Assembly: GCA_025352235.1 (NCBI GenBank) | Contig: JANXTU010000403.1 | Coordinates: forward strand, 1-63,794 | Source: Fimbriiglobus sp. | GTDB lineage: Bacteria; Planctomycetota; Planctomycetia; Gemmatales; Gemmataceae | Direction: 5' to 3' | DNA: 63,794 bases | Translations under genes and position numbers: made by a program | Notes under the pieces: model-generated | Database searches by the model: none | Told to the model about the DNA's origin: nothing | Seen by the model: the letters and a program-made list of their open reading frames with translations, nothing else | Part shown: one piece after another, positions 1 through 63,794 of the stretch | How the letters are laid out: each line of letters opens with the position of its first letter | Numbering within the stretch: the first letter of the stretch is position 1

Positions 1-2
1 GC

Positions 3-119
3 TACCTGGCCCGCGCGAGCGACCCGCCACCCGGGAACATGGTCGTCTGGCGTGGCCTCACCCGACTCGCCGACATCCTTCTCGGGTTCGAGTTGGACAG
101 ACAAGTTGTGGGTAATTGA
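3..119 (+). CDS. 3' end of an unidentified gene running off the window start (partial)
   Basis: Frame 3 reads YLARASDPPPGNMVVWRGLTRLADILLGFELDRQVVGN* with TGA at 117-119. About 30 of 38 codons end in G/C, like the confident genes here. No family recognised. Confidence 0.3.
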   Translation, partial: YLARASDPPPGNMVVWRGLTRLADILLGFELDRQVVGN

Positions 120-200
120 AAGATTCGCCGGACGTTTACGGTGTACTGTAATCCGGCGCGAAAATGGTAGTACCTTCCAATCACACAATTGGAGCGGGAC

Positions 201-1232
201 ATGGAACATCGCCAACTCGGTCGTTCGGGCTTCCTGGTCCCGGTGCTCAGCTTGGGCACCGGCACCTTCGGCGGCAGCGGGGAGTTCTTCAAAGCCTGGG
301 GCGACACGGACGCAAAGGGTGCGGCCAAACTCATCGACGTTTGTCTCGACGCTGGGCTGAACTTCTTCGACTCCGCCGACATTTACTCCGGCGGACTCGC
401 GGAAGAAGTGTTGGGCACCGCCATCCAAGGCCGGCGGGACAAGGTGCTGATTTCCACCAAGGCGACCTTCCGCAGCGGGGAAGGGCCGAACGATGTCGGC
501 TCGTCGCGCTTCCACATCGTGAAGTCGTGCGAGGCCGCTCTCAAAAGACTCGGCACCGACTACATCGATCTTTATCAGATGCACGCCTTCGACGCAATGA
601 CGCCGCCCGAAGAAACACTCGGGGCGCTCGACCACCTCGTGAAGGCCGGGAAAGTGCGCTACATCGGCTGCTCAAACTATTCCGGCTGGCACCTGATGAA
701 ATCGCTGGCGACATCGGAGCGCTACAATCTTCACCGTTATGTCGCGCACCAAGCCTACTATTCGCTCATCGGTCGCGACTATGAATGGGAACTGATGCCC
801 TTGGGATTGGATCAAGGCGTCGGCGCCGTCGTCTGGAGTCCGCTCGGCTGGGGCCGGCTCACGGGCAAGATTCGCCGGGGTCAACCGCTGCCGTCGTCGA
901 GCCGGTTGAACAACACGGTCGTCAACGAAAAGGGGCCGCAGGTGAGCGACGAATATCTATACGCCGTCGTCGATGCCCTCGATGCGGTGGCCAAGGATAC
1001 GGGTAAAACCGTCCCGCAGATCGCGCTCAATTGGCTGCTGCAACGCCCGACCGTGGCCAACGTCATCGTCGGTGCCCGCGATGAAACACAGTTGAAGGAA
1101 AACCTTGGCGCCATCGGCTGGAAGCTAACCTCCGAACAGATCGCCACGCTCGACGCGGCCAGCGCGACGCCGAAGACGTATCCCTACTGGCACCAAGCCG
1201 GTTTCTCGGAACGCAATCCATTCCCTGTCTAA
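201..1232 (+). CDS. aldo/keto reductase family oxidoreductase
   Basis: N-terminus MEHRQLGRSGFLVPVLSLGTGTFGG plus DSADIYSGG, LYQMHAFD and GCSNY blocks are typical of AKRs. GGAG at 191-194 precedes ATG 201; the ORF track starts at the upstream TTG 189. Confidence 0.9.
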   Translation: MEHRQLGRSGFLVPVLSLGTGTFGGSGEFFKAWGDTDAKGAAKLIDVCLDAGLNFFDSADIYSGGLAEEVLGTAIQGRRDKVLISTKATFRSGEGPNDVGSSRFHIVKSCEAALKRLGTDYIDLYQMHAFDAMTPPEETLGALDHLVKAGKVRYIGCSNYSGWHLMKSLATSERYNLHRYVAHQAYYSLIGRDYEWELMPLGLDQGVGAVVWSPLGWGRLTGKIRRGQPLPSSSRLNNTVVNEKGPQVSDEYLYAVVDALDAVAKDTGKTVPQIALNWLLQRPTVANVIVGARDETQLKENLGAIGWKLTSEQIATLDAASATPKTYPYWHQAGFSERNPFPV

Positions 1233-1248
1233 TTCGATTTGGAACACC

Positions 1249-2322
1249 ATGGCTTCGGCTCAGCTTTTCGAACCGCTCACGCTCCGCTCGGTGACGTTCC
1301 GCAACCGCATCGGGGTGTCGCCGATGTGCCAGTACAGTTGCACCGACGGGCTCGTCGGCGATTGGCACCTCGTGCACTTGGGTTCTCGCGCCATCGGCGG
1401 CGCGGGGCTCGTGATGGCCGAAGCCACTGCGGTCACTGCGGGGGGGCGTATTTCCCCCGGCGACACCGGCATTTGGAACGACGTGCAAAAAGAAGCATGG
1501 GAGAAAGTCGCCGGGTTCATTGCGGAACACGGCGCCGTGCCGGGGATACAACTCGCTCACGCGGGTTGGAAAGGATCGACCGCCGCGCCGTGGAAAGGCG
1601 GTAAAGCCGTTTCTGCGGCCGACGGCGGTTGGCAGCCCATCGGCGTTGGGGATGTTCCGTTCACCGATGGGTATCCCACTCCGAAAGCGATGTCCGAAAC
1701 CGACATCGACCGGGCCTGCGAAGCGTGGCACAGCGCGGCGGTCCGCGCCGTTGAAGCCGGGTTCCAGGTCATCGAAATCCACGCGGCGCACGGATACTTG
1801 TTCAACAGCTTTCTTTCGCCGCTGACCAACCACCGGACCGATGCCTATGGCGGGTCGTTCGAGAACCGCGCGAGATTCCTCCTCCGCGTGACGAACGATC
1901 TCCGCGCGACGATCCCGGCCGGGATGCCGCTGTTCGTCCGCTTGTCGTGCGTCGACTGGGTCGACGGCGGCTGGGCCCTCGACGACTCCATCCGACTCGC
2001 GATCCAGTTGAAGGAACTCGGCGTCGACCTCGTCGATTGCAGTTCCGGCGCGGTCAGTCCGACCGCGAAGATCCCCGTCGGCCCTGGATATCAAACCGCC
2101 TTCGCCGCTGCGATCCGGGCGCAGGCGAAGATTCCCACCGCCGCCGTGGGTATGATCAACGAGGCGCACCAAGCCGAGACGATCCTCCGCAGCGGCCAAG
2201 CCGATATGGTGTTTCTCGCGCGCGAAATGCTGCGCGACCCATACTGGCCCGGCCGTGCGGCCAAGGCACTCGGGGTCAAAACCGAAGGCTTGCTGCCCGT
2301 GCAATACGGGCGGGCTTGGTGA
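1249..2322 (+). CDS. NADH:flavin oxidoreductase, Old Yellow Enzyme family (YqjM/NamA-like)
   Basis: OYE signature blocks are present: FRNRIGVSPMCQY, GAGLVMAEAT, IQLAHAGWKGS, EIHAAHGYLFNSFLSPLTN, DMVFLAREMLRDPYW. Confidence 0.9.
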   Translation: MASAQLFEPLTLRSVTFRNRIGVSPMCQYSCTDGLVGDWHLVHLGSRAIGGAGLVMAEATAVTAGGRISPGDTGIWNDVQKEAWEKVAGFIAEHGAVPGIQLAHAGWKGSTAAPWKGGKAVSAADGGWQPIGVGDVPFTDGYPTPKAMSETDIDRACEAWHSAAVRAVEAGFQVIEIHAAHGYLFNSFLSPLTNHRTDAYGGSFENRARFLLRVTNDLRATIPAGMPLFVRLSCVDWVDGGWALDDSIRLAIQLKELGVDLVDCSSGAVSPTAKIPVGPGYQTAFAAAIRAQAKIPTAAVGMINEAHQAETILRSGQADMVFLAREMLRDPYWPGRAAKALGVKTEGLLPVQYGRAW

Positions 2323-2325
2323 ATC

Positions 2326-4116
2326 ATGGCCCGCACCCGCTCGCTCGAGACCAACGCCGTCCCCGCCAAGCTGACCCGCGCCGGGTTGCGCGAAGCGCTG
2401 CGGCTGTTCGCGTACCTGCTGCGCTATCGCTGGCGCTTCCTTGGCGCCATGTCGGCCCTGTTCGCCACGAGTTTGCTCGGGTTGACGTTTCCGTTCCTCG
2501 CGGGGCGGTTGATCGACGCGGCCGGGCCGAACCCGAGCGAAACCCTCGACATCAACACCGCCGCCGGCCTGCTGTTCGTCGTACTGGCATTCCGCGCGGC
2601 CCTCTCCTTCGTCCAGACGTACTGGCTTGCGCAAGTCGGGGAACGCAGCCTCGCCGATCTGCGGCAAGACACCTATTCCCGGCTGCTCCATCTTCCACTG
2701 GGTTTCTTCGCCCAGCGCCGCGTTGGCGAGTTGTCGAGCCGCGTGGCCACCGATCTTTCGCAGATTCAAGATGCCCTCACGAGCGCCATCCCGACGCTGC
2801 TGCGGCAGGTCGTCATGCTGTCGGGCGGCGTCGTGCTGATCGCCCTGACCTCCGGGAAACTTACCCTCGTTATGCTGGCGTGCGTGCCGCCGATGGTCGC
2901 GGCCGCGGCGGTCTTCGGCCGGGCGGTGCGGAAGCTGTCGCGCGACGCGCAAGACAAACTCGCCGCGGCGAACGTGGTCGTCGAAGAGACCTTGCAAGGC
3001 ATCGCCGGGGTCAAGGCCTATACCAACGAGCCGTTTGAAGAAGCCCGCTATCGCACCGGCATCGAAGGCGTCGTCGCGGCGGTGTTGAAGGGGGCCCTCT
3101 ACCGGGGGGCCTTTTCCGCGTTCGTGATTTTCGCTTTGTTCGGCGCCGTCGTACTCGTGCTCTGGTATGGGGCGAAGCTGCTGAAAGCCGGCGATCTCAG
3201 CATCGGCGAACTCACGCAATTCCTGTTCTACACGATGTACGTCGGTGGCGCGGTGGGGTCGTTCGCGGAACTGTACGCCCAACTCCAAAAGACCATCGGC
3301 GCGACCGAGCGCGTGCGCGAATTGCTGCGCGAACAACCCGAAGATGCGGGGCCGGCGGTCGAGTCGCCGCGGGCGGCCGGAGACATCGCGTTCGTGGATG
3401 TCGGCTTTGCTTATCCGTCGCGGGCGGAGGTGCCGGTGCTCGCCGGGTTGAATTTAGAAGCCCGCGCGGGCGAGCGCATCGCGCTCGTTGGCCCGAGCGG
3501 GGCGGGCAAATCGACCATCGTCTCGCTACTACTGCGTTTCTATGAACCGGACTCGGGCCGCATCCTCATCGATGGCCGCAATGCCCGTGAGATGCCGCTG
3601 CGCGGGCTGCGCGAGAACATGGCCATCGTCCCGCAGGACGTCTTCCTGTTCGGCGGCAGCATCGGCGAGAACATCGCCTACGGCAAACCCGGGGCGAGCC
3701 AAGCCGAGATCGAAACCGCCGCGAAGCAGGCGAACGCCCACGACTTCATCGCGAGCTTCCCGGAAGGCTACGCCACGCTCGTCGGCGAACGCGGCGTCAA
3801 GTTGTCGGGCGGTCAGCGGCAGCGGGTCGCCATTGCCCGGGCCATCCTGCGCGATCCGGCCATCCTGATTTTGGACGAAGCGACGAGTTCCCTCGATTCC
3901 GAGAGCGAACACCTCGTTCAGCTAGCCCTCGACGCTCTGATGCGCGGTCGGACGTCGGTGATCATCGCCCACCGGTTGTCCACGGTCCGCCGGGCGGATC
4001 GGATCTACGTCATCGACGACGGCCGGGTGATCGAAACCGGCACGCACGAAGAACTCTTCGCGCGCGAAGGCGGTAAGTACCGCACCTTGGTGGAGTTGCA
4101 ATTCGCACGCGATTGA
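2326..4116 (+). CDS. ABC exporter, fused permease and ATPase (MsbA/MdlB-like)
   Basis: N-terminal multi-helix TMD followed by Walker A GPSGAGKST, signature LSGGQRQRVAIARA, Walker B ILILDEATSSLD and H-loop IIAHRLST. Confidence 0.9.
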   Translation: MARTRSLETNAVPAKLTRAGLREALRLFAYLLRYRWRFLGAMSALFATSLLGLTFPFLAGRLIDAAGPNPSETLDINTAAGLLFVVLAFRAALSFVQTYWLAQVGERSLADLRQDTYSRLLHLPLGFFAQRRVGELSSRVATDLSQIQDALTSAIPTLLRQVVMLSGGVVLIALTSGKLTLVMLACVPPMVAAAAVFGRAVRKLSRDAQDKLAAANVVVEETLQGIAGVKAYTNEPFEEARYRTGIEGVVAAVLKGALYRGAFSAFVIFALFGAVVLVLWYGAKLLKAGDLSIGELTQFLFYTMYVGGAVGSFAELYAQLQKTIGATERVRELLREQPEDAGPAVESPRAAGDIAFVDVGFAYPSRAEVPVLAGLNLEARAGERIALVGPSGAGKSTIVSLLLRFYEPDSGRILIDGRNAREMPLRGLRENMAIVPQDVFLFGGSIGENIAYGKPGASQAEIETAAKQANAHDFIASFPEGYATLVGERGVKLSGGQRQRVAIARAILRDPAILILDEATSSLDSESEHLVQLALDALMRGRTSVIIAHRLSTVRRADRIYVIDDGRVIETGTHEELFAREGGKYRTLVELQFARD

Positions 4117-4198
4117 AGCGGATTTTAAGTCTTCGTATCCCGCAATCCCGGCTTGGCGCGAGTCTTGAGTCCAGCGAGAAGTCGCACACCCTCGCGTA

Positions 4199-4257
4199 GA
4201 CTCAACGCCCAAACGCTGGACTCAACGCCCAAACGCTGGACTCAACGCCCTAACGCT
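4199..4257. repeat. 20-bp tandem repeat, about 2.9 copies (CTCAACGCCCAAACGCTGGA)
   Basis: Units at 4201-4220 and 4221-4240 are identical. The third unit (4241-4257) is truncated with one mismatch. An inverted 12-mer, TTGAGTCCAGCG at 4165-4176, complements the unit junctions at 4214-4225 and 4234-4245. The repeat lies between convergent stop codons at 4116 and 4284. Confidence 0.85.
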
Positions 4258-4283
4258 CAGCAAAATTGAAATTCGCTCGAGTA

Positions 4284-6617
4284 CTACCGTCGCAAGATCA
4301 TTTCGTCCAAGTTCAACACGACGTTCATCGCGGTCGTCCAGGCGGCGAGTTCAGCGGCGATCGCATCTTTCGGCAAAGGCCCGATCGGGTTCGTCGCCAG
4401 TTCGGTCGCCTTCTTCGGGTCTTTTTCGAACTTTGCCTTCGACTCCTCGAAGAGTTTCACCAACACGGACAGTTCCTTGTCGGTAGGCACCCGGCTCAGG
4501 CAGGTGCGGAAGGCGATGGCCATCCGTTCGGACGTCGTGCCCGGCGTCGTGGCCACCTTGCGCCCCAGCGCTTGCGCCGCTTCGACGTAGACCGGGTCGT
4601 TGAGCGTCACGAGGGCTTGCAGCGGCGTGTTCGTGCGGATGCGGCGGACGGTGCAGGCCTCGCGGCTCGGGGCGTCGAAGGTCACCATGGAGGGGTACGG
4701 GCTGGCCCGGCGCCACTCGGTATAGAGCCCGCGGCGGAAACGATCTTCCCCGGCGCTTGGGGCCCAATCAAGGCCGCCGCCGAACGACGCCGTCAGCCCG
4801 CTGTTCGGCCGCAAGGGCCGGACCGACGGGCCGTGCATCTTGTCGCTGAGCAATCCGCTGACGAACAAAGCTTGATCGCGCACCATCTCGGCGCTCAGGC
4901 GGAAGCGCGGTCCCCGGGCGTAGTAGCGGTTGTCCGGGTCTTTCTCGATTTGGTCCGGCGTCACCTTGCTGCTCTGCCGGTATGCGGCGGTCGACACGAG
5001 CATTTTGAGAAACCTCTTGACATCCCAGCCTTGTTCGCGGAACTCTACGGCGAGCCAATCGAGCAATTCCGGGTGGCTCGGCAAGTCGCCCTGCGAGCCG
5101 AATTCTTCGGACGTCTTCACGAGGCCGGTGCCGAAGATTTGTTCCCAGAATCGATTGGTCGCGACGCGGGCCGTCAGCGGGTTCTCCGCCGAGACGAGCC
5201 AATTCGCGAGCGCGAGACGGTCGGCCGCAACCCCCTTCGGCAGCGGCGGGAATGCGGCGGGGACGCCTTCGGTCACAACGTCGCCGAGGTCGAGGAAGTT
5301 GCCCCGGTACTGGAGCTTGGTGATGCGTTTTTTGTCGGCTGGCAATTCTTTCAACACCGGGACCGAGACGGCGACGGGGATCGCTGCGAGTTCTTTCTTC
5401 AGCGATTCGACCTTGGCCTTCGCCGCGGGCTGATCGGCGCTCGCGGCGACTTTCAGCGCCTTCTCCGCTTCGGCCACCTTTTTGGTGAGTTCGACACGCT
5501 TGAGCCGGCGTTCTTCCGGTTCGGGTAGCGGATGGCGCGGCGTGTCGTCGCTGCGGTCGGCGTCGTCGGTTTGGTTCAAGATCGCATAGAGCCCGAAGTA
5601 TTCTTTTTGCGTGATCGGGTCGTACTTGTGGGTGTGGCACTGGGCGCACGCGGCCGAGGTGCCCATCCACACGGCCATGGTGGTGTTGACCCGGTCGACA
5701 ATGGCGGCGCTGCGGAACTCCTCGTCGGCGGTCCCGCCTTCATCGTTGGTCATCGTGTTGCGGTGGAAGGCGGTCGCGGTCAGTTGTTCATCCGTCGGCT
5801 TCGGCAACAGATCCCCGGCCAGTTGTTCGACGGTGAAGCGGTCGAATGGCTTGTTAGCATTTAAACTCTTGATGACGTAATCCCGATACGGCCAGATGAC
5901 CCGCGGCGAATCGGGGCCGTAGCCGGAACTGTCGGCGTAGCGGGCGAGGTCGAGCCACGTCCGGGCCCAGTGCTCGCCAAAGGCGGGCTTGGCCAACATC
6001 GCATCGACCATCGTGGCGTAAGCGTTCGCGCCGGAGTCCTTCAGAAAGGCGTCGACTTCTTTCAACGTCGGCGGCAATCCGGTCAGGTCGAGGGCGACCC
6101 GGCGGATCAAGGTGGGTCGGTCGGCTTCCGCTTGCGGTTTGAGGCCGAGCGCATTCAGTTTCGCCACGAGAAACGCATCAATTGAGCTCTTCGCTCCGTT
6201 TGAAGGAAGCGCCGGCCGCTCCGGCTTCACGTACGACCAATGCTGGGCGTACTTCGCCCCTTGCTCGATCCACGTCTTCAACGTGGCGACTTCCTTCGCC
6301 GTCAGATGCTTGCCGATGCGTTTCGGCGGCATCGATTCTGAATCGACCGCGTCGAGAACGACGCGCTTGAGGATTTCGCTTTTGTCCGGCTTGCCGGGAA
6401 CGAGCCCCATGGCGCTCCCGGTCTTGCCGGTGGCGCCGTCAAAGGTGTCGAGGCGCAGATCGCCTTTGCGGACTTTTTCATCCGGTCCGTGGCACGCATA
6501 ACAGTTGTTCGACAAGATCGGCCGGACATCGCGGTTGAAATCGACGGCCGGCTCGGCGGTTCGCGCGATGTTCGCAACGAAGAATGAGCCGACGAGTGCG
6601 AGGAGCATTCGGTTCAT
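4284..6617 (-). CDS. PSCyt1/DUF1549/DUF1553 (PSD1-type) planctomycete cytochrome-c-domain protein
   Basis: Signal peptide MNRMLLALVGSFFVANIARTAEP, then heme motif NNCYACHGPDEKVRKGDLRLD (PSCyt1). DUF1549-like block IDAFLVAKL...RRVALDLTGLPP and DUF1553-like block CAQCHTHKYDPITQKEYF follow. The start is chosen at Met24 of the 800-aa ORF. Confidence 0.9.
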   Translation of the reverse strand: MNRMLLALVGSFFVANIARTAEPAVDFNRDVRPILSNNCYACHGPDEKVRKGDLRLDTFDGATGKTGSAMGLVPGKPDKSEILKRVVLDAVDSESMPPKRIGKHLTAKEVATLKTWIEQGAKYAQHWSYVKPERPALPSNGAKSSIDAFLVAKLNALGLKPQAEADRPTLIRRVALDLTGLPPTLKEVDAFLKDSGANAYATMVDAMLAKPAFGEHWARTWLDLARYADSSGYGPDSPRVIWPYRDYVIKSLNANKPFDRFTVEQLAGDLLPKPTDEQLTATAFHRNTMTNDEGGTADEEFRSAAIVDRVNTTMAVWMGTSAACAQCHTHKYDPITQKEYFGLYAILNQTDDADRSDDTPRHPLPEPEERRLKRVELTKKVAEAEKALKVAASADQPAAKAKVESLKKELAAIPVAVSVPVLKELPADKKRITKLQYRGNFLDLGDVVTEGVPAAFPPLPKGVAADRLALANWLVSAENPLTARVATNRFWEQIFGTGLVKTSEEFGSQGDLPSHPELLDWLAVEFREQGWDVKRFLKMLVSTAAYRQSSKVTPDQIEKDPDNRYYARGPRFRLSAEMVRDQALFVSGLLSDKMHGPSVRPLRPNSGLTASFGGGLDWAPSAGEDRFRRGLYTEWRRASPYPSMVTFDAPSREACTVRRIRTNTPLQALVTLNDPVYVEAAQALGRKVATTPGTTSERMAIAFRTCLSRVPTDKELSVLVKLFEESKAKFEKDPKKATELATNPIGPLPKDAIAAELAAWTTAMNVVLNLDEMILRR

Positions 6618-6741
6618 GGAGAGGGGCGTCCGAAGGCGGGAGTGAGAATTCGATCTCATTGTGACCCGTCCGGACGTCTTGAGCAACGTCGAAATGCCGA
6701 TTGGGGCCGTGCCGCGAGTGGTCGTTTGCGCGGCGAGACCA

Positions 6742-7665
6742 TCACCGCGAGGGAGGCGCAGGCTCGCGGAGGTTCAGCCGCGGGCCTTGAACCGGGGTCA
6801 GTCCGAGATTTGGCTTCGTATCGTGCAGGTTCATCGGCTGCGACGCATGTTTCAAATCGACGATATTATCGGCCGAATCATGGCGGAGGCGCCCGTCGGC
6901 CATTTCGTAAACGCGGTCCGCATACGGCAGCAAGCGGGGGTCGTGCGTGACGACCAATACCGTCGCGCCGCCTTCGCGGGCCACGTCGTTGAGCAGTTCG
7001 ATGACTTGCTGGCCGTTCTCCCAGTCGAGGGCGCTGGTCGGCTCGTCGGCGAAGAGGAAACTCGGATTTTTGACGAGCGCCCGGCCGATGGCGACGCGTT
7101 GCTTCTCGCCGCCGGACAGTTCCAATGGGCGGAGATTCAATTTCTTGCTGAGTCCGAGTTGGCAAAGGACTTTTTCGGAGCGGAGACGCGCTTCGCGCTT
7201 CGAGCAGCCCTCGCCCCAACGCAGAACGATTTCGAGTTGCTGGCGGGCCGTCAAAGCCGGAAAGAGGTTGTACCCTTGGAACACGTAGCTGCAATGCCGT
7301 AGGCGGAAGCGTTCGAGTTCTTGTTCCGTCATGCGCCAAAGATCTTCGCCGAGGGCTTGCACGCGGCCGCCGTCGGGGCGGAGCAGGGCGGACAGCACGG
7401 CGAGGAGGGTCGATTTGCCGCTGCCGCTGGGCCCCATGAGCAGGTTCATCTCGCTGCGTCGCAAATCGAGCGAGACGTTGTTGATGGCGAAGGTTTTCCC
7501 TTCGCCCGAGCCGAAGCAACGCAGGAGTTCCATCCCTTGCAGAGTCGGTCCGGACCGGACGATCACCGCCGGAGCCCGGGGGCTATCGGATCGGGACGTT
7601 CGCGGAGCGGCTTTGCCCTCGGCGAACATCGCTCCGACGTGCGGTGAGTTGGACGACAACTGCAT
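6742..7665 (-). CDS. ABC transporter ATP-binding protein (MacB/LolD-like), no adjacent permease
   Basis: Walker A GPSGSGKSTLL, signature LSGGEKQRVAIGRAL, Walker B FLFADEPTSALD and H-loop VVTHD. The conserved domain begins near MELLRCFG, so an alternative start at 7533 is possible. Confidence 0.85.
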   Translation of the reverse strand: MQLSSNSPHVGAMFAEGKAAPRTSRSDSPRAPAVIVRSGPTLQGMELLRCFGSGEGKTFAINNVSLDLRRSEMNLLMGPSGSGKSTLLAVLSALLRPDGGRVQALGEDLWRMTEQELERFRLRHCSYVFQGYNLFPALTARQQLEIVLRWGEGCSKREARLRSEKVLCQLGLSKKLNLRPLELSGGEKQRVAIGRALVKNPSFLFADEPTSALDWENGQQVIELLNDVAREGGATVLVVTHDPRLLPYADRVYEMADGRLRHDSADNIVDLKHASQPMNLHDTKPNLGLTPVQGPRLNLREPAPPSR

Positions 7666-8013
7666 GGTGGCTCCTGGTGTAGTCGTTGTGTGGGGGCGTT
7701 CAGGTCGGCGCGGCAGTGGCGGAGTGACTTCCTTTCGGGTGTCTGCTCACAGGGTCATGGTTAGTATCGGCGGTTGATCCGTGTAAATCGAACGCGTTCC
7801 GCCGAATAGTGTGCGCGGTGCAACCCGATCATTATCCGAATTTAGCCCGGGAATGGCCAACGGAACGAGCGGAATTGGCAGATTTTCCAGATTGCCCAAT
7901 CTGCCGGGTACTTCTGGGGCAGCTCGCACGACTCAGCGGAAAATCTGAAAGGCGAGGGCATTGTCGCTCATTCCGATGTTGCGGATGATCGGACGACCGC
8001 CCCGAAAATATCG

Positions 8014-8844
8014 TCAAACTTTCGGAAACTTCGTTTTCAGCTCGGCCGTCCCGTCCGGCAGCGGCACTTTTTCGTAATCGCCGAACAGATTCGGACTGTC
8101 TTGAACCAGCAGGTCGAGCAAGACGTTTGCGAGTTTGCGGATTTCCGGCTCGGCGAAAGCACTGCCCCGCTGCTCAAGGAAATGCCGGAGCGCCCGAGCG
8201 TTGGCGGTTACGGTGATTTTCGTCTCGGTAGCGTTGGGCAATACGCTGCGGGCCGCTTGCCGGGCGGTTTTGCGGCGGGTCGTGCGGTCCGCGTCTGGCG
8301 GCAGCATCGCCGCCGCGGCGGCCGTAGGATCGGCCAGTTTCTCGTTCAGCTTTTCGGCCAACTTCACGTAGGCCCCGTGGACGTGGGCGATCGCGTCGGT
8401 CCAAATCGCGTGCAACTCCGGGTCGTCGGCGATGATGTCGGGTTCGACATACTCGGCCACCGATTCGTCCACATACCGTTGGCTGAGCTGGGAGTAGGCC
8501 CAACCGGCGCGGTGCCGGACGAGTTCGTGCGTGAGGCTCCGGCTGACCCCGGTAATCAACATTGTCCAGACGGCGTGCTCGAAGACCGAACCATGGCCCA
8601 CTTCTTTAATGTGCGTGAGGTACGCCTGATTCCCGCCGGGTCGCGGTTTGGCGAAACTCATGTAGCAGACCCGCCCGGCCGATTCGGTGACCACCTCCGA
8701 CGCGACCGAGCTGTCGCTGGTCCACGAGACGCCGTGATCGTCGAGGAAGCGGTCGAGTTCCCCTGGCACCAGCGTCTGTTTGCTTAGCAAATAGACGGTT
8801 GGTTTGCGGAGAATTTTGATTTCGGCGGGCGTCGGACTCGACAT
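8014..8844 (-). CDS. thyX: FAD-dependent thymidylate synthase
   Basis: ThyX motif RHRAGWAYSQLSQRY (RHRxxSxxxxSxR) is present, and length and context are typical of ThyX. Confidence 0.9.
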   Translation of the reverse strand: MSSPTPAEIKILRKPTVYLLSKQTLVPGELDRFLDDHGVSWTSDSSVASEVVTESAGRVCYMSFAKPRPGGNQAYLTHIKEVGHGSVFEHAVWTMLITGVSRSLTHELVRHRAGWAYSQLSQRYVDESVAEYVEPDIIADDPELHAIWTDAIAHVHGAYVKLAEKLNEKLADPTAAAAAMLPPDADRTTRRKTARQAARSVLPNATETKITVTANARALRHFLEQRGSAFAEPEIRKLANVLLDLLVQDSPNLFGDYEKVPLPDGTAELKTKFPKV

Positions 8845-8975
8845 GCTCGGGTCAACCTCGGATGAATCGGTGCGGCCATTTGCAATTTACGGACTGAGGG
8901 GCGGGCTGGCCCGCCGCCGCCGGCACAATTGGATCGACCCGGCAGACGGGGGAATGCGGGTCGACTCTTCCGGCT

Positions 8976-11900
8976 TTGCCTGTTCGGAATTCGCTCAAAA
9001 TGGGATATAGTTGGATTGTGATCAATTCGATTCCAGTTCGACGGATCCTCCTGTTGGCCACAGTTGTGGCCGGCCTGTTCGTCGGCGGTTCGTCCGTAGG
9101 ACTCGCTCAGCCCACGCCCGCCCCAGAACCCACCAAAGCGGCGGCGATCAAACTGCCGGACGGCACGGTCGTCTTCTGGACGAAGAATCCGGACGAAGCG
9201 AACCCGGCCGTCGAAGGGGTCGTGCTCACCCCGCAAGAGTACAAGGCGTTGGTGGAACAAGCGGAATTGGCCAAGAAGGCCAAACCGCAGGCGCCGAGCG
9301 CCGTGGCCATCCGGGGGAAAATTGAGCCGCGCGGCGAACGCCTCGTCGCGGCGCTGTCGCTGACGTATTCCTTCCGGACGACGCAACCGCGTACGCTTCT
9401 GATACTCGGCTGCCAGCGGAGCGTGCTCGTCGCCGCGAAAACCGGCCAAGGGAAGTTACCGATTCTCAATCCGCCCGGCGACGAGGGGCTGACTCTCCTC
9501 GCCGATGCCGCAGGGGAACAAACGCTGACGCTCGACGTCGAGATCCCCATCGCGGCGCGGGGAGTCAAAAATGAGATCGGCTTCGACATCGGCTTGCCCC
9601 GCGCGGCCATCACCACCTTGAAACTTGACGCGGGCCCGGCCACCGGGATCAAATCCGTGGCGCTCGGGACGCGGATACCGGAGGTGGCGTCCCTCCTTCC
9701 GATACGCCCCAGCGAGGCGAAGCGATTCTCGGTCTCGGTCGAGCAACTCGTGGCCAAGCCGATACCGTTGGGCGCGACCGACCTGCTCGAACTCACATGG
9801 GAGCCGCTCTCCCCAACGTCCCCGAGCGCCGCGGCCCTGCCGACCCTCGATAGCGAGTTGATCGTGAACGTGGAGGAATCGCAAATCGAAACCGTGGCCA
9901 AGTTGAAACTGCGCGGCGCTTTCAAGGAATGGCCGCTGCAACTACCGGCGGGGTCGGACGTGACCGTGGAACGCGCGCCTACGCCCGGCGTCGGTCCGAC
10001 GGCCCAACCGGAACCGATGCCGCCGACGGTGCTGCGGCCCACCGACGCCAACAAGCCGGTGTGGGTCATCCGTACCCCCGGCGAGAATCCGGATGCGGAA
10101 TGGCTCGTCACGGCGACGCATCGCGTCCCGCGGCCGAAGCCCGGCGATCCCAAATTCCGAGGGCCGTACCTAGTCGGACCCTACGCCCTCGGGGTCAACG
10201 CGAAGCAATCGGGTCGGATCAACGTGTTCGCCGGCCCGACCGTGCGCTTGAGTTTCAAGCCGCTCCCCGAATTTCGCCGCCTCGATCTCCCCGCGGCGGC
10301 GACGGACGATCACATCGCCCAATTCGCATTCGCGGCGTTGGCCCCGCTTCCGCCGAACGGGCGGGCGGGCGCGTGGTTCGAAATCGACGCCCGCGTCGCC
10401 CCGACCGCCATCCGGGCCAAGTCGAACCACCAATTGAAACTGACGCCCGGAGGTTGGCGGTTGGAAACGACGGTTCGCATCGTCCCGCCGCCCCGGGGGG
10501 AACTGGAACAGATCGCCGTGGAAATCCCCGAAGGTTGGTCGGCGCTCGAAGCCTCCCCGGAAGAATTGGTCGAGAGCATCCACATCGTGAAGGACGGGTC
10601 GCCGCGGCTCTGGGGCATCCGATTCCACACGGCTCAGAAATCGGCGTTCACGCTGAAGTTGCTGGCGACGTTTCCGCTGCCGATCAAGTCGGGGACGCTG
10701 GAGGAACGCGAGTCGAAGCTAGCACTGGCCTTGCCGAGGTTCCCGCAAGCCGACGAACGCGAAACGATCCTCGCGGCGACCGTGCCGGACGGCTTCGAAC
10801 TCCGCGGCAACGCCGCGTTGTGGGAAGGGGGCCAGCCCTCCGCCGCCAGCGATCCGTTGACCCCGTCGATCGGGGGGGCGAATCGAGCGGCCATCACCGC
10901 CGTCGGCGGGACGTTCGACCGGGCCGTCGCCCGCGTCGAGTTGAGCTGGCAAACGCACCGCCCCGCCCTCGCCGTCGAGAACCGGGTCGATGTTTCGCTG
11001 CAACCGCGGCAATTGTTCATCCAACAGGTATTGAAGTTCAAACCGAGCCAAGACGACCGCCGCACGATTCGCCTCCGCGGGCCCGAACATCTCCTCGGGT
11101 TGCAGTCCGTCCCCGCGCTCGACCCCGTCGGGCCGGGGCGTTGGGAGTTCCGTTCGAATGCGGAACCGGGCAAAGAATTCACCCTGACCGTCGCATTCGC
11201 CCTGCGGTTAGCGAACTCCGAGGCCGACCCGGCCGTGTTCTTGCTCTGGCCGGAATCGGCGACGCGGATCGATTCGGTATTGCGCCTCTGGGGCGGGGGC
11301 ACCGGGCGCCGGGTCGAGAAGTACGCGGGGGATTGGCGCGAACTCCCTTCCGAACCCGTCCCCGAGCGTGATGCGTTGCCACTGCTCACGCTGGCGGCAT
11401 CGGGTGCAGGGGCGCCGCTGACGCTCGACCTGAGTGCACTCGGCGATTCGGGACTGCCCACCGTCTGGGTCGAGCGCGCCTACGTCCGCGGCACCGTCGC
11501 CGAGTCCGGTCTCGTGCTCCAAGAAAAACTTTTGCTGAAGCGCTGGCTCGGATCGAGTTTGGACGTGGAATTGCCCCGGGTCGACAGTCTCGAAGTGTGG
11601 ATCGAAGGGAGACCGGTCGAAGCGATCCCGCAGCCGGCGTCCGCCGATTCCCCGGAACTTTGGTCGTTGACGGTGCCGTTGCCGGAATCGAAACCGAACA
11701 AGCCGCTGGTCGTGGAACTCCGCTACCGGACAGCGAGCGCGAAATCGAACTACCGGGAACGGCTCTGCGTGCCGCCGAAGATCCGCGGAGCGGTGTACCG
11801 GACGCCCGTCCGGTGGCTGCTGGCGACCGACTCCGACCAAATGGCGTTCATCCCTTCGGGCCGTTGGGATCCGGAGTTCCGCTGGGCGCGGCGCGGTTTC

Positions 11901-12482
11901 GGCTTCGCCCCGACGGCGGCCGAATCCCCCCAAGAATTGGATGCCTGGCTGACCGCCGGCACGGAAACCGAGTCGGGTGAACCGTACCCGTGGCAGCGCA
12001 CCGGCGGCGACTCGATCGCCGGGAGGCAATCCGATCCGCAACCCGTCCCCGTGATGTTGATCCCGAAGTCCGCGTGGATCGCCGGTTGGTCGACAGCGGT
12101 GTTCGCGATCGGTTGGGCGTTGTCCCGACTCCGCAAGCGGCGGCTCGGCGTCGCGCTCGCGTTGACCGGAATCGGTCTCGCCCTCGCCGGAGCCCTCGCC
12201 CCGCAGGGGTTGGCCCAAGCGCTCGCAGGCACGCCGCTCGGCGCGGCGGCGCTCGCGCTGACTTTGGCCGCCGGCTTCACCTGGCGATTCTACCGCCTCC
12301 GTTCCGTCGAGCGATTGCCCGGATTCAGCCGCGAACGCCAGCGTCCGACCTCGGTGCGGGCCACCGAGATACCAGTCGCCGACCCCGAGAGTGGCCAACG
12401 CGCTTCGCGCGGTCCGGGCGCCGCGGCCCAACCCCGCAGCGGTGCGGGGAGTATCGCCCCGCCCGTTTCGATGGGAGGTTGA
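8976..12482 (+). CDS. giant envelope protein 1: N-terminal signal/anchor, about 1000-aa ectodomain, C-terminal TM cluster; no recognised domain
   Basis: The frame is open for 1168 aa with strong G/C third-position bias. A hydrophobic N-terminus (RRILLLATVVAGLFVGGSSVGLAQP) and a C-terminal hydrophobic cluster (AWIAGWSTAVFAIGWAL..LGVALALTGIGLALAGAL..AAALALTLAAGF) are present. ATG 9000 is an alternative start. Confidence 0.7.
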   Translation: MPVRNSLKMGYSWIVINSIPVRRILLLATVVAGLFVGGSSVGLAQPTPAPEPTKAAAIKLPDGTVVFWTKNPDEANPAVEGVVLTPQEYKALVEQAELAKKAKPQAPSAVAIRGKIEPRGERLVAALSLTYSFRTTQPRTLLILGCQRSVLVAAKTGQGKLPILNPPGDEGLTLLADAAGEQTLTLDVEIPIAARGVKNEIGFDIGLPRAAITTLKLDAGPATGIKSVALGTRIPEVASLLPIRPSEAKRFSVSVEQLVAKPIPLGATDLLELTWEPLSPTSPSAAALPTLDSELIVNVEESQIETVAKLKLRGAFKEWPLQLPAGSDVTVERAPTPGVGPTAQPEPMPPTVLRPTDANKPVWVIRTPGENPDAEWLVTATHRVPRPKPGDPKFRGPYLVGPYALGVNAKQSGRINVFAGPTVRLSFKPLPEFRRLDLPAAATDDHIAQFAFAALAPLPPNGRAGAWFEIDARVAPTAIRAKSNHQLKLTPGGWRLETTVRIVPPPRGELEQIAVEIPEGWSALEASPEELVESIHIVKDGSPRLWGIRFHTAQKSAFTLKLLATFPLPIKSGTLEERESKLALALPRFPQADERETILAATVPDGFELRGNAALWEGGQPSAASDPLTPSIGGANRAAITAVGGTFDRAVARVELSWQTHRPALAVENRVDVSLQPRQLFIQQVLKFKPSQDDRRTIRLRGPEHLLGLQSVPALDPVGPGRWEFRSNAEPGKEFTLTVAFALRLANSEADPAVFLLWPESATRIDSVLRLWGGGTGRRVEKYAGDWRELPSEPVPERDALPLLTLAASGAGAPLTLDLSALGDSGLPTVWVERAYVRGTVAESGLVLQEKLLLKRWLGSSLDVELPRVDSLEVWIEGRPVEAIPQPASADSPELWSLTVPLPESKPNKPLVVELRYRTASAKSNYRERLCVPPKIRGAVYRTPVRWLLATDSDQMAFIPSGRWDPEFRWARRGFGFAPTAAESPQELDAWLTAGTETESGEPYPWQRTGGDSIAGRQSDPQPVPVMLIPKSAWIAGWSTAVFAIGWALSRLRKRRLGVALALTGIGLALAGALAPQGLAQALAGTPLGAAALALTLAAGFTWRFYRLRSVERLPGFSRERQRPTSVRATEIPVADPESGQRASRGPGAAAQPRSGAGSIAPPVSMGG

Positions 12483-12484
12483 CC

Positions 12485-15400
12485 GTGTTCGCACGTCGCT
12501 ACCTCTGCGTCGCCGCAGTTGGCTTGCTCTTGGGCGCCGCGGCAGCGGCGCTCCCGGGTCGACCGCGCGGGACTCCGGTGTATGCGGCCGCACTCGGGGG
12601 GAGCGCGCTGGCCCCGGATGTGGATCCTCTCCCCGATCCCTTCCCGATCCAACGCATCTTTTTACCGGTCGCGCGCCCCGAGCGATTGAAGCCTGAAATC
12701 GTCCAAGGCACGTATCGCTCGCTCTCCAAGTTCGAGTTCGAGGCGAAAGTTCAAGCGGCGGCGCGCGAACGGATCGCGGCGCAGAATCCCCCGCGCTTGC
12801 TCGAGGCGACTTACCGGGCTTCCGTCGAATCGGGGCGCGTGTTCGGCACGGCCGATTGGACGCTGGGTCACCCGTCGAACACCGGCGGCGCGATGGCGAT
12901 CGACCCGCTCCCAGGTGCGATCCATTCGCCCAAATGGACCGACGGCTCGACGCCGATCTTGTACCGGAGCCCGGCCGGTGGCAAGCCACCGGCCCCGACC
13001 TACCTCTGGGTCGAAGGGCCGATGCAAAGTCGCTTCGAGTTTCAATGGTCGACCCGGATTGTGGAACAACCGGACGAAGAGCGTTGTGCGCTGACTTTCC
13101 CGGCGTCCCCGATCGCCTCGCTCGAACTGACTTTGGACGCGGCCCGCATTCCGAGGCTCGACGCGCCGGGGGCGTTGCTCACGGGGCCGTTTCCCGCCGC
13201 AACGGGAGACAAGCGACTTTGGAAGGTGGCGTTCGGCGGCCGGACGCAACTGGATTTGGCCTTCCGTCAAGGGCTGACCACCGACGATTCCAAAGCCGCT
13301 GTCCGAGCGACCTGCGCCGCGAGTTGGAAACTGCTCCGCTCCGAAACTGAGGGCCGGTTCGATATCACCCTCCAGTCGACGCGACAGGGTAGCCGGCAAC
13401 GGATCTTCCGGGTCGATCCCGGAGTGCAGATTACGGGCGTCACCGGGCCGGCGGTCGAAAGTTGGCAATGGGATGGCGGATCGCCCACTCGGGAATTGAC
13501 TGTCCGGTTACGCGATGACGCGCAACCGGCCCGATTCGCCATCACCGTGCGGGCGCCGGCCGCGCTCGCATCCGGGAGTTGGACCCCGCCCCAGATCCGG
13601 CTCGCCGACGGTTTCACCCGCGGGGAGAGCATCGAAATTCTACTCGCCCCGGAATGCAAACTGGACGGCTGGCAACCGTGGGATTATCGGATCGGATCGA
13701 CCGCGACGGCGGCGGATCATTCGACGAAACTCGAATTCGTCCCGGCCCTCGCGGCGACCGAGGGCCGGGTCGACCGACGGCCGCCGACGATCCGCATCCG
13801 CGCGAGCGATCGCGAATTCACGACGGTGGAAACACTCGATTGGCGATTGGAACCGGGCCGGACGAAGGTCGCGTTGACCTGCGTGGCCACGGTCGTCCGC
13901 GGTCCGATTCCGAGCTTCGCGTTCCAAGCTCCGGCGGGATATATTTTGGTGAACGCCGCGATTTCACCCGATGATCCGGGTGTCGCGTTCGGGGTTCAAC
14001 CGGGTTTGTCCAACGGTTGGTTCGTCGAGCCGACCCGCGCCGTCGCGTCCGGATCGAGCCTCGAAATCCGTTTGGAGTTCCGTACCGCCGGCGCGGCGAT
14101 CCCGCTCGATTCCACCCGGTCGGATCTCGGCCGGTTCGTGCCGATTCCCAAAATCGTGCCCGTCGGCGCCGCGCAGCGCCAGGGTGCGATCTCCGTTCGC
14201 CCCGCTCCCGGCGTCAAAGTTGCGCCGGCCGCTTCGGATACGAACGCCGTGCCGCCGGTAGGCGAACCGGGCTACACGTGGAGCTTTCGCGGTCGCGAAC
14301 CCGACCTCGAAGTTTTCGTGACGCGTGCGAAGCTAGCGATTTCGGCAGTTTCGGAGACTTCGCTGACCGGTACGGCCTCGCTCTGGCAAATCGCTTCGAC
14401 CGTGCGGGGGCGGGCCGAAGGCGCCCCCTTGGGATCGATGCTCGTTTGGGTCCCCGGCGCGACCGCGACTTGGGCACTCGACCCGGGGGCTGTGGCGAAC
14501 CGCGTGCCCGGCGACGCTCTGCTGCCTTGGCTGGCGTATTTCGCCGCGGGTCAACGCGGTTTTGGAGTCGCCCTCGCGGCGGTTGCCCAGCCCGAGCCGG
14601 GCACACTCTGGAAGATCTCGTTCGGCAAGCCTCTCGCGGGCGATTTCACCTGCCGAGTCGAATGTGCGGTCCCGCGCCGGTTCGGCGACCGCGTCATTCC
14701 GCTCCCACATTTTCTCGGGGCGTCGATGGCCGATGAGACGGTGAAACTCGACCCGGACTCGGCTCGGAAGTTCCGCGCGGAGCGCACCGACCATCGGCCG
14801 GACGCGCGGCCGTACATCTTACTTTCATCGAAGGAATTAGACCCCGCGGAAGTCGCCACTTCGGCGGGGCGCGCGTGGGTTTATCGCAATTTGCAGCTCC
14901 AAGGCCGAATCGAATCGGACGGCGTCCGTTTCACGCTCCGCGGAGTCGTCGCGGAAACCGGGGCGGCGAGATTGCCGATCGCACTCGGCGGAGCCGGACT
15001 GGAATCGGTGACCCTCGACGGGAAACTCGTGGTCCTCACCGCCGCCGAATTGGAAAATTCCGGTGTGCCGATCCGGGCCGGCACGGAAATCGAAGTTTGC
15101 TTCCTCGCTCCGGGCCGACGGGACGACTTCGCCCCGATCGCCGTGGCGGACGCGACGCTGGCTCCGTTGCCCGGCGGACCCGAAATCTCGCGGACTTGGA
15201 TCGCCGGTTCGGACCTCCGCAGTTGGCCGAGCCTCGAAACCGGCGAACTGAACGAACGGGCGGAGCGGGTACAATTCGTCCGCGAATCGACCGTCGCGGC
15301 GGCGGCCCGGATTGCGGCGGTGCTACTCGCATTTCCCATTCTGATCGGAGTCGCGTCGTCCCGTTACCGCGCAACGCTCATCGCGGCTCTCGCGGTCTCG

Positions 15401-17578
15401 ACCGCGCTCGGGTTCGCTTTATGGCTGGCCCCGCCGGGCTGGAGCTCGGCGTTGCGCCCCCCGCTGTTCATCGCCCTGGGCGGGGCCGCAATCGCGCTCT
15501 GGTTCCAACCGGTGCACCGACCGACGAGTTCCGGGCTCGTGTGGATCGTCGCCGCGTCGGTGTTCGCCTCCGACGGGATTGCCCAAGCGCCGGAAACGGT
15601 GGTGGTTTACGTGGTGCCCGGCCCGAGCGACGCTGAAGGATACCGGGTCTTGGTTCCCAAAACGGCGCTCGACAAACTCGACGCGCTCGCCCGGCCGGGA
15701 GTTCCAACGCTGGCGATCCTTTCGGCGGAATACGAGTGTCTCGCCGCCGGGGAAACTGTGAATGTCCAAGCGAAGTTTCAAATCCTGTCCCAAAAAGCGG
15801 ACGAACAAATTCTCGCGCTCCCTTTGGCGGGGGTGCGGCTCGAAAAGGCCATGCTCGACGGTCGGGATGCGTTCCCGGACGCGGGCCAACCCGACCGCTA
15901 CCTTGTGGCGATCCGCGGCGCGGGGCGTCACGAATTGATCGCGAGCTTCGCCGTGCCCGTGCAATCGGCGGGAATCGACCGCGATGCCAAGTTCGGCGCG
16001 CCCGATCTCCCCATCGCCCGCGTTTCATTCGCGGCGGGATTGCGCGGCCGTCAACTCGACGTTCCGTCTCGGCGCGGTGGCCAATCGCTGCGGGTGAGCG
16101 CCGACGGCCTGCGCGTGGAAGCGGATCACGGCGGCGGCCGCACGATGCAACTTCATTGGCGAGAACGCGGGATTGCTGACGGAGCCAAACCCACCGTGAC
16201 GGTGAAAGAAGGGGCCGTGTGGGACCTCGGCGAAACGAATTCCACGCTCGCGGCCGCATGGCAATACCGCGTCGAGGGCGGGACCTTGAGCACGTTAAAA
16301 ATCGAATGGCCCGCGCACGTGCCGCCCACGCGGGTGAGCCTCGTCTCGGCGCAGGGGGGGCCGCTCGATTCGGGCGTCCGCAATTGGAATGTCGGCCCGT
16401 CCGCCAACGGCACCGTCCCCATCGAAGTGAAGTTGCAATCGGCCTTGGAAGGGCGTTTCACGCTGATTGTTAAGGGGGATTCGACGGAGATCCCTTCGGC
16501 GAAACCCGTGCTGCACTTCCCGCGGTGCGCCGATGTCGCGGAGTCTGACCGGGATAGCTTCCATGCTGTGCGCTTCGCCGGGGTGAAATCCGAAGGTGTT
16601 GTCGTCGGCGGCGCCATCGATTTCCCCGCCGATGCCGTGGCCCGCGAGTTCGCCAACGTTCCCGAATTCCAATTCGCGAAATCCCCGCCCGCCCGGGTCG
16701 TCCGCCGGGCCGCGGGCCAAGCGACCGAACTCCGGCCGACGCTGTTGCCCAACGCCGCTTACCAACCGTTGGCCGGGGAGGCCACCTACACGATCGGCCG
16801 ACGGATCGGCGTCGAAGGGACGATGCGTGCTTCGGCCAAAGAATCGGGGAGCGTGGAGTTCGACGTGCCCGCCGATGTGCAACTGAACGACGTTTGGGCG
16901 ACTGAATTGGCCGGCTGGTCGCGCGCCGGTTCGCGCGTCCAAGTCTGGTTGGCCCGACCGGTGCCCGAAGTGATCATCCGCTGGTCGGGGCTATTGCCGA
17001 ATGCGACCCCGGCCGAGGGGATCGTCGAATTGCCGCTTCCGCGTTGGCCCTCCACCGTGGCCAAGCTCGCCGAACCGTTGACGGTCCGCGTGCGCGCCGC
17101 ATCCGGTTGGTCGATCCAGCCGATCCCCGTCGTCGGGTTGAAAACGCAACCGGCCCCGCTCCCGGACGACTGGGTTTTGACCGCAGAATCGGATCGGATC
17201 TCCGCCGTCAAGTTCACCGCGAAGTTCAGTCCGAAATTCGAATCGGTCGCCGAACGGCCGAAGCCAATCGCCCCGACCCCGGCGCCGCCAGCGGTCGCGG
17301 CATCGCCGTCCGACGTCATCGAAAAACCGGAGCCGATTCCGAGCGGGTCGCTGTGGCCGGGCATCTGGCTCTTCGGCGTCCTCGCGGTGGCCGCACTCGC
17401 CGGTCTCGGAAGTCGGCGTTGGCGACCCGAGATGTTCCTGCTGCTGGGCGCGGTCGCCGCGGCAATCCTCGGCATCGAATCGCTTGAGGCGATCCCGTTT
17501 TGGTCCGTCGCCGCGTACGGCGCTGCGCTGAGAGGATTTCGGGGCGTGCGGTGGTTGCTGCGCGGCGAAGAGATGTGA
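12485..17578 (+). CDS. giant envelope protein 2 (about 1697 aa): two further copies of the unit seen in protein 1
   Basis: GTG 12485 lies 2 nt after the TGA of the upstream gene and opens onto a signal-like VFARRYLCVAAVGLLLGAAAAALPG. Internal TM cluster at about 15290-15560 and C-terminal TM cluster at about 17340-17530. The ORF-track start at 11990 overlaps the upstream gene and is rejected. Confidence 0.7.
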   Translation: MFARRYLCVAAVGLLLGAAAAALPGRPRGTPVYAAALGGSALAPDVDPLPDPFPIQRIFLPVARPERLKPEIVQGTYRSLSKFEFEAKVQAAARERIAAQNPPRLLEATYRASVESGRVFGTADWTLGHPSNTGGAMAIDPLPGAIHSPKWTDGSTPILYRSPAGGKPPAPTYLWVEGPMQSRFEFQWSTRIVEQPDEERCALTFPASPIASLELTLDAARIPRLDAPGALLTGPFPAATGDKRLWKVAFGGRTQLDLAFRQGLTTDDSKAAVRATCAASWKLLRSETEGRFDITLQSTRQGSRQRIFRVDPGVQITGVTGPAVESWQWDGGSPTRELTVRLRDDAQPARFAITVRAPAALASGSWTPPQIRLADGFTRGESIEILLAPECKLDGWQPWDYRIGSTATAADHSTKLEFVPALAATEGRVDRRPPTIRIRASDREFTTVETLDWRLEPGRTKVALTCVATVVRGPIPSFAFQAPAGYILVNAAISPDDPGVAFGVQPGLSNGWFVEPTRAVASGSSLEIRLEFRTAGAAIPLDSTRSDLGRFVPIPKIVPVGAAQRQGAISVRPAPGVKVAPAASDTNAVPPVGEPGYTWSFRGREPDLEVFVTRAKLAISAVSETSLTGTASLWQIASTVRGRAEGAPLGSMLVWVPGATATWALDPGAVANRVPGDALLPWLAYFAAGQRGFGVALAAVAQPEPGTLWKISFGKPLAGDFTCRVECAVPRRFGDRVIPLPHFLGASMADETVKLDPDSARKFRAERTDHRPDARPYILLSSKELDPAEVATSAGRAWVYRNLQLQGRIESDGVRFTLRGVVAETGAARLPIALGGAGLESVTLDGKLVVLTAAELENSGVPIRAGTEIEVCFLAPGRRDDFAPIAVADATLAPLPGGPEISRTWIAGSDLRSWPSLETGELNERAERVQFVRESTVAAAARIAAVLLAFPILIGVASSRYRATLIAALAVSTALGFALWLAPPGWSSALRPPLFIALGGAAIALWFQPVHRPTSSGLVWIVAASVFASDGIAQAPETVVVYVVPGPSDAEGYRVLVPKTALDKLDALARPGVPTLAILSAEYECLAAGETVNVQAKFQILSQKADEQILALPLAGVRLEKAMLDGRDAFPDAGQPDRYLVAIRGAGRHELIASFAVPVQSAGIDRDAKFGAPDLPIARVSFAAGLRGRQLDVPSRRGGQSLRVSADGLRVEADHGGGRTMQLHWRERGIADGAKPTVTVKEGAVWDLGETNSTLAAAWQYRVEGGTLSTLKIEWPAHVPPTRVSLVSAQGGPLDSGVRNWNVGPSANGTVPIEVKLQSALEGRFTLIVKGDSTEIPSAKPVLHFPRCADVAESDRDSFHAVRFAGVKSEGVVVGGAIDFPADAVAREFANVPEFQFAKSPPARVVRRAAGQATELRPTLLPNAAYQPLAGEATYTIGRRIGVEGTMRASAKESGSVEFDVPADVQLNDVWATELAGWSRAGSRVQVWLARPVPEVIIRWSGLLPNATPAEGIVELPLPRWPSTVAKLAEPLTVRVRAASGWSIQPIPVVGLKTQPAPLPDDWVLTAESDRISAVKFTAKFSPKFESVAERPKPIAPTPAPPAVAASPSDVIEKPEPIPSGSLWPGIWLFGVLAVAALAGLGSRRWRPEMFLLLGAVAAAILGIESLEAIPFWSVAAYGAALRGFRGVRWLLRGEEM

Positions 17579-17581
17579 AGT

Positions 17582-18217
17582 TCAATCGTCGTCGCGGACG
17601 CGCCGCGCCCGCTGCGGGGATTCGTCGTCCGCATCGCGATCCCGGCGCGGTTCGCGATCCCGTTCTCGTTTGGCCGCGCGCCGTTCCTGCCGCGCTTCTT
17701 CATCGCGATCCCGCTCTTCTTCCAAGGCGACGATGAAGTTTTCGTGGACGCCCACCAACGTGATGTCCCGGTCCGTGATTTCCTTTGGTCGGACGCTTGT
17801 ATTCTGCAAAATCAATGCGACGATCAACACGAAGAACAACCCGACCCCGGCCGCCAGCGCGGTGTAGAGTCCGATGTCGGGGCCTTGGTTTCGCCCGCCG
17901 GGCTCGTTGGACAGCACGAGGCCGACGACGACCAAGCCGATGCAACCGAGGACGCCGAACAGGGCGAAGAGCTGCCGCCAGAGCCAATGGCCCTTCTTGC
18001 CCGGAACGATCGGGACATCGACGGTGATGTCTTTGCGCAGGATCATCGCCACGATGAGGTACGGCAACAACCCGCCTAGAATCAAAATGTTGACCCACGG
18101 CGGCGTCCAACGGAACGTCCGCCGCTTGATGTCGGTCGTGGGCTCGCCGGTGACGACGCAGACCTGCGGGAGGAGGTTGTTTTGAACTTCGTATCGGGTG
18201 ATGCGGACAGTCGCCAT
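17582..18217 (-). CDS. membrane protein with an Arg/Asp/Glu-rich C-terminal tail (hypothetical)
   Basis: Three hydrophobic helices: WVNILILGGLLPYLIVAMIL, LFALFGVLGCIGLVVVGLVL and LYTALAAGVGLFFVLIVALIL. The tail reads EERDRDEEARQERRAAKRERDREPRRDRDADDE. The start is chosen at MATVRI; upstream Met codons at 18283 and 18406 are possible. Confidence 0.6.
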   Translation of the reverse strand: MATVRITRYEVQNNLLPQVCVVTGEPTTDIKRRTFRWTPPWVNILILGGLLPYLIVAMILRKDITVDVPIVPGKKGHWLWRQLFALFGVLGCIGLVVVGLVLSNEPGGRNQGPDIGLYTALAAGVGLFFVLIVALILQNTSVRPKEITDRDITLVGVHENFIVALEEERDRDEEARQERRAAKRERDREPRRDRDADDESPQRARRVRDDD

Positions 18218-18372
18218 GGTGTGTCCCCGCCGATGAAATACTTCAGGAACAAAGTATCTGGAATCGGGCGGAACGTCCTTCATCCGGAATTCACCGGTCC
18301 GATTGGGGCAATCCCTATGCTGACCGTGGTCGCTGATTCCCGGCGACGTCCCGACTCCGAACCGAGACGCAC

Positions 18373-19341
18373 ATGACACGCTTTTTGCTCGTCGCCGCGT
18401 TCGCATTGACCATCGGCACGGCTATCGCCGCCGACGAAGCGCCGCTGACACTTTCGAAAACCATCGCGATGAAAGGCGTCGACGGCAAGCTCGACCACCT
18501 CGCGGTCGATTCCAAGGGCGAACGTCTGTTCGTCGCCAATAAGCCAAACAACACGCTCGACATCGTCGATTTGAAAACCGGCAAGCTTGTCAAGCAGATC
18601 GCCGACCAAGGCAAGATTTCCGGCGTCGCCTACGCCGCCGACCTCGACATGGTCTACGCGGGCAACGGCGCCGGGACCTGCAACGGCTTCGCGGGCGCCG
18701 ACTACAAACTGGCCTTCTCGACCAAAGCCCCCGGCGCCGACAACGTGCACTACAACTCGGAAACCAAACTCGTGTACGTCGGTTGCGGCGAAACGCTGAT
18801 GGTCTTGGACGCCAAGACCGGCGAAGCCAAGACCTCGATCAAACTCCCCGGCGCCGTGCACGGGTTCAAGATCGACAAAAAAGCCGGGAAGATTTTCGCC
18901 GTGCTCACGAAGCCGAGTGTCGTCGCCGTCATCGATTTGGCCAAGAACGAAGTGACCGAGAAATTCCCGCTCACGCTCTCGGACGCCGGCAGCCCCATCG
19001 CCTACGACGCGGCCAACGGGCTGCTGTTCGTCGGTTGCCCGAAGAAAGCGATGGTCGTGGTGTTCGACGCCAAGACCGGCAAGGAACTGGCCGGTGTCGA
19101 AATCCCCGCGGGCATCGACGACATCCACTACGACTCGAAACTCAAACGGATCTACGCCTCGTGCGGCGATGGCGCGCTGTGCGTCCTGGAAAAGAAGGGT
19201 GAGAAATACGAAGTGACGACCAAGCTGGAAACGCCGAAGTCGTCTCGCACCTGCGTCTTCGGCAGCGGCAAAGTCTACTTGGGCGTGCCGAAATCGAAGG
19301 ATTTGGAAGGCCCAGAGATCCGCGTCTACGACGCGAAGTGA
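18373..19341 (+). CDS. secreted YVTN/YncE-like beta-propeller protein
   Basis: Signal peptide MTRFLLVAAFALTIGTAIAA. Repeated blades have the pattern 'hLAVDskgeRLFVAN...l.vvDl.tGk', as in YncE/YVTN repeats. Confidence 0.75.
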   Translation: MTRFLLVAAFALTIGTAIAADEAPLTLSKTIAMKGVDGKLDHLAVDSKGERLFVANKPNNTLDIVDLKTGKLVKQIADQGKISGVAYAADLDMVYAGNGAGTCNGFAGADYKLAFSTKAPGADNVHYNSETKLVYVGCGETLMVLDAKTGEAKTSIKLPGAVHGFKIDKKAGKIFAVLTKPSVVAVIDLAKNEVTEKFPLTLSDAGSPIAYDAANGLLFVGCPKKAMVVVFDAKTGKELAGVEIPAGIDDIHYDSKLKRIYASCGDGALCVLEKKGEKYEVTTKLETPKSSRTCVFGSGKVYLGVPKSKDLEGPEIRVYDAK

Positions 19342-19372
19342 CGAACGGGGCGTCGATCAACCCATAAGCAAA

Positions 19373-20155
19373 TCATGCCTCGCCGACTGAAGCACTTCCT
19401 GGTCCAGCGTGATGGCGCAGCTGGGCCTCAAACTCGCTCGCCTCAACAGATTCACCGCCGAGATAGAACCGGGCCTCGTCTCGCGCCACCATCCCGTAGG
19501 TGCCCGACTGCGGTGCGACCCAGAATGAGCCTGGGTCAGCGCCCTTTACCAATCGGTTAAGGCAGTACACGCGATCTCCGTCGCGACTGTACACACCACC
19601 GATCTTGGCCCAACTCCCCGGCCGTGCTTTCGGTAGTTTCTTGTTGCCGCAGTAGACATGGGCGCGGTCGTACCCGAAGTGGCCGTCCCCGCATGAGACA
19701 AACGAGCCCGGATCAACGTCCGGCAGCCACCCCATGTACCCATACAGACCGACGTAGTAGACCCCATTCGTGTCCTTGCCGAATCCAAAGGCGTGCCACA
19801 TTCCGTACCCTTCCACGGCACCCGTGTCGGCCGTGGTGAAGCTGGCTGCGTCGGCCTTCTTGAGCTCGCCGAACATCGTCCAAACGTGATTGCTGTCCTT
19901 ATAAAAAGTGTAGTTGAGGCAATGGAACGTAGTCGAATCTGCCTTGGTCAGCCGGGAATTGGTGCAGTAGCAATTCTTGGCGTCAACTGCGAAGCAGCCG
20001 AGGTAGAACCCGAATGTCGCAACGTCTGCCCGCTGGAGCGGGTAACGCCTGAAGAAAACCTTCCCGTTTTGCACCCAGTACAAGGTGCGAGGATCCCCTT
20101 CGACGAACCGTGTCGCCAGGGGTAAGAGTTTATCGAAATCGACCGCGCGTTCCAC
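19373..20155 (-). CDS. DKNYY-repeat family protein
   Basis: Repeated units of the type 'DaKNCYCtn', 'KDSNHVW', 'GKDTNGVYY', 'YDRAHVYCG', 'SRDGDRVYCLN' and 'RDEARFYLGG', each followed by a 'DpgSF' type spacer. GTG start. By eye the G+C looks lower than in neighbouring genes. Confidence 0.65.
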   Translation of the reverse strand: MERAVDFDKLLPLATRFVEGDPRTLYWVQNGKVFFRRYPLQRADVATFGFYLGCFAVDAKNCYCTNSRLTKADSTTFHCLNYTFYKDSNHVWTMFGELKKADAASFTTADTGAVEGYGMWHAFGFGKDTNGVYYVGLYGYMGWLPDVDPGSFVSCGDGHFGYDRAHVYCGNKKLPKARPGSWAKIGGVYSRDGDRVYCLNRLVKGADPGSFWVAPQSGTYGMVARDEARFYLGGESVEASEFEAQLRHHAGPGSASVGEA

Positions 20156-20195
20156 GCTCCACCCCCCCCGCAGCCAAACCTACCATTCCTGCTCG

Positions 20196-21077
20196 TCACT
20201 GCCGAGCGGCGCCCTTCGTCGACATCTCCACCGAATACAGGCTTTTCCCGGCCGTGACGAACAGCGTCTTCATCGCCTTGCCACCGAAGCAGACATTGGC
20301 TGTCCACGGTTCGTCGATGGCGATGGTGTCGATCTTCTTACCGTCTTTGTCGAAAATCAGCACGCCCTTGCCCGTGAGATAGACGTTGCCGGCGTCGTCG
20401 AGGGTCATGCCGTCCGATCCGGCTTCACAGAACAACTTGCGGTTCTTGAGCATTCCGTCGTCTTGGATGTCGTAGCGGTAGGTCTTCGATTTGCCGATGT
20501 CCGCGACGTACAGCGTCTTCCCGTCCGGCGTGCCGACGAGTCCGTTGGGTTGGGCGAAATCGCCGTCGACGCGGGTCAACTCGCCCTTTTTGGGCAGGAA
20601 GTAAACGGCGCGTTTGTCCTGCGCTTCCGGCCCGCGTTTCCAGTAATCCCGCTTGTAAAACGGGTCGGTGAAGTAGACACCACCGTCCGGGCGCAGCCAG
20701 AGGTCGTTGGGGCCGTTGAATAATTTGCCGTCGTGTTTGTCGAGCACGACCGTCACTTTCTTGGTCTTCACGTCGATCTTCCACAGTTCGTTCTTACCGT
20801 CGGCGCAGGCCCAAAGATTCCCCTCGGCGTCGAAGCACAACCCGTTGGACCGACCGGCCGGTTCGAGGAACGTGCTCAGCTTTCCCTCGATACTCCAGAT
20901 GTGAATGCGGTCGTTCGGTTGATCGGTGAAGTAGACGTTCCCGTCGGCGTCGACGGTCGGGCCTTCGGTGAATTTGAAACCGCCCGAGAGTTTGATGGGC
21001 TTGGCTCCCGGTGACACCGGACTGTCGGCGGCGAGCATGGGTGACGTCAAGAGGAGTAGGAAAACGAAGGATCGCAT
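20196..21077 (-). CDS. SMP-30/gluconolactonase/LRE-like beta-propeller hydrolase (secreted)
   Basis: Signal peptide MRSFVFLLLLTSPMLAA. Blocks FTEGPTVDADGNVYFTDQPNDRI, SNGLCFDAEGNLWACA, GPNDLWLRPDGGVYFTDP, PNGLVGTPDGKTLYVAD and DGMTLDDAGNVYLT. Confidence 0.85.
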   Translation of the reverse strand: MRSFVFLLLLTSPMLAADSPVSPGAKPIKLSGGFKFTEGPTVDADGNVYFTDQPNDRIHIWSIEGKLSTFLEPAGRSNGLCFDAEGNLWACADGKNELWKIDVKTKKVTVVLDKHDGKLFNGPNDLWLRPDGGVYFTDPFYKRDYWKRGPEAQDKRAVYFLPKKGELTRVDGDFAQPNGLVGTPDGKTLYVADIGKSKTYRYDIQDDGMLKNRKLFCEAGSDGMTLDDAGNVYLTGKGVLIFDKDGKKIDTIAIDEPWTANVCFGGKAMKTLFVTAGKSLYSVEMSTKGAARQ

Positions 21078-21121
21078 AGAACGCTCCGGGTGGGAAGGAC
21101 CCGGATTGTAATGCCCTTACG

Positions 21122-21661
21122 TCACCGGAACAACCGACCGTTGGCCGGGGGACAGCGCGCCAGCTCTTCCCACTCATGGCGGACTTCGCGCAGTCCGAGG
21201 GCGCAGAGTTCAAAATCGTGGCCCAAGCGTTGCAGCACGGCCGATTCGTCCGCGCTCCGGTCGGCTTCGCTGGCGAGCCGGTATGAGCGTTTACCGAGGC
21301 GGGTGAAATTGACGAGGTGATCTCGGCTGGCGCTATGTTGGAAGCCATCGACCGCTTCGGGGAACAAACCGGAGTAGTAGAGGGCGAAGTCGCCGATGTG
21401 CCGGTGGTATTCGCGGCGAGTCCGACCCGCGGCGGGGAGCTTCTCAGCTTCCATCGCCATGAGCGCGAGTTCGGAAATCGGCCGGCCGGCGGAATCGCGG
21501 AGGCGGAAGACTTGATCGACGTGCAAGAACCGGGCGAGCAAGTCGGTGATGTAATCGACGAGCGGCGGATCGGCGATGCCCATTTGCGCGACGAACGCGT
21601 GTTCGGTGAGACCGGCGAAGAGTGTCCGCAGCGGGTGTGGGACGGGAACGATGGTATCCAT
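21122..21661 (-). CDS. hypothetical protein
   Basis: 179-aa ORF with coding-like composition and G/C-rich third positions. No motif recognised. Confidence 0.5.
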   Translation of the reverse strand: MDTIVPVPHPLRTLFAGLTEHAFVAQMGIADPPLVDYITDLLARFLHVDQVFRLRDSAGRPISELALMAMEAEKLPAAGRTRREYHRHIGDFALYYSGLFPEAVDGFQHSASRDHLVNFTRLGKRSYRLASEADRSADESAVLQRLGHDFELCALGLREVRHEWEELARCPPANGRLFR

Positions 21662-21783
21662 GTTTTCCTCCTCACGAACGGGCGGGAAACGGTCGCGGTC
21701 GGGGCCGCTGGGAGAGCGGCGACCCCGATGAAAGTGATCAATTCATTCTAGCCCACGATCGGCGGGCAAGTGTCCGCCGCCGG

Positions 21784-23628
21784 CTACTTTTTCAGGTGCG
21801 CCGGCCTCGCCCATTGCGTCGGTTCTTCCAGCGGCGGCGGGAGATATTTCGGGGCCGACAGCGGTGCAGGCAACGGTGGTAGGACCGGATCCGAGGACTT
21901 CGGCGCACCCCACGTCGCGGGCGGTTCGACAAATTCCGCGCGTCGGATTTCGACTTCCTCCGGTTCGGTCTGTTTGGCCGCGCGCTGCAAGATCGCGAGA
22001 ACGATTGGTGGCCAGTCGCCACGCCGATCGGGCGTGCGGAACGCGACCGGATCGACGACTTCGGGGATCGTGATGTTCGGCAAGTAGGCGGGGAGCTTGT
22101 TCAACGGCGGGGCCGGCGGCAACATTCCGGGCGGGGTCGGGTTCGGCACGGTCGGTTGCGGGACCGCCGCCGGCAGCAGTTGGGCCGGATGGCCTAAGGC
22201 TCGATAAAGCCGGAACTGCGCCCGGTTGTAATCGCCGACGGCGGAGTAGAAATCGGCGTTGGCCTGACCGAGCGCCTGCACCGCTGCCACGACCTCTTGC
22301 GGCCGGACGACGAGCACGTTCACTTCGCCGAGTCGCCGGGTTTGGGCCATTCCAAGCAGGCTCTTCTCGACGAGGTCCAGCGCCTCTTTCAACGCCGGTT
22401 CGGCTTGGGCCATGCGCTCGGACGCGGCCCGGCCTTGGGCGAACGCCGCCGCGATTTCCGCCGCGATGCGGTCCTGTGTGCGGAACAATTCGAGCGCCGC
22501 GATCTGGTATTCCGCTTGGCGTTCGCCGATGCGGGCCTTGTTGCCGAAGCCGAGGGATTGGAATTCCCAAAGCACCTGAAAATCGAGGTCGAACCGCGTG
22601 CCGGATCCGCCGAGGGTGCCGTTTTGGCCCCCGGCGAAGGTCCCGTAACCGAGGGAGCCGCTCGGGTTCGTCGACACGCTGCGGAGTGCCAAACTCGGGA
22701 CGAGCGGACGGAGTTTCTCTTGCTTCAACCGGGCGAGGGTCGCCTGCACGAAGGCCTGTTGGCCCTGCAATTCCGGGCGATTCGTCAAGCCGAGCGGGAT
22801 CAGCGCGTCGAGCGCGGCGTCGCCCGGGATCACCGTGATCGGCAGAAAAGGCGGTTCCATCGGTTCGATGAGCGTGCCCGGTTCGAGGCGGAGCAACCGG
22901 CCGAGTTCGGCGCTCGCGGTGCGCCAGCGCTCGCGCGCCGTGGTCGATGCTTGCTGCCTACGGGCGAGTTCGACCTTGGCTCGGGAAGCCTCCAGCGGCG
23001 GGGCCAATCCTTCGGCCAACGCCTCCGCTCTTTTGCTGACATCGTCGGCGCGGCGCGCCGCCAGCAGTGCCCCGGCGAGTTCGCCGCGCGCTTGTTGGAC
23101 GTGGAAATACGCCTCCGCCACGGAGTACGTCGCGTCGTTGGTGGCGGTCTGCATCGCGGCCCGGCGGACTTTCAAATCTTGCTTGGCGGCCAGCGGGGCG
23201 TAGATGGCGTCGGTGATGTTGAAGACGACGTTGGGACCGAAGCCGACCATCGCGGAGTTGCGATCCGAGCGCGGGATGTCGCCGGCGAAGTTCTGCTGGC
23301 CGCCAGTGTGCCGGTAGAAATCGGCCCCGACGACGAGGTTTGGCACCCAGAGTAGCTTGGCGCGATCGAGTTGCCGGGCCGCGATCGCGACCGATTGCTC
23401 GGCCACCTGCACGTCGATGGGCCGGGCGTGCGCCAAGCGCAGCGCGGTGGCGAGGTTGATGGGGAAAATGCGCTCGAACGATTCGGCTTGAGGCGGGGTC
23501 ATCGCGATCGGCTCGCGGCCCTGCGCCAAACCGACCGGCGGTGCGGTGATACCGGGGGCCTGCGCGACCGCGGCGCCGGGCAACAGCCCGGCGGCGACCA
23601 GCGCCCAAAAATTGCGTCCCACCCGCAT
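21784..23628 (-). CDS. TolC-family outer membrane efflux protein with a Pro-rich C-terminal extension
   Basis: Signal peptide MRVGRNFWALVAAGLLPGAAVAQA. Two OEP-like halves (LATALRLAHARPIDVQVAEQ..., LIPLGLTNRPELQGQQAFVQATLARLKQEK...). The last roughly 180 aa are Pro-rich (PQPTVPNPTPPGMLPPAPP...PPLPAPLSAPKYLPPP). Confidence 0.8.
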   Translation of the reverse strand: MRVGRNFWALVAAGLLPGAAVAQAPGITAPPVGLAQGREPIAMTPPQAESFERIFPINLATALRLAHARPIDVQVAEQSVAIAARQLDRAKLLWVPNLVVGADFYRHTGGQQNFAGDIPRSDRNSAMVGFGPNVVFNITDAIYAPLAAKQDLKVRRAAMQTATNDATYSVAEAYFHVQQARGELAGALLAARRADDVSKRAEALAEGLAPPLEASRAKVELARRQQASTTARERWRTASAELGRLLRLEPGTLIEPMEPPFLPITVIPGDAALDALIPLGLTNRPELQGQQAFVQATLARLKQEKLRPLVPSLALRSVSTNPSGSLGYGTFAGGQNGTLGGSGTRFDLDFQVLWEFQSLGFGNKARIGERQAEYQIAALELFRTQDRIAAEIAAAFAQGRAASERMAQAEPALKEALDLVEKSLLGMAQTRRLGEVNVLVVRPQEVVAAVQALGQANADFYSAVGDYNRAQFRLYRALGHPAQLLPAAVPQPTVPNPTPPGMLPPAPPLNKLPAYLPNITIPEVVDPVAFRTPDRRGDWPPIVLAILQRAAKQTEPEEVEIRRAEFVEPPATWGAPKSSDPVLPPLPAPLSAPKYLPPPLEEPTQWARPAHLKK

Positions 23629-23715
23629 CCCGGTTCCCCCTCCGGCACGTCCGACTCCGGCCTATAACGGAGGGATACCGTCGGCACAACCGCAACCGCG
23701 TGCGGGGGTGCGCCT

Positions 23716-23841
23716 CGGAAATGGTTTCGGCGCGAAGCGCCCCACCCCCCGGCGAAATCATTCCGAAATCGGGTAGAACCCATGCGCGACAACGCTTTGC
23801 GTCCGATTCCGATAAATGCGTGCCCGCCGAAACCATTTCGG
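23716..23841. promoter_or_regulatory. two near-identical palindromic sites (CCGAAA-N3-TTTCGG) in the TolC-like/pdxA divergent intergenic region
   Basis: CGGAAATGGTTTCGGCG at 23716-23732 is the reverse complement, matching 16 of 17 positions, of CGCCGAAACCATTTCGG at 23825-23841. Each site is itself a 6-bp-arm palindrome. The site centres are about 111 bp apart. Confidence 0.35.
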
Positions 23842-23894
23842 ATCCGGGTCGCGGCCTCCAAACCCACCCATCGACCGCGGATCACCGAGGCACC

Positions 23895-24818
23895 ATGCCC
23901 CTCCCCAAACTTTTGATTACGATGGGCGATTGTGCCGGGATCGGCCCGGAAATCATCGCGACGGCATGGCCGCAATTGCGCGTGCTCTGTCACCCCGTTG
24001 TCATCGGCGACCCGTGCAAGCTGCCCCCGGGTCTCGAGTGCCTCAATCCTTCGACGGCGGATTTGTCGAAGGTCGTTCTCGGGAAGGTTTCCGCCGAGGC
24101 GGGACGGGCCGCGTTCGATTGGCTCGTCTTCGCCATCGACGAGTGCCGCGCGGGCCGCGCCGATGGAATCGTCACCTGCCCGTTGAACAAGGAAGGCCTG
24201 CACGCGGCGGGCGTTCCGTTCCCCGGCCATACCGAAATTCTCGCCCATCGCACCGGGGCGAAATCGCACGCGATGCTGCTGTACGACGACGAACTCCAAC
24301 TCGCCGTGGCCCATGTGACGCTGCACCAATCGGTGCGGACGGCGGTCGCGGGCATCACCGTCGACTCGGTCCTCGACAAGATCCGCCTGCTGCGCGACAT
24401 CGTCCCGCGGCTCACCGGCGCCGCCGCACGGATCGGGGTGGCGGCGCTCAACCCGCACGCCTCCGACGGCGGATTGTTCGGCGACGAAGAATCCCGTATC
24501 ATCGCCCCCGCAGTGGAACGGGCGAGGGCCGAAGGGATCGACGCGACCGGGCCGATCGCCGCCGATGCGATATTTTTGCCGCACAACCGGGCGAAGTTTA
24601 ACGGCATCGCGGCGATGATCCACGATCACGGCCACATCGCCATGAAATTGCTCGGGGGCCGCCGGGCGGTGAATGTGACCGCGGGGTTGCCCATCGTGCG
24701 GACGAGCGTCGCCCACGGCACGGCCTACGACATCGCGGGGCAGGGCAACGCCGACGCCGGGAGTTTGATCGCCGCGGTGAAAGTCGCGGCGAGGTTGTCC
24801 AACCGAGGAACACTATGA
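23895..24818 (+). CDS. pdxA: 4-hydroxythreonine-4-phosphate dehydrogenase
   Basis: MPLPKLLITMGDCAGIGPEII..., FPGHTEILA, NPHASDGGLFG and the IHDHGHIAMK..V.TSVAHGTAYDIAG blocks are typical of PdxA. The start is chosen at ATG 23895, not the ORF-track extension at 23700. Confidence 0.9.
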   Translation: MPLPKLLITMGDCAGIGPEIIATAWPQLRVLCHPVVIGDPCKLPPGLECLNPSTADLSKVVLGKVSAEAGRAAFDWLVFAIDECRAGRADGIVTCPLNKEGLHAAGVPFPGHTEILAHRTGAKSHAMLLYDDELQLAVAHVTLHQSVRTAVAGITVDSVLDKIRLLRDIVPRLTGAAARIGVAALNPHASDGGLFGDEESRIIAPAVERARAEGIDATGPIAADAIFLPHNRAKFNGIAAMIHDHGHIAMKLLGGRRAVNVTAGLPIVRTSVAHGTAYDIAGQGNADAGSLIAAVKVAARLSNRGTL

Positions 24819-25750
24819 ACGAAAACGAAATGGCCCCGGACCGCGACGATCCGCCGCGCCGTCGCCGGGACGAATCTGACGACGAACGCCCGCCGGCCCC
24901 GCCGGGCAATGGCATGGCCACGGCGTCGCTGGTTCTCGGAGTCCTATCGCTCTGCGGGGGGATCGCCTCGATACCGGGTTTGATCTGCGGCATCGTCGGG
25001 TTGGGCCGGGCGAACCGGCGCGGCGGGTCGGGCTTCGGCATGGCCATCGCGGGGATGGTGCTGTCCGGCATCGGTCTGCTCACGGCTTTCCCGCTGCTGA
25101 TCGCACTGCTCCTTCCCGCGGTTCAGAAAGTCCGCGAAGCCGCGGCGCGGAAATCGAGTGCCAATAATCTGAAGCAGTTGAGCATCGCACAGATGAACTA
25201 CGAATCGGCAAACGGCGAAAACCCCAAAGCCTTCCATTACCAAGGCCAGCCCGGCGGGGAGCCGGCGAAACTGACTGACCGCCTGAGTTGGCGCGTGGCG
25301 ATGTTGCCCTATCTCGAACAAGAGAATGTGTATCGGCTCTTTCGCCTCGACGAGCCGTGGAACAGCCCGAACAACCAACCGCTGTCGACGTACAGTATCA
25401 AGACGTTCATCCACCCCTCCGACGCCCCGCCCGAACCGACCACGCGCTACCGGATCTTTTACGGCGGCGGAGCCGGGTACGACCTCCAGCGCCGTGTTCC
25501 CCTCCAAGATGGCGATTCGAACACCATCGCCATCGTCGAAGGGGGCGACCGCGTGACGTGGAGCCAGTTCAACGAATACCCGTTCAGCAAAGATGGCCCG
25601 CTGCCGGCGCTCGGCTTGCCGAACTCCGACGTCTTTCAAGCCGCGATGTTCGACGGCAGCATCCGGACCTTCCGCAAATCGATCGATCCGAACGTGTTGA
25701 AGAGCGCCATCCACGCCGCCGATAGCGTCGGAGCGCCCCTCGGCGAATGA
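24815..25750 (+). CDS. DUF4190-like two-TM hairpin fused to a DUF1559 (H-X9-DG, pseudopilin-like) domain
   Basis: Charged tail (DRDDPPRRRRDESDDERP), then DUF4190-type ATASLVLGVLSLCGGIASIPGLICGIVGL...GMAIAGMVLSGIGLL, then the DUF1559 hallmark LLLPAVQKVREAAARKSSANNLKQLSIA, LSWRVAMLPYLEQ and DGDSNTIAIVEG. ATG 24815 overlaps the pdxA stop (ATGA). Confidence 0.8.
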   Translation: MNENEMAPDRDDPPRRRRDESDDERPPAPPGNGMATASLVLGVLSLCGGIASIPGLICGIVGLGRANRRGGSGFGMAIAGMVLSGIGLLTAFPLLIALLLPAVQKVREAAARKSSANNLKQLSIAQMNYESANGENPKAFHYQGQPGGEPAKLTDRLSWRVAMLPYLEQENVYRLFRLDEPWNSPNNQPLSTYSIKTFIHPSDAPPEPTTRYRIFYGGGAGYDLQRRVPLQDGDSNTIAIVEGGDRVTWSQFNEYPFSKDGPLPALGLPNSDVFQAAMFDGSIRTFRKSIDPNVLKSAIHAADSVGAPLGE

Positions 25751-25766
25751 CCCCAAGAGAGATGCC

Positions 25767-26774
25767 ATGCCCCGCGAGCGTGACGAAATTGACGACGACG
25801 ATGACAGCCCGCGCCGGCGTTCCCGCCGCGATGAGGACGACGAGGATGACGACCGTCCGCGCCGATCCGCCCGCCGGGGCTCGGCCGACGACGAGGACGC
25901 GCCGGTCCGGGCGACCGGAAGTAACGGCTTGGCGACCACGTCGCTGGTCTTCGGAATCTTGTCGTTCTGCACGGGGATCACGTTCATTCCCGGCCTGATC
26001 TGCGGATTCATGGGGCTGTCCAAAGCGCGGACGAGCGGCGTCGGCAAGGGTATGGCCATCGCGGGGATTTTGACGTCCCTCGTCGGGTTCGTCGTGTCGG
26101 GTGCGGTTGCCGCTGGCGGGTATTTCTTGTACGTCCAGAAGCAAAAACTCGATGAGCGGATGGTCGCTCAAAACAACTTCAAGCAACTCGGCATCGCAAC
26201 GCACAACAACAGCGATGCCACCGGATTTTTACCCAAGCCGTACCTCGATGAATCGAGACGCGACTCGGACCCACCCCTCGCGGAAAGCGCGATGAAGACC
26301 AAACTGAGCTGGCGCGTGACTCTGTTGCCGTATTTGGAACAAGCATCGCTTCACACCCGGTTCCAACGCTCGGAGGCTTGGGATAGTCCCGCGAATAAGC
26401 CACTGTCGCAGACGGTCGTCCGGCAATACGCCGATACCGATACGCCTCTCGATCCGGCCACGCGCGTGCGCTGCTTCTACGACAACGGCGCGATCTTCGA
26501 CAGCCGCTTCAAGATTACCCTCAACGGCGTCACCGACGGCACAGCCAACACGATCCTATACGTTGAAGGGAGCGACAAAGCCCCGTGGAGCCAGTTCAAC
26601 GAACTCAAGTTCGATCCCAAAGGGGCGCTTCCGGCGTTGGGCTATCCGAACCGCGATACGTTCACCGTCCTCACGGCCGACGGATCGACGCGCCAATTGC
26701 GGAAGTCGATCAACCCGGCCACGCTCAAAGCCCTCATCACCCGGGCGGGTGGTGAAGTCGTCGGAGACTATTGA
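25767..26774 (+). CDS. DUF4190-like/DUF1559 fusion protein, tandem paralog
   Basis: Same layout as the upstream gene: acidic/basic tail (RERDEIDDDDDSPRRRSRRDEDDEDDD), LATTSLVFGILSFCTGITFIPGLICGFMGL...GMAIAGILTSLVG, then NNFKQLGIATHN, LSWRVTLLPYLEQ and DGTANTILYVEG. Confidence 0.8.
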   Translation: MPRERDEIDDDDDSPRRRSRRDEDDEDDDRPRRSARRGSADDEDAPVRATGSNGLATTSLVFGILSFCTGITFIPGLICGFMGLSKARTSGVGKGMAIAGILTSLVGFVVSGAVAAGGYFLYVQKQKLDERMVAQNNFKQLGIATHNNSDATGFLPKPYLDESRRDSDPPLAESAMKTKLSWRVTLLPYLEQASLHTRFQRSEAWDSPANKPLSQTVVRQYADTDTPLDPATRVRCFYDNGAIFDSRFKITLNGVTDGTANTILYVEGSDKAPWSQFNELKFDPKGALPALGYPNRDTFTVLTADGSTRQLRKSINPATLKALITRAGGEVVGDY

Positions 26775-27768
26775 TGCCCGCGAGACCCCGGTCCTGCGCG
26801 GGGCCTTTCCCACTCGAATTCTGCACCGCCAAGAGCCGCCGCACGACCTCGGCCTCCGCGGTGAGTTCGTCCAATTCCAACTGAGCCACGGCGATCTTCG
26901 ATTCGAGGCGGGCGAGGCGCTTCTTCGGGGTGTCGCCGAGCAACCGCGCGAAGAGTTCGAGCGCCAGCAGTGCGTGCCAGCCCTTCACGAGCAAGCCCCG
27001 CAGGCGGTAAACCCGGCCCATACGCGCGAGTTGATCCGGCGCGATGGCCCGCGTCGATCGCAGCAACCGCGCCAGCGGCGAGGCGCTCGTCCACCAATAC
27101 AGCGCGAACTCCAGAGTCGGCAGCAGGACGATCGCCGCGTCGACCCATTTCTCCTTGGCGTACTTCAACGGATGGCCGCTGGCTTCGAGCTTGACGATGA
27201 ACTCGGCGGCGAACGCGACCCAGATCAGCCCCATGCCGACGTTCAACATCAACTCGAACGCCGGCGATTCCTCGACCGTTTTCGCCCAGACGTACTCGAT
27301 CCCGAGGATCGGGAGGATGAGGAGCGCCAGCAGCAACAGCGGCAATCCGAAGGCCCGGTCGAGCCGGTGCAGCAAGCCCTTCCCGGGCGCTTGCCAGCCG
27401 ATCCGGGGCAACCAGATTTTGCCCGTCGCCGGGTGGAGGATGCCCATCCGCATCGGCGGGAAGACCGCGACCGCCATCACGCGGAGCAGCGCCGGCCCGG
27501 CTTTCCGCGCGCGGTCCCGGTGCGCGAAGGCCGCGATCGCTTCGCCGACCATCAACGGCCAAAGCCCGAGCAGGATTGCGCCGAGGACGTCGAGTTCTGT
27601 CCCCGTGACGTGCCAGCGGATCGCCCGGTGGATCAAGCCGGCGAAGGCGACGAGGTGGAACGCCGCCAGCCAAAAGCTGACGGGGGCGAGCCGATCCGCC
27701 CATGGGTGGACCGACGGCGGCGGGGCGGGGGAAGGCGACAACGGAGCCTCGGTCGGGGTGCGGTTCAT
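26737..27768 (-). CDS. multi-pass membrane protein with an S1-S4 voltage-sensor-like module and C-terminal coiled coil, no pore module
   Basis: S2-like VAFAAEFIVKL and S3-like KWVDAAIVLLP. S4-like ARLLRSTRA...RMGRVYRLRGLLVKGW with basic residues at every third position. Heptad-like KKRLARLESKIAVAQLELDELTAEAEVVRRLL follows. Upstream in-frame Met codons at 27786 and 27816 are alternative starts. The 3' end overlaps the convergent gene by 38 nt. Confidence 0.6.
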   Translation of the reverse strand: MNRTPTEAPLSPSPAPPPSVHPWADRLAPVSFWLAAFHLVAFAGLIHRAIRWHVTGTELDVLGAILLGLWPLMVGEAIAAFAHRDRARKAGPALLRVMAVAVFPPMRMGILHPATGKIWLPRIGWQAPGKGLLHRLDRAFGLPLLLLALLILPILGIEYVWAKTVEESPAFELMLNVGMGLIWVAFAAEFIVKLEASGHPLKYAKEKWVDAAIVLLPTLEFALYWWTSASPLARLLRSTRAIAPDQLARMGRVYRLRGLLVKGWHALLALELFARLLGDTPKKRLARLESKIAVAQLELDELTAEAEVVRRLLAVQNSSGKGPAQDRGLAGINSLRRLHHPPG

Positions 27769-27827
27769 TTTCGGACCGACGGACATAACATTACGATCTC
27801 CGAATTTCCCCCGCACCGGAATCCGCC

Positions 27828-29066
27828 ATGACCGCCCCCGCCGACCCTTGGTTCCAGTCCCTCTTCGCCCAGCGCATCGGCGGAGCCGCCTACGGCAAGT
27901 CGACCGACATCTACAAGTTCGAGAAGATCAAACGGGCGAAGCGCAAGGCCCTCGCCGACTTCCCGGATCGCAAGCTCCTCGACTTCGGCATCGGCGAAAA
28001 CGACGACATGGCCCCGGCCCAAATACGCGACGCGTTGAAGTCCGAGGTCGATAACGTCGAGAACCGCGGCTACGCCGATAACGGGATCGCCGAGTACAAG
28101 GAAGCCGCCGCGGAGTTCATGGCCCGCGAGTTCGGCGTGACCCTCGATCCGGTGACGGAGGTCTGTCACTGCATCGGCAGCAAGCCGGCCTACGCGATGC
28201 TCCCGGCGGCGTTCATCGACCCCGGCGACGTGACGCTGATGACGGTGCCGGGCTACCCTGTGGCGGGGACGTGGACCAAATACCTCGGCGGGGAAGTGCA
28301 CCGCCTTCCGCTTTTGAAAGAGAACGGCTTCTTCCCCGACTTGGCCGGCATCCCGGACGACATCAAGGCGCGGGCGAAGATGATGGTGATCAACTACCCG
28401 AACAGCCCGACCGGGGCCGTGGCGACGCTCGAGTTTTACAAGCGCGTCGTCGAGTTCGCCCACGAACACAAGATCGTGATCGTGCAGGACGCCGCGCACA
28501 TCCTGCTGAGCTACGGGGACCGACCGCTGAGCTTTCTGCAAGTCGACGGCGCCAAAGAGGTCGGGGTCGAAGTCCATTCGATGAGCAAAGGATTCAACAT
28601 GATCGGCTGGCGGCTCGGCTTCGTCGCCGGGCACCCGAAGATCGTGCAAGCCTACGCCGACGTGAAGGACAACAGCGATTCGGGCCAGTTCATGGCGGTT
28701 CAGCGTGCCGCGGCGGCGGCGCTGCGCGATGCGAGCATCCCCACAGCGGTGCGGGCGAAGTACGAGCGCCGCTTGCGAAAACTCGTCGGGGCCTTGCAAT
28801 CCGTGGGCTTTCAGGCGGCGATGCCGGGGGGGACCTACTTCCTCTACACAGCGACGCCGAAGTCGGCGGGCGACCGCCAGTTCGCCAATGCCGAGGAGGC
28901 GAGTCAGTACTTGATCGCGGAGCAGAGCGTCTGCACCGTCCCGTGGGACGACGCCGGGGCGTTTTTGCGATTCAGCGTCACTTACATCGCGAGGGACGAA
29001 GCCGAGGAAGACGCCCTGATGACCGAGACGGTCGCGCGGTTGAAGGGAATGCGGCTCGCGTTTTAA
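27828..29066 (+). CDS. class I/II PLP-dependent aminotransferase, LL-diaminopimelate aminotransferase-like
   Basis: YKFEKIKRAK...LLDFGIGENDDMAP N-terminal block, NYPNSPTG, and the PLP-lysine motif HSMSKGFNMIGWRLG. Confidence 0.8.
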   Translation: MTAPADPWFQSLFAQRIGGAAYGKSTDIYKFEKIKRAKRKALADFPDRKLLDFGIGENDDMAPAQIRDALKSEVDNVENRGYADNGIAEYKEAAAEFMAREFGVTLDPVTEVCHCIGSKPAYAMLPAAFIDPGDVTLMTVPGYPVAGTWTKYLGGEVHRLPLLKENGFFPDLAGIPDDIKARAKMMVINYPNSPTGAVATLEFYKRVVEFAHEHKIVIVQDAAHILLSYGDRPLSFLQVDGAKEVGVEVHSMSKGFNMIGWRLGFVAGHPKIVQAYADVKDNSDSGQFMAVQRAAAAALRDASIPTAVRAKYERRLRKLVGALQSVGFQAAMPGGTYFLYTATPKSAGDRQFANAEEASQYLIAEQSVCTVPWDDAGAFLRFSVTYIARDEAEEDALMTETVARLKGMRLAF

Positions 29067-30451
29067 CGGGGCTCGATCAAAAACGTCGGCACGGTACTGC
29101 CGCCGCCGGCGCTGACGTTCAGCAGCGCCTCGGTGGAAATCCGCGTCAGGCAGCCGTGCATGTGGGTGCCGAAGGCGACGAACGGGTTCGTGTCGAGCAT
29201 CCTCGGGATGATTTGCAAGCGGCCGTCTTCGAAGCCGGGGAAGTCTTCGTAGGGCAGTTTCACGCGCTGCTGCACGACGTAATGTTCGGCGTGGGCCTGC
29301 TTCACGGCCTGTTCCCAAATCGGCTGATCGACCGTCCAACCGAGCACGATTCCCCGGCCGCCGTAGTCGTCGTTCGGCTTCAGCACGAAACGATCTTTGT
29401 TCGCAATCACGAACGGCAGCAGCTCGATGGTTTGTCCGTCGAGCAACGTCTTGCGATCCTGCACGACGCGCGTCCAGGGGATGTGGTCGCGGATTGCCGC
29501 GAGTTGCTCGGGCGTGAACAATTCGGCGTTCGCCTCGTCGCTCACGACTGCAAAACTCGCCTTCTTGAACAGGATTTTGCAGCGGAAGGTGTTCACCATG
29601 CAAACGGCGCCGTCGCGCACGGCTCGAACGACGGGGTGATCGAAGCCGCCGCGCTCGATGAGTTCCGAGATCAGCACCCGCTTATAAATCAGCGTGATGT
29701 GATAGTTCCCGGCCATCAATTTGCCGTCGACGTACTCCACGTCGCGCGGGTCGACGTTGCGGGCTTCGACGCACATGCTGCGGAAGTAATCGTAGAAGAG
29801 CACGAACTCGCTGAAGGTGGGCACCTCGCGCCAATCGAGGATCGCGATCCGCGGGGCCTCGTGTTTCAATCCCCGGAATTGGGCGAAGGAGTCAAGCAGC
29901 GCATGCCAAATGCCCGGCTTGCCGGGGATCGGTTTGCAATCGTACTGTCGCTGAAACTCTTGGAACACCGGCAAGCCGTAGAAGACGTCGGCCAGGGCAT
30001 CGGTGTAGCCGGCCCCGGCGGGCGTCTCGGTGTTGAACTCGGTGAATTTCAATTCCGTTTCGGAGACGAAGAACGAATCGAACCGGCTCGTAGGGCTCGG
30101 GCAGGCGAAGCGCGGCTCGATCTCGAGCAGGCGATCTTCCCACTCGCGCAGTCCGAACTGTTTGCGGAACTCCGGGTCGGCGAGGGCGATGTCGTAAATC
30201 TTTTGGAACGCGGGCAACAGCACCTTCACGCGGTCGCGCAGAAAGGCGTACTGACCCGGTGTCAGGAACCGCGGCCGGAGGACGGTGCAGACGGGCCGGG
30301 TGCCGTAGAACAGCCCGCGCGATTCTTGGAGCGCGTTGAGTTGGCTCTGCGAATCGGCGGCGAGAGTGCCGGCCGAGAGAAGGTCGTGGTAACGGCCAAT
30401 GGGGGTGGCTGCGTCAGTGTCCAAGTTCGGCATCCCTCGGTCGCTGGTCAT
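29063..30451 (-). CDS. ATP-grasp-fold ligase (glutathionylspermidine-synthase-like / circularly permuted ATP-grasp type)
   Basis: FTEFNTETPAGAGYTD, FVLKPNDDYGGRGIVLGW, YVVQQRV and a C-terminal NVSAGGGSTVPTFL resemble GSP-synthetase/CP-ATP-grasp blocks. The start is chosen at MTSDRG (30451); MPNLD at 30433 is also possible. The upstream ORF-track start would overlap the next gene. Confidence 0.65.
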   Translation of the reverse strand: MTSDRGMPNLDTDAATPIGRYHDLLSAGTLAADSQSQLNALQESRGLFYGTRPVCTVLRPRFLTPGQYAFLRDRVKVLLPAFQKIYDIALADPEFRKQFGLREWEDRLLEIEPRFACPSPTSRFDSFFVSETELKFTEFNTETPAGAGYTDALADVFYGLPVFQEFQRQYDCKPIPGKPGIWHALLDSFAQFRGLKHEAPRIAILDWREVPTFSEFVLFYDYFRSMCVEARNVDPRDVEYVDGKLMAGNYHITLIYKRVLISELIERGGFDHPVVRAVRDGAVCMVNTFRCKILFKKASFAVVSDEANAELFTPEQLAAIRDHIPWTRVVQDRKTLLDGQTIELLPFVIANKDRFVLKPNDDYGGRGIVLGWTVDQPIWEQAVKQAHAEHYVVQQRVKLPYEDFPGFEDGRLQIIPRMLDTNPFVAFGTHMHGCLTRISTEALLNVSAGGGSTVPTFLIEPR

Positions 30452-30479
30452 TCGGCAAGTGGCGCTCGATTGCGGGCGA

Positions 30480-31370
30480 CTACTCCGCCGCCGGGTGTTC
30501 TTCGGCGAACAAGCCATTCCAATCGGTCGCATCCAGAATCCGTTCGGTCAGGATTTCCAACGGAGCGACTTCACGGATCGCCAACAATTTCGCGGTCACG
30601 TCTTCGGTTGGCTTACCGAATCGCTTCGTACCTTGACGAAGGATCGTCGAATGCAGACCTTCGGTTCGACCTTGGCTCAAGCCTTGGCTCAAGCCTTTTT
30701 CGACGATGGCTTGGTACGTCGTAGAGTCTTCGAGTAGCATGCTGTACCTCCCGAATGCGCTGTCAATAGTTTCGCGGTCGTATCGCAACCCGGCCAGCAC
30801 ATACGCCGAGGCGATCAACGCTCTCCTCTGAGCATCGAACTCTTCACCGCGCACCGATTCGATCATACCATCGACCCCAGAACGCAAGTTGCGATGCGCT
30901 TCGTCCGTCAGAATCGACAGCGGCCGCAAGCCCGGTTCGCCGTTCAGCCAAAAATCGTACGGCCTTTGCCAGACTCGTTCCACGCGATAGTGGAACTCCG
31001 CGATCAATTCCCCGTTCGCGTCGCAGCGGCGATACACTCCGGTCTGATCACTCGCCTGCGCTTTGGGACGCAACAGAATGAGCACCGTCTTGACCGGAAG
31101 ATCGTGCACATGGTCGATCAGAGTATTGTACCGCATCAACTCGCGGGGAATGCCGGTTCGCGGATTCGCCTCGAGTTCCAAATGGAGGAGGCCGGGCTGT
31201 GGTCCATCGATGCGGAATAGTTTATCCGCTTGCAGCGTCGTCGCCAAATCGGTGTCGAGTGCGGTGGCCGGACCGGGCGGAATACCGGCCAAGCGGGCGA
31301 ACGCCCGGGCCCAGTCCTCGGGACGGATGTCGATCAGCGCGTTCAAGGTCGCGTCGAACGGTTTCGCCAT
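30480..31370 (-). CDS. Rpn-family/PD-(D/E)XK nuclease-like putative transposase with a DUF4351-like C-terminus
   Basis: N-terminal block QADKLFRIDGPQPGLLHLELEANP...LMRYNTLIDHVHDLPVKTVLILL shows the D...ExE/Q pattern of YhgA/Rpn-like proteins. The C-terminal GLSQGLSQGRTEGLHSTILRQGTKRFG...LEILTERIL resembles DUF4351. The DNA has a perfect 12-bp x2 tandem at 30671-30694. G+C looks lower than in the flanks. Confidence 0.65.
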   Translation of the reverse strand: MAKPFDATLNALIDIRPEDWARAFARLAGIPPGPATALDTDLATTLQADKLFRIDGPQPGLLHLELEANPRTGIPRELMRYNTLIDHVHDLPVKTVLILLRPKAQASDQTGVYRRCDANGELIAEFHYRVERVWQRPYDFWLNGEPGLRPLSILTDEAHRNLRSGVDGMIESVRGEEFDAQRRALIASAYVLAGLRYDRETIDSAFGRYSMLLEDSTTYQAIVEKGLSQGLSQGRTEGLHSTILRQGTKRFGKPTEDVTAKLLAIREVAPLEILTERILDATDWNGLFAEEHPAAE

Positions 31371-31391
31371 CGCCCGGTTCCAGTGTGCGGA

Positions 31392-32306
31392 TTAAAACAA
31401 ATTCGCCCAAAACATCGATTGGATCTGCGGCTTCGGGTTCTGCGCCATGTCGATGACCATGTCGGCCATCTTGGTCACGCACCACTCGAAGTTATCCGGC
31501 GTCAGCGAGTTGACGTCCATGTCCGGGGCCGGGTTCATGAAGTCGATGGCGTACGGGATGCCGTCCTTCACGGCCCACTCGACGGTATTCATATCGTAGC
31601 CGAGGGCCTTGACGAGCGTCAGGCAGTCGTCCACGATGCGGTCGTGCAAGTCCGGGCTGAGGTAACCGGGATCGGGAATGTATTTGCGGTTGTGCGTATC
31701 GTAGGGCATCACGAGGACTTCCTTCTGACCCAAGCACATGCAGCGGACGTATTGATCCCAGTGGATGAATTCTTGGGCGATCATCGTCATCAAGCCGGAG
31801 TCATCGTAGGCCCGGATCAATTCGTCGATGCTATTGCAGACATAGACCCCGCGCCAGCCGCCGCCGTGCGCGTCCTTCAAGATGCACGGCATCCCCATCT
31901 GCGATGCCACGTAGCCCCAATCGATCGGGTACAAGTTCCGCAAGCTTTCGTGCGGCACGATCCCCGGCACGTACGCCTTATTCGGCAGGGCCATCGTCTT
32001 CGGGTGCGCGAGTCCTAACTTCGTGCAGAGCGAGGCCCCAAAGAATTTGTCGTCGGCCGTCCACATGAATGGGTTGTTGACGACGTGGACGCCTTCGAGC
32101 ACGGCGTGCTTCAAGTAACTGCGATAATATGGGACCTCGTGTGAAATGCGGTCAACGATGACCGCGTAGGGGTTCGGCTCGTCCATGTTGGTACCGCCGA
32201 GTTTGATGAACTCGGCGTGGACACCCGCATTCCGGCCGTTGACTTCGTCGAGGAAGCGCGGCGGGAACGACCATTCGCGACCGCACAAGAGACCGATCTT
32301 CTTCAT
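31392..32306 (-). CDS. ATP-grasp domain protein (RimK/glutathione-synthetase-like ligase)
   Basis: MKKIGLLCGREWSF start, PCILKDAHGGGWRGVYVCNSIDELIRAYD, MIAQEFI, and AIDFMNPAPD at the Mg/ATP end. The ORF-track start at 32423 adds 39 aa of uncertain validity. Confidence 0.75.
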   Translation of the reverse strand: MKKIGLLCGREWSFPPRFLDEVNGRNAGVHAEFIKLGGTNMDEPNPYAVIVDRISHEVPYYRSYLKHAVLEGVHVVNNPFMWTADDKFFGASLCTKLGLAHPKTMALPNKAYVPGIVPHESLRNLYPIDWGYVASQMGMPCILKDAHGGGWRGVYVCNSIDELIRAYDDSGLMTMIAQEFIHWDQYVRCMCLGQKEVLVMPYDTHNRKYIPDPGYLSPDLHDRIVDDCLTLVKALGYDMNTVEWAVKDGIPYAIDFMNPAPDMDVNSLTPDNFEWCVTKMADMVIDMAQNPKPQIQSMFWANLF

Positions 32307-32520
32307 GTCCACTTTCACGACGACGGAATCGAAGCTTACAGGGACCGGTTTACCGCCTGCATCCGCGATTGCAAGATACCGGATTCCGCCTTCGCCGATC
32401 GTGACGGCTCGGCGCCCCGACACTTCTCGACATTCGCTCGCTGGTTACTGGCCCGGCCCCGCCGTCGGTTTAAGATGGGCAGAGATTGCGGGTTGTCCGG
32501 GACTCTATGCGAGCCGATCC

Positions 32521-35500
32521 ATGCGCGACTTTCTCGGTTTTGTCCTGATATTCAGCATGGCATCCGGCGCCGGTGCGGCCGATCCGGAACCGCACGGGCC
32601 GCCGGAGTTCGCGGCGCTGTCGTACCGCAGCGTCGGTCCGTTCGCCGGGGGGCGGGTCAGTCGGGCTTGCGGCGTACCGGGCGATCCGCTGACGTATTAT
32701 GCGGCCACGGCATCGGGTGGAATCTGGAAATCGTCCGACGGCGGCGTGAAGTGGAAACCGATCTTCGATGACCAACCGACGAGTTCCATCGGCTGCATCG
32801 CCGTCGCCAATAGCGACCCCAACGTCGTCTACGTCGGCACCGGCGAGGCCAACATCCGCGGCAACGTCTCCCCCGGCGCCGGCATCTTCAAATCGACCGA
32901 TGCCGGCAAAACGTGGAAGCACGTCTGGAAGCAGATCGGGCAGATCGGCACCATCGCCGTCGACCCGAAAAATGCGGACGTCTGCTACGCGGCGGTGCTC
33001 GGCCACGCTTTCGGGCCGAACTCCGAGCGGGGAATCTACCGCACCCGTGACGGTGGCAAAACTTGGGCGAAGGTTTGTTTCGTCAACGACGACACCGGCG
33101 CCTCGGATGTGTGCATCGATCCGAACAATTCGCGCGTACTCTTCGCCGGGTTCTGGCAGGCGCGCCGCAAACCGTGGGAACTCACCAGCGGTGGCCCCGG
33201 TAGCGATTTGTTCGTCTCCCGCGACGGTGGGGACACGTGGACGAGTTTGAAGTTGCCGAAGAAGAAACCCAATGATCCCGAGTTCAAGAATGGTCTGCCG
33301 GGGGGCATCTGGGGCAAGGTCGGTGTGGCCATCGCGCCGTCCGATTCCAAACGCGTTTACGCCATCATCGAAGCGGAGAAGGGCGGGCTATTCCGCTCCG
33401 ATGACGGCGGCGAAACTTGGAGCCTCGCCAACGACGACCGCCTGCTTCGGCAACGCGCGTGGTACTACAGCACGCTGACGATCCACCCGACCTCGGCCGA
33501 TGTTCTGTACGCCCCGCAAGTGCCGCTGTTGAAATCGATCGACGGCGGCAAGTCGGTGAAGATCGTCAAAGGCCCGCATCACGGCGACCACCACGACCTT
33601 TGGATTGATCCCAAAAATCCGGATCGGATGATCAACGCCAACGACGGCGGCGTCGACATCTCCACCGACGGTGGAACGACGTGGACCACCCCGCCGCTGC
33701 CGATCGCGCAGTTCTACCACGTCCACGCCGACAACTCCGTACCGTACCGCGTCATGGGGTGTATGCAGGATCTCGGCAGCGCCAGCGGCCCGAGCCACAG
33801 CCTGAAGGGTAGCATCGGCCTCGGCGACTGGCACACCGTCGGTGGCGGCGAAGCCGGGCACGCGGTCAGCGATCCGAAAGATCCGAACATCGTTTACGCC
33901 GGGGAATACGGCGGCATCATGACCCGCTACGACCACCGCACTCGACAAGCCCGCAATATCACCGTGAACCAGTGGAACCCGTCCGGCATCGACCCTGCCA
34001 AGCACAAGTACCGCTTCCAGTGGACGGCGCCGATCCTCGTGTCGATCCACGACGGTGCGGTCTATCACGCGGGGAACGTGTTGTTCAAAACCACAGACGC
34101 CGGCGGGACGTGGACACCGATGTCGCCCGACCTCACCCGCAACGACAAGCAGAAACAGCAATGGAGCGGTGGGCCGATCACCGGCGACAACACCGGGGCC
34201 GAAACGTATTGCACGATCTTCGCCCTCAGCGAGTCGCCCAAGAAGGCCGGCCAACTCTGGGCCGGCACCGACGACGGCAAAGTCCACCGGACCCTCGACG
34301 GCGGCAAGACCTGGAAGGACCTCACGGCCAACATCCCGGACCTGCCCGATTGGGGCACCGTCACCTGCATCGAACCGAGTCCGCACGACTCCGCTACGGC
34401 GTATCTCGTCGTCGACAACCACCGCATGGACGATTACCGCCCGCACGTCTGGAAGACGACCGACATCGGCAAAACTTGGACGAGCATCAGCGAGGGCCTC
34501 GACCCCGGCACGCATTGCAAAGTCGTCCGCGAAGACCCGAAGAAGAAGGGCCAGCTGTACCTCGGCACCGAGCGAGGCATTCTCTATTCCCCCGACTCGG
34601 GCAAAACGTGGAAGCCGCTCCAACTGAATCTGCCGACGGTCCCCGTCCACGATTTGCAAGTGAAAGGGAACGACCTCTGCGTCGGCACCCACGGCCGGTC
34701 GCTCTGGATTCTCGACGACTTGACCGCTGTGCGGAATTGGGCCCCGAGCCTGAAAACCAAGCCGCTGCACCTCTATGCGGCTCAACCGGCGACGAAGTGG
34801 AACACCGTCGGCGGGGGCGACATCACCAGCCATCATCGCGGTAGCAGCTCGTCGAATCCCGATGGCGGGGCAGTCATTTGGTACCACCTCGCCCGAGCGG
34901 TGAAGGGCGAACTGTTATTGGAAATCCGCAATGCCGAAGGCAAGATCGTCGCCGTCGGTAAAGGGAAACCGAAGAAAGAAGGCGAGGAGGAGGACGACGA
35001 CGACGAGGACGAGGCCCAAAAGAAGGAACGCAAACTGGCCCTGAAGGTCGGCCTCAACAAGTTCGTTTGGGATCTGACCCACGACGGCGCCGACACGATT
35101 CCCGGCGCGAAGGTCGACGCCGGGAACCCCGGCAGTGGCATCCCGGTGTCACCGGGCGAGTACACGATCAAATTGACACTCGGCAAAGATGTGCAAATGA
35201 CGACGGTCGAAGTCCTGCCGGATGTCCGGATCAAACTGAAGCCCGAAGCGAGCCGCGAACAAGAAACGCTCGCCCTGAAAGTCCGCGACGACATCGCCGC
35301 GCTCACCGATGCCGTTCTTCGATTGAAGGCCATTCAAAAGCAGATCAAGCTGCGCAAAGATTTGTTCCAAGATCACGCCGCTGCGGAACAGCAGGCCAAA
35401 GCCGAGGAGGCCTTCGGCAAAAAAATCGAAGCACTCGAAGAGAAGCTGCACAACCCGAAGGCGAAGGTGGTGTACGACGTCTTCGCGTCCAAGCCGGGGG

Positions 35501-35739
35501 CGATGCTCTATTCACAATTGACCTGGCTTCTCAACAACGTCACCGATGGCGACGGAGCCCCGACGAAGCCGCAGCTCGAGCAGCAAGCCGACCTGACGAA
35601 GCGCCTCGCGGGGTTGCTCGGCGACTTCGGCAAATTGACGACCGACGATTTGGCCAAGGTGAATGCGGGGGCCGAAGCCGCGAAACTGCCGGGGTTGTTC
35701 CTGCCACCGGGGAAGGCCAAGAAGGCGGTTGCTGAGTAG
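32521..35739 (+). CDS. secreted BNR/Asp-box repeat protein, Sortilin-VPS10-like double beta-propeller
   Basis: Signal peptide MRDFLGFVLIFSMASGAGA. At least ten Asp-box motifs: SSDGGVKW, STDAGKTW, TRDGGKTW, SRDGGDTW, SDDGGETW, STDGGTTW, TTDAGGTW, TLDGGKTW, TTDIGKTW, SPDSGKTW. The ORF-track start at 32185 overlaps the divergent gene and is rejected. Confidence 0.85.
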   Translation: MRDFLGFVLIFSMASGAGAADPEPHGPPEFAALSYRSVGPFAGGRVSRACGVPGDPLTYYAATASGGIWKSSDGGVKWKPIFDDQPTSSIGCIAVANSDPNVVYVGTGEANIRGNVSPGAGIFKSTDAGKTWKHVWKQIGQIGTIAVDPKNADVCYAAVLGHAFGPNSERGIYRTRDGGKTWAKVCFVNDDTGASDVCIDPNNSRVLFAGFWQARRKPWELTSGGPGSDLFVSRDGGDTWTSLKLPKKKPNDPEFKNGLPGGIWGKVGVAIAPSDSKRVYAIIEAEKGGLFRSDDGGETWSLANDDRLLRQRAWYYSTLTIHPTSADVLYAPQVPLLKSIDGGKSVKIVKGPHHGDHHDLWIDPKNPDRMINANDGGVDISTDGGTTWTTPPLPIAQFYHVHADNSVPYRVMGCMQDLGSASGPSHSLKGSIGLGDWHTVGGGEAGHAVSDPKDPNIVYAGEYGGIMTRYDHRTRQARNITVNQWNPSGIDPAKHKYRFQWTAPILVSIHDGAVYHAGNVLFKTTDAGGTWTPMSPDLTRNDKQKQQWSGGPITGDNTGAETYCTIFALSESPKKAGQLWAGTDDGKVHRTLDGGKTWKDLTANIPDLPDWGTVTCIEPSPHDSATAYLVVDNHRMDDYRPHVWKTTDIGKTWTSISEGLDPGTHCKVVREDPKKKGQLYLGTERGILYSPDSGKTWKPLQLNLPTVPVHDLQVKGNDLCVGTHGRSLWILDDLTAVRNWAPSLKTKPLHLYAAQPATKWNTVGGGDITSHHRGSSSSNPDGGAVIWYHLARAVKGELLLEIRNAEGKIVAVGKGKPKKEGEEEDDDDEDEAQKKERKLALKVGLNKFVWDLTHDGADTIPGAKVDAGNPGSGIPVSPGEYTIKLTLGKDVQMTTVEVLPDVRIKLKPEASREQETLALKVRDDIAALTDAVLRLKAIQKQIKLRKDLFQDHAAAEQQAKAEEAFGKKIEALEEKLHNPKAKVVYDVFASKPGAMLYSQLTWLLNNVTDGDGAPTKPQLEQQADLTKRLAGLLGDFGKLTTDDLAKVNAGAEAAKLPGLFLPPGKAKKAVAE

Positions 35740-35877
35740 GCCCGGCCATCCGAAGGAACCGAAGCCTTTTGCGGCACTTCTCGATAAGATGCCGTGCAGG
35801 CATAACAAAACCGCGACTCGCGCGTTGGAAGGTCGGTGCTTCCGATTCCCGATTCCGCTTTTGCAAAGGAACCTTCG

Positions 35878-36690
35878 ATGTCGCCTACCTTGATCGTCGC
35901 GGCGCTGCTCGCATTCGCCCCGGCCCAAACCGCCGGCAAACTCGAGATCGCCAACGTCCGCAACACTTACGGCGTCTTGGGGCCAACGCGGGCCAACAGC
36001 AAACTCATCCCCGGCGACATTCTCTTCGTTTCGTACGACATCGAAGGCATCGCCATCAGCGACGAAGGACGAGTCCATTATTCGATGGTCATGGAAGTCG
36101 TCGATAAAAACGGCAAAGCGACGCTGAAGCAAGATCCGTTCGAGAAGATCGAACTCGTCCCGCTCGGCGGCAACCGGGTCGCGGCCCGGGCCTTCGTGAC
36201 CCTCGGCGTCGACCATCCGGCCGGGGAGTTCACGATGAAAGTGACCGTCACCGATATGTCCGTGAAGGATAAACCGAGTGCGACGCTCGAACGCAAGTTC
36301 GAAGTGCTGCCGCCCGACTTCGGCATCGTCGCCGTGTACGCTAGCTTGGACGAGCGTGGCCAAACGGCCGCGCCGACCACCGGCGTCGTCGGGCAAGCGG
36401 TGTTCATCAACTATACGGCCGTCGGCTTCAAACGCGACCCCGATAAGAAGCAGCCGAATCTTCGCTTCGAGATGATCCCCCTCGACGAGAACGGCAAGCC
36501 CTTGATGGCCAAGGCGCTCTTCCACGAGGGCAATGACCTAGACGAGAAACTGCCCAACTACACGGTCCGCTTCTTGCTGCCGATGAGCCGGCCCGGCAAG
36601 TTCAGCATCCGTCTGAGTTGCACCGACATCGTGACCAAGAAAACCGTCAGCGTCGATTTGCCGGTGACCGTCATCGCCGGCGAGAAGTAA
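35878..36690 (+). CDS. secreted protein with two tandem beta-sandwich-like repeats (hypothetical)
   Basis: Signal peptide MSPTLIVAALLAFAPAQTAG. Two roughly 130-aa halves share a pattern: LEIANVRNTYGVLGP...GEFTMKVTVTD versus FGIVAVYASLDERGQ...GKFSIRLSCTD. Confidence 0.6.
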   Translation: MSPTLIVAALLAFAPAQTAGKLEIANVRNTYGVLGPTRANSKLIPGDILFVSYDIEGIAISDEGRVHYSMVMEVVDKNGKATLKQDPFEKIELVPLGGNRVAARAFVTLGVDHPAGEFTMKVTVTDMSVKDKPSATLERKFEVLPPDFGIVAVYASLDERGQTAAPTTGVVGQAVFINYTAVGFKRDPDKKQPNLRFEMIPLDENGKPLMAKALFHEGNDLDEKLPNYTVRFLLPMSRPGKFSIRLSCTDIVTKKTVSVDLPVTVIAGEK

Positions 36691-36711
36691 ATCACCACCA
36701 CCGAGATTGTA

Positions 36712-37341
36712 ATGAGCGCTTTGGATGACCGCATCGCCCAGTTCGGGAAAATGACGACGGACGACCCCGAGAACGAACTCGGGCACTTCCGCCTCGGGCA
36801 GTTGTACATGGAGAACAACCAGCACGACGAGGCGGTGAAGTCGTTCGCCCGAACGCTCGAACTCTCCCCGCAGTTCTCGAAGGTCTACCAACTACTGGGC
36901 GAGTGCCACACGAAATTGGGCGACCCCGCCAAGGCCATCGAAGTGATGACCGCGGGGTACAAAGTCGCCGACGAACGCGGCGACAAGATGCCCCGCGATG
37001 CGATGGGGCTAGCCCTGAACAAACTCGGCGCCCCAACTCCCAATGCAGCCCCGGCCGTCGTCGTCGAAGACGACGGCATCGACACCGGCTTCCGCTGCCA
37101 ACGCCCCGGATGCGGGCAGGGCAAACGGGCCAAGCCGCTGGCCGCGTCGCCCATCGACGGGGTCGACGGACTCAGGATCGTCGGCGAAATTTGCGCCGAC
37201 TGTTGGAGCGGTTGGGTGAAGGACTACAGCGTCAAAGTCGTCAACGAACTCCGGCTCGATCTCAGCTCGGAGTTCGGCCAAGGCGAATACGACAAGCACA
37301 TGCGCGGCTACCTGGGCTTCGACGAACCCAAGAGTTTGTAA
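36712..37341 (+). CDS. TPR-like domain fused to a YggX-like Fe(2+)-trafficking domain
   Basis: N-terminal TPR-like helices (FRLGQLYMENNQHDEAVKSFARTLELSPQFSKVYQLLGECHTKLGD). The C-terminus FRCQRPGCG...ICADCWSGWVKDYSVKVVNELRLDLSSEFGQGEYDKHMRGYLGF follows the YggX pattern (W..W....iNE.rLd......l...M..fL.F). Confidence 0.65.
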   Translation: MSALDDRIAQFGKMTTDDPENELGHFRLGQLYMENNQHDEAVKSFARTLELSPQFSKVYQLLGECHTKLGDPAKAIEVMTAGYKVADERGDKMPRDAMGLALNKLGAPTPNAAPAVVVEDDGIDTGFRCQRPGCGQGKRAKPLAASPIDGVDGLRIVGEICADCWSGWVKDYSVKVVNELRLDLSSEFGQGEYDKHMRGYLGFDEPKSL

Positions 37342-37344
37342 CCC

Positions 37345-37983
37345 ATGCCCGACTACTTGGTCCAATACGGATCCTCAGCGTTCGTCGGCCGTTTTGCCGC
37401 TGACAACGACTTGTCACGCGGCGCGTCGGTCGTAATCCGAACCGCGCGCGGGCTCGAAATCGGGACGATGCTGTGCGAAGCGCGGGCCGCGACATCGTTC
37501 GACAGCGGCGGGGAATTGATTCGCGAAGTGCAATTGCCCGACGAAGCCGACCGGCTGTTAGCCAATCGATTGGCCGGCGAAATCCTCGACGCGGCGAACC
37601 TCACCGATCAGGCCGTGACCTTCCTCGATTGCGAAGTGACCCTCGACCGTCGCGGGGCGATCCTCCACGCCTTGCCCTGGGGCGAGTGTCAACTCGACGA
37701 TCATCTGGCGGCACTGTCCGACCGCTTCGACTTGGCCGTGCGACTGTTCGACGTTTCGCAAGGCAAGCCGCCGATCGATCCTCCCGAACCGAAAACCACC
37801 TGCGAGAAGCCCGGCTGCGGCACCGCCGAGGGGGGCTGCACCTCGTGCAGTACCGGCGCCTGCGGGACCGGGTCGTCGTGCAGCAAAGGGAAAGTGGAAT
37901 CGGCCGCGCAACTGACCTCGTATTTCGCCGACCTCCGGCAGAAAATGGAAGAGCAAGTGGCCGTGCGGACGCCACTGAATTAA
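37345..37983 (+). CDS. PSP1/RicT-like protein with a Cys-rich C-terminal segment
   Basis: VQYGSSAFVGRFAAD..GASVVIRTARGLEIGTMLCE and FLDCEVTLDRRGAILHALPWGECQLDDHLAALSDRFDLAVRLFDVS parallel the RicT/YaaT PSP1 blocks (VETxRGxExG; DVEFTFDRxKxxFYF...RxELRQIG). The tail is CEKPGCGTAEGGCTSCSTGACGTGSSC. Confidence 0.55.
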   Translation: MPDYLVQYGSSAFVGRFAADNDLSRGASVVIRTARGLEIGTMLCEARAATSFDSGGELIREVQLPDEADRLLANRLAGEILDAANLTDQAVTFLDCEVTLDRRGAILHALPWGECQLDDHLAALSDRFDLAVRLFDVSQGKPPIDPPEPKTTCEKPGCGTAEGGCTSCSTGACGTGSSCSKGKVESAAQLTSYFADLRQKMEEQVAVRTPLN

Positions 37984-38069
37984 CTGTGGCAACACGTTTT
38001 TAACGTGTTTGACTATCTGATCGATCCACTGACACGTTGGAAACGTGTCACCACGTTTGGAGACCTACC

Positions 38070-39188
38070 ATGCGCCGGTTGGCCATCCCACTTGCCTTGC
38101 TCCTGTTCGGCACGACCGCTTCGGCGGCCGAACTCGATACACCCCTCAAAGTGATCAACTCTGTCGGCAAAGAGGGCGTCGGCAACGCCGCGGCCGCGAA
38201 AGCGTGGGCCGAGTTGGTGAAGGCCGGGCCGGACGCCCTCTTGCCGATCTTGAACGCCATCGACGACGCCAAGCCGACGGCCGCGAACTGGCTGCGCACC
38301 GCCATCGACGCCATCGCCGAGAAACAGGCGGCCGCGGGTGAGAAGTTCAATGATGATATTCTGGCCACTTTCATCCGCGATCAAAAAAACAGCCCGACCG
38401 CTCGAACGGTGGCTTTCGAAGTTTTTGAGAAACAGGATCCGGTTCGCTCCGATGTCTTCTTGGTCGGGTTCATCCGCGATCCTTCGCTGGAACTCCGTCG
38501 CAAGGGTGTGCAGAAACATCTCACCCTCTTCAAGGACAGCCCCAGTTCTTTACAGATGATTTTCGAGGCCGCGCGGGACAAAGACCAAGTCGAATCGATC
38601 GCGAAGGAACTCGAAAAACTCAAACTGCCCGCGAACATCACCAAGCACTACGGCTACATCACGCAGTGGGCACTTTCGGAAGATTTCGACAACAAAGACG
38701 GCCTCGGATTTGGCAAAGCTTTCGCCCCGGAAACGGCCGTGGAACGGAAGGGTTGGAAAGCCGCCCAAAGCAGTGCGACCTACGGTTTGATCGACCTCAA
38801 CGCCGCCGTCGGCAAGAAAATGAACGCGGTCGTGTACTCGTCGGCGATCCTGGAAGCCGACGCGGAGACGCCCGCCGAGATCCGCGTCGCCAGTCAGAAC
38901 GCCATCAAAATCTACCTGAACGGTAAAGAGATCTTCGCCCGAGAAGAGTATCACCACGGCACGAAGATGGATCAACACATCGCCAAAGTGATACTGACGA
39001 AAGGCAAGAATTCGATCTTGCTGAAGGTGTGCCAGAACGACATGCCCTACGATTGGGCCCAAGTCTGGGGCTTTGCGGCCCGCGTCTGCGACGCCACCGG
39101 CGGCTCGCTGAAACTGAAACAACGGGTTGATGACAAGCCGGTGTCACTCGGCGAACTCGCCCCCGCGACCCCGAAGGAGAACAAGTGA
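38070..39188 (+). CDS. secreted protein with an alpha-helical (HEAT-like) N-half and a beta-sandwich-like C-half (hypothetical)
   Basis: Signal peptide MRRLAIPLALLLFGTTASA with ATG at 38070. Coding-like composition. No specific family recognised. Confidence 0.6.
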   Translation: MRRLAIPLALLLFGTTASAAELDTPLKVINSVGKEGVGNAAAAKAWAELVKAGPDALLPILNAIDDAKPTAANWLRTAIDAIAEKQAAAGEKFNDDILATFIRDQKNSPTARTVAFEVFEKQDPVRSDVFLVGFIRDPSLELRRKGVQKHLTLFKDSPSSLQMIFEAARDKDQVESIAKELEKLKLPANITKHYGYITQWALSEDFDNKDGLGFGKAFAPETAVERKGWKAAQSSATYGLIDLNAAVGKKMNAVVYSSAILEADAETPAEIRVASQNAIKIYLNGKEIFAREEYHHGTKMDQHIAKVILTKGKNSILLKVCQNDMPYDWAQVWGFAARVCDATGGSLKLKQRVDDKPVSLGELAPATPKENK

Positions 39189-40399
39189 TGCGCCCGATCT
39201 TCGCGCTGGTTTTGATCGCCTCCGCATCGCCGCTGGTCGCCGCCGATTGGCCCCAGTTCAAAGGGGCCAATGGCTCCGGTGTCTCGTCCGAAAAAGATCT
39301 GCCCGTGAAGTTCACGGACAAAGACGGCCTCCGCTGGAAGGTGCCACTCCCGGCCCGCGGCGTTTCGTCGCCCGTTGTCTTCGGCGACAAAGTGTACGTC
39401 ACCTGCAGCGCCGGCACGCGCGATGATCGTCTGCAATTGCTGGCGTTCGACACGGCCACCGGCAAGAAACTTTGGCAGCGAAACATTGCCGCGACGGGCG
39501 GCACCACGGCCCACCCGAAGACTTGTATGGCCGCGCCGACGCCGGTCGCCGACGACACCGGGATCTACGCCCTCTTCGCCACCGGCGATGTTTTGGCCTG
39601 CGGCCACGACGGCGCCGTCCTCTGGGTCCGCTCCCTCACCGGGGACTATCCGACCATCTCGAACCAAGTCGGTATGGCCTCGTCGCCGGTGCTCTACAAA
39701 GACAAACTCATCGTGCCGATGGACAACGCCGGGGAATCGTTCCTCGCGGCGATCGACACCCAGACCGGCAAGAATCTTTGGAAGACCGAGCGGTCGCGCG
39801 ACATCAATTGGGTCACGCCCGTCATCCGCGAGTTGAACAGCACCGACGCCGAAGTCTTCTACCAGAGCCAGAAAGAACTCGTCGCCTACGACGCGGCCGA
39901 CGGCAAGAAAAAGTGGAGCCACAAAGCCGGGAGTTCGTCGCCGACGCCGACGTTGGTCGAAGGATTGTTCCTGACGAGCAGCGATGGCCTGTCGTTGATG
40001 AAGCCGACCGAAAACAAACTCGAAGACGTTTGGAAGTCGGCGAAGTACCGCACGGGCTATTCGTCGCCGCTGTTCTACGATGGCAAAATCTACGCGGCGA
40101 TCCCGTCGACGGGCATCGTCTATTGCATCGACGCCAAGACCGGCAAAGCGGTTTGGGACGAGAAAGTACCGGGGAAGGGGAAGCAAACGTTCTCCGCATC
40201 GCCGGTCGCCGGGGATGGCAAAATCTACGTCCTCAGCGAGTCGGGCACGGTCGCCGTATTCAAAGCCGGGGGCGCGGAAGCGGAACTCCTCGGCAGCAGC
40301 GAAGTGGGCGAAGAGCTGCTGGCGACCCCGGCGATCTCCGGCGGGGCCGTTTTCATCCGCAGCGATAAAAGCCTGATTTGCATGGGAGCGAAGAAGTGA
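39185..40399 (+). CDS. secreted PQQ-like (BamB-type) beta-propeller repeat protein
   Basis: Signal peptide MMRPIFALVLIASASPLVAA followed by DWPQFKGANGSG. Repeated 'SSPVv.gdkvYv....g.l.a.D..tGk.lW' blades. GTG 39185 and ATG 39188 both overlap the upstream stop. Confidence 0.8.
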   Translation: MMRPIFALVLIASASPLVAADWPQFKGANGSGVSSEKDLPVKFTDKDGLRWKVPLPARGVSSPVVFGDKVYVTCSAGTRDDRLQLLAFDTATGKKLWQRNIAATGGTTAHPKTCMAAPTPVADDTGIYALFATGDVLACGHDGAVLWVRSLTGDYPTISNQVGMASSPVLYKDKLIVPMDNAGESFLAAIDTQTGKNLWKTERSRDINWVTPVIRELNSTDAEVFYQSQKELVAYDAADGKKKWSHKAGSSSPTPTLVEGLFLTSSDGLSLMKPTENKLEDVWKSAKYRTGYSSPLFYDGKIYAAIPSTGIVYCIDAKTGKAVWDEKVPGKGKQTFSASPVAGDGKIYVLSESGTVAVFKAGGAEAELLGSSEVGEELLATPAISGGAVFIRSDKSLICMGAKK

Positions 40400-40411
40400 A
40401 GCCGAACCGGC

Positions 40412-40960
40412 TCACTTCTTTTTGATCGCCTTCGTCAAAGATTCGATCACATCCTTCGCGTCGGTATCGTTGACCGATTCGTACGCGAAGGATTTCACCA
40501 CTTTTCCGCCGATGACCACGACCGCCGTCAGGTGGGCGGCGCTGTTGACGCCCCAGCCGTTCGGGCCGTTCGCGTCGCCATTGAACACCGTCAGAGCCGA
40601 CTTGGAATACGGCACGGCCTTCGCCAACTTCGGCATGTATTCTTTGTTCTTGTCGAAATCGCCGCCGCACCAGACGATCACCGCCATCGCCTTCTCGCTC
40701 GCGTCGGCGAGTTTACCGTCGACCGTCAGCATGTACTTGTTCATGGGCCGGGAGAATTTCTCGGCGTTGACGAAGAAGTAGATCGTCGGTTCGTCCTTGC
40801 GTTCTTTGGCGTAGTCGACTTCCTTGTCTTCGATCGTGCCGGTGACGGCGTGGACTTTGAGGGCACCGACTTTGTCCCCAATCTTGGGGCCCGATTCGAC
40901 ATCGGCATAAACGGAGTTGGAAGCGGCGAGGATGAACAGCGAGGCGAAGGCGAGACGCAT
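40412..40960 (-). CDS. secreted hypothetical protein
   Basis: Signal peptide MRLAFASLFILAASNSVYA when the start is placed at Met30 of the ORF. Coding-like composition. No family recognised. Confidence 0.55.
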   Translation of the reverse strand: MRLAFASLFILAASNSVYADVESGPKIGDKVGALKVHAVTGTIEDKEVDYAKERKDEPTIYFFVNAEKFSRPMNKYMLTVDGKLADASEKAMAVIVWCGGDFDKNKEYMPKLAKAVPYSKSALTVFNGDANGPNGWGVNSAAHLTAVVVIGGKVVKSFAYESVNDTDAKDVIESLTKAIKKK

Positions 40961-40971
40961 GGGATTTCCGA

Positions 40972-41319
40972 TCAATCGGGGGTGATGGACAGCGGATATT
41001 CGGGGATGGCCAACCGCAATTTCGGGATCGCTTGCAAGCGCCGCCAACCCCGCGTCACGCGGATTTCTTCGGCGATCACATAGTCGGCGGAGAGCGTCCG
41101 TTTGTCAAACGGACCGTCGCAGATGACGGGCTGCCAACCCTCCGCGACGATGTATTGCGCTACCGCCGGGTTGCACGGCACGTGCCGCTCCGGCTGCAAA
41201 TGCAGGCCCTCCAACGGCACTTCGCCCATGATGTAGCGGAGGTACAAATCGGAATCGACCACGGCTTCCACCATCTGCCCGCAGACTTCGCACGGGTAGC
41301 CTTCGTCGCATTTCGCCAT
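40972..41319 (-). CDS. small Cys-containing hypothetical protein
   Basis: MAKCDEGYPCEVCGQ... has a C-x6-C-x2-C N-terminal knuckle. It lies 11 nt upstream of the next gene on the same strand. Confidence 0.45.
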   Translation of the reverse strand: MAKCDEGYPCEVCGQMVEAVVDSDLYLRYIMGEVPLEGLHLQPERHVPCNPAVAQYIVAEGWQPVICDGPFDKRTLSADYVIAEEIRVTRGWRRLQAIPKLRLAIPEYPLSITPD

Positions 41320-41385
41320 GGGTTCACCATTCAATTTCGCTCCGACCTACTACAATTACACTTGGTATCTCGCGATGAGTTGTCA

Positions 41386-42165
41386 ATGGGCGTTCTCGAT
41401 TCCTTCCGACTCGCTGGGCAAACCGCCTTAGTCACCGGAGGAAGCCGGGGATTGGGCCGGGCGATGGCTTTCGCTCTCGCTGAGGCCGGGGCTGATTTGA
41501 TCCTCGTTGGTCGAGATTACGGGTCGCTCGTTCTCGCGCAGATGGAACTGCTCGAACTCGGTCGCGAGATCGACATCTTCGTCGCCGACGTGGGAACGCC
41601 AAAAGGGGCGGCGGATGCCTGCGAACAAGCACTGGGTCTCGAAAAGCCGATCGACATCTTGCTGAACAACGTCGGCGGCCGGCGGGCCGATGTTGCCACG
41701 GAAGATGTGACCATCGAGCAGTGGAAGGGCTTCTTCGATTTGAACCTGACGGGCGCGCTCGTCTGTTGTCAGAAGATCGGGAAGCCGATGATCGACCGCG
41801 GCCGCGGGTCGATCATCAACATCACGAGCATCGCGGGGCCAATTGCGATCCGCGGCATCGGCGGGCGGCATTACGAAGCGTCGAAGGCGGCGCTCGCGGC
41901 GCTGACGCGATCCCTCGCGGCCGATTGGGCCGGGCGCGGCGTCCGAGTCAACGCCATCGCGCCCGGCGTCTTCGCGACGGGGCCGAATGAAAAGTGGTTC
42001 GCGGAGAAGCCGGAGTTTGAAGCGTCGTTCCTCGGGCACATTCCGATGGGGCGCTTCGGCGAACCGGCGGAGCTCGGGCCCGCTGCCGTGTTCTTGGCGA
42101 GCGACGCGAGTAGTTACATGACCGGCGCGACGCTGGTCCTCGACGGTGGTTTCACGCTTTGGTGA
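41386..42165 (+). CDS. SDR-family oxidoreductase (gluconate-5-dehydrogenase/FabG-like)
   Basis: TGGSRGLG cofactor motif, NNVG, catalytic S...YEASKAAL (YxxxK), and PGVFAT. The start is chosen at MGVLDSF (41386). Confidence 0.9.
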   Translation: MGVLDSFRLAGQTALVTGGSRGLGRAMAFALAEAGADLILVGRDYGSLVLAQMELLELGREIDIFVADVGTPKGAADACEQALGLEKPIDILLNNVGGRRADVATEDVTIEQWKGFFDLNLTGALVCCQKIGKPMIDRGRGSIINITSIAGPIAIRGIGGRHYEASKAALAALTRSLAADWAGRGVRVNAIAPGVFATGPNEKWFAEKPEFEASFLGHIPMGRFGEPAELGPAAVFLASDASSYMTGATLVLDGGFTLW

Positions 42166-42178
42166 GAGAGAGTTTGCA

Positions 42179-43816
42179 ATGCGACTTCCGATGGTGGCGA
42201 TCGTGGGCCGGCCGAACGTCGGCAAATCGGCGATGTTCAACATGCTGGCCGGTCGAAGGATCAGCATCGTCGAACCGACGGCTGGGGTGACGCGCGACCG
42301 CATCGCCACGACCGTCGGCGTGCGCGACCGCTTTTTCGAACTCGTCGACACGGGCGGCATGGGCATCCTCGATGTCGACGACCTGACGGACGAAGTCGAA
42401 CGGCAGATCCGCATCGCCATCGACGAAGCGACCCTCGTCGTCTTCGTCGTCGATATTCGCAACGGCGTGGTCCCGCTCGACGAGATCGTCGCCCAGCGTC
42501 TCCGGAGTGTCGGCAAGCCGGTGATCTTCGTCGCCAACAAAGCCGACGACATGAAGCACGACGCCGGGACGAGCGAACTCTATCGCTTGGGTTACGGCGA
42601 ACCGATCTGCACGAGCGCCAACTCCAAACGCGGCGTCGAAGAACTGCTCTTCGCCATCTACGAAAAACTCCCCGAAGACACGCCGACCGAAGCACCGGGC
42701 AACGCCGAATTGAAGCTCGCCATCGTCGGCCGGCGCAACGTTGGCAAGAGCACATTCATCAACAGCCTCGCCGAAGAAGACCGCGTGATCGTGTCCGAAG
42801 TCGCGGGGACAACGCGAGACAGCATCGACGTACGCTTCGAGCGCGACGGCAAAGTTCTGCTCGCGATCGACACCGCTGGGGTCCGCAAGAAGCGCAGCCT
42901 CGCGTCCGACATCGAATATTATTCGATGCACCGGGCCGAGCGTTCGATCCGCCGGGCCGATGTGGTGCTGCACTTTTTCGATCCACGCTGGAAGATCAGC
43001 CGGGTCGACAAGCAATTGGCCGAGTACATCCTCATCCACCACAAGCCGGCGATCTTCGTCGTCAACAAGTGGGACTTGGCGCGAGATAAGATCGCCACCG
43101 AGAAGTGGACGCAGTACCTGCGCAAAGTGTTCTCGATGCTCGATTACGTACCGATCGCGTACATCACGGCGAAGAACGGCAAGAACGTCACACGGTTGTT
43201 GAACCTCGCCACGCAACTTTACAAGCAAGCCGGGCGACGGGCCAAGACCGGCGAACTCAACCGGGTCATTCAAGAGGCGATGCTCGCGAGCAACCCCGCC
43301 GTCCGCGGCAACCGGATTCCGAAGGTTTACTACGTCACCCAAGTGGGGACGCACCCGCCGACGATCGTGATCGTTACGAATGAACCGGATTTGTTCGACG
43401 AGACGTACATCCGCTACATGACGAAGACGATCCGCGACAACTTCCAATACACGGAAGTGCCGTTGAAGGTGATCTTCCGGACCAAGGGAGAAGCGTCGTC
43501 GTATGCCGCGCGGCGGCGGATGAAGGCCGAGGAACTCGGGCTCGATCTGGACTTCCCGGAAGTGCTGGACGCCGTCGAAGAATTGAAACGCACGCCCGTT
43601 GAGTTGCCCGAAGAACTCGGCGACGAACCGATGCCGTTCGACGAACCGGACGACGCCGAGGAATTCGACCCCGCGGAACTCGACGGCGACGATGACAATT
43701 CCGGCCCCGCGACGCCGATGTTGCCGACGAAAAAGAAGACGGACAAGCCGGCGTACGTCTACGAGCCAGAGAAGCAGAAGAAAAAGAAGCCGCCCTCGGC
43801 GACGTGGAACGTGTGA
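42179..43816 (+). CDS. der: ribosome-associated GTPase Der/EngA with a roughly 100-aa acidic then Lys-rich C-terminal extension
   Basis: Two G domains: GRPNVGKSAMFN..DTGG..NKAD and GRRNVGKSTFINS..DTAG..NKWD. A KH-like domain follows, then the tail EELGDEPMPFDEPDDAEEFDPAELDGDDD...KKKTDKP...KQKKKKPP. Confidence 0.9.
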   Translation: MRLPMVAIVGRPNVGKSAMFNMLAGRRISIVEPTAGVTRDRIATTVGVRDRFFELVDTGGMGILDVDDLTDEVERQIRIAIDEATLVVFVVDIRNGVVPLDEIVAQRLRSVGKPVIFVANKADDMKHDAGTSELYRLGYGEPICTSANSKRGVEELLFAIYEKLPEDTPTEAPGNAELKLAIVGRRNVGKSTFINSLAEEDRVIVSEVAGTTRDSIDVRFERDGKVLLAIDTAGVRKKRSLASDIEYYSMHRAERSIRRADVVLHFFDPRWKISRVDKQLAEYILIHHKPAIFVVNKWDLARDKIATEKWTQYLRKVFSMLDYVPIAYITAKNGKNVTRLLNLATQLYKQAGRRAKTGELNRVIQEAMLASNPAVRGNRIPKVYYVTQVGTHPPTIVIVTNEPDLFDETYIRYMTKTIRDNFQYTEVPLKVIFRTKGEASSYAARRRMKAEELGLDLDFPEVLDAVEELKRTPVELPEELGDEPMPFDEPDDAEEFDPAELDGDDDNSGPATPMLPTKKKTDKPAYVYEPEKQKKKKPPSATWNV

Positions 43817-43876
43817 GGACGACTTGACTGCCGAAACTCGCGCGCTACAATATTATTGGACTGGGGAACCCGGTCG

Positions 43877-43919
43877 GCCAAATGGTTTCGGCGGAACGCC
43901 GGTGCCTTTGGCTTTTTTT
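43877..43919 (+). terminator. candidate rho-independent terminator after der
   Basis: Nested hairpin with an outer stem GCCAAA (43878-43883) / TTTGGC (43907-43912) and an inner stem CGGCG-GAA-CGCCG (43889-43901). A T7 run follows at 43913-43919 and overlaps the stop codon of the convergent gene. Confidence 0.5.
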
Positions 43920-44661
43920 ACGGATATGTCTTTAGGCCGTGCCATTCGACTCGGCCTGTGGCCGGGTCTCGATGCAATTTCTTCTCGATACTGTCGTAGG
44001 CCCGATTCGCTTGAGCCGGATTGATCACATATCTTCCAATCGGTCGTGCGGTGAGGTCGGCCAACTGAAGCCCCGTGGAATTCGCCTGCTTCCCGGCCAC
44101 CGTGATTTCAAAATTGAAGGGTTTGCGCACGAAATTCGCCCCGGCGCAAACGCGTCGAAATTCCAGCTCCAATTCACCGTCCTCGCGTTTGCCGCGCGCT
44201 TCGAATATGAAATTGACGAGCCGATCGGTCGCCTCGCGGTGGGCCAGGAAATTCGCCACACTATCGAGTCCCAATTGTACGGCCAAATGGTAGAGGTTGT
44301 GTCGCACGGAGTGTTTCGCGACGAAGGCTTCTTTCCAGATGACAGCCGCGACAATTGTGAAAGGGCTATCATCGACCCACGATCCCAAATCCGCATGGAA
44401 TTCACCGCGACGATTCGCATCGGTGAGGAACGAGAAAGAACCCTCTGCTTTGCGGATTTCGCGCTCGTGGAAAACGACCATATCGTGACCGAAGTGTTTG
44501 AATTTGAGACGCTGAAAAGCCGGTACGACCCGCGTGATGTACTCGTCCTTTCGGAAGATGCAAAACGTCAGCACAAAGATGGGGAAATCGGAGTTGATCT
44601 TACCCAAACTGTGGTCGCCGCTCTCGTCGACGTACACGATGTAATCGCTGTAGTTTTGCAT
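43918..44661 (-). CDS. DUF3800 family protein
   Basis: N-terminus YIVYVDESGDHSL...FPIFVLTFCIF is the DUF3800 hallmark (DESG). Two hand-counted 100-nt samples gave 55 and 52 G+C, against 65 in a housekeeping sample. Confidence 0.7.
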   Translation of the reverse strand: MQNYSDYIVYVDESGDHSLGKINSDFPIFVLTFCIFRKDEYITRVVPAFQRLKFKHFGHDMVVFHEREIRKAEGSFSFLTDANRRGEFHADLGSWVDDSPFTIVAAVIWKEAFVAKHSVRHNLYHLAVQLGLDSVANFLAHREATDRLVNFIFEARGKREDGELELEFRRVCAGANFVRKPFNFEITVAGKQANSTGLQLADLTARPIGRYVINPAQANRAYDSIEKKLHRDPATGRVEWHGLKTYP

Positions 44662-44694
44662 GAGACCTCTTCCGATCGGCCGGAGTGATTATGC

Positions 44695-45708
44695 CTACGG
44701 CTCGTCGATCACCGTCACCGGGGCGGTCTTCGGGCCGTCGATATCGGCGGTATCCAGTCGACCGGCGGCTTGCAATTCCCGGAAAATGCGCACCGTTTCG
44801 CGGATGCCGGCTTCGAGACTCGTCTTAGGCATCGGACCGAGATCGCGCTGCAGGGCCGCGTCGTCGAGGTCGAAGGCGATGGCGATTTGCAGCGTGCCGA
44901 CCGTCACCAATTCCGCCGCTTCCGGCAGTACCGCGACCAAAGCCTTCAGGAAATCCGTCATCGGCACGACTGCGCCGCGAAGGTTGTAACTTTTCGAGCC
45001 TTTGTAAGGTCGGGCTAAGCTGAATACGAAGGTTTGCGCTACGTCGTCGACGTATTGAAAGTCGGTCCAGCCCCCGAAGTTGATGGCGTAGGGCCGACCG
45101 AGCAGCGCGGCTTTGATCGCCTTGGTCGGCTCGCTCGTCATGCCGAGATCGCGGCCGACGCCGTAGACCGTCCACGGCCGTAAGCCGACGCTGCTGATAC
45201 CGTGATCTTGGAAGTAGATGCGGGCGTTCCCCTCGTTGCAGCACTTGAAGACGCCATAGTGCGTGCTCGGCACCAAGGTCAAATCGTCCGGCAGCGGCCC
45301 GGTCGGGTAATTGTCCGGGCCACCGTAAACCGCGGCGGAGCTGGCGTACACGATCCGTTCGATTTGGGAACCGAGCGCTTTGGCCGCTTCGAACACGGCG
45401 AGGGTGCCCAACACGTTGACCTTCGCCCCGAGCAGCGGGTCGAGCCGGCAGGTCGGCACTTGCAACCCGGCCAAATGGATGATGTGGGTGATGGCGTGCG
45501 TCTTCAGCGCCAGAGTCAGCGCCGGAAGATCGCAGACATCCCCGGCCACGAAGGTCACCTTCGCGATGGCCTCGTCCGGGAGAATCAACTTCAATCGGCG
45601 GTTGTCTTCGCGGAGGTCGTAGACGAAGACCTCGTCGCCACGTTCGTGGAGGCTGCGGATGATCCACGCCCCGATAAATCCGTACCCGCCGGTGATGAGG
45701 ACACGCAT
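44695..45708 (-). CDS. NAD-dependent epimerase/dehydratase (extended SDR)
   Basis: MRVLITGGYGFIGAWIIRSL (GxxGxxG), SSAAVYG, and catalytic YGVFK (YxxxK). The start is chosen at 45708, 5 nt after the gyrA stop. Confidence 0.85.
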   Translation of the reverse strand: MRVLITGGYGFIGAWIIRSLHERGDEVFVYDLREDNRRLKLILPDEAIAKVTFVAGDVCDLPALTLALKTHAITHIIHLAGLQVPTCRLDPLLGAKVNVLGTLAVFEAAKALGSQIERIVYASSAAVYGGPDNYPTGPLPDDLTLVPSTHYGVFKCCNEGNARIYFQDHGISSVGLRPWTVYGVGRDLGMTSEPTKAIKAALLGRPYAINFGGWTDFQYVDDVAQTFVFSLARPYKGSKSYNLRGAVVPMTDFLKALVAVLPEAAELVTVGTLQIAIAFDLDDAALQRDLGPMPKTSLEAGIRETVRIFRELQAAGRLDTADIDGPKTAPVTVIDEP

Positions 45709-45713
45709 CGTAC

Positions 45714-48470
45714 TTACTCCTGGGGGGGTGTGGTCGGTTCGGTCGATTCCGGCGCGGGTTCCGCCGCGGCGATTTCGCGGGCCAGTTTCGCCAGCGTGAT
45801 GATCTTGTCGCCGTCGTTCGGCTTCATCACCTTCACGCCCTGCGTGTTGCGACCGACGATGCGGATGTCGTCGACCTTCGTCCGTACGACCATCCCTTGG
45901 GCCGTGATGACCATGATTTCGTCGCCGTCCCGAACGGCGACGATGCCGACGCAAGGGCCGTTCTTCGCGGTGACTTTCACGTCCTTCACACCCTTGCCGC
46001 CGCGCTTCTGTTTGCGGTAGCGCATCGCGCCTTTTTCGGTCGCGCCGTCTTCGGTCTCTTCGTCGCCCTCGGCGGTCGGGGCATCGACCTCGACCACTTC
46101 CGGTGTCTCGGCATCGTCTTCGGGCGAGTCCGGGCTCGCAGCTTCGTTGGCCCCGAACGGTGTTCGCTTGCCGTAACCATTTTCGCACAGCGTGAGCAAG
46201 AAACCGTCCGGATCGGCGACGACCATACCGACGAGGCTGTCGTCCTTGGTCTTGTTCAGCTTGATCCCCCAGACGCCGGTGGCCCCGCGGCCCATGGCCC
46301 GCGCGTCCGACTCGCCGAAGCGGATCGCCATTCCCTGCCGCGTACTCAGGACGACTTCGTCGCCCGGCCGAGTGACGCAGACCTGCATCAAGGCGTCTCC
46401 CTCTTCGAGGTTGATGCCGATGATGCCCCCCTGGCGGGGGCGGCTGTACTCCATCAGGCTCGTCTTTTTCACGAGGCCTTGGCGGGTCGCCATCAAGAGG
46501 AACGTACCCGCTTCGAACTCGCGGACGGGGATGACGCTGGCGATCTTTTCGTCCGGCTTCAACGAGAGCACGTTGGCGATGGAGCGACCGTTGGATGTCC
46601 GGCTCGCTTCGGGAATCCGGTAGACTTTGAGCCAGTAGCATTGGCCGCGGTCGGTGAAGCAGAGGAGGAACGATTTCGTCGTCGCAGTGAAAAAGTGCTC
46701 GATGAAGTCGTTGTCGCGCAGGCCGCCTTGGACGCCTTTGCCCCCGCGGGCTTGGGTGCGGTAGGTTTCGATCGGCAGCCGTTTGATGAAGCCTTCGTGC
46801 GAAAGCATCACGACCGTCGGTTCGTCGGCGATCAGGTCTTCCATCTCGACGTCGCCGCCGTCGTCGGTGATTTCCGTGCGGCGGTCGTTGCCGAAGCGGT
46901 CGCGCATGAGGTTGAGGTCGGCGCGGATGATGTCGTTCACCATCGCGTCGCTGGCGAGGATCGCTTCGTAGCTGCGGATCTCGTCGCGGATGCCGTTGTA
47001 TTCCTTGAGGATTTCGTCCCGTTCCAGGTTGGCCAACTGACCCAGTTGCATCCGCAGGATCGCCTCGGCTTGCAGTTCCGTCATCCGGTATTCGTCCCGG
47101 ATGCCGATCTCGGCTTGCAAAATTCCGAAAGCGACTTCGCCCAGGGCCGACTTCATTAGGTCGATGGAAACGCCCATGGCCTGCAAGCGCACTCTGGCCT
47201 CGGATCGGGACGGCGACTGCCGGATGGTTTGGATGACGAGATCCAAACTCGAGATCGCGATCAATTGCCCTTCGAGGACGTGGCTGCGCCGCTTCGCTTC
47301 CCGGAGGAGGAAATTCGTCCGCCGGCGGATGACGACGATGCGGTGATCGACGAACTTCTGCATCATCTGCTTGAGCGTCAGGAACTCCGGCCGGCCTTCG
47401 ACGAGGGCGAGCATGGCGATGCTGACGGTCTTCTGCAACCGGCTGAACTGGTAAATCTGGTTGAGGGCGAGGTGCGGGTCGGACCCGCGTTTGAGTTCGA
47501 CGACCAAGCGCACCGGTTCGCCGGTGCGCGCCGAGGATTCATCGCGGACGAAAGTCATGCCCGGAATGCGGTCGTCGCGGAGCAGCTCGCCCAACTCGGC
47601 CATCATGGCGTTGCGCGTCACTTCGAACGGGACTTCCTTGATGATGATGACGGGGATTTTCCCCTTCACCTCTTCGACGACCTCGGCCCGCGCCCGCAGC
47701 GTGATCCGGCTGCGCTCGCCCATGTATGCGCGATAGATGCCGGCCTTACCCATGACGATGCCCCCGGTGGGGAAGTCCGGGCCGGGCACGATTTCCAGCA
47801 GCTCCATCAGGCTGACATCGGGGTTGTCGATCAGCCGAATCAACCCGGTGCAGATTTCGCGGAGGTTGTGCGGTGGGATGTCCGTCGCCATGCCGACGGC
47901 GATCCCGACGGCGCCGTTGACGAGCAAGTTGGGGAACTTGCTCGGCAACACCAGCGGTTCGCGGTATTTACCGTCGTAGTTGTCGATGAAATCGACCGTG
48001 TCATTTTCCAAATCCGCGAGCATTTCCGCGGCGGGGTGCGTCAGGCGCGCTTCGGTGTAGCGGTGGGCCGCGGGCGGCAGCCCGGCGATGGAACCGAAGT
48101 TCCCTTGGCCGTGGATGAGTTTCTGCCGCATGACCCAGTCTTGGGCCATGCGAACGAGCGTGTCGTAGATGCTGGCGTCGCCGTGCGGGTGGTAGCGCTT
48201 CATCGTCTCGCCGATAATGCCGGCGCACTTGCTCGTCGCGGCAGTCGGCCCGAGGCCGAGGTCGTTCATGGCGACGAGGATGCGTCGCTGCGACGGCTTC
48301 AAGCCGTCTCGCACATCCGGCAGTGCCCGGCTGACGATGACCGACTGTGCGTACGTGAGGTAGCTGTCCCGCAGTTCGTCGACGATGTCGAGCGGATCGA
48401 TCGGCAGATCGGGGAGGACAACCGGGGGCGGATCGTTGGAACCGGGCGGGGTCGAAGAAGACTTGGCCAA
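45714..48470 (-). CDS. gyrA: DNA gyrase subunit A
   Basis: [43 protein letters not shown] (QRDR region), the active-site region [10 protein letters not shown], the GyrA box QARGGKG, and beta-pinwheel CTD repeats. Confidence 0.95.
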
Positions 48471-48719
48471 ACCGGAACTCCTGGCGCGGAACCTGTGCAG
48501 CGATGCGGAAATCCGAAAAGCAACCGAATACCGGGTAACGGGTTACAGTCGGTATCGCGGTGGCACCTTCGGATTGATTTCGTTCCTTATAATTTATGAA
48601 TTCGCGTTAGTCCGGGCCATGTTCGTTTGTCAACAAATGGAACCATTTTCCAGGCGGCGGCGTCCGATTGAGGTAAGCTAGATACTTGCAATCGTCCCCA
48701 CCTCCCTCTGGAATTTGCC

Positions 48720-49424
48720 ATGAATCGTTTCGCATTGGGCCTGCTCGTCGCCGTCGTCGGGGCCACGGCGGTTCACGCCGTCGATGCCAAGGATACCTTG
48801 GGCGCGTCGTTCACGCGCACGAAAAAGCTCAAAGGCAAAGTCACCATCGACGCCAAGAACGAGCCGATCGGCGACATTTTGAAAGAGATTTCGAGCCAAC
48901 TCGAAGATCAAAAACTCGGCGCCATCAGCGTGACCTTCGATATCGGCGTTTCCAAAAACACCAAGACGACGTTCGCCTCGAAGGATAAGAGCGCCGAAGA
49001 AACGCTGGACGGATTGCTGAAGACCCTCGACCTCGGCTACGTCGTGATTTCAAAGGATAAAGACCGCTACGACGGCTGGCTGAAATTGGTAAAGGGCACC
49101 AACCGGGGTTACGAGGCTGGCCAAGAACCGAAGGACGGTCCGAAGCCGGTGGCCACGCCGGAGCCAAAACCCGAACCGAAACCGGTCGTCAAGCCGGACC
49201 CGGAACCGAAGCCGGTCGTGAAGCCCGAACCCAAACCGGTGACCGAAGACAAAGCGACGGAACAGGAAGAAAAAGCCGCCGCCGCGAGGTTGGCGACGGC
49301 TAAGGAATTGATCGAAAAGGGCAAAGATGCCGAAGCGAAGCCGCTGTTGAAATACCTCGTGAAGTACGCGGCGAACACGAAAGCCGGCGCGGACGCGAAG
49401 GAACTCATGGACAAAATGAAGTAG
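48720..49424 (+). CDS. secreted protein with a (P-E/K-P-K-P-V) low-complexity linker (hypothetical)
   Basis: Signal peptide MNRFALGLLVAVVGATAVHA. Central linker PKPVATPEPKPEPKPVVKPDPEPKPVVKPEPKPV. Helical C-terminus. Confidence 0.6.
   Translation: MNRFALGLLVAVVGATAVHAVDAKDTLGASFTRTKKLKGKVTIDAKNEPIGDILKEISSQLEDQKLGAISVTFDIGVSKNTKTTFASKDKSAEETLDGLLKTLDLGYVVISKDKDRYDGWLKLVKGTNRGYEAGQEPKDGPKPVATPEPKPEPKPVVKPDPEPKPVVKPEPKPVTEDKATEQEEKAAAARLATAKELIEKGKDAEAKPLLKYLVKYAANTKAGADAKELMDKMK
49125..49241 (+). repeat. coding low-complexity repeat (PEPKP-type) inside the 48720-49424 gene
   Basis: Imperfect tandem repeats of CCGGAACCGAAGCCGGTCGTGAAGCC-like units encode EPKPVVKP repeats. Confidence 0.6.
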
Positions 49425-49442
49425 CCCGTCCAAAATGGGTGT

Positions 49443-50105
49443 GTGAATGACACCGCTATCGACAACGACCGCCGGCCGTGGGTTTTGCCCGAGTTCGCGA
49501 CCCCCGAAGGGATCGTGGGCGTGGGCGGCGACCTGCGGCCGGGTACTTTGCTGGAAGCCTACTCCCGCGGCATCTTCCCGTGGTTCAACGCCGGCGACCC
49601 GATCATCTGGTGGTCGCCCGAGCCGCGGGCCATCTTCGACCTCCGCAATTTCCACGTCCCCCGTCGCCTCGCCGCGACCATCAAACAAAACAAATTCCGC
49701 GTCACAGCCGACACACAATTCCGCGCCGTGATGGAGGGCTGCGCCGCCGACCGGGCAGAAGGCACTTGGGTGACGGGCGAAATGATCGATGCCTACACCG
49801 AATTGCACGGGCGCGGCCACGCCCACAGTTTGGAAGTTTGGCTCGGCGACGATCTCGTCGGCGGGATTTACGGGATCGCCATCGGCGGCTTCTTCGCCGG
49901 GGAATCGATGTTCCACCGGGTCCGCGATGCCTCCAAGGTGGCGCTCGTGAGTTTATTAACGCGCTTGCGCGACCGGGGCTTCGAACTGTTTGATACGCAA
50001 ATCCTCAACGACCACACCGAACAATTCGGGGCGTTTGAGATTCCCCGCGCGGAATACTTGCGACGTTTGGCGATCGCGGTGCGAAAGGCCGCGGAGTTCG
50101 GATGA
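49443..50105 (+). CDS. aat: leucyl/phenylalanyl-tRNA--protein transferase
   Basis: LLEAYSRGIFPWFNAGDPIIWWSPEPRAIF, HSLEVWLGDDLVGGIYGIAIGGFFAGESMF and FELFDTQ are typical Aat blocks. GTG start. Confidence 0.9.
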   Translation: MNDTAIDNDRRPWVLPEFATPEGIVGVGGDLRPGTLLEAYSRGIFPWFNAGDPIIWWSPEPRAIFDLRNFHVPRRLAATIKQNKFRVTADTQFRAVMEGCAADRAEGTWVTGEMIDAYTELHGRGHAHSLEVWLGDDLVGGIYGIAIGGFFAGESMFHRVRDASKVALVSLLTRLRDRGFELFDTQILNDHTEQFGAFEIPRAEYLRRLAIAVRKAAEFG

Positions 50106-50152
50106 CGCGCGTATAGAATTCGAGAGCCTACATCCCCCGGAGACGCGTCCCC

Positions 50153-51040
50153 ATGAAATTTCCAGCGTTCGCCCTCGGAGTCGCGTTGCTCGCCTCGCCG
50201 TTGTTCGCGGCGGAGTATCCGAACAAATTACTGCTCGTCGAACCGGCCGACTTGGCCAAAGCCGAAGTCGCCAAAACCTTCGTGATCCTCGATGCCCGCG
50301 AGAAAGCGAAGTACGAAGCCGGCCACATCCCCGGATCGATCTGGGTCGATCACGCGGCGTGGGCCAAGACCTTCGGCGAAGGGGAACATGCGAATGCGTG
50401 GAGCCAGCGCATCAGCAAACTCGGTATTGCAGCCGACTCGAAAGTCGTCGTGCTCGATGATAACCTCACCAAAGATGCCGCCCGGATCTGGTGGATCTTG
50501 AAATTCTGGGGCGTAGCGGATGTACGGCTGCTCAATGGCGGCTGGAAGGATTGGACGGCCGCGAAGTTGGAAGTGACCCAAGACGCCTCGGCCGATCCTC
50601 GCGGCGTCCAGTTCAACGCCGTGTCTCGAGCGGATCGACTCGCCACGAAGGACTTTCTGCTGAAAGCCATCGACGGCGGGAAATTGCAAATCGTCGACGC
50701 CCGCTCCGAGAAGGAGTTTTGCGGCACCGAGAAGATGAACAACAAGAAAGCCGGCGCGATGCCGGGCGCGAAGCAGTTGGAGTGGACCGACTTGCTCGAT
50801 GCGAAGACGCATCGATTTAAGCCGGCCGACGAACTGAAAAAACGATTCGCCGACGCCGGGATCGCGTTGGACAAGCCGAGCGCGACGCACTGCCAAAGCG
50901 GCGGCCGCGCGTCGGTCATGGCCTTCGGCATGGAGTTGATGGGGGCGAAGGATGTGCGGAACTACTACAAGAGCTGGGGCGAGTGGGGCAACGCGGACGA
51001 CACGCCCATCGTCCCCGGTAAGCCGAAGGAGAAGAAGTAA
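50153..51040 (+). CDS. secreted tandem-rhodanese sulfurtransferase (thiosulfate/3-mercaptopyruvate type)
   Basis: Signal peptide. Two rhodanese modules; the second has the active-site loop ATHCQSGGRAS. Confidence 0.85.
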   Translation: MKFPAFALGVALLASPLFAAEYPNKLLLVEPADLAKAEVAKTFVILDAREKAKYEAGHIPGSIWVDHAAWAKTFGEGEHANAWSQRISKLGIAADSKVVVLDDNLTKDAARIWWILKFWGVADVRLLNGGWKDWTAAKLEVTQDASADPRGVQFNAVSRADRLATKDFLLKAIDGGKLQIVDARSEKEFCGTEKMNNKKAGAMPGAKQLEWTDLLDAKTHRFKPADELKKRFADAGIALDKPSATHCQSGGRASVMAFGMELMGAKDVRNYYKSWGEWGNADDTPIVPGKPKEKK

Positions 51041-51082
51041 CGAATATTTCGAGGAGTTGCGCGAAAGACCGGAGGAGTGCGA

Positions 51083-51812
51083 ATGCCGTTGCTCGATCAC
51101 TTTCATCCGCCGGTCGAAGATGTCGCACCGTGGACATCCATCGCGACGACTTGGATCGTCGCACTGGCCAAATCGCTCAATCGCACTCTTCCGGAGCATA
51201 ATCTCCGAGCCTTTGCGCACGTTCATTGGGGGGAGCACGCTCGAAGCCGATGTCGCCGAATTTGAATGCGGCTCGGGAATCAGTTGGGAGCATCCGAGTG
51301 GCGGTCTGGCGTCGGCCACCGAAGTCATTCCTCCGCCGGTTCTCACCTTCTGCGCGCTTTTTCCGGACGAATTTGAAGTCCACATCTGCGACACTGGGAA
51401 AGGATTGACCCTGGTCGCCGCCATTTTAATCGTCAGCCCGGCCAACAAGGATCGCGAAGAAACCCGCGCGAAGCTCGTTTCGAAATGCATCGGCTATTTG
51501 CAGATCGGCGTCGGGGTTGTCTTGGTCGATCCCGTGACGAACCGTTCGGCGAATTTGCACAATCTGCTGATGACCGAGCTCTGTGGAAAAAAGTTGCCGC
51601 GATTACCCGATACCCCGACGTACGTCTCTTCGTACCGTCCGGTGGGCCAAGATGGCGACCATACTTTGGAAGTCTGGCCCTATGAGGCTCCGGTCGGCCA
51701 ATCGATCCCTTCGGTCCCGTTACCGCTCCGTCGGGGACCGTCGGTGATGATCGATCTCGAAGGGACCTACCTCGAAGCACTCGCGGATAACGGAATCCCA
51801 CCGTCGAATTGA
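51083..51812 (+). pseudogene. DUF4058-like (PD-(D/E)XK-fold) gene interrupted by a frameshift in a G6 run
   Basis: GGAGGAG precedes ATG 51083. Frame A reads MPLLDHFHPPVEDVAPWTSIATTWIVALAKSLNRTLPEHNLRAFAHVHWG and stops at 51263-51265. The family-like remainder (STLEADVAEFE...ILIVSPANKDREETRAKL..VVLVDPV) continues in the +1 frame to 51812. The switch point coincides with GGGGGG at 51228-51233; removing one G gives a continuous reading ...HVHWGSTLEADV. Confidence 0.6.
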
Positions 51813-51813
51813 T

Positions 51814-52596
51814 TCACCCCCGCATGTCGCGATCGTGCAAATTCGTCAGGAACATGTGCCCCGGTTTGTGCGCGATGGCGAACGGCGGCTTCGCTTGCAT
51901 CAGCACGGCTTGCGGTGTCACGCCGCAGGCCCAAAAGATGGGCACTTCGCCGGGTTTGAAATCGACCATCTCCCCGTAGTCGGGCTTCAAAAGATCGCGG
52001 ATGCCGATGGCGGCGGGATCGCCGAAGTGGACCGGCGCCCCGTGGGCCAGGGGGAATTGGCCGCAGATGGCCGTCGCCTTCAAAGCCTGCCCCGGCAGCA
52101 TCGGCCGCATCGATACGACCATCGGCCCGTGGAACTGCCCGGCTGGTCTGCAGGCAATGTTCGTCCGGTACATGGGCACGTTGCGATTCTGCTCGATGTG
52201 CCGCACCGGGAGACCCGCTTCGAGCAGCGCCGTTTCGAACGTGAACGAACATCCGATCAGGAACGAGACGAGGTCATCGCGCCAATAGTCCTTCACATCG
52301 GTCGGTTCATCGACGCATTCGCCGTGGAAGAAGACTCGGTAGCCGGGGAGATCGGTGCGGAGGTCGGCCCCCGGCGCGGCGAACTTCGGCTCCCAACTCC
52401 CGGTGTCGGTGACATCGAGAATCGGGCAGGGCTTCGGGTTCCGCTGGCAGAAGAGTAAGAAATCGTAGGCCCAATCGGCCGGGAGCATGACGAGGTTCGC
52501 TTGGACGAATCCGCGCGCGAGGCCCGGTGTCGGTTGCGTGAACTTGCCGTTGCGACACGCCATGCGGACATCGGCGGCGGTGGATTGCGGGGTCAT
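51814..52596 (-). CDS. DUF1445 putative hydro-lyase (D-glutamate cyclase-like catalytic domain)
   Basis: FVQANLVMLPADWAYDFLLFCQRNPKPCPILDV, MVVSMRPM, PVHFGDP and IFWACGVTPQ are characteristic UPF0317/DUF1445 blocks. Confidence 0.85.
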   Translation of the reverse strand: MTPQSTAADVRMACRNGKFTQPTPGLARGFVQANLVMLPADWAYDFLLFCQRNPKPCPILDVTDTGSWEPKFAAPGADLRTDLPGYRVFFHGECVDEPTDVKDYWRDDLVSFLIGCSFTFETALLEAGLPVRHIEQNRNVPMYRTNIACRPAGQFHGPMVVSMRPMLPGQALKATAICGQFPLAHGAPVHFGDPAAIGIRDLLKPDYGEMVDFKPGEVPIFWACGVTPQAVLMQAKPPFAIAHKPGHMFLTNLHDRDMRG

Positions 52597-52600
52597 CGGG

Positions 52601-53464
52601 TCACGAATCCAGAATGCGTTGCATCTCGAGCAAGGGGCGACTGTACTCTTCCCAGCTCAGCCCGTCCACCGTCGCGGTTTGCTTGCCGGTCACACCGTCG
52701 ACGAGCGGGCCCTCGCGCACCATCACTTCGAGGATCGCCAGTTCGCGATCCGGATCGAACAAATCGGCCGGCGGTTTTCGGTCGAGCAGCACAAACAACC
52801 CGGCCGCGAGGGCGTACGCCCCCCAGTTACTGACCCCCGCGACGATGAGGTGATCCGTCGGCACCCGGCAGTGGATGAGGTCGCCGTTGGGGATGTTCTT
52901 CACGATGGTCTCGTGCGGAATCTTCCCCATACCGATTTCGTTCCCGCCATCGCCGATTCCGATTGAAGCGTGCCCCCGGAGGTCGCGGTCCATCCATTTG
53001 TGAATCCAGTCGGACAGGTGAGGACGGATATCGCGTCCCCGCATCGTGTAACATTTGCCGTCGGCAGCAGGACCAGCGCGTTCGAGGGTGATCAACGGCC
53101 AGTCGTGCCCAAAATGATCAGCCGATGCGGCTGCACCGACCTCGCGCAACCCGGCTCTCACCGCGTTTTGCACCGGTGGTTCGCCGAGCACGGTTCCCCC
53201 ACCACCCATTGCGGACAACGCACGCACAAGTAAAACCGCTCCGAGAGGTCCGTCGGTCTCGAACGCTGCCGGCGTCGCGGTGGGGATGTAGAATCCAGTG
53301 AACACGGCGGCGACCGGCCACCCGGCGAGCAGGCGGCACGCCCGTTCAAAATCCCCCGCCGTCGCGGTGAACAAGTTGTCCACGGGATCGCGCGCTAAGC
53401 CACGGTTGCCGGGGTCGGTCTGCACGGCCGCGAGGATCGCGGCGAGTTTGTCGGAGTGGGTCAT
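52601..53464 (-). CDS. DUF4392 domain protein (D-glutamate cyclase-like accessory domain)
   Basis: FTGFYIPTATPAAFETDGPLGAVLL, IGIGDGGNEIGMG and VAGVSNWGAYALAA match the DUF4392 pattern. Its start overlaps the upstream stop (ATGA). Confidence 0.8.
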   Translation of the reverse strand: MTHSDKLAAILAAVQTDPGNRGLARDPVDNLFTATAGDFERACRLLAGWPVAAVFTGFYIPTATPAAFETDGPLGAVLLVRALSAMGGGGTVLGEPPVQNAVRAGLREVGAAASADHFGHDWPLITLERAGPAADGKCYTMRGRDIRPHLSDWIHKWMDRDLRGHASIGIGDGGNEIGMGKIPHETIVKNIPNGDLIHCRVPTDHLIVAGVSNWGAYALAAGLFVLLDRKPPADLFDPDRELAILEVMVREGPLVDGVTGKQTATVDGLSWEEYSRPLLEMQRILDS

Positions 53465-53739
53465 TTTTTCACGAGGGGAAGCAAGACGAGTTGAACGATC
53501 ACGGTGACGAGCAAAGTGGCGATGGCCCCGGCGAAGATGTACACGAACTGCCAGCGGCGTTTTTCATTGTCTGTGATGTGCGTTTCGAGTTTCGCGACCC
53601 GATCGGCGACCACAGCGACAAGTTCCCGGAGTTCCTGCAAGTGGAGTTTCCCGAGCTCTTTTTCTCGAAAATCGAATTCCGACTGCAACTTGGCGATTTG
53701 TTTGTTGGCTTCGTGGGCGAGATCACTGGCCGTGGCCAT
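53461..53739 (-). CDS. small tail-anchored coiled-coil protein (XhlA-like topology, hypothetical)
   Basis: 92 aa. An N-terminal coiled coil (IAKLQSEFDFREKELGKLHLQELRELV..RVAKLETHITDNEKRRW) is followed by one C-terminal TM helix (FVYIFAGAIATLLVTVIVQLVLLPLV). Confidence 0.5.
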   Translation of the reverse strand: MATASDLAHEANKQIAKLQSEFDFREKELGKLHLQELRELVAVVADRVAKLETHITDNEKRRWQFVYIFAGAIATLLVTVIVQLVLLPLVKK

Positions 53740-54124
53740 TTTTGGATTCCTCCCGTTCGAGTTCTCGGATGCCGCGGTCGATCACGTCGCCGATCTGATG
53801 GAAGGCTTGCCGCAGGAGTTGTCGAACGAGTTTGCTCATGGAAATTTCCCGATAGTCGCTCTCGAATAAGTCTTTTCGGCTGATCAATGCTTGGGCGTCC
53901 CGACGCCCGTAGTGATCCCACTCCGAGAGTTTGACGACGATGCCGGGCGTTTTCTCGGATACGCTCCACGAAAGTTCGCGGCCGTCGGCTTCCAAATTGG
54001 GCTGTTCGAGAAGTTCTTCCAAGAAATCCGTGGCTAGCCCCACCGCCGCGAGCAAGCTCGGTTCCCGGCGAATCGCTTCGGCAATCTCGATCTTCAAGTC
54101 TGGTTTGGTCGTTGTTGCGTTCAT
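53723..54124 (-). CDS. hypothetical protein (first gene of the DUF4392/DUF1445 cluster)
   Basis: 133-aa ORF that overlaps the next gene by 17 nt on the same strand. No motif recognised. Confidence 0.45.
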   Translation of the reverse strand: MNATTTKPDLKIEIAEAIRREPSLLAAVGLATDFLEELLEQPNLEADGRELSWSVSEKTPGIVVKLSEWDHYGRRDAQALISRKDLFESDYREISMSKLVRQLLRQAFHQIGDVIDRGIRELEREESKNGHGQ

Positions 54125-54165
54125 GATCCATCTCCTCGGTTATTGCCACTATACCCGATCCGCCG

Positions 54166-54894
54166 TCACTTCTTCGCTCCCGGATTCAGCAAATAGGCGA
54201 AGCGGCCCTTCCATTCTTTGGGCACCTCGGCCTTCAGCGTCACCGGTTCGTGAAGCACCGGGTGGAGAAAGGTCAGCGACTTCGCGTGCAGGCCGATGCC
54301 GTGGCCGAAGATCTGCGTCGCCCCGTATTTTTTGTCGCCGAAGATCGGCGCGCCGCGCGAGGCCAGTTGAACGCGCAGTTGGTGTTTGCGACCGGTCATC
54401 GGTCGGAGTTCGAGCAGCATCAAGCCGCCGTGGCGGGCCTTCACTTGGTAGCCGGTGCGGGCGTGCTTGGCCCCTTCGGTGTCCTCGGGCACGACGCGCA
54501 CCAATCGCTGCGAATCGTCGTGGAAGAGCCAATCGTCGAGGGTGCCCCAATCGCCCCACACAAACCCCTTCGGCCGCGCCGGGGCTTCGCTCGCCACGGC
54601 CCAGTAGACCTTCTCCACGGCCCCATCGCGGAACTGCTCGCTGAGCCGCGCCGCGGCCTTGCTGGTCTTGGCGAACACGAGCGCCCCGCTCGTCGGCTTG
54701 TCGAGCCTTTGAACAATGCCGAGGTAGACGTTTCCCGGCTTTTGGTATTTCTCTTTGAGGTAGTCCTTCGCCAAGCGGTCGAAGGTTTCCTCGGTGCCGT
54801 CGAAGTGCGTCGTCGGCCACCCGGCGGGTTTGTTCAACCCGAGGCAGTGGTTGTCTTCGAACAGGATGTCGAGCAACTCGGCGAAGCTGGCCAT
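54166..54894 (-). CDS. RluA-family pseudouridine synthase
   Basis: LNKPAGWPT, catalytic motif VQRLDKPTSGALVFAK, and KHQLRVQLA. The start is chosen at MASFAEL. Confidence 0.85.
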   Translation of the reverse strand: MASFAELLDILFEDNHCLGLNKPAGWPTTHFDGTEETFDRLAKDYLKEKYQKPGNVYLGIVQRLDKPTSGALVFAKTSKAAARLSEQFRDGAVEKVYWAVASEAPARPKGFVWGDWGTLDDWLFHDDSQRLVRVVPEDTEGAKHARTGYQVKARHGGLMLLELRPMTGRKHQLRVQLASRGAPIFGDKKYGATQIFGHGIGLHAKSLTFLHPVLHEPVTLKAEVPKEWKGRFAYLLNPGAKK

Positions 54895-54992
54895 GGCATC
54901 TCCGCACCGAAAGACCTGAGTATACAATCACGGATATGGGATCGACGGATCGCTCGTACTGGGGTGACGCAATCGGATCGGATCAACCCGCC

Positions 54993-55433
54993 GTGAAAGT
55001 TTACTTCGACTGCTGCATCCTTCAACGGCCTATGGATGATCGGACCCAACTCCGCATCGCCCTCGAAGCCGAAGCGATGCTGGGCTTTGTGGCGGCCGCG
55101 GAAACCGGACGTTTGAAGATCGTCTCCTCCGAAGTGTTGTTGCTCGAAGCCAACAAGAACCCCGACCCCCAGAAGCGCGCGTTCGTTTTGGGGATTCTCG
55201 ACGGGGCCGCGCCGATGATCGGATTGGACGCACATATCGAATCGCGTGCCAAACAGTTGGAATCGCGGGGTTTCAAAGCTTTCGATGCTTTGCACATCGC
55301 CACGGCGGAGTCGGCGACCGTATATTGTTTCTGCACCTGCGATGACGGGGTACTCCGCAAGGCGCGGACGCAGACCGATTTGACCGTCCGAATTCTCTCG
55401 CCCTTGGAACTCGCCGACGAGGTGCCGACATGA
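54993..55433 (+). CDS. PIN-domain ribonuclease (type II toxin-like)
   Basis: Acidic quartet pattern: VYFDCCIL, SSEVLLLEA, AFDALHIATA and TCDD. GTG 54993 places beta-1 at the N-terminus. The upstream ATG at 54936 is an alternative start. Confidence 0.7.
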   Translation: MKVYFDCCILQRPMDDRTQLRIALEAEAMLGFVAAAETGRLKIVSSEVLLLEANKNPDPQKRAFVLGILDGAAPMIGLDAHIESRAKQLESRGFKAFDALHIATAESATVYCFCTCDDGVLRKARTQTDLTVRILSPLELADEVPT

Positions 55434-55648
55434 CGAATCCGAATGCGACTTTATCCGAGGTCACCGCGACGGCGATCGCATTGCTCTGCCGCCAAATCGG
55501 GCCGGCGAACACGGCCCGGTTCTTGAATCAATTCCATGGGGGCCGAGGGAATTACACGGAAGACCGCTTGGAGATATTGGGCGATCCGACCGTCGAGGAG
55601 CTGGTCGCCGAAGTGAAATCACGCCGCGAAAGTGCCGCCGGCCGATAA
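55430..55648 (+). CDS. small helical protein downstream of the PIN gene (putative cognate antitoxin)
   Basis: 72 aa. Its ATG overlaps the PIN stop (ATGA). ARFLNQFHGGRGNYTEDR resembles small partners of PIN proteins, recalled from memory and not verified. Confidence 0.5.
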   Translation: MTNPNATLSEVTATAIALLCRQIGPANTARFLNQFHGGRGNYTEDRLEILGDPTVEELVAEVKSRRESAAGR

Positions 55649-55678
55649 CCGGGAATCGCGGCACGGAGCAATCTCACA

Positions 55679-56704
55679 ATGGACACTACCAAGATCAAAA
55701 TCGCCATCCTCGGTGGCTCCGGGTACACCGCCGTCGAACTGATGAAACTGCTGCTGCGGCACCCGCACGCGGAGATCGTCGCCGTAACGTCGCGCCAAGA
55801 GCCGGGCAAGCCGGTGTCGGCGGATCACCCGATCCTGTTCGGCCGGCTCGATCTGCCGATGGAGAACTTCGACGCGGACAAGCTGAAGGCGAAGGGTGTG
55901 ACCTGCGTCTTCGGCTGCCTGCCGCACGGGGCGAGCGCCGAAGCGGTGGCCCCGTTGCTCGAACGCGGGATGCGCGTTGTCGACCTCAGTGCAGATTACC
56001 GGTTGAAGAACCCGGACGAATACCAAGAGTGGTACGGCCATCCGCACCCGGACGTGAAAAACCTGGAGCACGCTGTCTATGGCTTGCCCGAGTTCTTCCG
56101 CGAGGAGATCCGCACGTCGGTGCTCGTCGCCAACCCAGGTTGCTACCCGCAGACGGCTATCCTCGGTCTGGCTCCGCTGATCCGCGACGACCTCATCGAC
56201 CGCGATTCGATCATCATCGATAGCAAGAGCGGCATCAGCGGGGCCGGGCGGACGCCTAAGCTGGCGACACTCTACCCCGAGTGCAACGAGAACTTCTCCG
56301 CGTACAGCGTCGGGGTCCACCGGCATACGCCGGAGATCGAACAGGCCCTCGCCCACGTCGCCGGGTCTCGGTTCCGCGTGCTCTTCACCCCGCACCTGAC
56401 ACCGATGGATCGGGGCATTTTCAGCACAATTTATTCGACGCCGAAGCGGGAGGTCACCGAGGCCGGGCTGCTCGAACTCTTCCGCAGCACTTATGCGAAA
56501 GAACCGTTCGTCCGCGTCCGGAGCACGCTGCCGACGACGAAGGACACGGCCCACACGAACTTCGTCGATCTCGCGGTCCGCTCTGTGCGCGGGCGGATCG
56601 TCGTCCTCGCGGCCGAGGACAATTTGGTCCGCGGCGCCAGCGGCGTGGCGGTGCAGAACTTCAACATCATGCACGGATTCGACGAACGGCTGGGCCTCGG
56701 TTGA
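55679..56704 (+). CDS. argC: N-acetyl-gamma-glutamyl-phosphate reductase
   Basis: KIAILGGSGYTAVELMKLLLRHP, catalytic-Cys block ANPGCYPQ, SGISGAG and LVRGASG. Confidence 0.95.
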   Translation: MDTTKIKIAILGGSGYTAVELMKLLLRHPHAEIVAVTSRQEPGKPVSADHPILFGRLDLPMENFDADKLKAKGVTCVFGCLPHGASAEAVAPLLERGMRVVDLSADYRLKNPDEYQEWYGHPHPDVKNLEHAVYGLPEFFREEIRTSVLVANPGCYPQTAILGLAPLIRDDLIDRDSIIIDSKSGISGAGRTPKLATLYPECNENFSAYSVGVHRHTPEIEQALAHVAGSRFRVLFTPHLTPMDRGIFSTIYSTPKREVTEAGLLELFRSTYAKEPFVRVRSTLPTTKDTAHTNFVDLAVRSVRGRIVVLAAEDNLVRGASGVAVQNFNIMHGFDERLGLG

Positions 56705-57405
56705 TGGACGACGGCGACGAACGCGAGGCATTTTTGAAGGCGATCTTCGACGCTCCGGCCGACGATCTGCCGCGACTCGTCTTTGCCGATTGGCTCGAAG
56801 AGCGGGGCGAGTCGGGCTGGGCAGAATTGATTCGGATGCAATGCCAAGACCATGTACCGAACGGACTCGGATCCGTGAGAGGCTTCCGAAACAATTCCCT
56901 CATGGCGATCTCTGCGGACCAACTCGCTGACGCCACGAATTTCCGATCACTCGCACTTCGTGAGAACCCGGAGTGGTACGGGGCGACAGAATTCAAACTC
57001 ACCAGGGGATTGATCCAAAGCGGCAAGCTGATTCAGACGTTGCTCACCAGTCCCGTGACGGCGCGAATCGTCCGATTCGACTTGTGTGGATCGCTTACCC
57101 ACTTCGGCGGACCTTCGGGGGAATCTGGCGAAGAAACGACCGCCATCGCGTTGCTCCGCGAATACGAATACCGACCCGTCGTCACAGTCCAAGCGGTGGA
57201 AGCCCTCGTCAACTCCCGCGAAGCGCGCCGGATCACGCACCTCGACTTGCGCAACAACGACCTCGACAACGACGCGGCTCGGGCCATCGTGAATTCCAAG
57301 AACCTGATCCGCCTGCAATCGCTCCATCTGTTCGACGGCAACCAACTCCGCGGGCGAACGTGGCAGCAATTGCTCGAACGCTTCGGCCCCGACGTGGTGC
57401 AGTGA
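56704..57405 (+). CDS. TIGR02996 repeat-companion domain protein with LRR-like C-terminus
   Basis: The N-terminus EREAFLKAIFDAPADDLPRLVFADWLEERGESGWAELIRMQC is the TIGR02996 signature. The C-terminus has HLDLRNNDLDNDAARAI..LQSLHLFDGNQL. The ATG shares its A with the argC TGA. Confidence 0.8.
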   Translation: MDDGDEREAFLKAIFDAPADDLPRLVFADWLEERGESGWAELIRMQCQDHVPNGLGSVRGFRNNSLMAISADQLADATNFRSLALRENPEWYGATEFKLTRGLIQSGKLIQTLLTSPVTARIVRFDLCGSLTHFGGPSGESGEETTAIALLREYEYRPVVTVQAVEALVNSREARRITHLDLRNNDLDNDAARAIVNSKNLIRLQSLHLFDGNQLRGRTWQQLLERFGPDVVQ

Positions 57406-58526
57406 TGATGTCGGAACACCGGGCTTTTTTGAACGCGATCTCGGATCGGCCGGAGGACGACCTGCCGCGGCTGGTCTACGCCGACTACCTCGAAGAAACC
57501 GGCGCGCCCGAGCGGGCCGAGTTCATCCGCGTGCAGATCGAACTGGCGAATTTGCCCGAAGGCGACGCGCGGTGGTCGGGGCTCGACGCCCGGCAAAACG
57601 AGCTGCAAAAAGACCGGCCCGATTGGCGGCTCCCGATCCGCGGTATTCAGCGATTCCGACGGGGGTTCGTGGAATCGATCGCGGTGACCGCCGATTGGCT
57701 GATCGACGCGCCGGAACCGGTGTTGCTTCTCGCCCCGATCCGCGAACTGCGCGTCATCAACGCCGACAACTCCGTATCGGCTCTCGCCGGAGTCGCGGGG
57801 TTGGAACGCATCGAAACGCTCGATTTGCGGAACAATAATTTCGGCAAGACCGAACGCCTGACGCGATTTCTCGATGCGGCTCCGTTGAGTTCGATGACCC
57901 GGCTCTTGTTGCAGAACAACCGGATCTGGAGCGACGGCGTGGAAACGCTCATCGGGCACCCGCGCGCCGCCCAATTGCGAACGCTGGATCTTTCGGGCAA
58001 CCCGATCGGCGACGGCGGGGCGGCCCATCTCGCGCAGGCCCTTTCGCTTCAGGATCTCCGCGAGTTGGTCCTGCGCAGTGACGGTCTCGACTGGCGGGAT
58101 CGCATCGCCCGCGACGGGGCCGAAGCTCTCGGCCAGTCGCAATCGCTCGGCGAATTGCGCATGCTCGACCTCGCCGGTCACCTGATCGGTGATAGTGGCT
58201 TGGCGGCGCTGGCGCACGCCGCCGGCTTGCAAAATTTGGAACGCGTCGACGCCTCCTTCAACGACTTGGCCCACGGCGACCCAACGGGATTCGACGGGTT
58301 TTTCCGGGCCAATCCGCGTCCGGCGATGCGGGTCTGGAATCTCGCCGGCAGTTTCATCGGCTTGGTTGCCGCCGCCGGCTTCGCCGTCTGGGATCAACTC
58401 GAAACACTGCGCGAACTGAACCTCGAACGGTGCGGGTGGGAACCGGGTGCCCGCGAATTGATTTTCGACAGCCCGTGGGCTTCTAAAATTCGCATGGGCG
58501 ACCCCACCTCGGGAGAACTGACATGA
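57405..58526 (+). CDS. TIGR02996 repeat-companion domain protein with RNI-type leucine-rich repeats
   Basis: HRAFLNAISDRPEDDLPRLVYADYLEETGAPERAEFIRVQ, then LRRs: LDLRNNNFG, LLLQNNRIWSDG, LDLSGNPIGDGGAAHLA, LDLAGHLIGDSGLAALA. The ATG shares its A with the upstream TGA. Confidence 0.8.
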   Translation: MMSEHRAFLNAISDRPEDDLPRLVYADYLEETGAPERAEFIRVQIELANLPEGDARWSGLDARQNELQKDRPDWRLPIRGIQRFRRGFVESIAVTADWLIDAPEPVLLLAPIRELRVINADNSVSALAGVAGLERIETLDLRNNNFGKTERLTRFLDAAPLSSMTRLLLQNNRIWSDGVETLIGHPRAAQLRTLDLSGNPIGDGGAAHLAQALSLQDLRELVLRSDGLDWRDRIARDGAEALGQSQSLGELRMLDLAGHLIGDSGLAALAHAAGLQNLERVDASFNDLAHGDPTGFDGFFRANPRPAMRVWNLAGSFIGLVAAAGFAVWDQLETLRELNLERCGWEPGARELIFDSPWASKIRMGDPTSGELT

Positions 58527-59200
58527 TGCGATTCGGGTCCGTGTTCGTCGCAATTGCCTTGGCTGTCAACGCACTGTCGGCGGAGCCGGTGAAGCTCGCG
58601 TTGAAAAGCGAGAAGGTCGAATTCCCCGCAGCGCTCGCCGAAGCGCTGAAGCCCGAATTCACGACCGATGCGTTCACGATCAAAGACGGCGATACGGACG
58701 CGATGACGCTTTGGTTTCGCAAAGCGATCCCGGCGAAGGCGAGCGCCGAGCAGATCAAGAACGGCCTGACGTACCGCGAGATTCCCGAAGGGACACTCGT
58801 CGGGTTGGTGAAGTTCGACAAGGCGTTCGTCGACTTCCGCAAACAGGAACTCCCGGCCGGGACCTACACTCTCCGCATCGCCGTGCAGCCCGAAACCGGA
58901 GATCACAAAGACACCGCCCCACACGCCGACTTCGTCTTGCTCAGCCCGATCGCCGACGACGAGTCGCTCGAACCCTTGGAATTGAAGGACTTGGTGCGTC
59001 GCAGTTTGAAAGTGACCGGCAGCGATCACCCCGCCGTCATGCTGCTCTTCCCGCATTTCGGCAAAGACGCCGATGCGAAATTGGTCACAAAAGAGAACGG
59101 CGCACAGTGCCTGCAATTGAAACGGTCGGTGAAATCGGACGCCGGGAAAAGTTCGCTCGGCTTCGGCCTCGTGGTCGCGGGCTTCAGCAAGACGCGGTGA
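58523..59200 (+). CDS. secreted hypothetical protein
   Basis: Signal peptide MMRFGSVFVAIALAVNALSA. Its ATG overlaps the upstream stop (ATGA). Confidence 0.6.
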   Translation: MMRFGSVFVAIALAVNALSAEPVKLALKSEKVEFPAALAEALKPEFTTDAFTIKDGDTDAMTLWFRKAIPAKASAEQIKNGLTYREIPEGTLVGLVKFDKAFVDFRKQELPAGTYTLRIAVQPETGDHKDTAPHADFVLLSPIADDESLEPLELKDLVRRSLKVTGSDHPAVMLLFPHFGKDADAKLVTKENGAQCLQLKRSVKSDAGKSSLGFGLVVAGFSKTR

Positions 59201-59204
59201 ACCA

Positions 59205-61805
59205 TCACTCCGCCCCGGCCGTCGCCTTGCCGACCAGCGGTAGCTTCGCTCCGCCGGTCGGCCGGAGGAACTCGGCGTCGTTCTCTTTATTCACCCCGAG
59301 CGCCGGTCCGTCCACCGCCACGGCGGCCAAACTGATGGTGCCTTCTTTCGAGGCCGCATCGCGGGCGTTGTCGGTCGCTTGGATGCCGGTGGCGTTGCTC
59401 GCCTTTAAAAGAGCCGGGACGTTTGCGAAATAGTTGCGGGAGATCGCCATTTCCTGCGGGCCGGCCAGCGGGCCTTCGAGCGAGACCCCGGCGATTGAGA
59501 GCGAGTGGAACGTGTTCCGTTCCAATTTCACGCCGAAAGGTTTATCCGGCGGGAGCGCTGCGATTTTCAAACCGGTCTCGAAGCCGAGGGCGCGGTTGTT
59601 CCGCAATTCGATCCCGGTCGCCGGCCCTTCGATCGCGAATGCCGCTTTGGCCGGCCCCTCGAATCGGCAGTCCGAGACTTGGATGAACTGATTCGACAGG
59701 AGCGAGTTAGCGTGGATGTTCACACCCGATTCGTACGGCGCGGTTCCGAGAACGCGGGATTTGAAGATCTTCAAGGGCCGGCCCGCTTCCGCCACCGCGT
59801 TGTTGATGCGAAACCCCATCGACTTCGGGTTCTTGACGGTAATGTTCTGGAATGTGACGCCGGGGCAAGTGCCAGATGCGATGAGGGCCGAGTGGGCGAT
59901 GCCGCCGAGTTCGAAGGTGATGCCGTCGATGATCACGTCTTCGACGTTCGTGAGTTGAAGGGCCGTATCGTTACTCGAGTTGGGCGAGACTTTGAAGGTC
60001 CAAGTCACGGGCGTGCCCGGCGCGGCTTCGATCCTCACGTTTTTCAACGGGTTCTTGTTCGGCCCTTCGAGTCGCAATCCGGGGGATTCGTACTGGCCGT
60101 CGAGCAGGATAATCGTGTCGCCCGAGCGCGCCGAGGCGATGGCCTCGCGGATGGTCTTGCGCGTTGCGGTCGGATCGGGCGATGACCCCGAAGCGGTGAC
60201 GTAAATCTTGCGCGATTCGACGGCGGGCGTTTGGGTCGGTTCGGCCTTCACCCACGGCCTCCAGACCAAAAGACCGGCAACCGCCCCGCACCCGATGAGA
60301 AAGAGCACGACGCTGACGCCGAGGATCGGGACGAGGCGTGATTTCGCTTTCGTCGGGCGGGCCGGTTTGGTCGCGGTGCGCGTCGGGCGCGCCGACTTCG
60401 GCGTCGAATCGACCGCGACCGGCTTCACTTTTTTGGAAGAGGGCGTATCCCCGCTCCGGATCGTCTCGGCGCCTTGCAACGATTCCCAAACGGCGGGGAT
60501 GTCCGTGGTTGCATAGACGGCGGCCGGGGAAGTCGCGGGGAGCGGCGCGCTCACATCGCCCAGGGCCTCGGCGAACTGGAGTTGGGCCTGCTTCAGCGCG
60601 ACGGTCGGAACGGGATCGCTCCTGAAGGGCGCCGGCGTGGCGACGATCGAATTGTTGGAGGCGGTCGCGTTCAGCGAAGGGCCCGATCCAGGGGCCGCGC
60701 GGCCGGGGACGCCGCCCATTGCGGCCAGCGACATCTGCGGCATTTCGCGATCGGGCGGTGGCGGGATCGGCGTTTGCACCCACGGGGCCAAGGCGTCCAT
60801 AACCTCCGCCGGGGACTGGTAGCGGTTGGCCGCGTCCTTGGCCATCATCTTGTCGACGATCGCGGCGACCCCCTCGGGCACCTCCGGGCGATAAGCGCGG
60901 ATCGCCTTCGGCACTTTGGTCTGGTGCCAGAGGAGTTTCTGCGCGACCGATCCCTCGGGGAAGGGCGGGAATCCCGTCAGCATGTAATAGAAGGTGCCGC
61001 CCAGGCCGTAGATGTCGGCGCGGATGTCCACGGTGGAACTGTCGATGGCCTGTTCGGGGGCGAGGTAATCGGCCGTGCCCAAGACGCTCTCGTCGAACTT
61101 CTTCGTGAGCATGTCGTCTTCGTCCGGGTTGAAAAACCGGGCGAGGCCCATGTCGAGGATTTTCACGACGCCCGTGCGGTCGACCAAAATATTCGCCGGT
61201 TTGATGTCGCGGTGGACGAGCCCCATTTCGCTCGCGTGGTGCAAGCCGACGGTGGCGCCGAAGATGTAATGGCAGGCGCGCAAGATATCGACGGTGCCGA
61301 ACTTGCGTACGAGATCGTGGAAGTTGATGCCGTCGACGAACTCCATCACGATGAAGTGAAGGTTATCGTCTTGGTCGATGTCGTAGGCGCGGACGAGATT
61401 CGGGTGATCGACTGCGGCGACCGCGCGGGCTTCCCGGTAGAAGCGTTGGAGGGCGGCTGGATCGGTCGATTTCGCGGCGGGCAACACCTTCACCGCGACT
61501 TTTCGCTTCATGAGCTTGTGTTCGCACAAGAACACTTGGCCCATGCCGCCGACGCCGAGCCGCTCCAGCACTTTGTACTTGCCGATGAAGAAGCGCTTCC
61601 ACTTGCCTTGCAGCAGCTGTTCGGCTTGGAAGTACGTCAAGATGCCATCGCGGACCATCAACCCACCGAGCTTACTCGGGTCATTCGGGACGCCCGGTTC
61701 GCTTTCGCCGAGCTTTTTGATGTACGCGCGCAACTTCGGTTCTTCGATAACGCCGCTTTTCAGAATGACATCGGTCAGCTCATCGTTCGAAGCGGGGGCG
61801 GGCAT
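59205..61805 (-). CDS. transmembrane Ser/Thr protein kinase with a right-handed beta-helix ectodomain
   Basis: Hanks kinase motifs: GVGGMGQVF, VAVKVL, HRDIKPANIL, DMGLA, GTADYLAPE. TM helix LVPILGVSVVLFLIGCGAVAGLLVW. The C-terminus has parallel beta-helix-like repeats (NVRIEAAPG.., FQNITVKN.., IQVSDCRFEG.., IELRNNRALG..). Confidence 0.9.
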   Translation of the reverse strand: MPAPASNDELTDVILKSGVIEEPKLRAYIKKLGESEPGVPNDPSKLGGLMVRDGILTYFQAEQLLQGKWKRFFIGKYKVLERLGVGGMGQVFLCEHKLMKRKVAVKVLPAAKSTDPAALQRFYREARAVAAVDHPNLVRAYDIDQDDNLHFIVMEFVDGINFHDLVRKFGTVDILRACHYIFGATVGLHHASEMGLVHRDIKPANILVDRTGVVKILDMGLARFFNPDEDDMLTKKFDESVLGTADYLAPEQAIDSSTVDIRADIYGLGGTFYYMLTGFPPFPEGSVAQKLLWHQTKVPKAIRAYRPEVPEGVAAIVDKMMAKDAANRYQSPAEVMDALAPWVQTPIPPPPDREMPQMSLAAMGGVPGRAAPGSGPSLNATASNNSIVATPAPFRSDPVPTVALKQAQLQFAEALGDVSAPLPATSPAAVYATTDIPAVWESLQGAETIRSGDTPSSKKVKPVAVDSTPKSARPTRTATKPARPTKAKSRLVPILGVSVVLFLIGCGAVAGLLVWRPWVKAEPTQTPAVESRKIYVTASGSSPDPTATRKTIREAIASARSGDTIILLDGQYESPGLRLEGPNKNPLKNVRIEAAPGTPVTWTFKVSPNSSNDTALQLTNVEDVIIDGITFELGGIAHSALIASGTCPGVTFQNITVKNPKSMGFRINNAVAEAGRPLKIFKSRVLGTAPYESGVNIHANSLLSNQFIQVSDCRFEGPAKAAFAIEGPATGIELRNNRALGFETGLKIAALPPDKPFGVKLERNTFHSLSIAGVSLEGPLAGPQEMAISRNYFANVPALLKASNATGIQATDNARDAASKEGTISLAAVAVDGPALGVNKENDAEFLRPTGGAKLPLVGKATAGAE

Positions 61806-61957
61806 CGGCGCATTCTCCGGCGGTCACCGGCTCGGGTCGGGCCCGACGATCCGCGTGCGACGTAAATATAGGGCAAAGGTGGCGCCGGCGCTGGACAAAA
61901 GCGAGTCATAGACGGGAACTTCCCGACCGCAACGTGAAATCGACCGAAATCGGGGGA

Positions 61958-63349
61958 TTATCGGAGGATCAAATACCCTGCGACGGCGAGCAGGCCCAAA
62001 ACAATGGCGAACGTCGCCGCGCCGAGCACCACCATTTGGGGAAGTCGAGACGGGGAACCGGATGCGGGCCGGACGGGGGTTCGGATCGGCGTCGTCGCCA
62101 CGTTCCGGCCCGTCGGCACTTTCGCTTCGGAACTCGCGGCGCCGGGGAGAACCGTGGAATCGACCATCCGCGTCGCCGAACGCGACCCGGCCAGCAGCAA
62201 CTTCGCCGTGCTCCCGCGCATGTTCATGCCGGGGGCGACGCCGTTGAGCACCGCCACGGCGGGGCAGAGGTCGGGCATTTCCCGTTCGGGCGGCGGGCCG
62301 ATGGGTTGGTCGGTCCACGGCGTTAAAGCCGCGACGATTTCGTCCGGGGTCTGATAGCGGGCGTCCGGGTTCTTCCGCATCATCTTGTGGAGCACGGCGA
62401 GCAACTCCGCCGGCACATCTTGGCGGAACTCGCGCACCGACTTCGGTTCCTGCGTTTGGTGGGCGAGTAGTTTCTGGGCGATGGAACCGTCGGGGAACGG
62501 GGAGACCCCCGTCAGCATGAAGTAGAGCGTTCCGCCGAGGCCGTAGATGTCGGCGCGGATGTCGACGACGTCGTTGATCGCCTGTTCCGGCGAAAGATAA
62601 TCGGCCGTGCCGAGAATGGTGTTGTCGTCGAACTTCTGGGTCAATCCGTCGTGGCGATGGTCGAAAAAGCGAGCGAGCCCCATGTCGAGGACTTTGACGA
62701 TGCCGTTGCGATCCAGCAGGAGGTTGCCCGGTTTGATATCGCGGTGGATCAAACCGAGGTCGGCCGCGTGTTGGAGTCCGGCCGCCGCTTGGGCGATGTA
62801 ATGCGCGGCCCGGGTCGGATCGAAGAACTGATTCTGCAGCGAGTCACGGGCGACGATCTCTTGGAGGCTCGTGCCGTCCACGTATTCCATTACGAAGAAA
62901 TGTAGCCCTTCGTATTTGTCGATGTCGTAGGCGCGGACGATATTCGGGTGATCGAGCGCGGCCACAGCGCGGGCTTCGCGGTAGAAGCGCTGCAGCGCCG
63001 TCGGGTCGGACGCGATTTTGTCGACCGGGAGGACTTTGACCGCGACGAGGCGGTGCATGAAGGCGTGTTCGCAAAGGTAGACCGCGCCCATGCCGCCGAC
63101 GCCGAGGAGTTCGAGCAGCCGGTATTTTTCGGCGAGCGTGAACCTTTTGTAGCGGCCCTGCTTCACTTGTTTGACTTGGAACCGCGTGAGTAACCCCGCT
63201 TGGACGAGCGCGCTCGCCAATTGGTCGATCCCGGCCTGCGGGGAGCGCATCCGCAGGACAGCCGACGAGAGTCGGTCTTCCGGGACGAGTCCGCTCTTGC
63301 GGACCATTTCCAAAAAATCGGCCGCGTTCGTGGGAGCAGGCATCGCCAC
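61958..63349 (-). CDS. tail-anchored Ser/Thr protein kinase
   Basis: GVGGMGAVY, VAVKVL, HRDIKPGNLL, DMGLA and GTADYLSPE. One TM helix sits at the extreme C-terminus (VVLGAATFAIVLGLLAVAGYLIL). The N-terminal roughly 60-aa domain is paralogous to that of the neighbouring kinase. Confidence 0.9.
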   Translation of the reverse strand: MAMPAPTNAADFLEMVRKSGLVPEDRLSSAVLRMRSPQAGIDQLASALVQAGLLTRFQVKQVKQGRYKRFTLAEKYRLLELLGVGGMGAVYLCEHAFMHRLVAVKVLPVDKIASDPTALQRFYREARAVAALDHPNIVRAYDIDKYEGLHFFVMEYVDGTSLQEIVARDSLQNQFFDPTRAAHYIAQAAAGLQHAADLGLIHRDIKPGNLLLDRNGIVKVLDMGLARFFDHRHDGLTQKFDDNTILGTADYLSPEQAINDVVDIRADIYGLGGTLYFMLTGVSPFPDGSIAQKLLAHQTQEPKSVREFRQDVPAELLAVLHKMMRKNPDARYQTPDEIVAALTPWTDQPIGPPPEREMPDLCPAVAVLNGVAPGMNMRGSTAKLLLAGSRSATRMVDSTVLPGAASSEAKVPTGRNVATTPIRTPVRPASGSPSRLPQMVVLGAATFAIVLGLLAVAGYLILR

Positions 63350-63485
63350 CCTGACGAATAAGATTTCTGAGAGACTGGTGATTTAGTATTGCGAACAGGG
63401 TGGATCGCGTGCAAGAGTCTAATGCGCATTTCGTATGAAATAATCGGACCGTAGCGCCGACGCCAGAATCCGGAAGAGCCCTCGC

Positions 63486-63794
63486 ATGATGCACCCGCTG
63501 CCGACCGTTCCGATCCGCGGCGCTTGCCCGCACGATTGCCCCGATACCTGCAGTTGGATCGTCTCGGTCGATCCCGCAACGGGTCGCGCGGTCCGACTTC
63601 AAGGCGATTCAGCAAATCCATTCACCGACGGCTTCCTGTGTCAGAAGGTCGCCAATTACCTCGACCGCGTCTACCACCCCGAGCGATTGACGACCCCGCT
63701 GCGCCGCACCGGCCCCAAGGGGAGTGGACAGTTCGAACCGATGAGCTGGCCCGACGCCATCGCGGCCATCGCGGAGCAATTCAAAACAATCGCC
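63486..63794 (+). CDS. molybdopterin oxidoreductase, N-terminal 4Fe-4S domain (partial, runs off window end)
   Basis: My own translation gives [68 protein letters not shown]...; C-x3-C-x3-C...C is the MopB N-terminal Fe-S motif. The frame is open to the window end. Confidence 0.8.

Follow-up and report, generated by a model that had tools for sequence, protein, structure and literature searches.

A translationally coupled gene pair of Gemmataceae encodes three homologous, membrane-anchored all-beta units of an undescribed protein family

Two adjoining forward-strand genes, P1 (9000-12482) and P2 (12485-17578), lie in the window, by which we mean the whole 63,794-nt stretch of DNA that was analysed. 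Profile-profile comparison of their family alignments showed that they encode three homologous units, apparently ancient copies of one large membrane-anchored all-beta protein: unit A is P1, and units B and C are the two halves of P2. The family is undescribed, though of a familiar kind. Each unit is laid out as a signal-like segment, a conserved strand-strand-helix tip, a set of beta-sandwich domains (about 5 in A, 5 in B and 3 in C) and a three-helix membrane anchor (Table 1). We hypothesize that P1 and P2 form a non-catalytic, heteromeric scaffold of fixed stoichiometry anchored in the inner membrane, a reading of their assembly and function to which we give about an even chance.

P1 and P2 are real genes on which purifying selection acts: dN/dS is 0.21 for P1 against its closest relative and 0.33 for the N-terminal part of P2, and their GC3 (0.75-0.80) is like that of neighbouring genes. 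The P1 frame runs for 1168 aa from a mechanical ORF start at TTG 8976 and for 1160 aa from ATG 9000, and the fit to the homologue alignment makes the ATG the more likely start. Of the gene sizes given in a preliminary description of this DNA, the 1697 aa of P2 stands, and the 1168 aa of P1 holds only from the TTG. The P2 ORF lies in another frame than P1, with a mechanical start at 11990 and its real start at GTG 12485, 2 nt past the P1 stop TGA. The sequence bears out the TGA-CC-GTG separation reported earlier, and the Shine-Dalgarno sequence of P2 (GGGAGG, 12473-12478) is carried ahead of it within the last codons of P1. The translational coupling claimed for the pair is likewise upheld: at 17 of 18 other paired loci across Gemmataceae the second gene starts -4 to +6 nt from the stop of the first, and the last P1 codons at paired loci carry a G-rich Shine-Dalgarno-like sequence. 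We do not propose readthrough from P1 into P2: the two share a frame across one stop in 8 of 17 paired loci, which is near the third that chance would give. Promoter and terminator scans gave no signal above shuffled expectation, and no Rfam families or tRNAs were found in the window.

Table 1. Positions of the two genes, their predicted parts and the junction between them (nucleotides of the window unless given as residues)
Feature	Position	Strand	Evidence
P1 (unit A)	8976..12482	+	ORF list, translation, 97 full-length homologues
P1 predicted Sec signal peptide (aa 1-36)	9000..9107	+	hydrophobic aa 16-34
Unit A membrane-distal tip module	9144..9284	+	KLPDGT strand, V-x-L-(S/T)-P strand, helix QEYKxLxEQxEQLKK
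Unit A predicted all-beta ectodomain, about five beta-sandwich domains (aa ~99-1022)	9294..12065	+	AF2 model, Foldseek, internal repeat
Unit A predicted membrane anchor (aa 1023-1104)	12066..12311	+	AF2 secondary structure, hydropathy
P1 predicted cytoplasmic tail	12312..12479	+	K+R-rich, disordered in AF2 model
Coupling junction	12473..12487	+	GGGAGG 12473-12478, P1 stop TGA 12480-12482, P2 start GTG 12485-12487
P2 (unit B + unit C fusion, 1697 aa)	12485..17578	+	translation, 54 homologues
Unit B ahead of its anchor (aa 1-936): signal peptide, tip module, about five beta-sandwich domains	12485..15292	+	hhalign A vs B, internal repeat
Unit B predicted three-helix membrane anchor (aa 937-1010)	15293..15514	+	hydropathy, alignment block, positive-inside pattern
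P2 internal signal-like helix (aa 1017-1033)	15533..15583	+	alignment block; ends G-I-A1033/Q1034-A-P-E-P
Unit C	15584..17575	+	AF2 model, hhalign B vs C and A vs C, Foldseek, positive-inside pattern
Unit C tip module	aa 1036-1075 of P2	+	
Unit C beta-sandwich domains, about three	aa 1076-1581 of P2	+	
Unit C Pro-rich linker	aa 1585-1621 of P2	+	
Unit C predicted three-helix anchor	aa 1624-1696 of P2, nt 17354-17572	+	hydropathy, AF2 model

With BLASTP, neither P1 against P2 nor P2 against itself gave significant similarity, and the repeat of three units is detectable by profile-profile comparison only. Aligning the families with hhalign, A matched B at 99.6% probability (E 7e-24), collinear over nearly the full length (A 7-1101 to B 3-1013), B matched C at 97.7% probability (E 2.4e-12) and A matched C at 94.6% probability (E 6.5e-8). 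Reversed-profile controls reached best E values of 0.008 to 0.5, and their matches were confined to TM segments. The preliminary description had proposed three mutually similar units and had read P2 as two P1-like units fused together, and this profile-level similarity supports both. It had also placed the B/C boundary at about nt 15580, which proved exact, as the conserved A1033/Q1034 pair occupies nt 15581-15586; the peptide strings it quoted for the opening modules are all present in the translations. The clusters of 2-4 hydrophobic helices said to end the units sit where described, that of C at P2 aa 1623-1690 (nt 17351-17554), and the helix count can be corrected to three in each unit, with one further signal-like helix lying internally between B and C. 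Repeats are also evident inside single units, between residues 260-588 and 643-935 of A (E 2e-6) and between 280-603 and 452-802 of B (E 4e-10).

The distal ~150 aa are the most conserved stretch of each unit. In unit A, the tip falls within the most conserved 50-residue windows, with K51-T56, V74, L76, L84 and K93 invariant or nearly so, and has low AF2 confidence as a monomer; the corresponding module of unit B reads DPFPIxRxFL ... EFEAxVRAAA. An A/G-Q-P motif at the end of the P1 signal peptide is conserved across 42 homologues, and signal peptidase I would likely cut there, at G-L-A36/Q37-P38. The same A/Q context recurs within P2, where A1033 and Q1034 are kept in at least 90% of sequences, making A1033/Q1034 a candidate internal signal-peptidase site. 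It closes the hydrophobic cluster at the B/C boundary (P2 aa 937-1033, nt 15293-15583, internal helix included).

Topology and cleavage were called from hydropathy, the positive-inside rule and motif conservation. The unit A anchor has helices at 1023-1042, 1046-1066 and 1079-1104 and a short interfacial helix at 1068-1076, and its K+R distribution in 42 homologues fits an out-in-out-in topology. Across 42 + 27 homologues, K+R are concentrated in the predicted cytoplasmic loops, and every anchor is predicted to lie in the cytoplasmic membrane. The tail of P1 carries a conserved motif, L-P-G-F-S-R (aa 1106-1111, nt 12315-12332), in which F1109 is invariant and P1107 and R1111 are kept in at least 90% of sequences. 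As this motif is found in P1 only, P1 is the one protein of the pair that could connect to a partner in the cytoplasm. The invariant residues of the P1 and P2 families are P, G, W, R, L, F and one Q, with no conserved Cys/His/Asp/Ser cluster among the family alignments, suggesting that the proteins are non-catalytic. P1 contains no N-x-S/T sequons, an absence that is not significant (P = 0.10).

We collected 97 full-length homologues of P1 and 54 of P2, none of the latter split into separate B and C genes. The order A then fused B-C on the same strand recurs in Fimbriiglobus, Limnoglobus, Urbifossiella and other Gemmatales, and orthologous pairs, whose absence from relatives would by the preliminary description have counted against its claim, are common, with the tight junction typical of them in Gemmataceae. 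All named matches to the close family are Gemmataceae. Because related loci were found from 13 closer sequences with two peptide patterns, which favour close relatives, this taxonomic range is a lower bound. The 50%-identity cluster representatives that were searched held about 950 strong matches (E <= 1e-30), and an extra database search with the P1 alignment (third round) added one new protein only, P0288. The pair has a core chromosomal context. In the window it is flanked by thyX and by genes for an ABC ATPase, a PSCyt/PSD1 protein and a WD40/PQQ-like protein; flanking genes differ between genomes and are not conserved beside the pair.

One clade consists of solo A-type genes with no B-C gene adjoining, and at one such locus (L015) the ORFs downstream of the A gene are unrelated to B or C. 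An A gene can thus apparently do without a partner beside it. From genome to genome the units also change in length independently of each other: Limnoglobus-type B has one domain fewer, with A still at five, and in one metagenomic variant the C unit reaches ~1085 aa, which argues against a rigid symmetric assembly. Both the solo genes and the independent arm lengths would fit a history in which A and B-C were duplicated and co-transcribed as independent paralogues, each a lone periplasmic binding or sensor protein outside any complex. We consider this unlikely, however, since the stop-start junction is kept at 17 of 18 paired loci and the B-C fusion is universal, suggesting selection for a fixed stoichiometry of the kind typical of the subunits of one complex.

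AF2 models of unit A (md732f6518ced, pLDDT 79.4, almost all strands) and unit C (m729c127ded33, pLDDT 82) had a pTM of 0.42, and the arrangement of domains is not fixed by them. Both are predicted to fold into a string of beta-sandwich domains resembling those of ribophorin I and the M1-aminopeptidase N-domain. For both models the best Foldseek match was ribophorin I/Ost1 (E 5.8e-9 and 3.6e-11), at probability 1.00 over 430-500 aligned columns and with global TM-scores of only 0.13-0.31. The matched chains, 6s7o_E, 8b6l_O, 6ezn_A and 6c26_1, we take to be Ost1/RPN1 from their entries, chain lengths and naming. Integrin-alpha legs, ITIH1, the M1-aminopeptidase/LTA4H N-domain and PIGT followed, again with low global TM-scores (0.1-0.3), so that the likeness extends to one or two domains; all of these matches are non-catalytic scaffold or substrate-holding domains. 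Against viral models (BFVD), Foldseek returned generic repeat arrays only. The unit, called unrecognised in the preliminary description, is so by sequence, with no match in Pfam or NCBIfam, but not by fold, as the beta-sandwich is recognisable in Foldseek. The predicted fold link to ribophorin I appears worth attention at the domain level and should not be over-read.

That link raises the question of whether the units are ribophorin-like accessory subunits, with arms that hold or present an exported polypeptide or glycan to a membrane transferase or peptidase encoded elsewhere. Ost1/ribophorin I heads the Foldseek matches of two independent models, with PIGT and M1 N-domains next, and a layout of signal peptide, beta domains and C-terminal membrane anchor is common to Ost1/ribophorin I and the units. 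Ost1 itself is described as a pair of similar beta domains in the lumen to which glycosylated peptide binds (PMC7226087). However, no conserved enzyme gene adjoins the pair in any locus, and no STT3/PglB-like Pfam match was found in 29 of about 45 window genes (the nine nearest included) or in the called genes of the other loci. Pfam Ribophorin_I (PF04597) matched neither P1, P2, ten fragments nor the 42 + 27 homologues; each unit has three TM helices and not one, and the domains number 3-5 and not two. The fold is moreover generic, with integrin legs and aminopeptidase N-domains matching too. We regard this role as improbable.

The preliminary description suggested a hetero-oligomeric, envelope-spanning assembly. 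We infer a putative hetero-oligomer of A, B and C anchored in the cytoplasmic membrane, whose reach to the outer membrane is conjectural. P1 and P2 would constitute a self-contained two-gene module making three paralogous envelope proteins in fixed proportion. Each unit would be exported via Sec by its own signal sequence, with unit C re-exported by the internal signal, which would double as a fourth helix after unit B. This would leave each beta-sandwich arm in the periplasm, the three-helix anchor in the cytoplasmic membrane and the C-terminus in the cytoplasm. The conserved A/Q sites may be cut by signal peptidase I, in which case P2 would be a polyprotein that yields B and C as two proteins. 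The three units probably come together 1:1:1, with contacts between the helix bundles or between the conserved distal tip modules, and the product would be an asymmetric three-armed periplasmic scaffold. Its best-conserved, membrane-distal tip may be the working end, binding the wall, the outer membrane or a periplasmic partner.

Such a three-armed complex could serve as a tether or spacer that spans the periplasm and pins the cytoplasmic membrane to the wall or OM, like the crateriform "press-stud" contacts. Judging from the domain count, about five sandwich domains per arm could span the periplasm, the conserved part is the tips and the genes have a core chromosomal context. In planctomycetes the periplasm is enlarged and there are press-stud contacts between OM and IM, described in a study that names no proteins for them (PMC5394234). 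Against this role, the close family is all Gemmataceae among named matches, whereas crateriform structures occur throughout the phylum; the arms differ in length between genomes; and Pfam detected no outer-membrane or peptidoglycan-binding domain in P1, P2 or their homologues. We rate it no higher than the ribophorin-like role. Slightly less probable, in our estimate, is a lineage-specific, pseudo-threefold heterotrimeric machine of the envelope, in which P2 would be a true bacterial polyprotein that signal peptidase cuts at the internal signal, and the ribophorin-I-type arms would tether or organise the unusual arrangement of cytoplasmic and outer membranes in Gemmataceae. On this view the pair could also be a bacterial relative of non-catalytic luminal subunits of the eukaryotic OST and GPI-transamidase complexes, and related two-unit fusions in Lentisphaerota would extend the module across the PVC group.

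Sequence searches gave no assignment to a known family. Pfam (E <= 1 for whole proteins, E <= 10 for fragments) and NCBIfam had no match for P1, P2, ten domain-sized fragments, 42 + 27 homologues or the 2400-aa variants. PADLOC had no defence-protein model matching P1 or P2, and a PDB sequence search with the family profiles (E <= 10) returned noise only. Literature on ribophorin or BatD in planctomycetes, on DUF4139 and on crateriform composition yielded no description of the family. The earlier statement that neither protein has a known domain thus survives, and no confident profile match emerged to BatD or DUF4139, the families whose detection it had named as refuting its claim.

BatD has a signal peptide, a beta-rich ectodomain and a C-terminal TM segment, a layout that resembles the units. 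P1 and P2 could on that ground be members of a BatD / vWA-MoxR "aerotolerance"-type or DUF4139-like group that diverged past sequence detection, and a distant two-unit relative in Victivallaceae does lie beside an anti-sigma protein with vWA and YfbK_C domains. We find this very unlikely: BatD (PF13584) and DUF4139/DUF4140 profiles matched neither the whole proteins, the fragments nor the 69 homologues, and no BatA/BatB (vWA), BatC (TPR), MoxR or DUF58 gene flanks the pair in the window or at the other loci examined. A role outside the cell as an adhesin, an S-layer-like protein or an alpha-2-macroglobulin/TEP-like protease trap would suit the long beta-sandwich arrays, which are typical of adhesins, and the weaker Foldseek matches to TEP1 and complement C5 (probability 0.44-0.47, hence below 0.5), but is the least credible of these roles given multi-helix C-terminal anchors whose positive-inside loops point to the cytoplasmic membrane, the absence of the CGEQ thioester motif and of MG-domain Pfam matches, and the lack of Big, cadherin or other adhesin Pfam domains in P1, P2 or homologues.

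P1 and P2 define a sequence family that neither Pfam nor NCBIfam matches. Gemmataceae have a much-debated cell plan, with an enlarged periplasm, deep membrane invaginations and OM-IM contacts (PMC5394234), and about two thirds of their genes lack an assigned function (PMC12673574). Being conserved, core chromosomal, under purifying selection and of an unusual three-arm design, the A / B-C pair is a concrete, testable candidate for an envelope-organising complex.

The nearest structural parallel is ribophorin I/Ost1, a non-catalytic subunit of the eukaryotic oligosaccharyltransferase, which like the units lacks a catalytic site and combines a signal peptide, tandem non-cytoplasmic beta-sandwiches and a C-terminal anchor (PMC7226087). 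Its domains number two and it crosses the membrane with a single TM helix, whereas the units have 3-5 domains and three TM helices, and identity between them is ~10%. The M1 aminopeptidase/LTA4H N-domain (2gtq, 2dq6, 3chp) gave single-domain matches over 200-280 columns at probability 1.00; this non-catalytic sandwich forms a wall of the substrate site and is present in one copy attached to a zinc peptidase. P1 and P2, by contrast, repeat the sandwich, and neither a peptidase domain nor an HExxH motif family was detected in them. The integrin alpha leg (thigh, calf) shares with the units a sandwich chain (500-1100 columns) that leads into a membrane anchor and then a short tail bearing a conserved membrane-proximal motif, and integrins are heteromeric membrane-anchored ectodomain scaffolds, though with one TM helix where the units have three. 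This likeness is analogy and not membership: TM-scores are ~0.1, only sandwich arrays of the leg type match, and the units lack a beta-propeller head, with no FG-GAP match in P1 or P2.

Among bacterial envelope proteins, BatD and the MuiA-like DUF4139/DUF4140 proteins also combine a signal peptide, a beta-rich ectodomain and a membrane anchor, and are set apart from P1 and P2 by sequence profiles and by the lack of Bat, MoxR and vWA operon partners. PorM/GldM of type IX secretion is an inner-membrane-anchored chain of periplasmic beta-sandwiches that crosses the periplasm; PorM is a homodimer with an N-terminal anchor and works with the PorL motor. P1 and P2 differ in having C-terminal anchors and three paralogous units, and neither a conserved acidic TM residue nor a motor partner was seen. 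For the proposed processing between B and C, a precedent from an unrelated family is FbcH, the cytochrome b/c1 precursor of Bradyrhizobium. The second half of this bacterial membrane polyprotein is exported anew by an internal signal, and the product is cut into two subunits of one complex. Cleavage is demonstrated in FbcH, and P2 may be processed in a similar way.

Two long plus-strand ORFs in the ORF list occupy the region (table below). The first gene, P1, encodes unit A, and the second, P2, encodes units B and C as a fusion. The P2 frame is open for about 500 nt upstream of its GTG (11990-12484, +), overlapping the end of P1 and yielding a mechanical ORF of 1862 aa. We rejected 11990 as the P2 start since the upstream stretch is Arg/Pro-rich and looks out of frame; this extension is a high-GC artefact that inflates the mechanical ORF. 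P1 and P2 have the same GC3 pattern as the surrounding genes, and the window is core chromosome of a planctomycete, with PSCyt1/PSCyt2/PSD1, DUF1559, gyrA, der, asd, pdxA and thyX in its gene content. The nearest public relative is a Fimbriiglobus MAG (92% identity in P1). Both genes are under purifying selection: compared with the closest relative, dN/dS is 0.21 in P1 and 0.33 in the N-terminal portion of P2. Beyond the pair, a convergent ORF ends 3 nt past the P2 stop; its hydrophobic stretches suggest a small membrane protein, it probably starts at an internal ATG, and it has no Pfam match.

Coordinates of the genes, segments and loci discussed (window positions unless a protein or fetched locus is named)
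Feature	Position	Strand	Details
P1 ORF	TTG 8976 to TGA 12482	+	ORF list
P1 alternative start	ATG 9000	+	1160 aa, begins MGYSW; better fit to homologue alignment
P2	GTG 12485 to 17578	+	1697 aa; frame differs from P1; translation, junction sequence
P1/P2 junction	GGGAGG 12473-12478; P1 TGA 12480-12482; two bases; GTG 12485	+	sequence
Hydrophobic segments	P1 1023-1104; P2 937-1033; P2 1623-1696		hydropathy and models
Fourth hydrophobic helix, between B and C	P2 aa 1017-1033	+	ends G-I-A/Q-A-P-E-P (slash, candidate cleavage site)
Convergent ORF	17582-18406	-	GC3 0.75
Tandem paralogous gene pair	24815-26774	+	each DUF4190 + DUF1559 (SBP_bac_10)
Sortilin/Vps10-BNR repeat protein	32185-35739	+	1184 aa
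Two adjacent Ser/Thr protein kinase genes	59205-63349	-	866 and 463 aa
Solo A-type genes, examples	L012:14-3412; L015:6390-9653		
Same-frame P1/P2 junctions	L005, L010, L016, L017, L018, L022, L024, L025		
Fragmented locus	L026:8659-17802		Gemmataceae MAG STL-PLA23

Because BLASTP gave no matches between P1 and P2 or within P2, we built family alignments of 42 P1 homologues (A1) and 27 P2 homologues (A2), split A2 at residue 1030 into B and C, and compared the profiles by hhalign. A and B align collinearly (A 7-1101 to B 3-1013) with 99.6% probability, E 7e-24 and 15% identity. The match between B and C (B 105-586 to C 48-521) has a probability of 97.7% and E 2.4e-12, and that between A and C (A 82-322 to C 29-252) 94.6% and E 6.5e-8. 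Reversed-profile controls gave best E-values of 0.008 to 0.5, confined to transmembrane segments. Given these E-values and the weak matches of the controls, we take the triplication to be real and ancient on profile evidence, which bears out the view in the preliminary description of three copies of one unit. Internal repeats in A (260-588 against 643-935, E 2e-6) and B (280-603 against 452-802, E 4e-10) point to domains of roughly 170-200 residues, of which A and B would each have about five and C about three.

AlphaFold2 models of P1 (pLDDT 79.4) and unit C (pLDDT 82.0) share one plan. It opens with an N-terminal hydrophobic helix and a brief leader modelled with low confidence, continues with two short strands plus a helix and a long, nearly all-beta region, and closes with three long C-terminal helices; the two strands with their helix correspond to the opening module of the preliminary description. 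With a pTM of 0.42 in both models, the relative placement of domains is unreliable. In the alignments, the predicted cytoplasmic loops carry 1.5-2.1 Lys+Arg in 5-11 residues and the predicted periplasmic loops 0-1. This pattern fits a path for each of the three units in which the ectodomain would lie outside, with TM1 running in, TM2 out and TM3 in.

The helix between B and C is predicted to re-export the chain after unit B. At least 90% of homologues keep A1033 and Q1034, and the close of the P1 signal peptide has a matching context (G-L-A36/Q37-P38), which is likewise conserved. Signal peptidase I follows the -3/-1 rule and is blocked by Pro at +1. Since this Pro forbids a cut after A1035, the A1033/Q1034 bond would be the only site obeying the rule, and once inserted, P2 may be split there to give B and C. 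From the helix and its P1-like context, unit C looks to have kept an ancestral signal peptide.

A word-indexed search returned 97 P1 and 54 P2 homologues, all unnamed or "hypothetical" and none with a Pfam domain. An exhaustive profile search returned 3027 cluster representatives with E<=1e-3, of which 948 have E<=1e-30; the family is large and unannotated. Named homologues are nearly all from Gemmataceae (Fimbriiglobus, Gemmata, Urbifossiella and Limnoglobus). A full-length P1 homologue is labelled "Bacteroidales bacterium" (P0062), and a contig labelled "Alcaligenaceae" (L027) carries a partial match at 59%; as the distribution is otherwise strictly Gemmataceae, these labels are probably MAG binning errors.

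We searched the six-frame ORFs of 28 retrieved loci with an HMM for each unit. In all loci with enough downstream sequence, one clade excepted, A is followed by fused B-C on the same strand, and B and C were found as separate genes in 0 of the 28. The distance from P1 stop to P2 start is -4 to +6 nt in 17 of the 18 other paired loci; four of these tight junctions overlap as ATGA or TGATG, and the last P1 codons usually hold a G-rich SD-like sequence. Flanking genes differ completely among Fimbriiglobus ruber, Urbifossiella limnaea and metagenomic contigs, and therefore the pair itself is the conserved unit.

At the junction in the window, the conserved Gly-rich P1 C-terminus (12450-12482, consensus ending P-S-G) coincides with the P2 Shine-Dalgarno sequence, and its apparent protein conservation may really be that of an RNA signal. 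At 8 of 17 other paired junctions, P1 and P2 lie in one frame with a single stop between them, a fraction near the third that chance would give. A readthrough fusion is conceivable in those genomes but is not proposed here; the window genes are in different frames. In one MAG locus (L026), the pair looks broken, with A split in two and fragments of B and C lying in different frames. The locus is a pseudogene, or else its assembly is faulty or frameshifted.

Domain number varies among relatives: the Limnoglobus-type B lacks about 200 profile columns, B and C are longer in F. ruber, and in a 2382-aa variant unit C reaches about 1085 aa. The excepted clade (L011, L012, L013, L015 and L019) has an A-type gene with about 40-45% identity to P1 and no B-C downstream; in L015, the next genes encode a Ser/Thr kinase and an unrelated protein. 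A rigid, symmetric machine is harder to reconcile with arms that vary independently in length and with A genes that stand alone.

A weak relative of 2072 aa, P0288 (with P0289), belongs to a cluster named Victivallaceae (Lentisphaerota MAG) and matches B with 91% probability. Like P2, it is a fusion of two units: a signal peptide, beta sequence over ~870 aa, a central helix cluster ending F-S-A-Q-A-G-G, beta sequence over a further ~950 aa and a C-terminal TM helix. Its gene lies directly after two others, one for an ECF sigma factor and one for an anti-sigma protein with zf-HC2, vWA and YfbK_C domains. This relative suggests that P1 and P2 belong to a wider protein superfamily in PVC bacteria, and its neighbours that there may be a tie to envelope signalling.

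Most of the invariant residues are P, G, W, R, L and F; P1 has one Gln besides, and P2 a few A, E and Y. Across the A1 and A2 alignments, they form no cluster of Cys, His, Asp or Ser that would mark a catalytic or metal-binding site, and both proteins appear to lack a catalytic signature. Conservation peaks in the membrane-distal ~150 residues of each unit and is lowest near or within the membrane. At the P1 tip, K-L-P-D-G-T and the V-x-L-(S/T)-P-x-E-Y helix after it hardly vary, but their modelled confidence is low, a combination typical of a segment that would fold against a partner. Only P1 has a sizeable predicted cytoplasmic tail, which contains a conserved L-P-G-F-S-R motif.

Pfam and NCBIfam gave no matches to whole P1 and P2, nor did Pfam to all 42 A1 and 27 A2 members, ten domain-sized fragments (E<=10) or the 2400-aa variants; PADLOC and PDB sequences searched with the family profiles also gave none. 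The initial reading that neither protein holds a known domain thus stands in sequence profile searches; BatD and DUF4139, which that reading gave as possible refutations, are among the families without a match. The top structural matches of both models, independently, are oligosaccharyltransferase complex chains 6s7o_E, 8b6l_O, 6ezn_A and 6c26_1 (E 5.8e-9 to 3.6e-11, probability 1.00, 430-500 columns), which we take from chain length, naming and the known content of these entries to be ribophorin I/Ost1. Integrin-alpha legs, inter-alpha-inhibitor heavy chain 1, the M1 aminopeptidase/LTA4 hydrolase N-terminal sandwich and chain T (PIGT) of the GPI transamidase structure 7w72 rank next. With low global TM-scores (0.1-0.3) and ~10% identity, the matches amount to one or two domains. 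In Ost1, a pair of similar beta domains on the luminal side is described as binding glycosylated peptide (PMC7226087). By the models, the domain type of the units would be a known non-catalytic scaffold or substrate-holding sandwich.

We propose, with about even confidence, that the module forms an anchored, asymmetric heteromeric scaffold of fixed proportions. A and B-C would be made in fixed proportion from one mRNA, and every arm would be exported and then anchored in the cytoplasmic membrane by its three-helix hairpin, with P2 possibly processed at the internal site. A, B and C would assemble, their conserved distal tips binding a periplasmic, wall or outer-membrane partner and the P1 tail offering a cytoplasmic contact. 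A rival reading is a ribophorin-like accessory to an enzyme encoded elsewhere. The units may instead be independent paralogues that form no complex, a reading favoured by the solo A genes and opposed by the conserved junction and the universal B-C fusion. They could also form a tether across the periplasm, akin to the "press-stud" contacts between membranes that have been observed in planctomycetes (PMC5394234). The proteins might further be surface adhesins or protease traps; structural matches to TEP1/C5 are weak and rank below those listed. A diverged BatD-type system would have to lie beyond the reach of the Pfam searches, which gave no BatD match.

We found no description of this family in the literature. 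Hypothetical giant genes are the rule in this group of bacteria: 68.9% of F. ruber genes have no known function, and the phylum often carries genes longer than 5 kb (PMC12673574). A membrane-anchored beta-sandwich chain is likewise a familiar kind of envelope protein. What distinguishes P1 and P2 is the triple-paralogue design, the universal B-C fusion with its apparently retained internal signal sequence, the conserved coupling and the predicted ribophorin-type fold; in repeat number, three-helix anchor and triple-paralogue organization, they are unlike every family tested.
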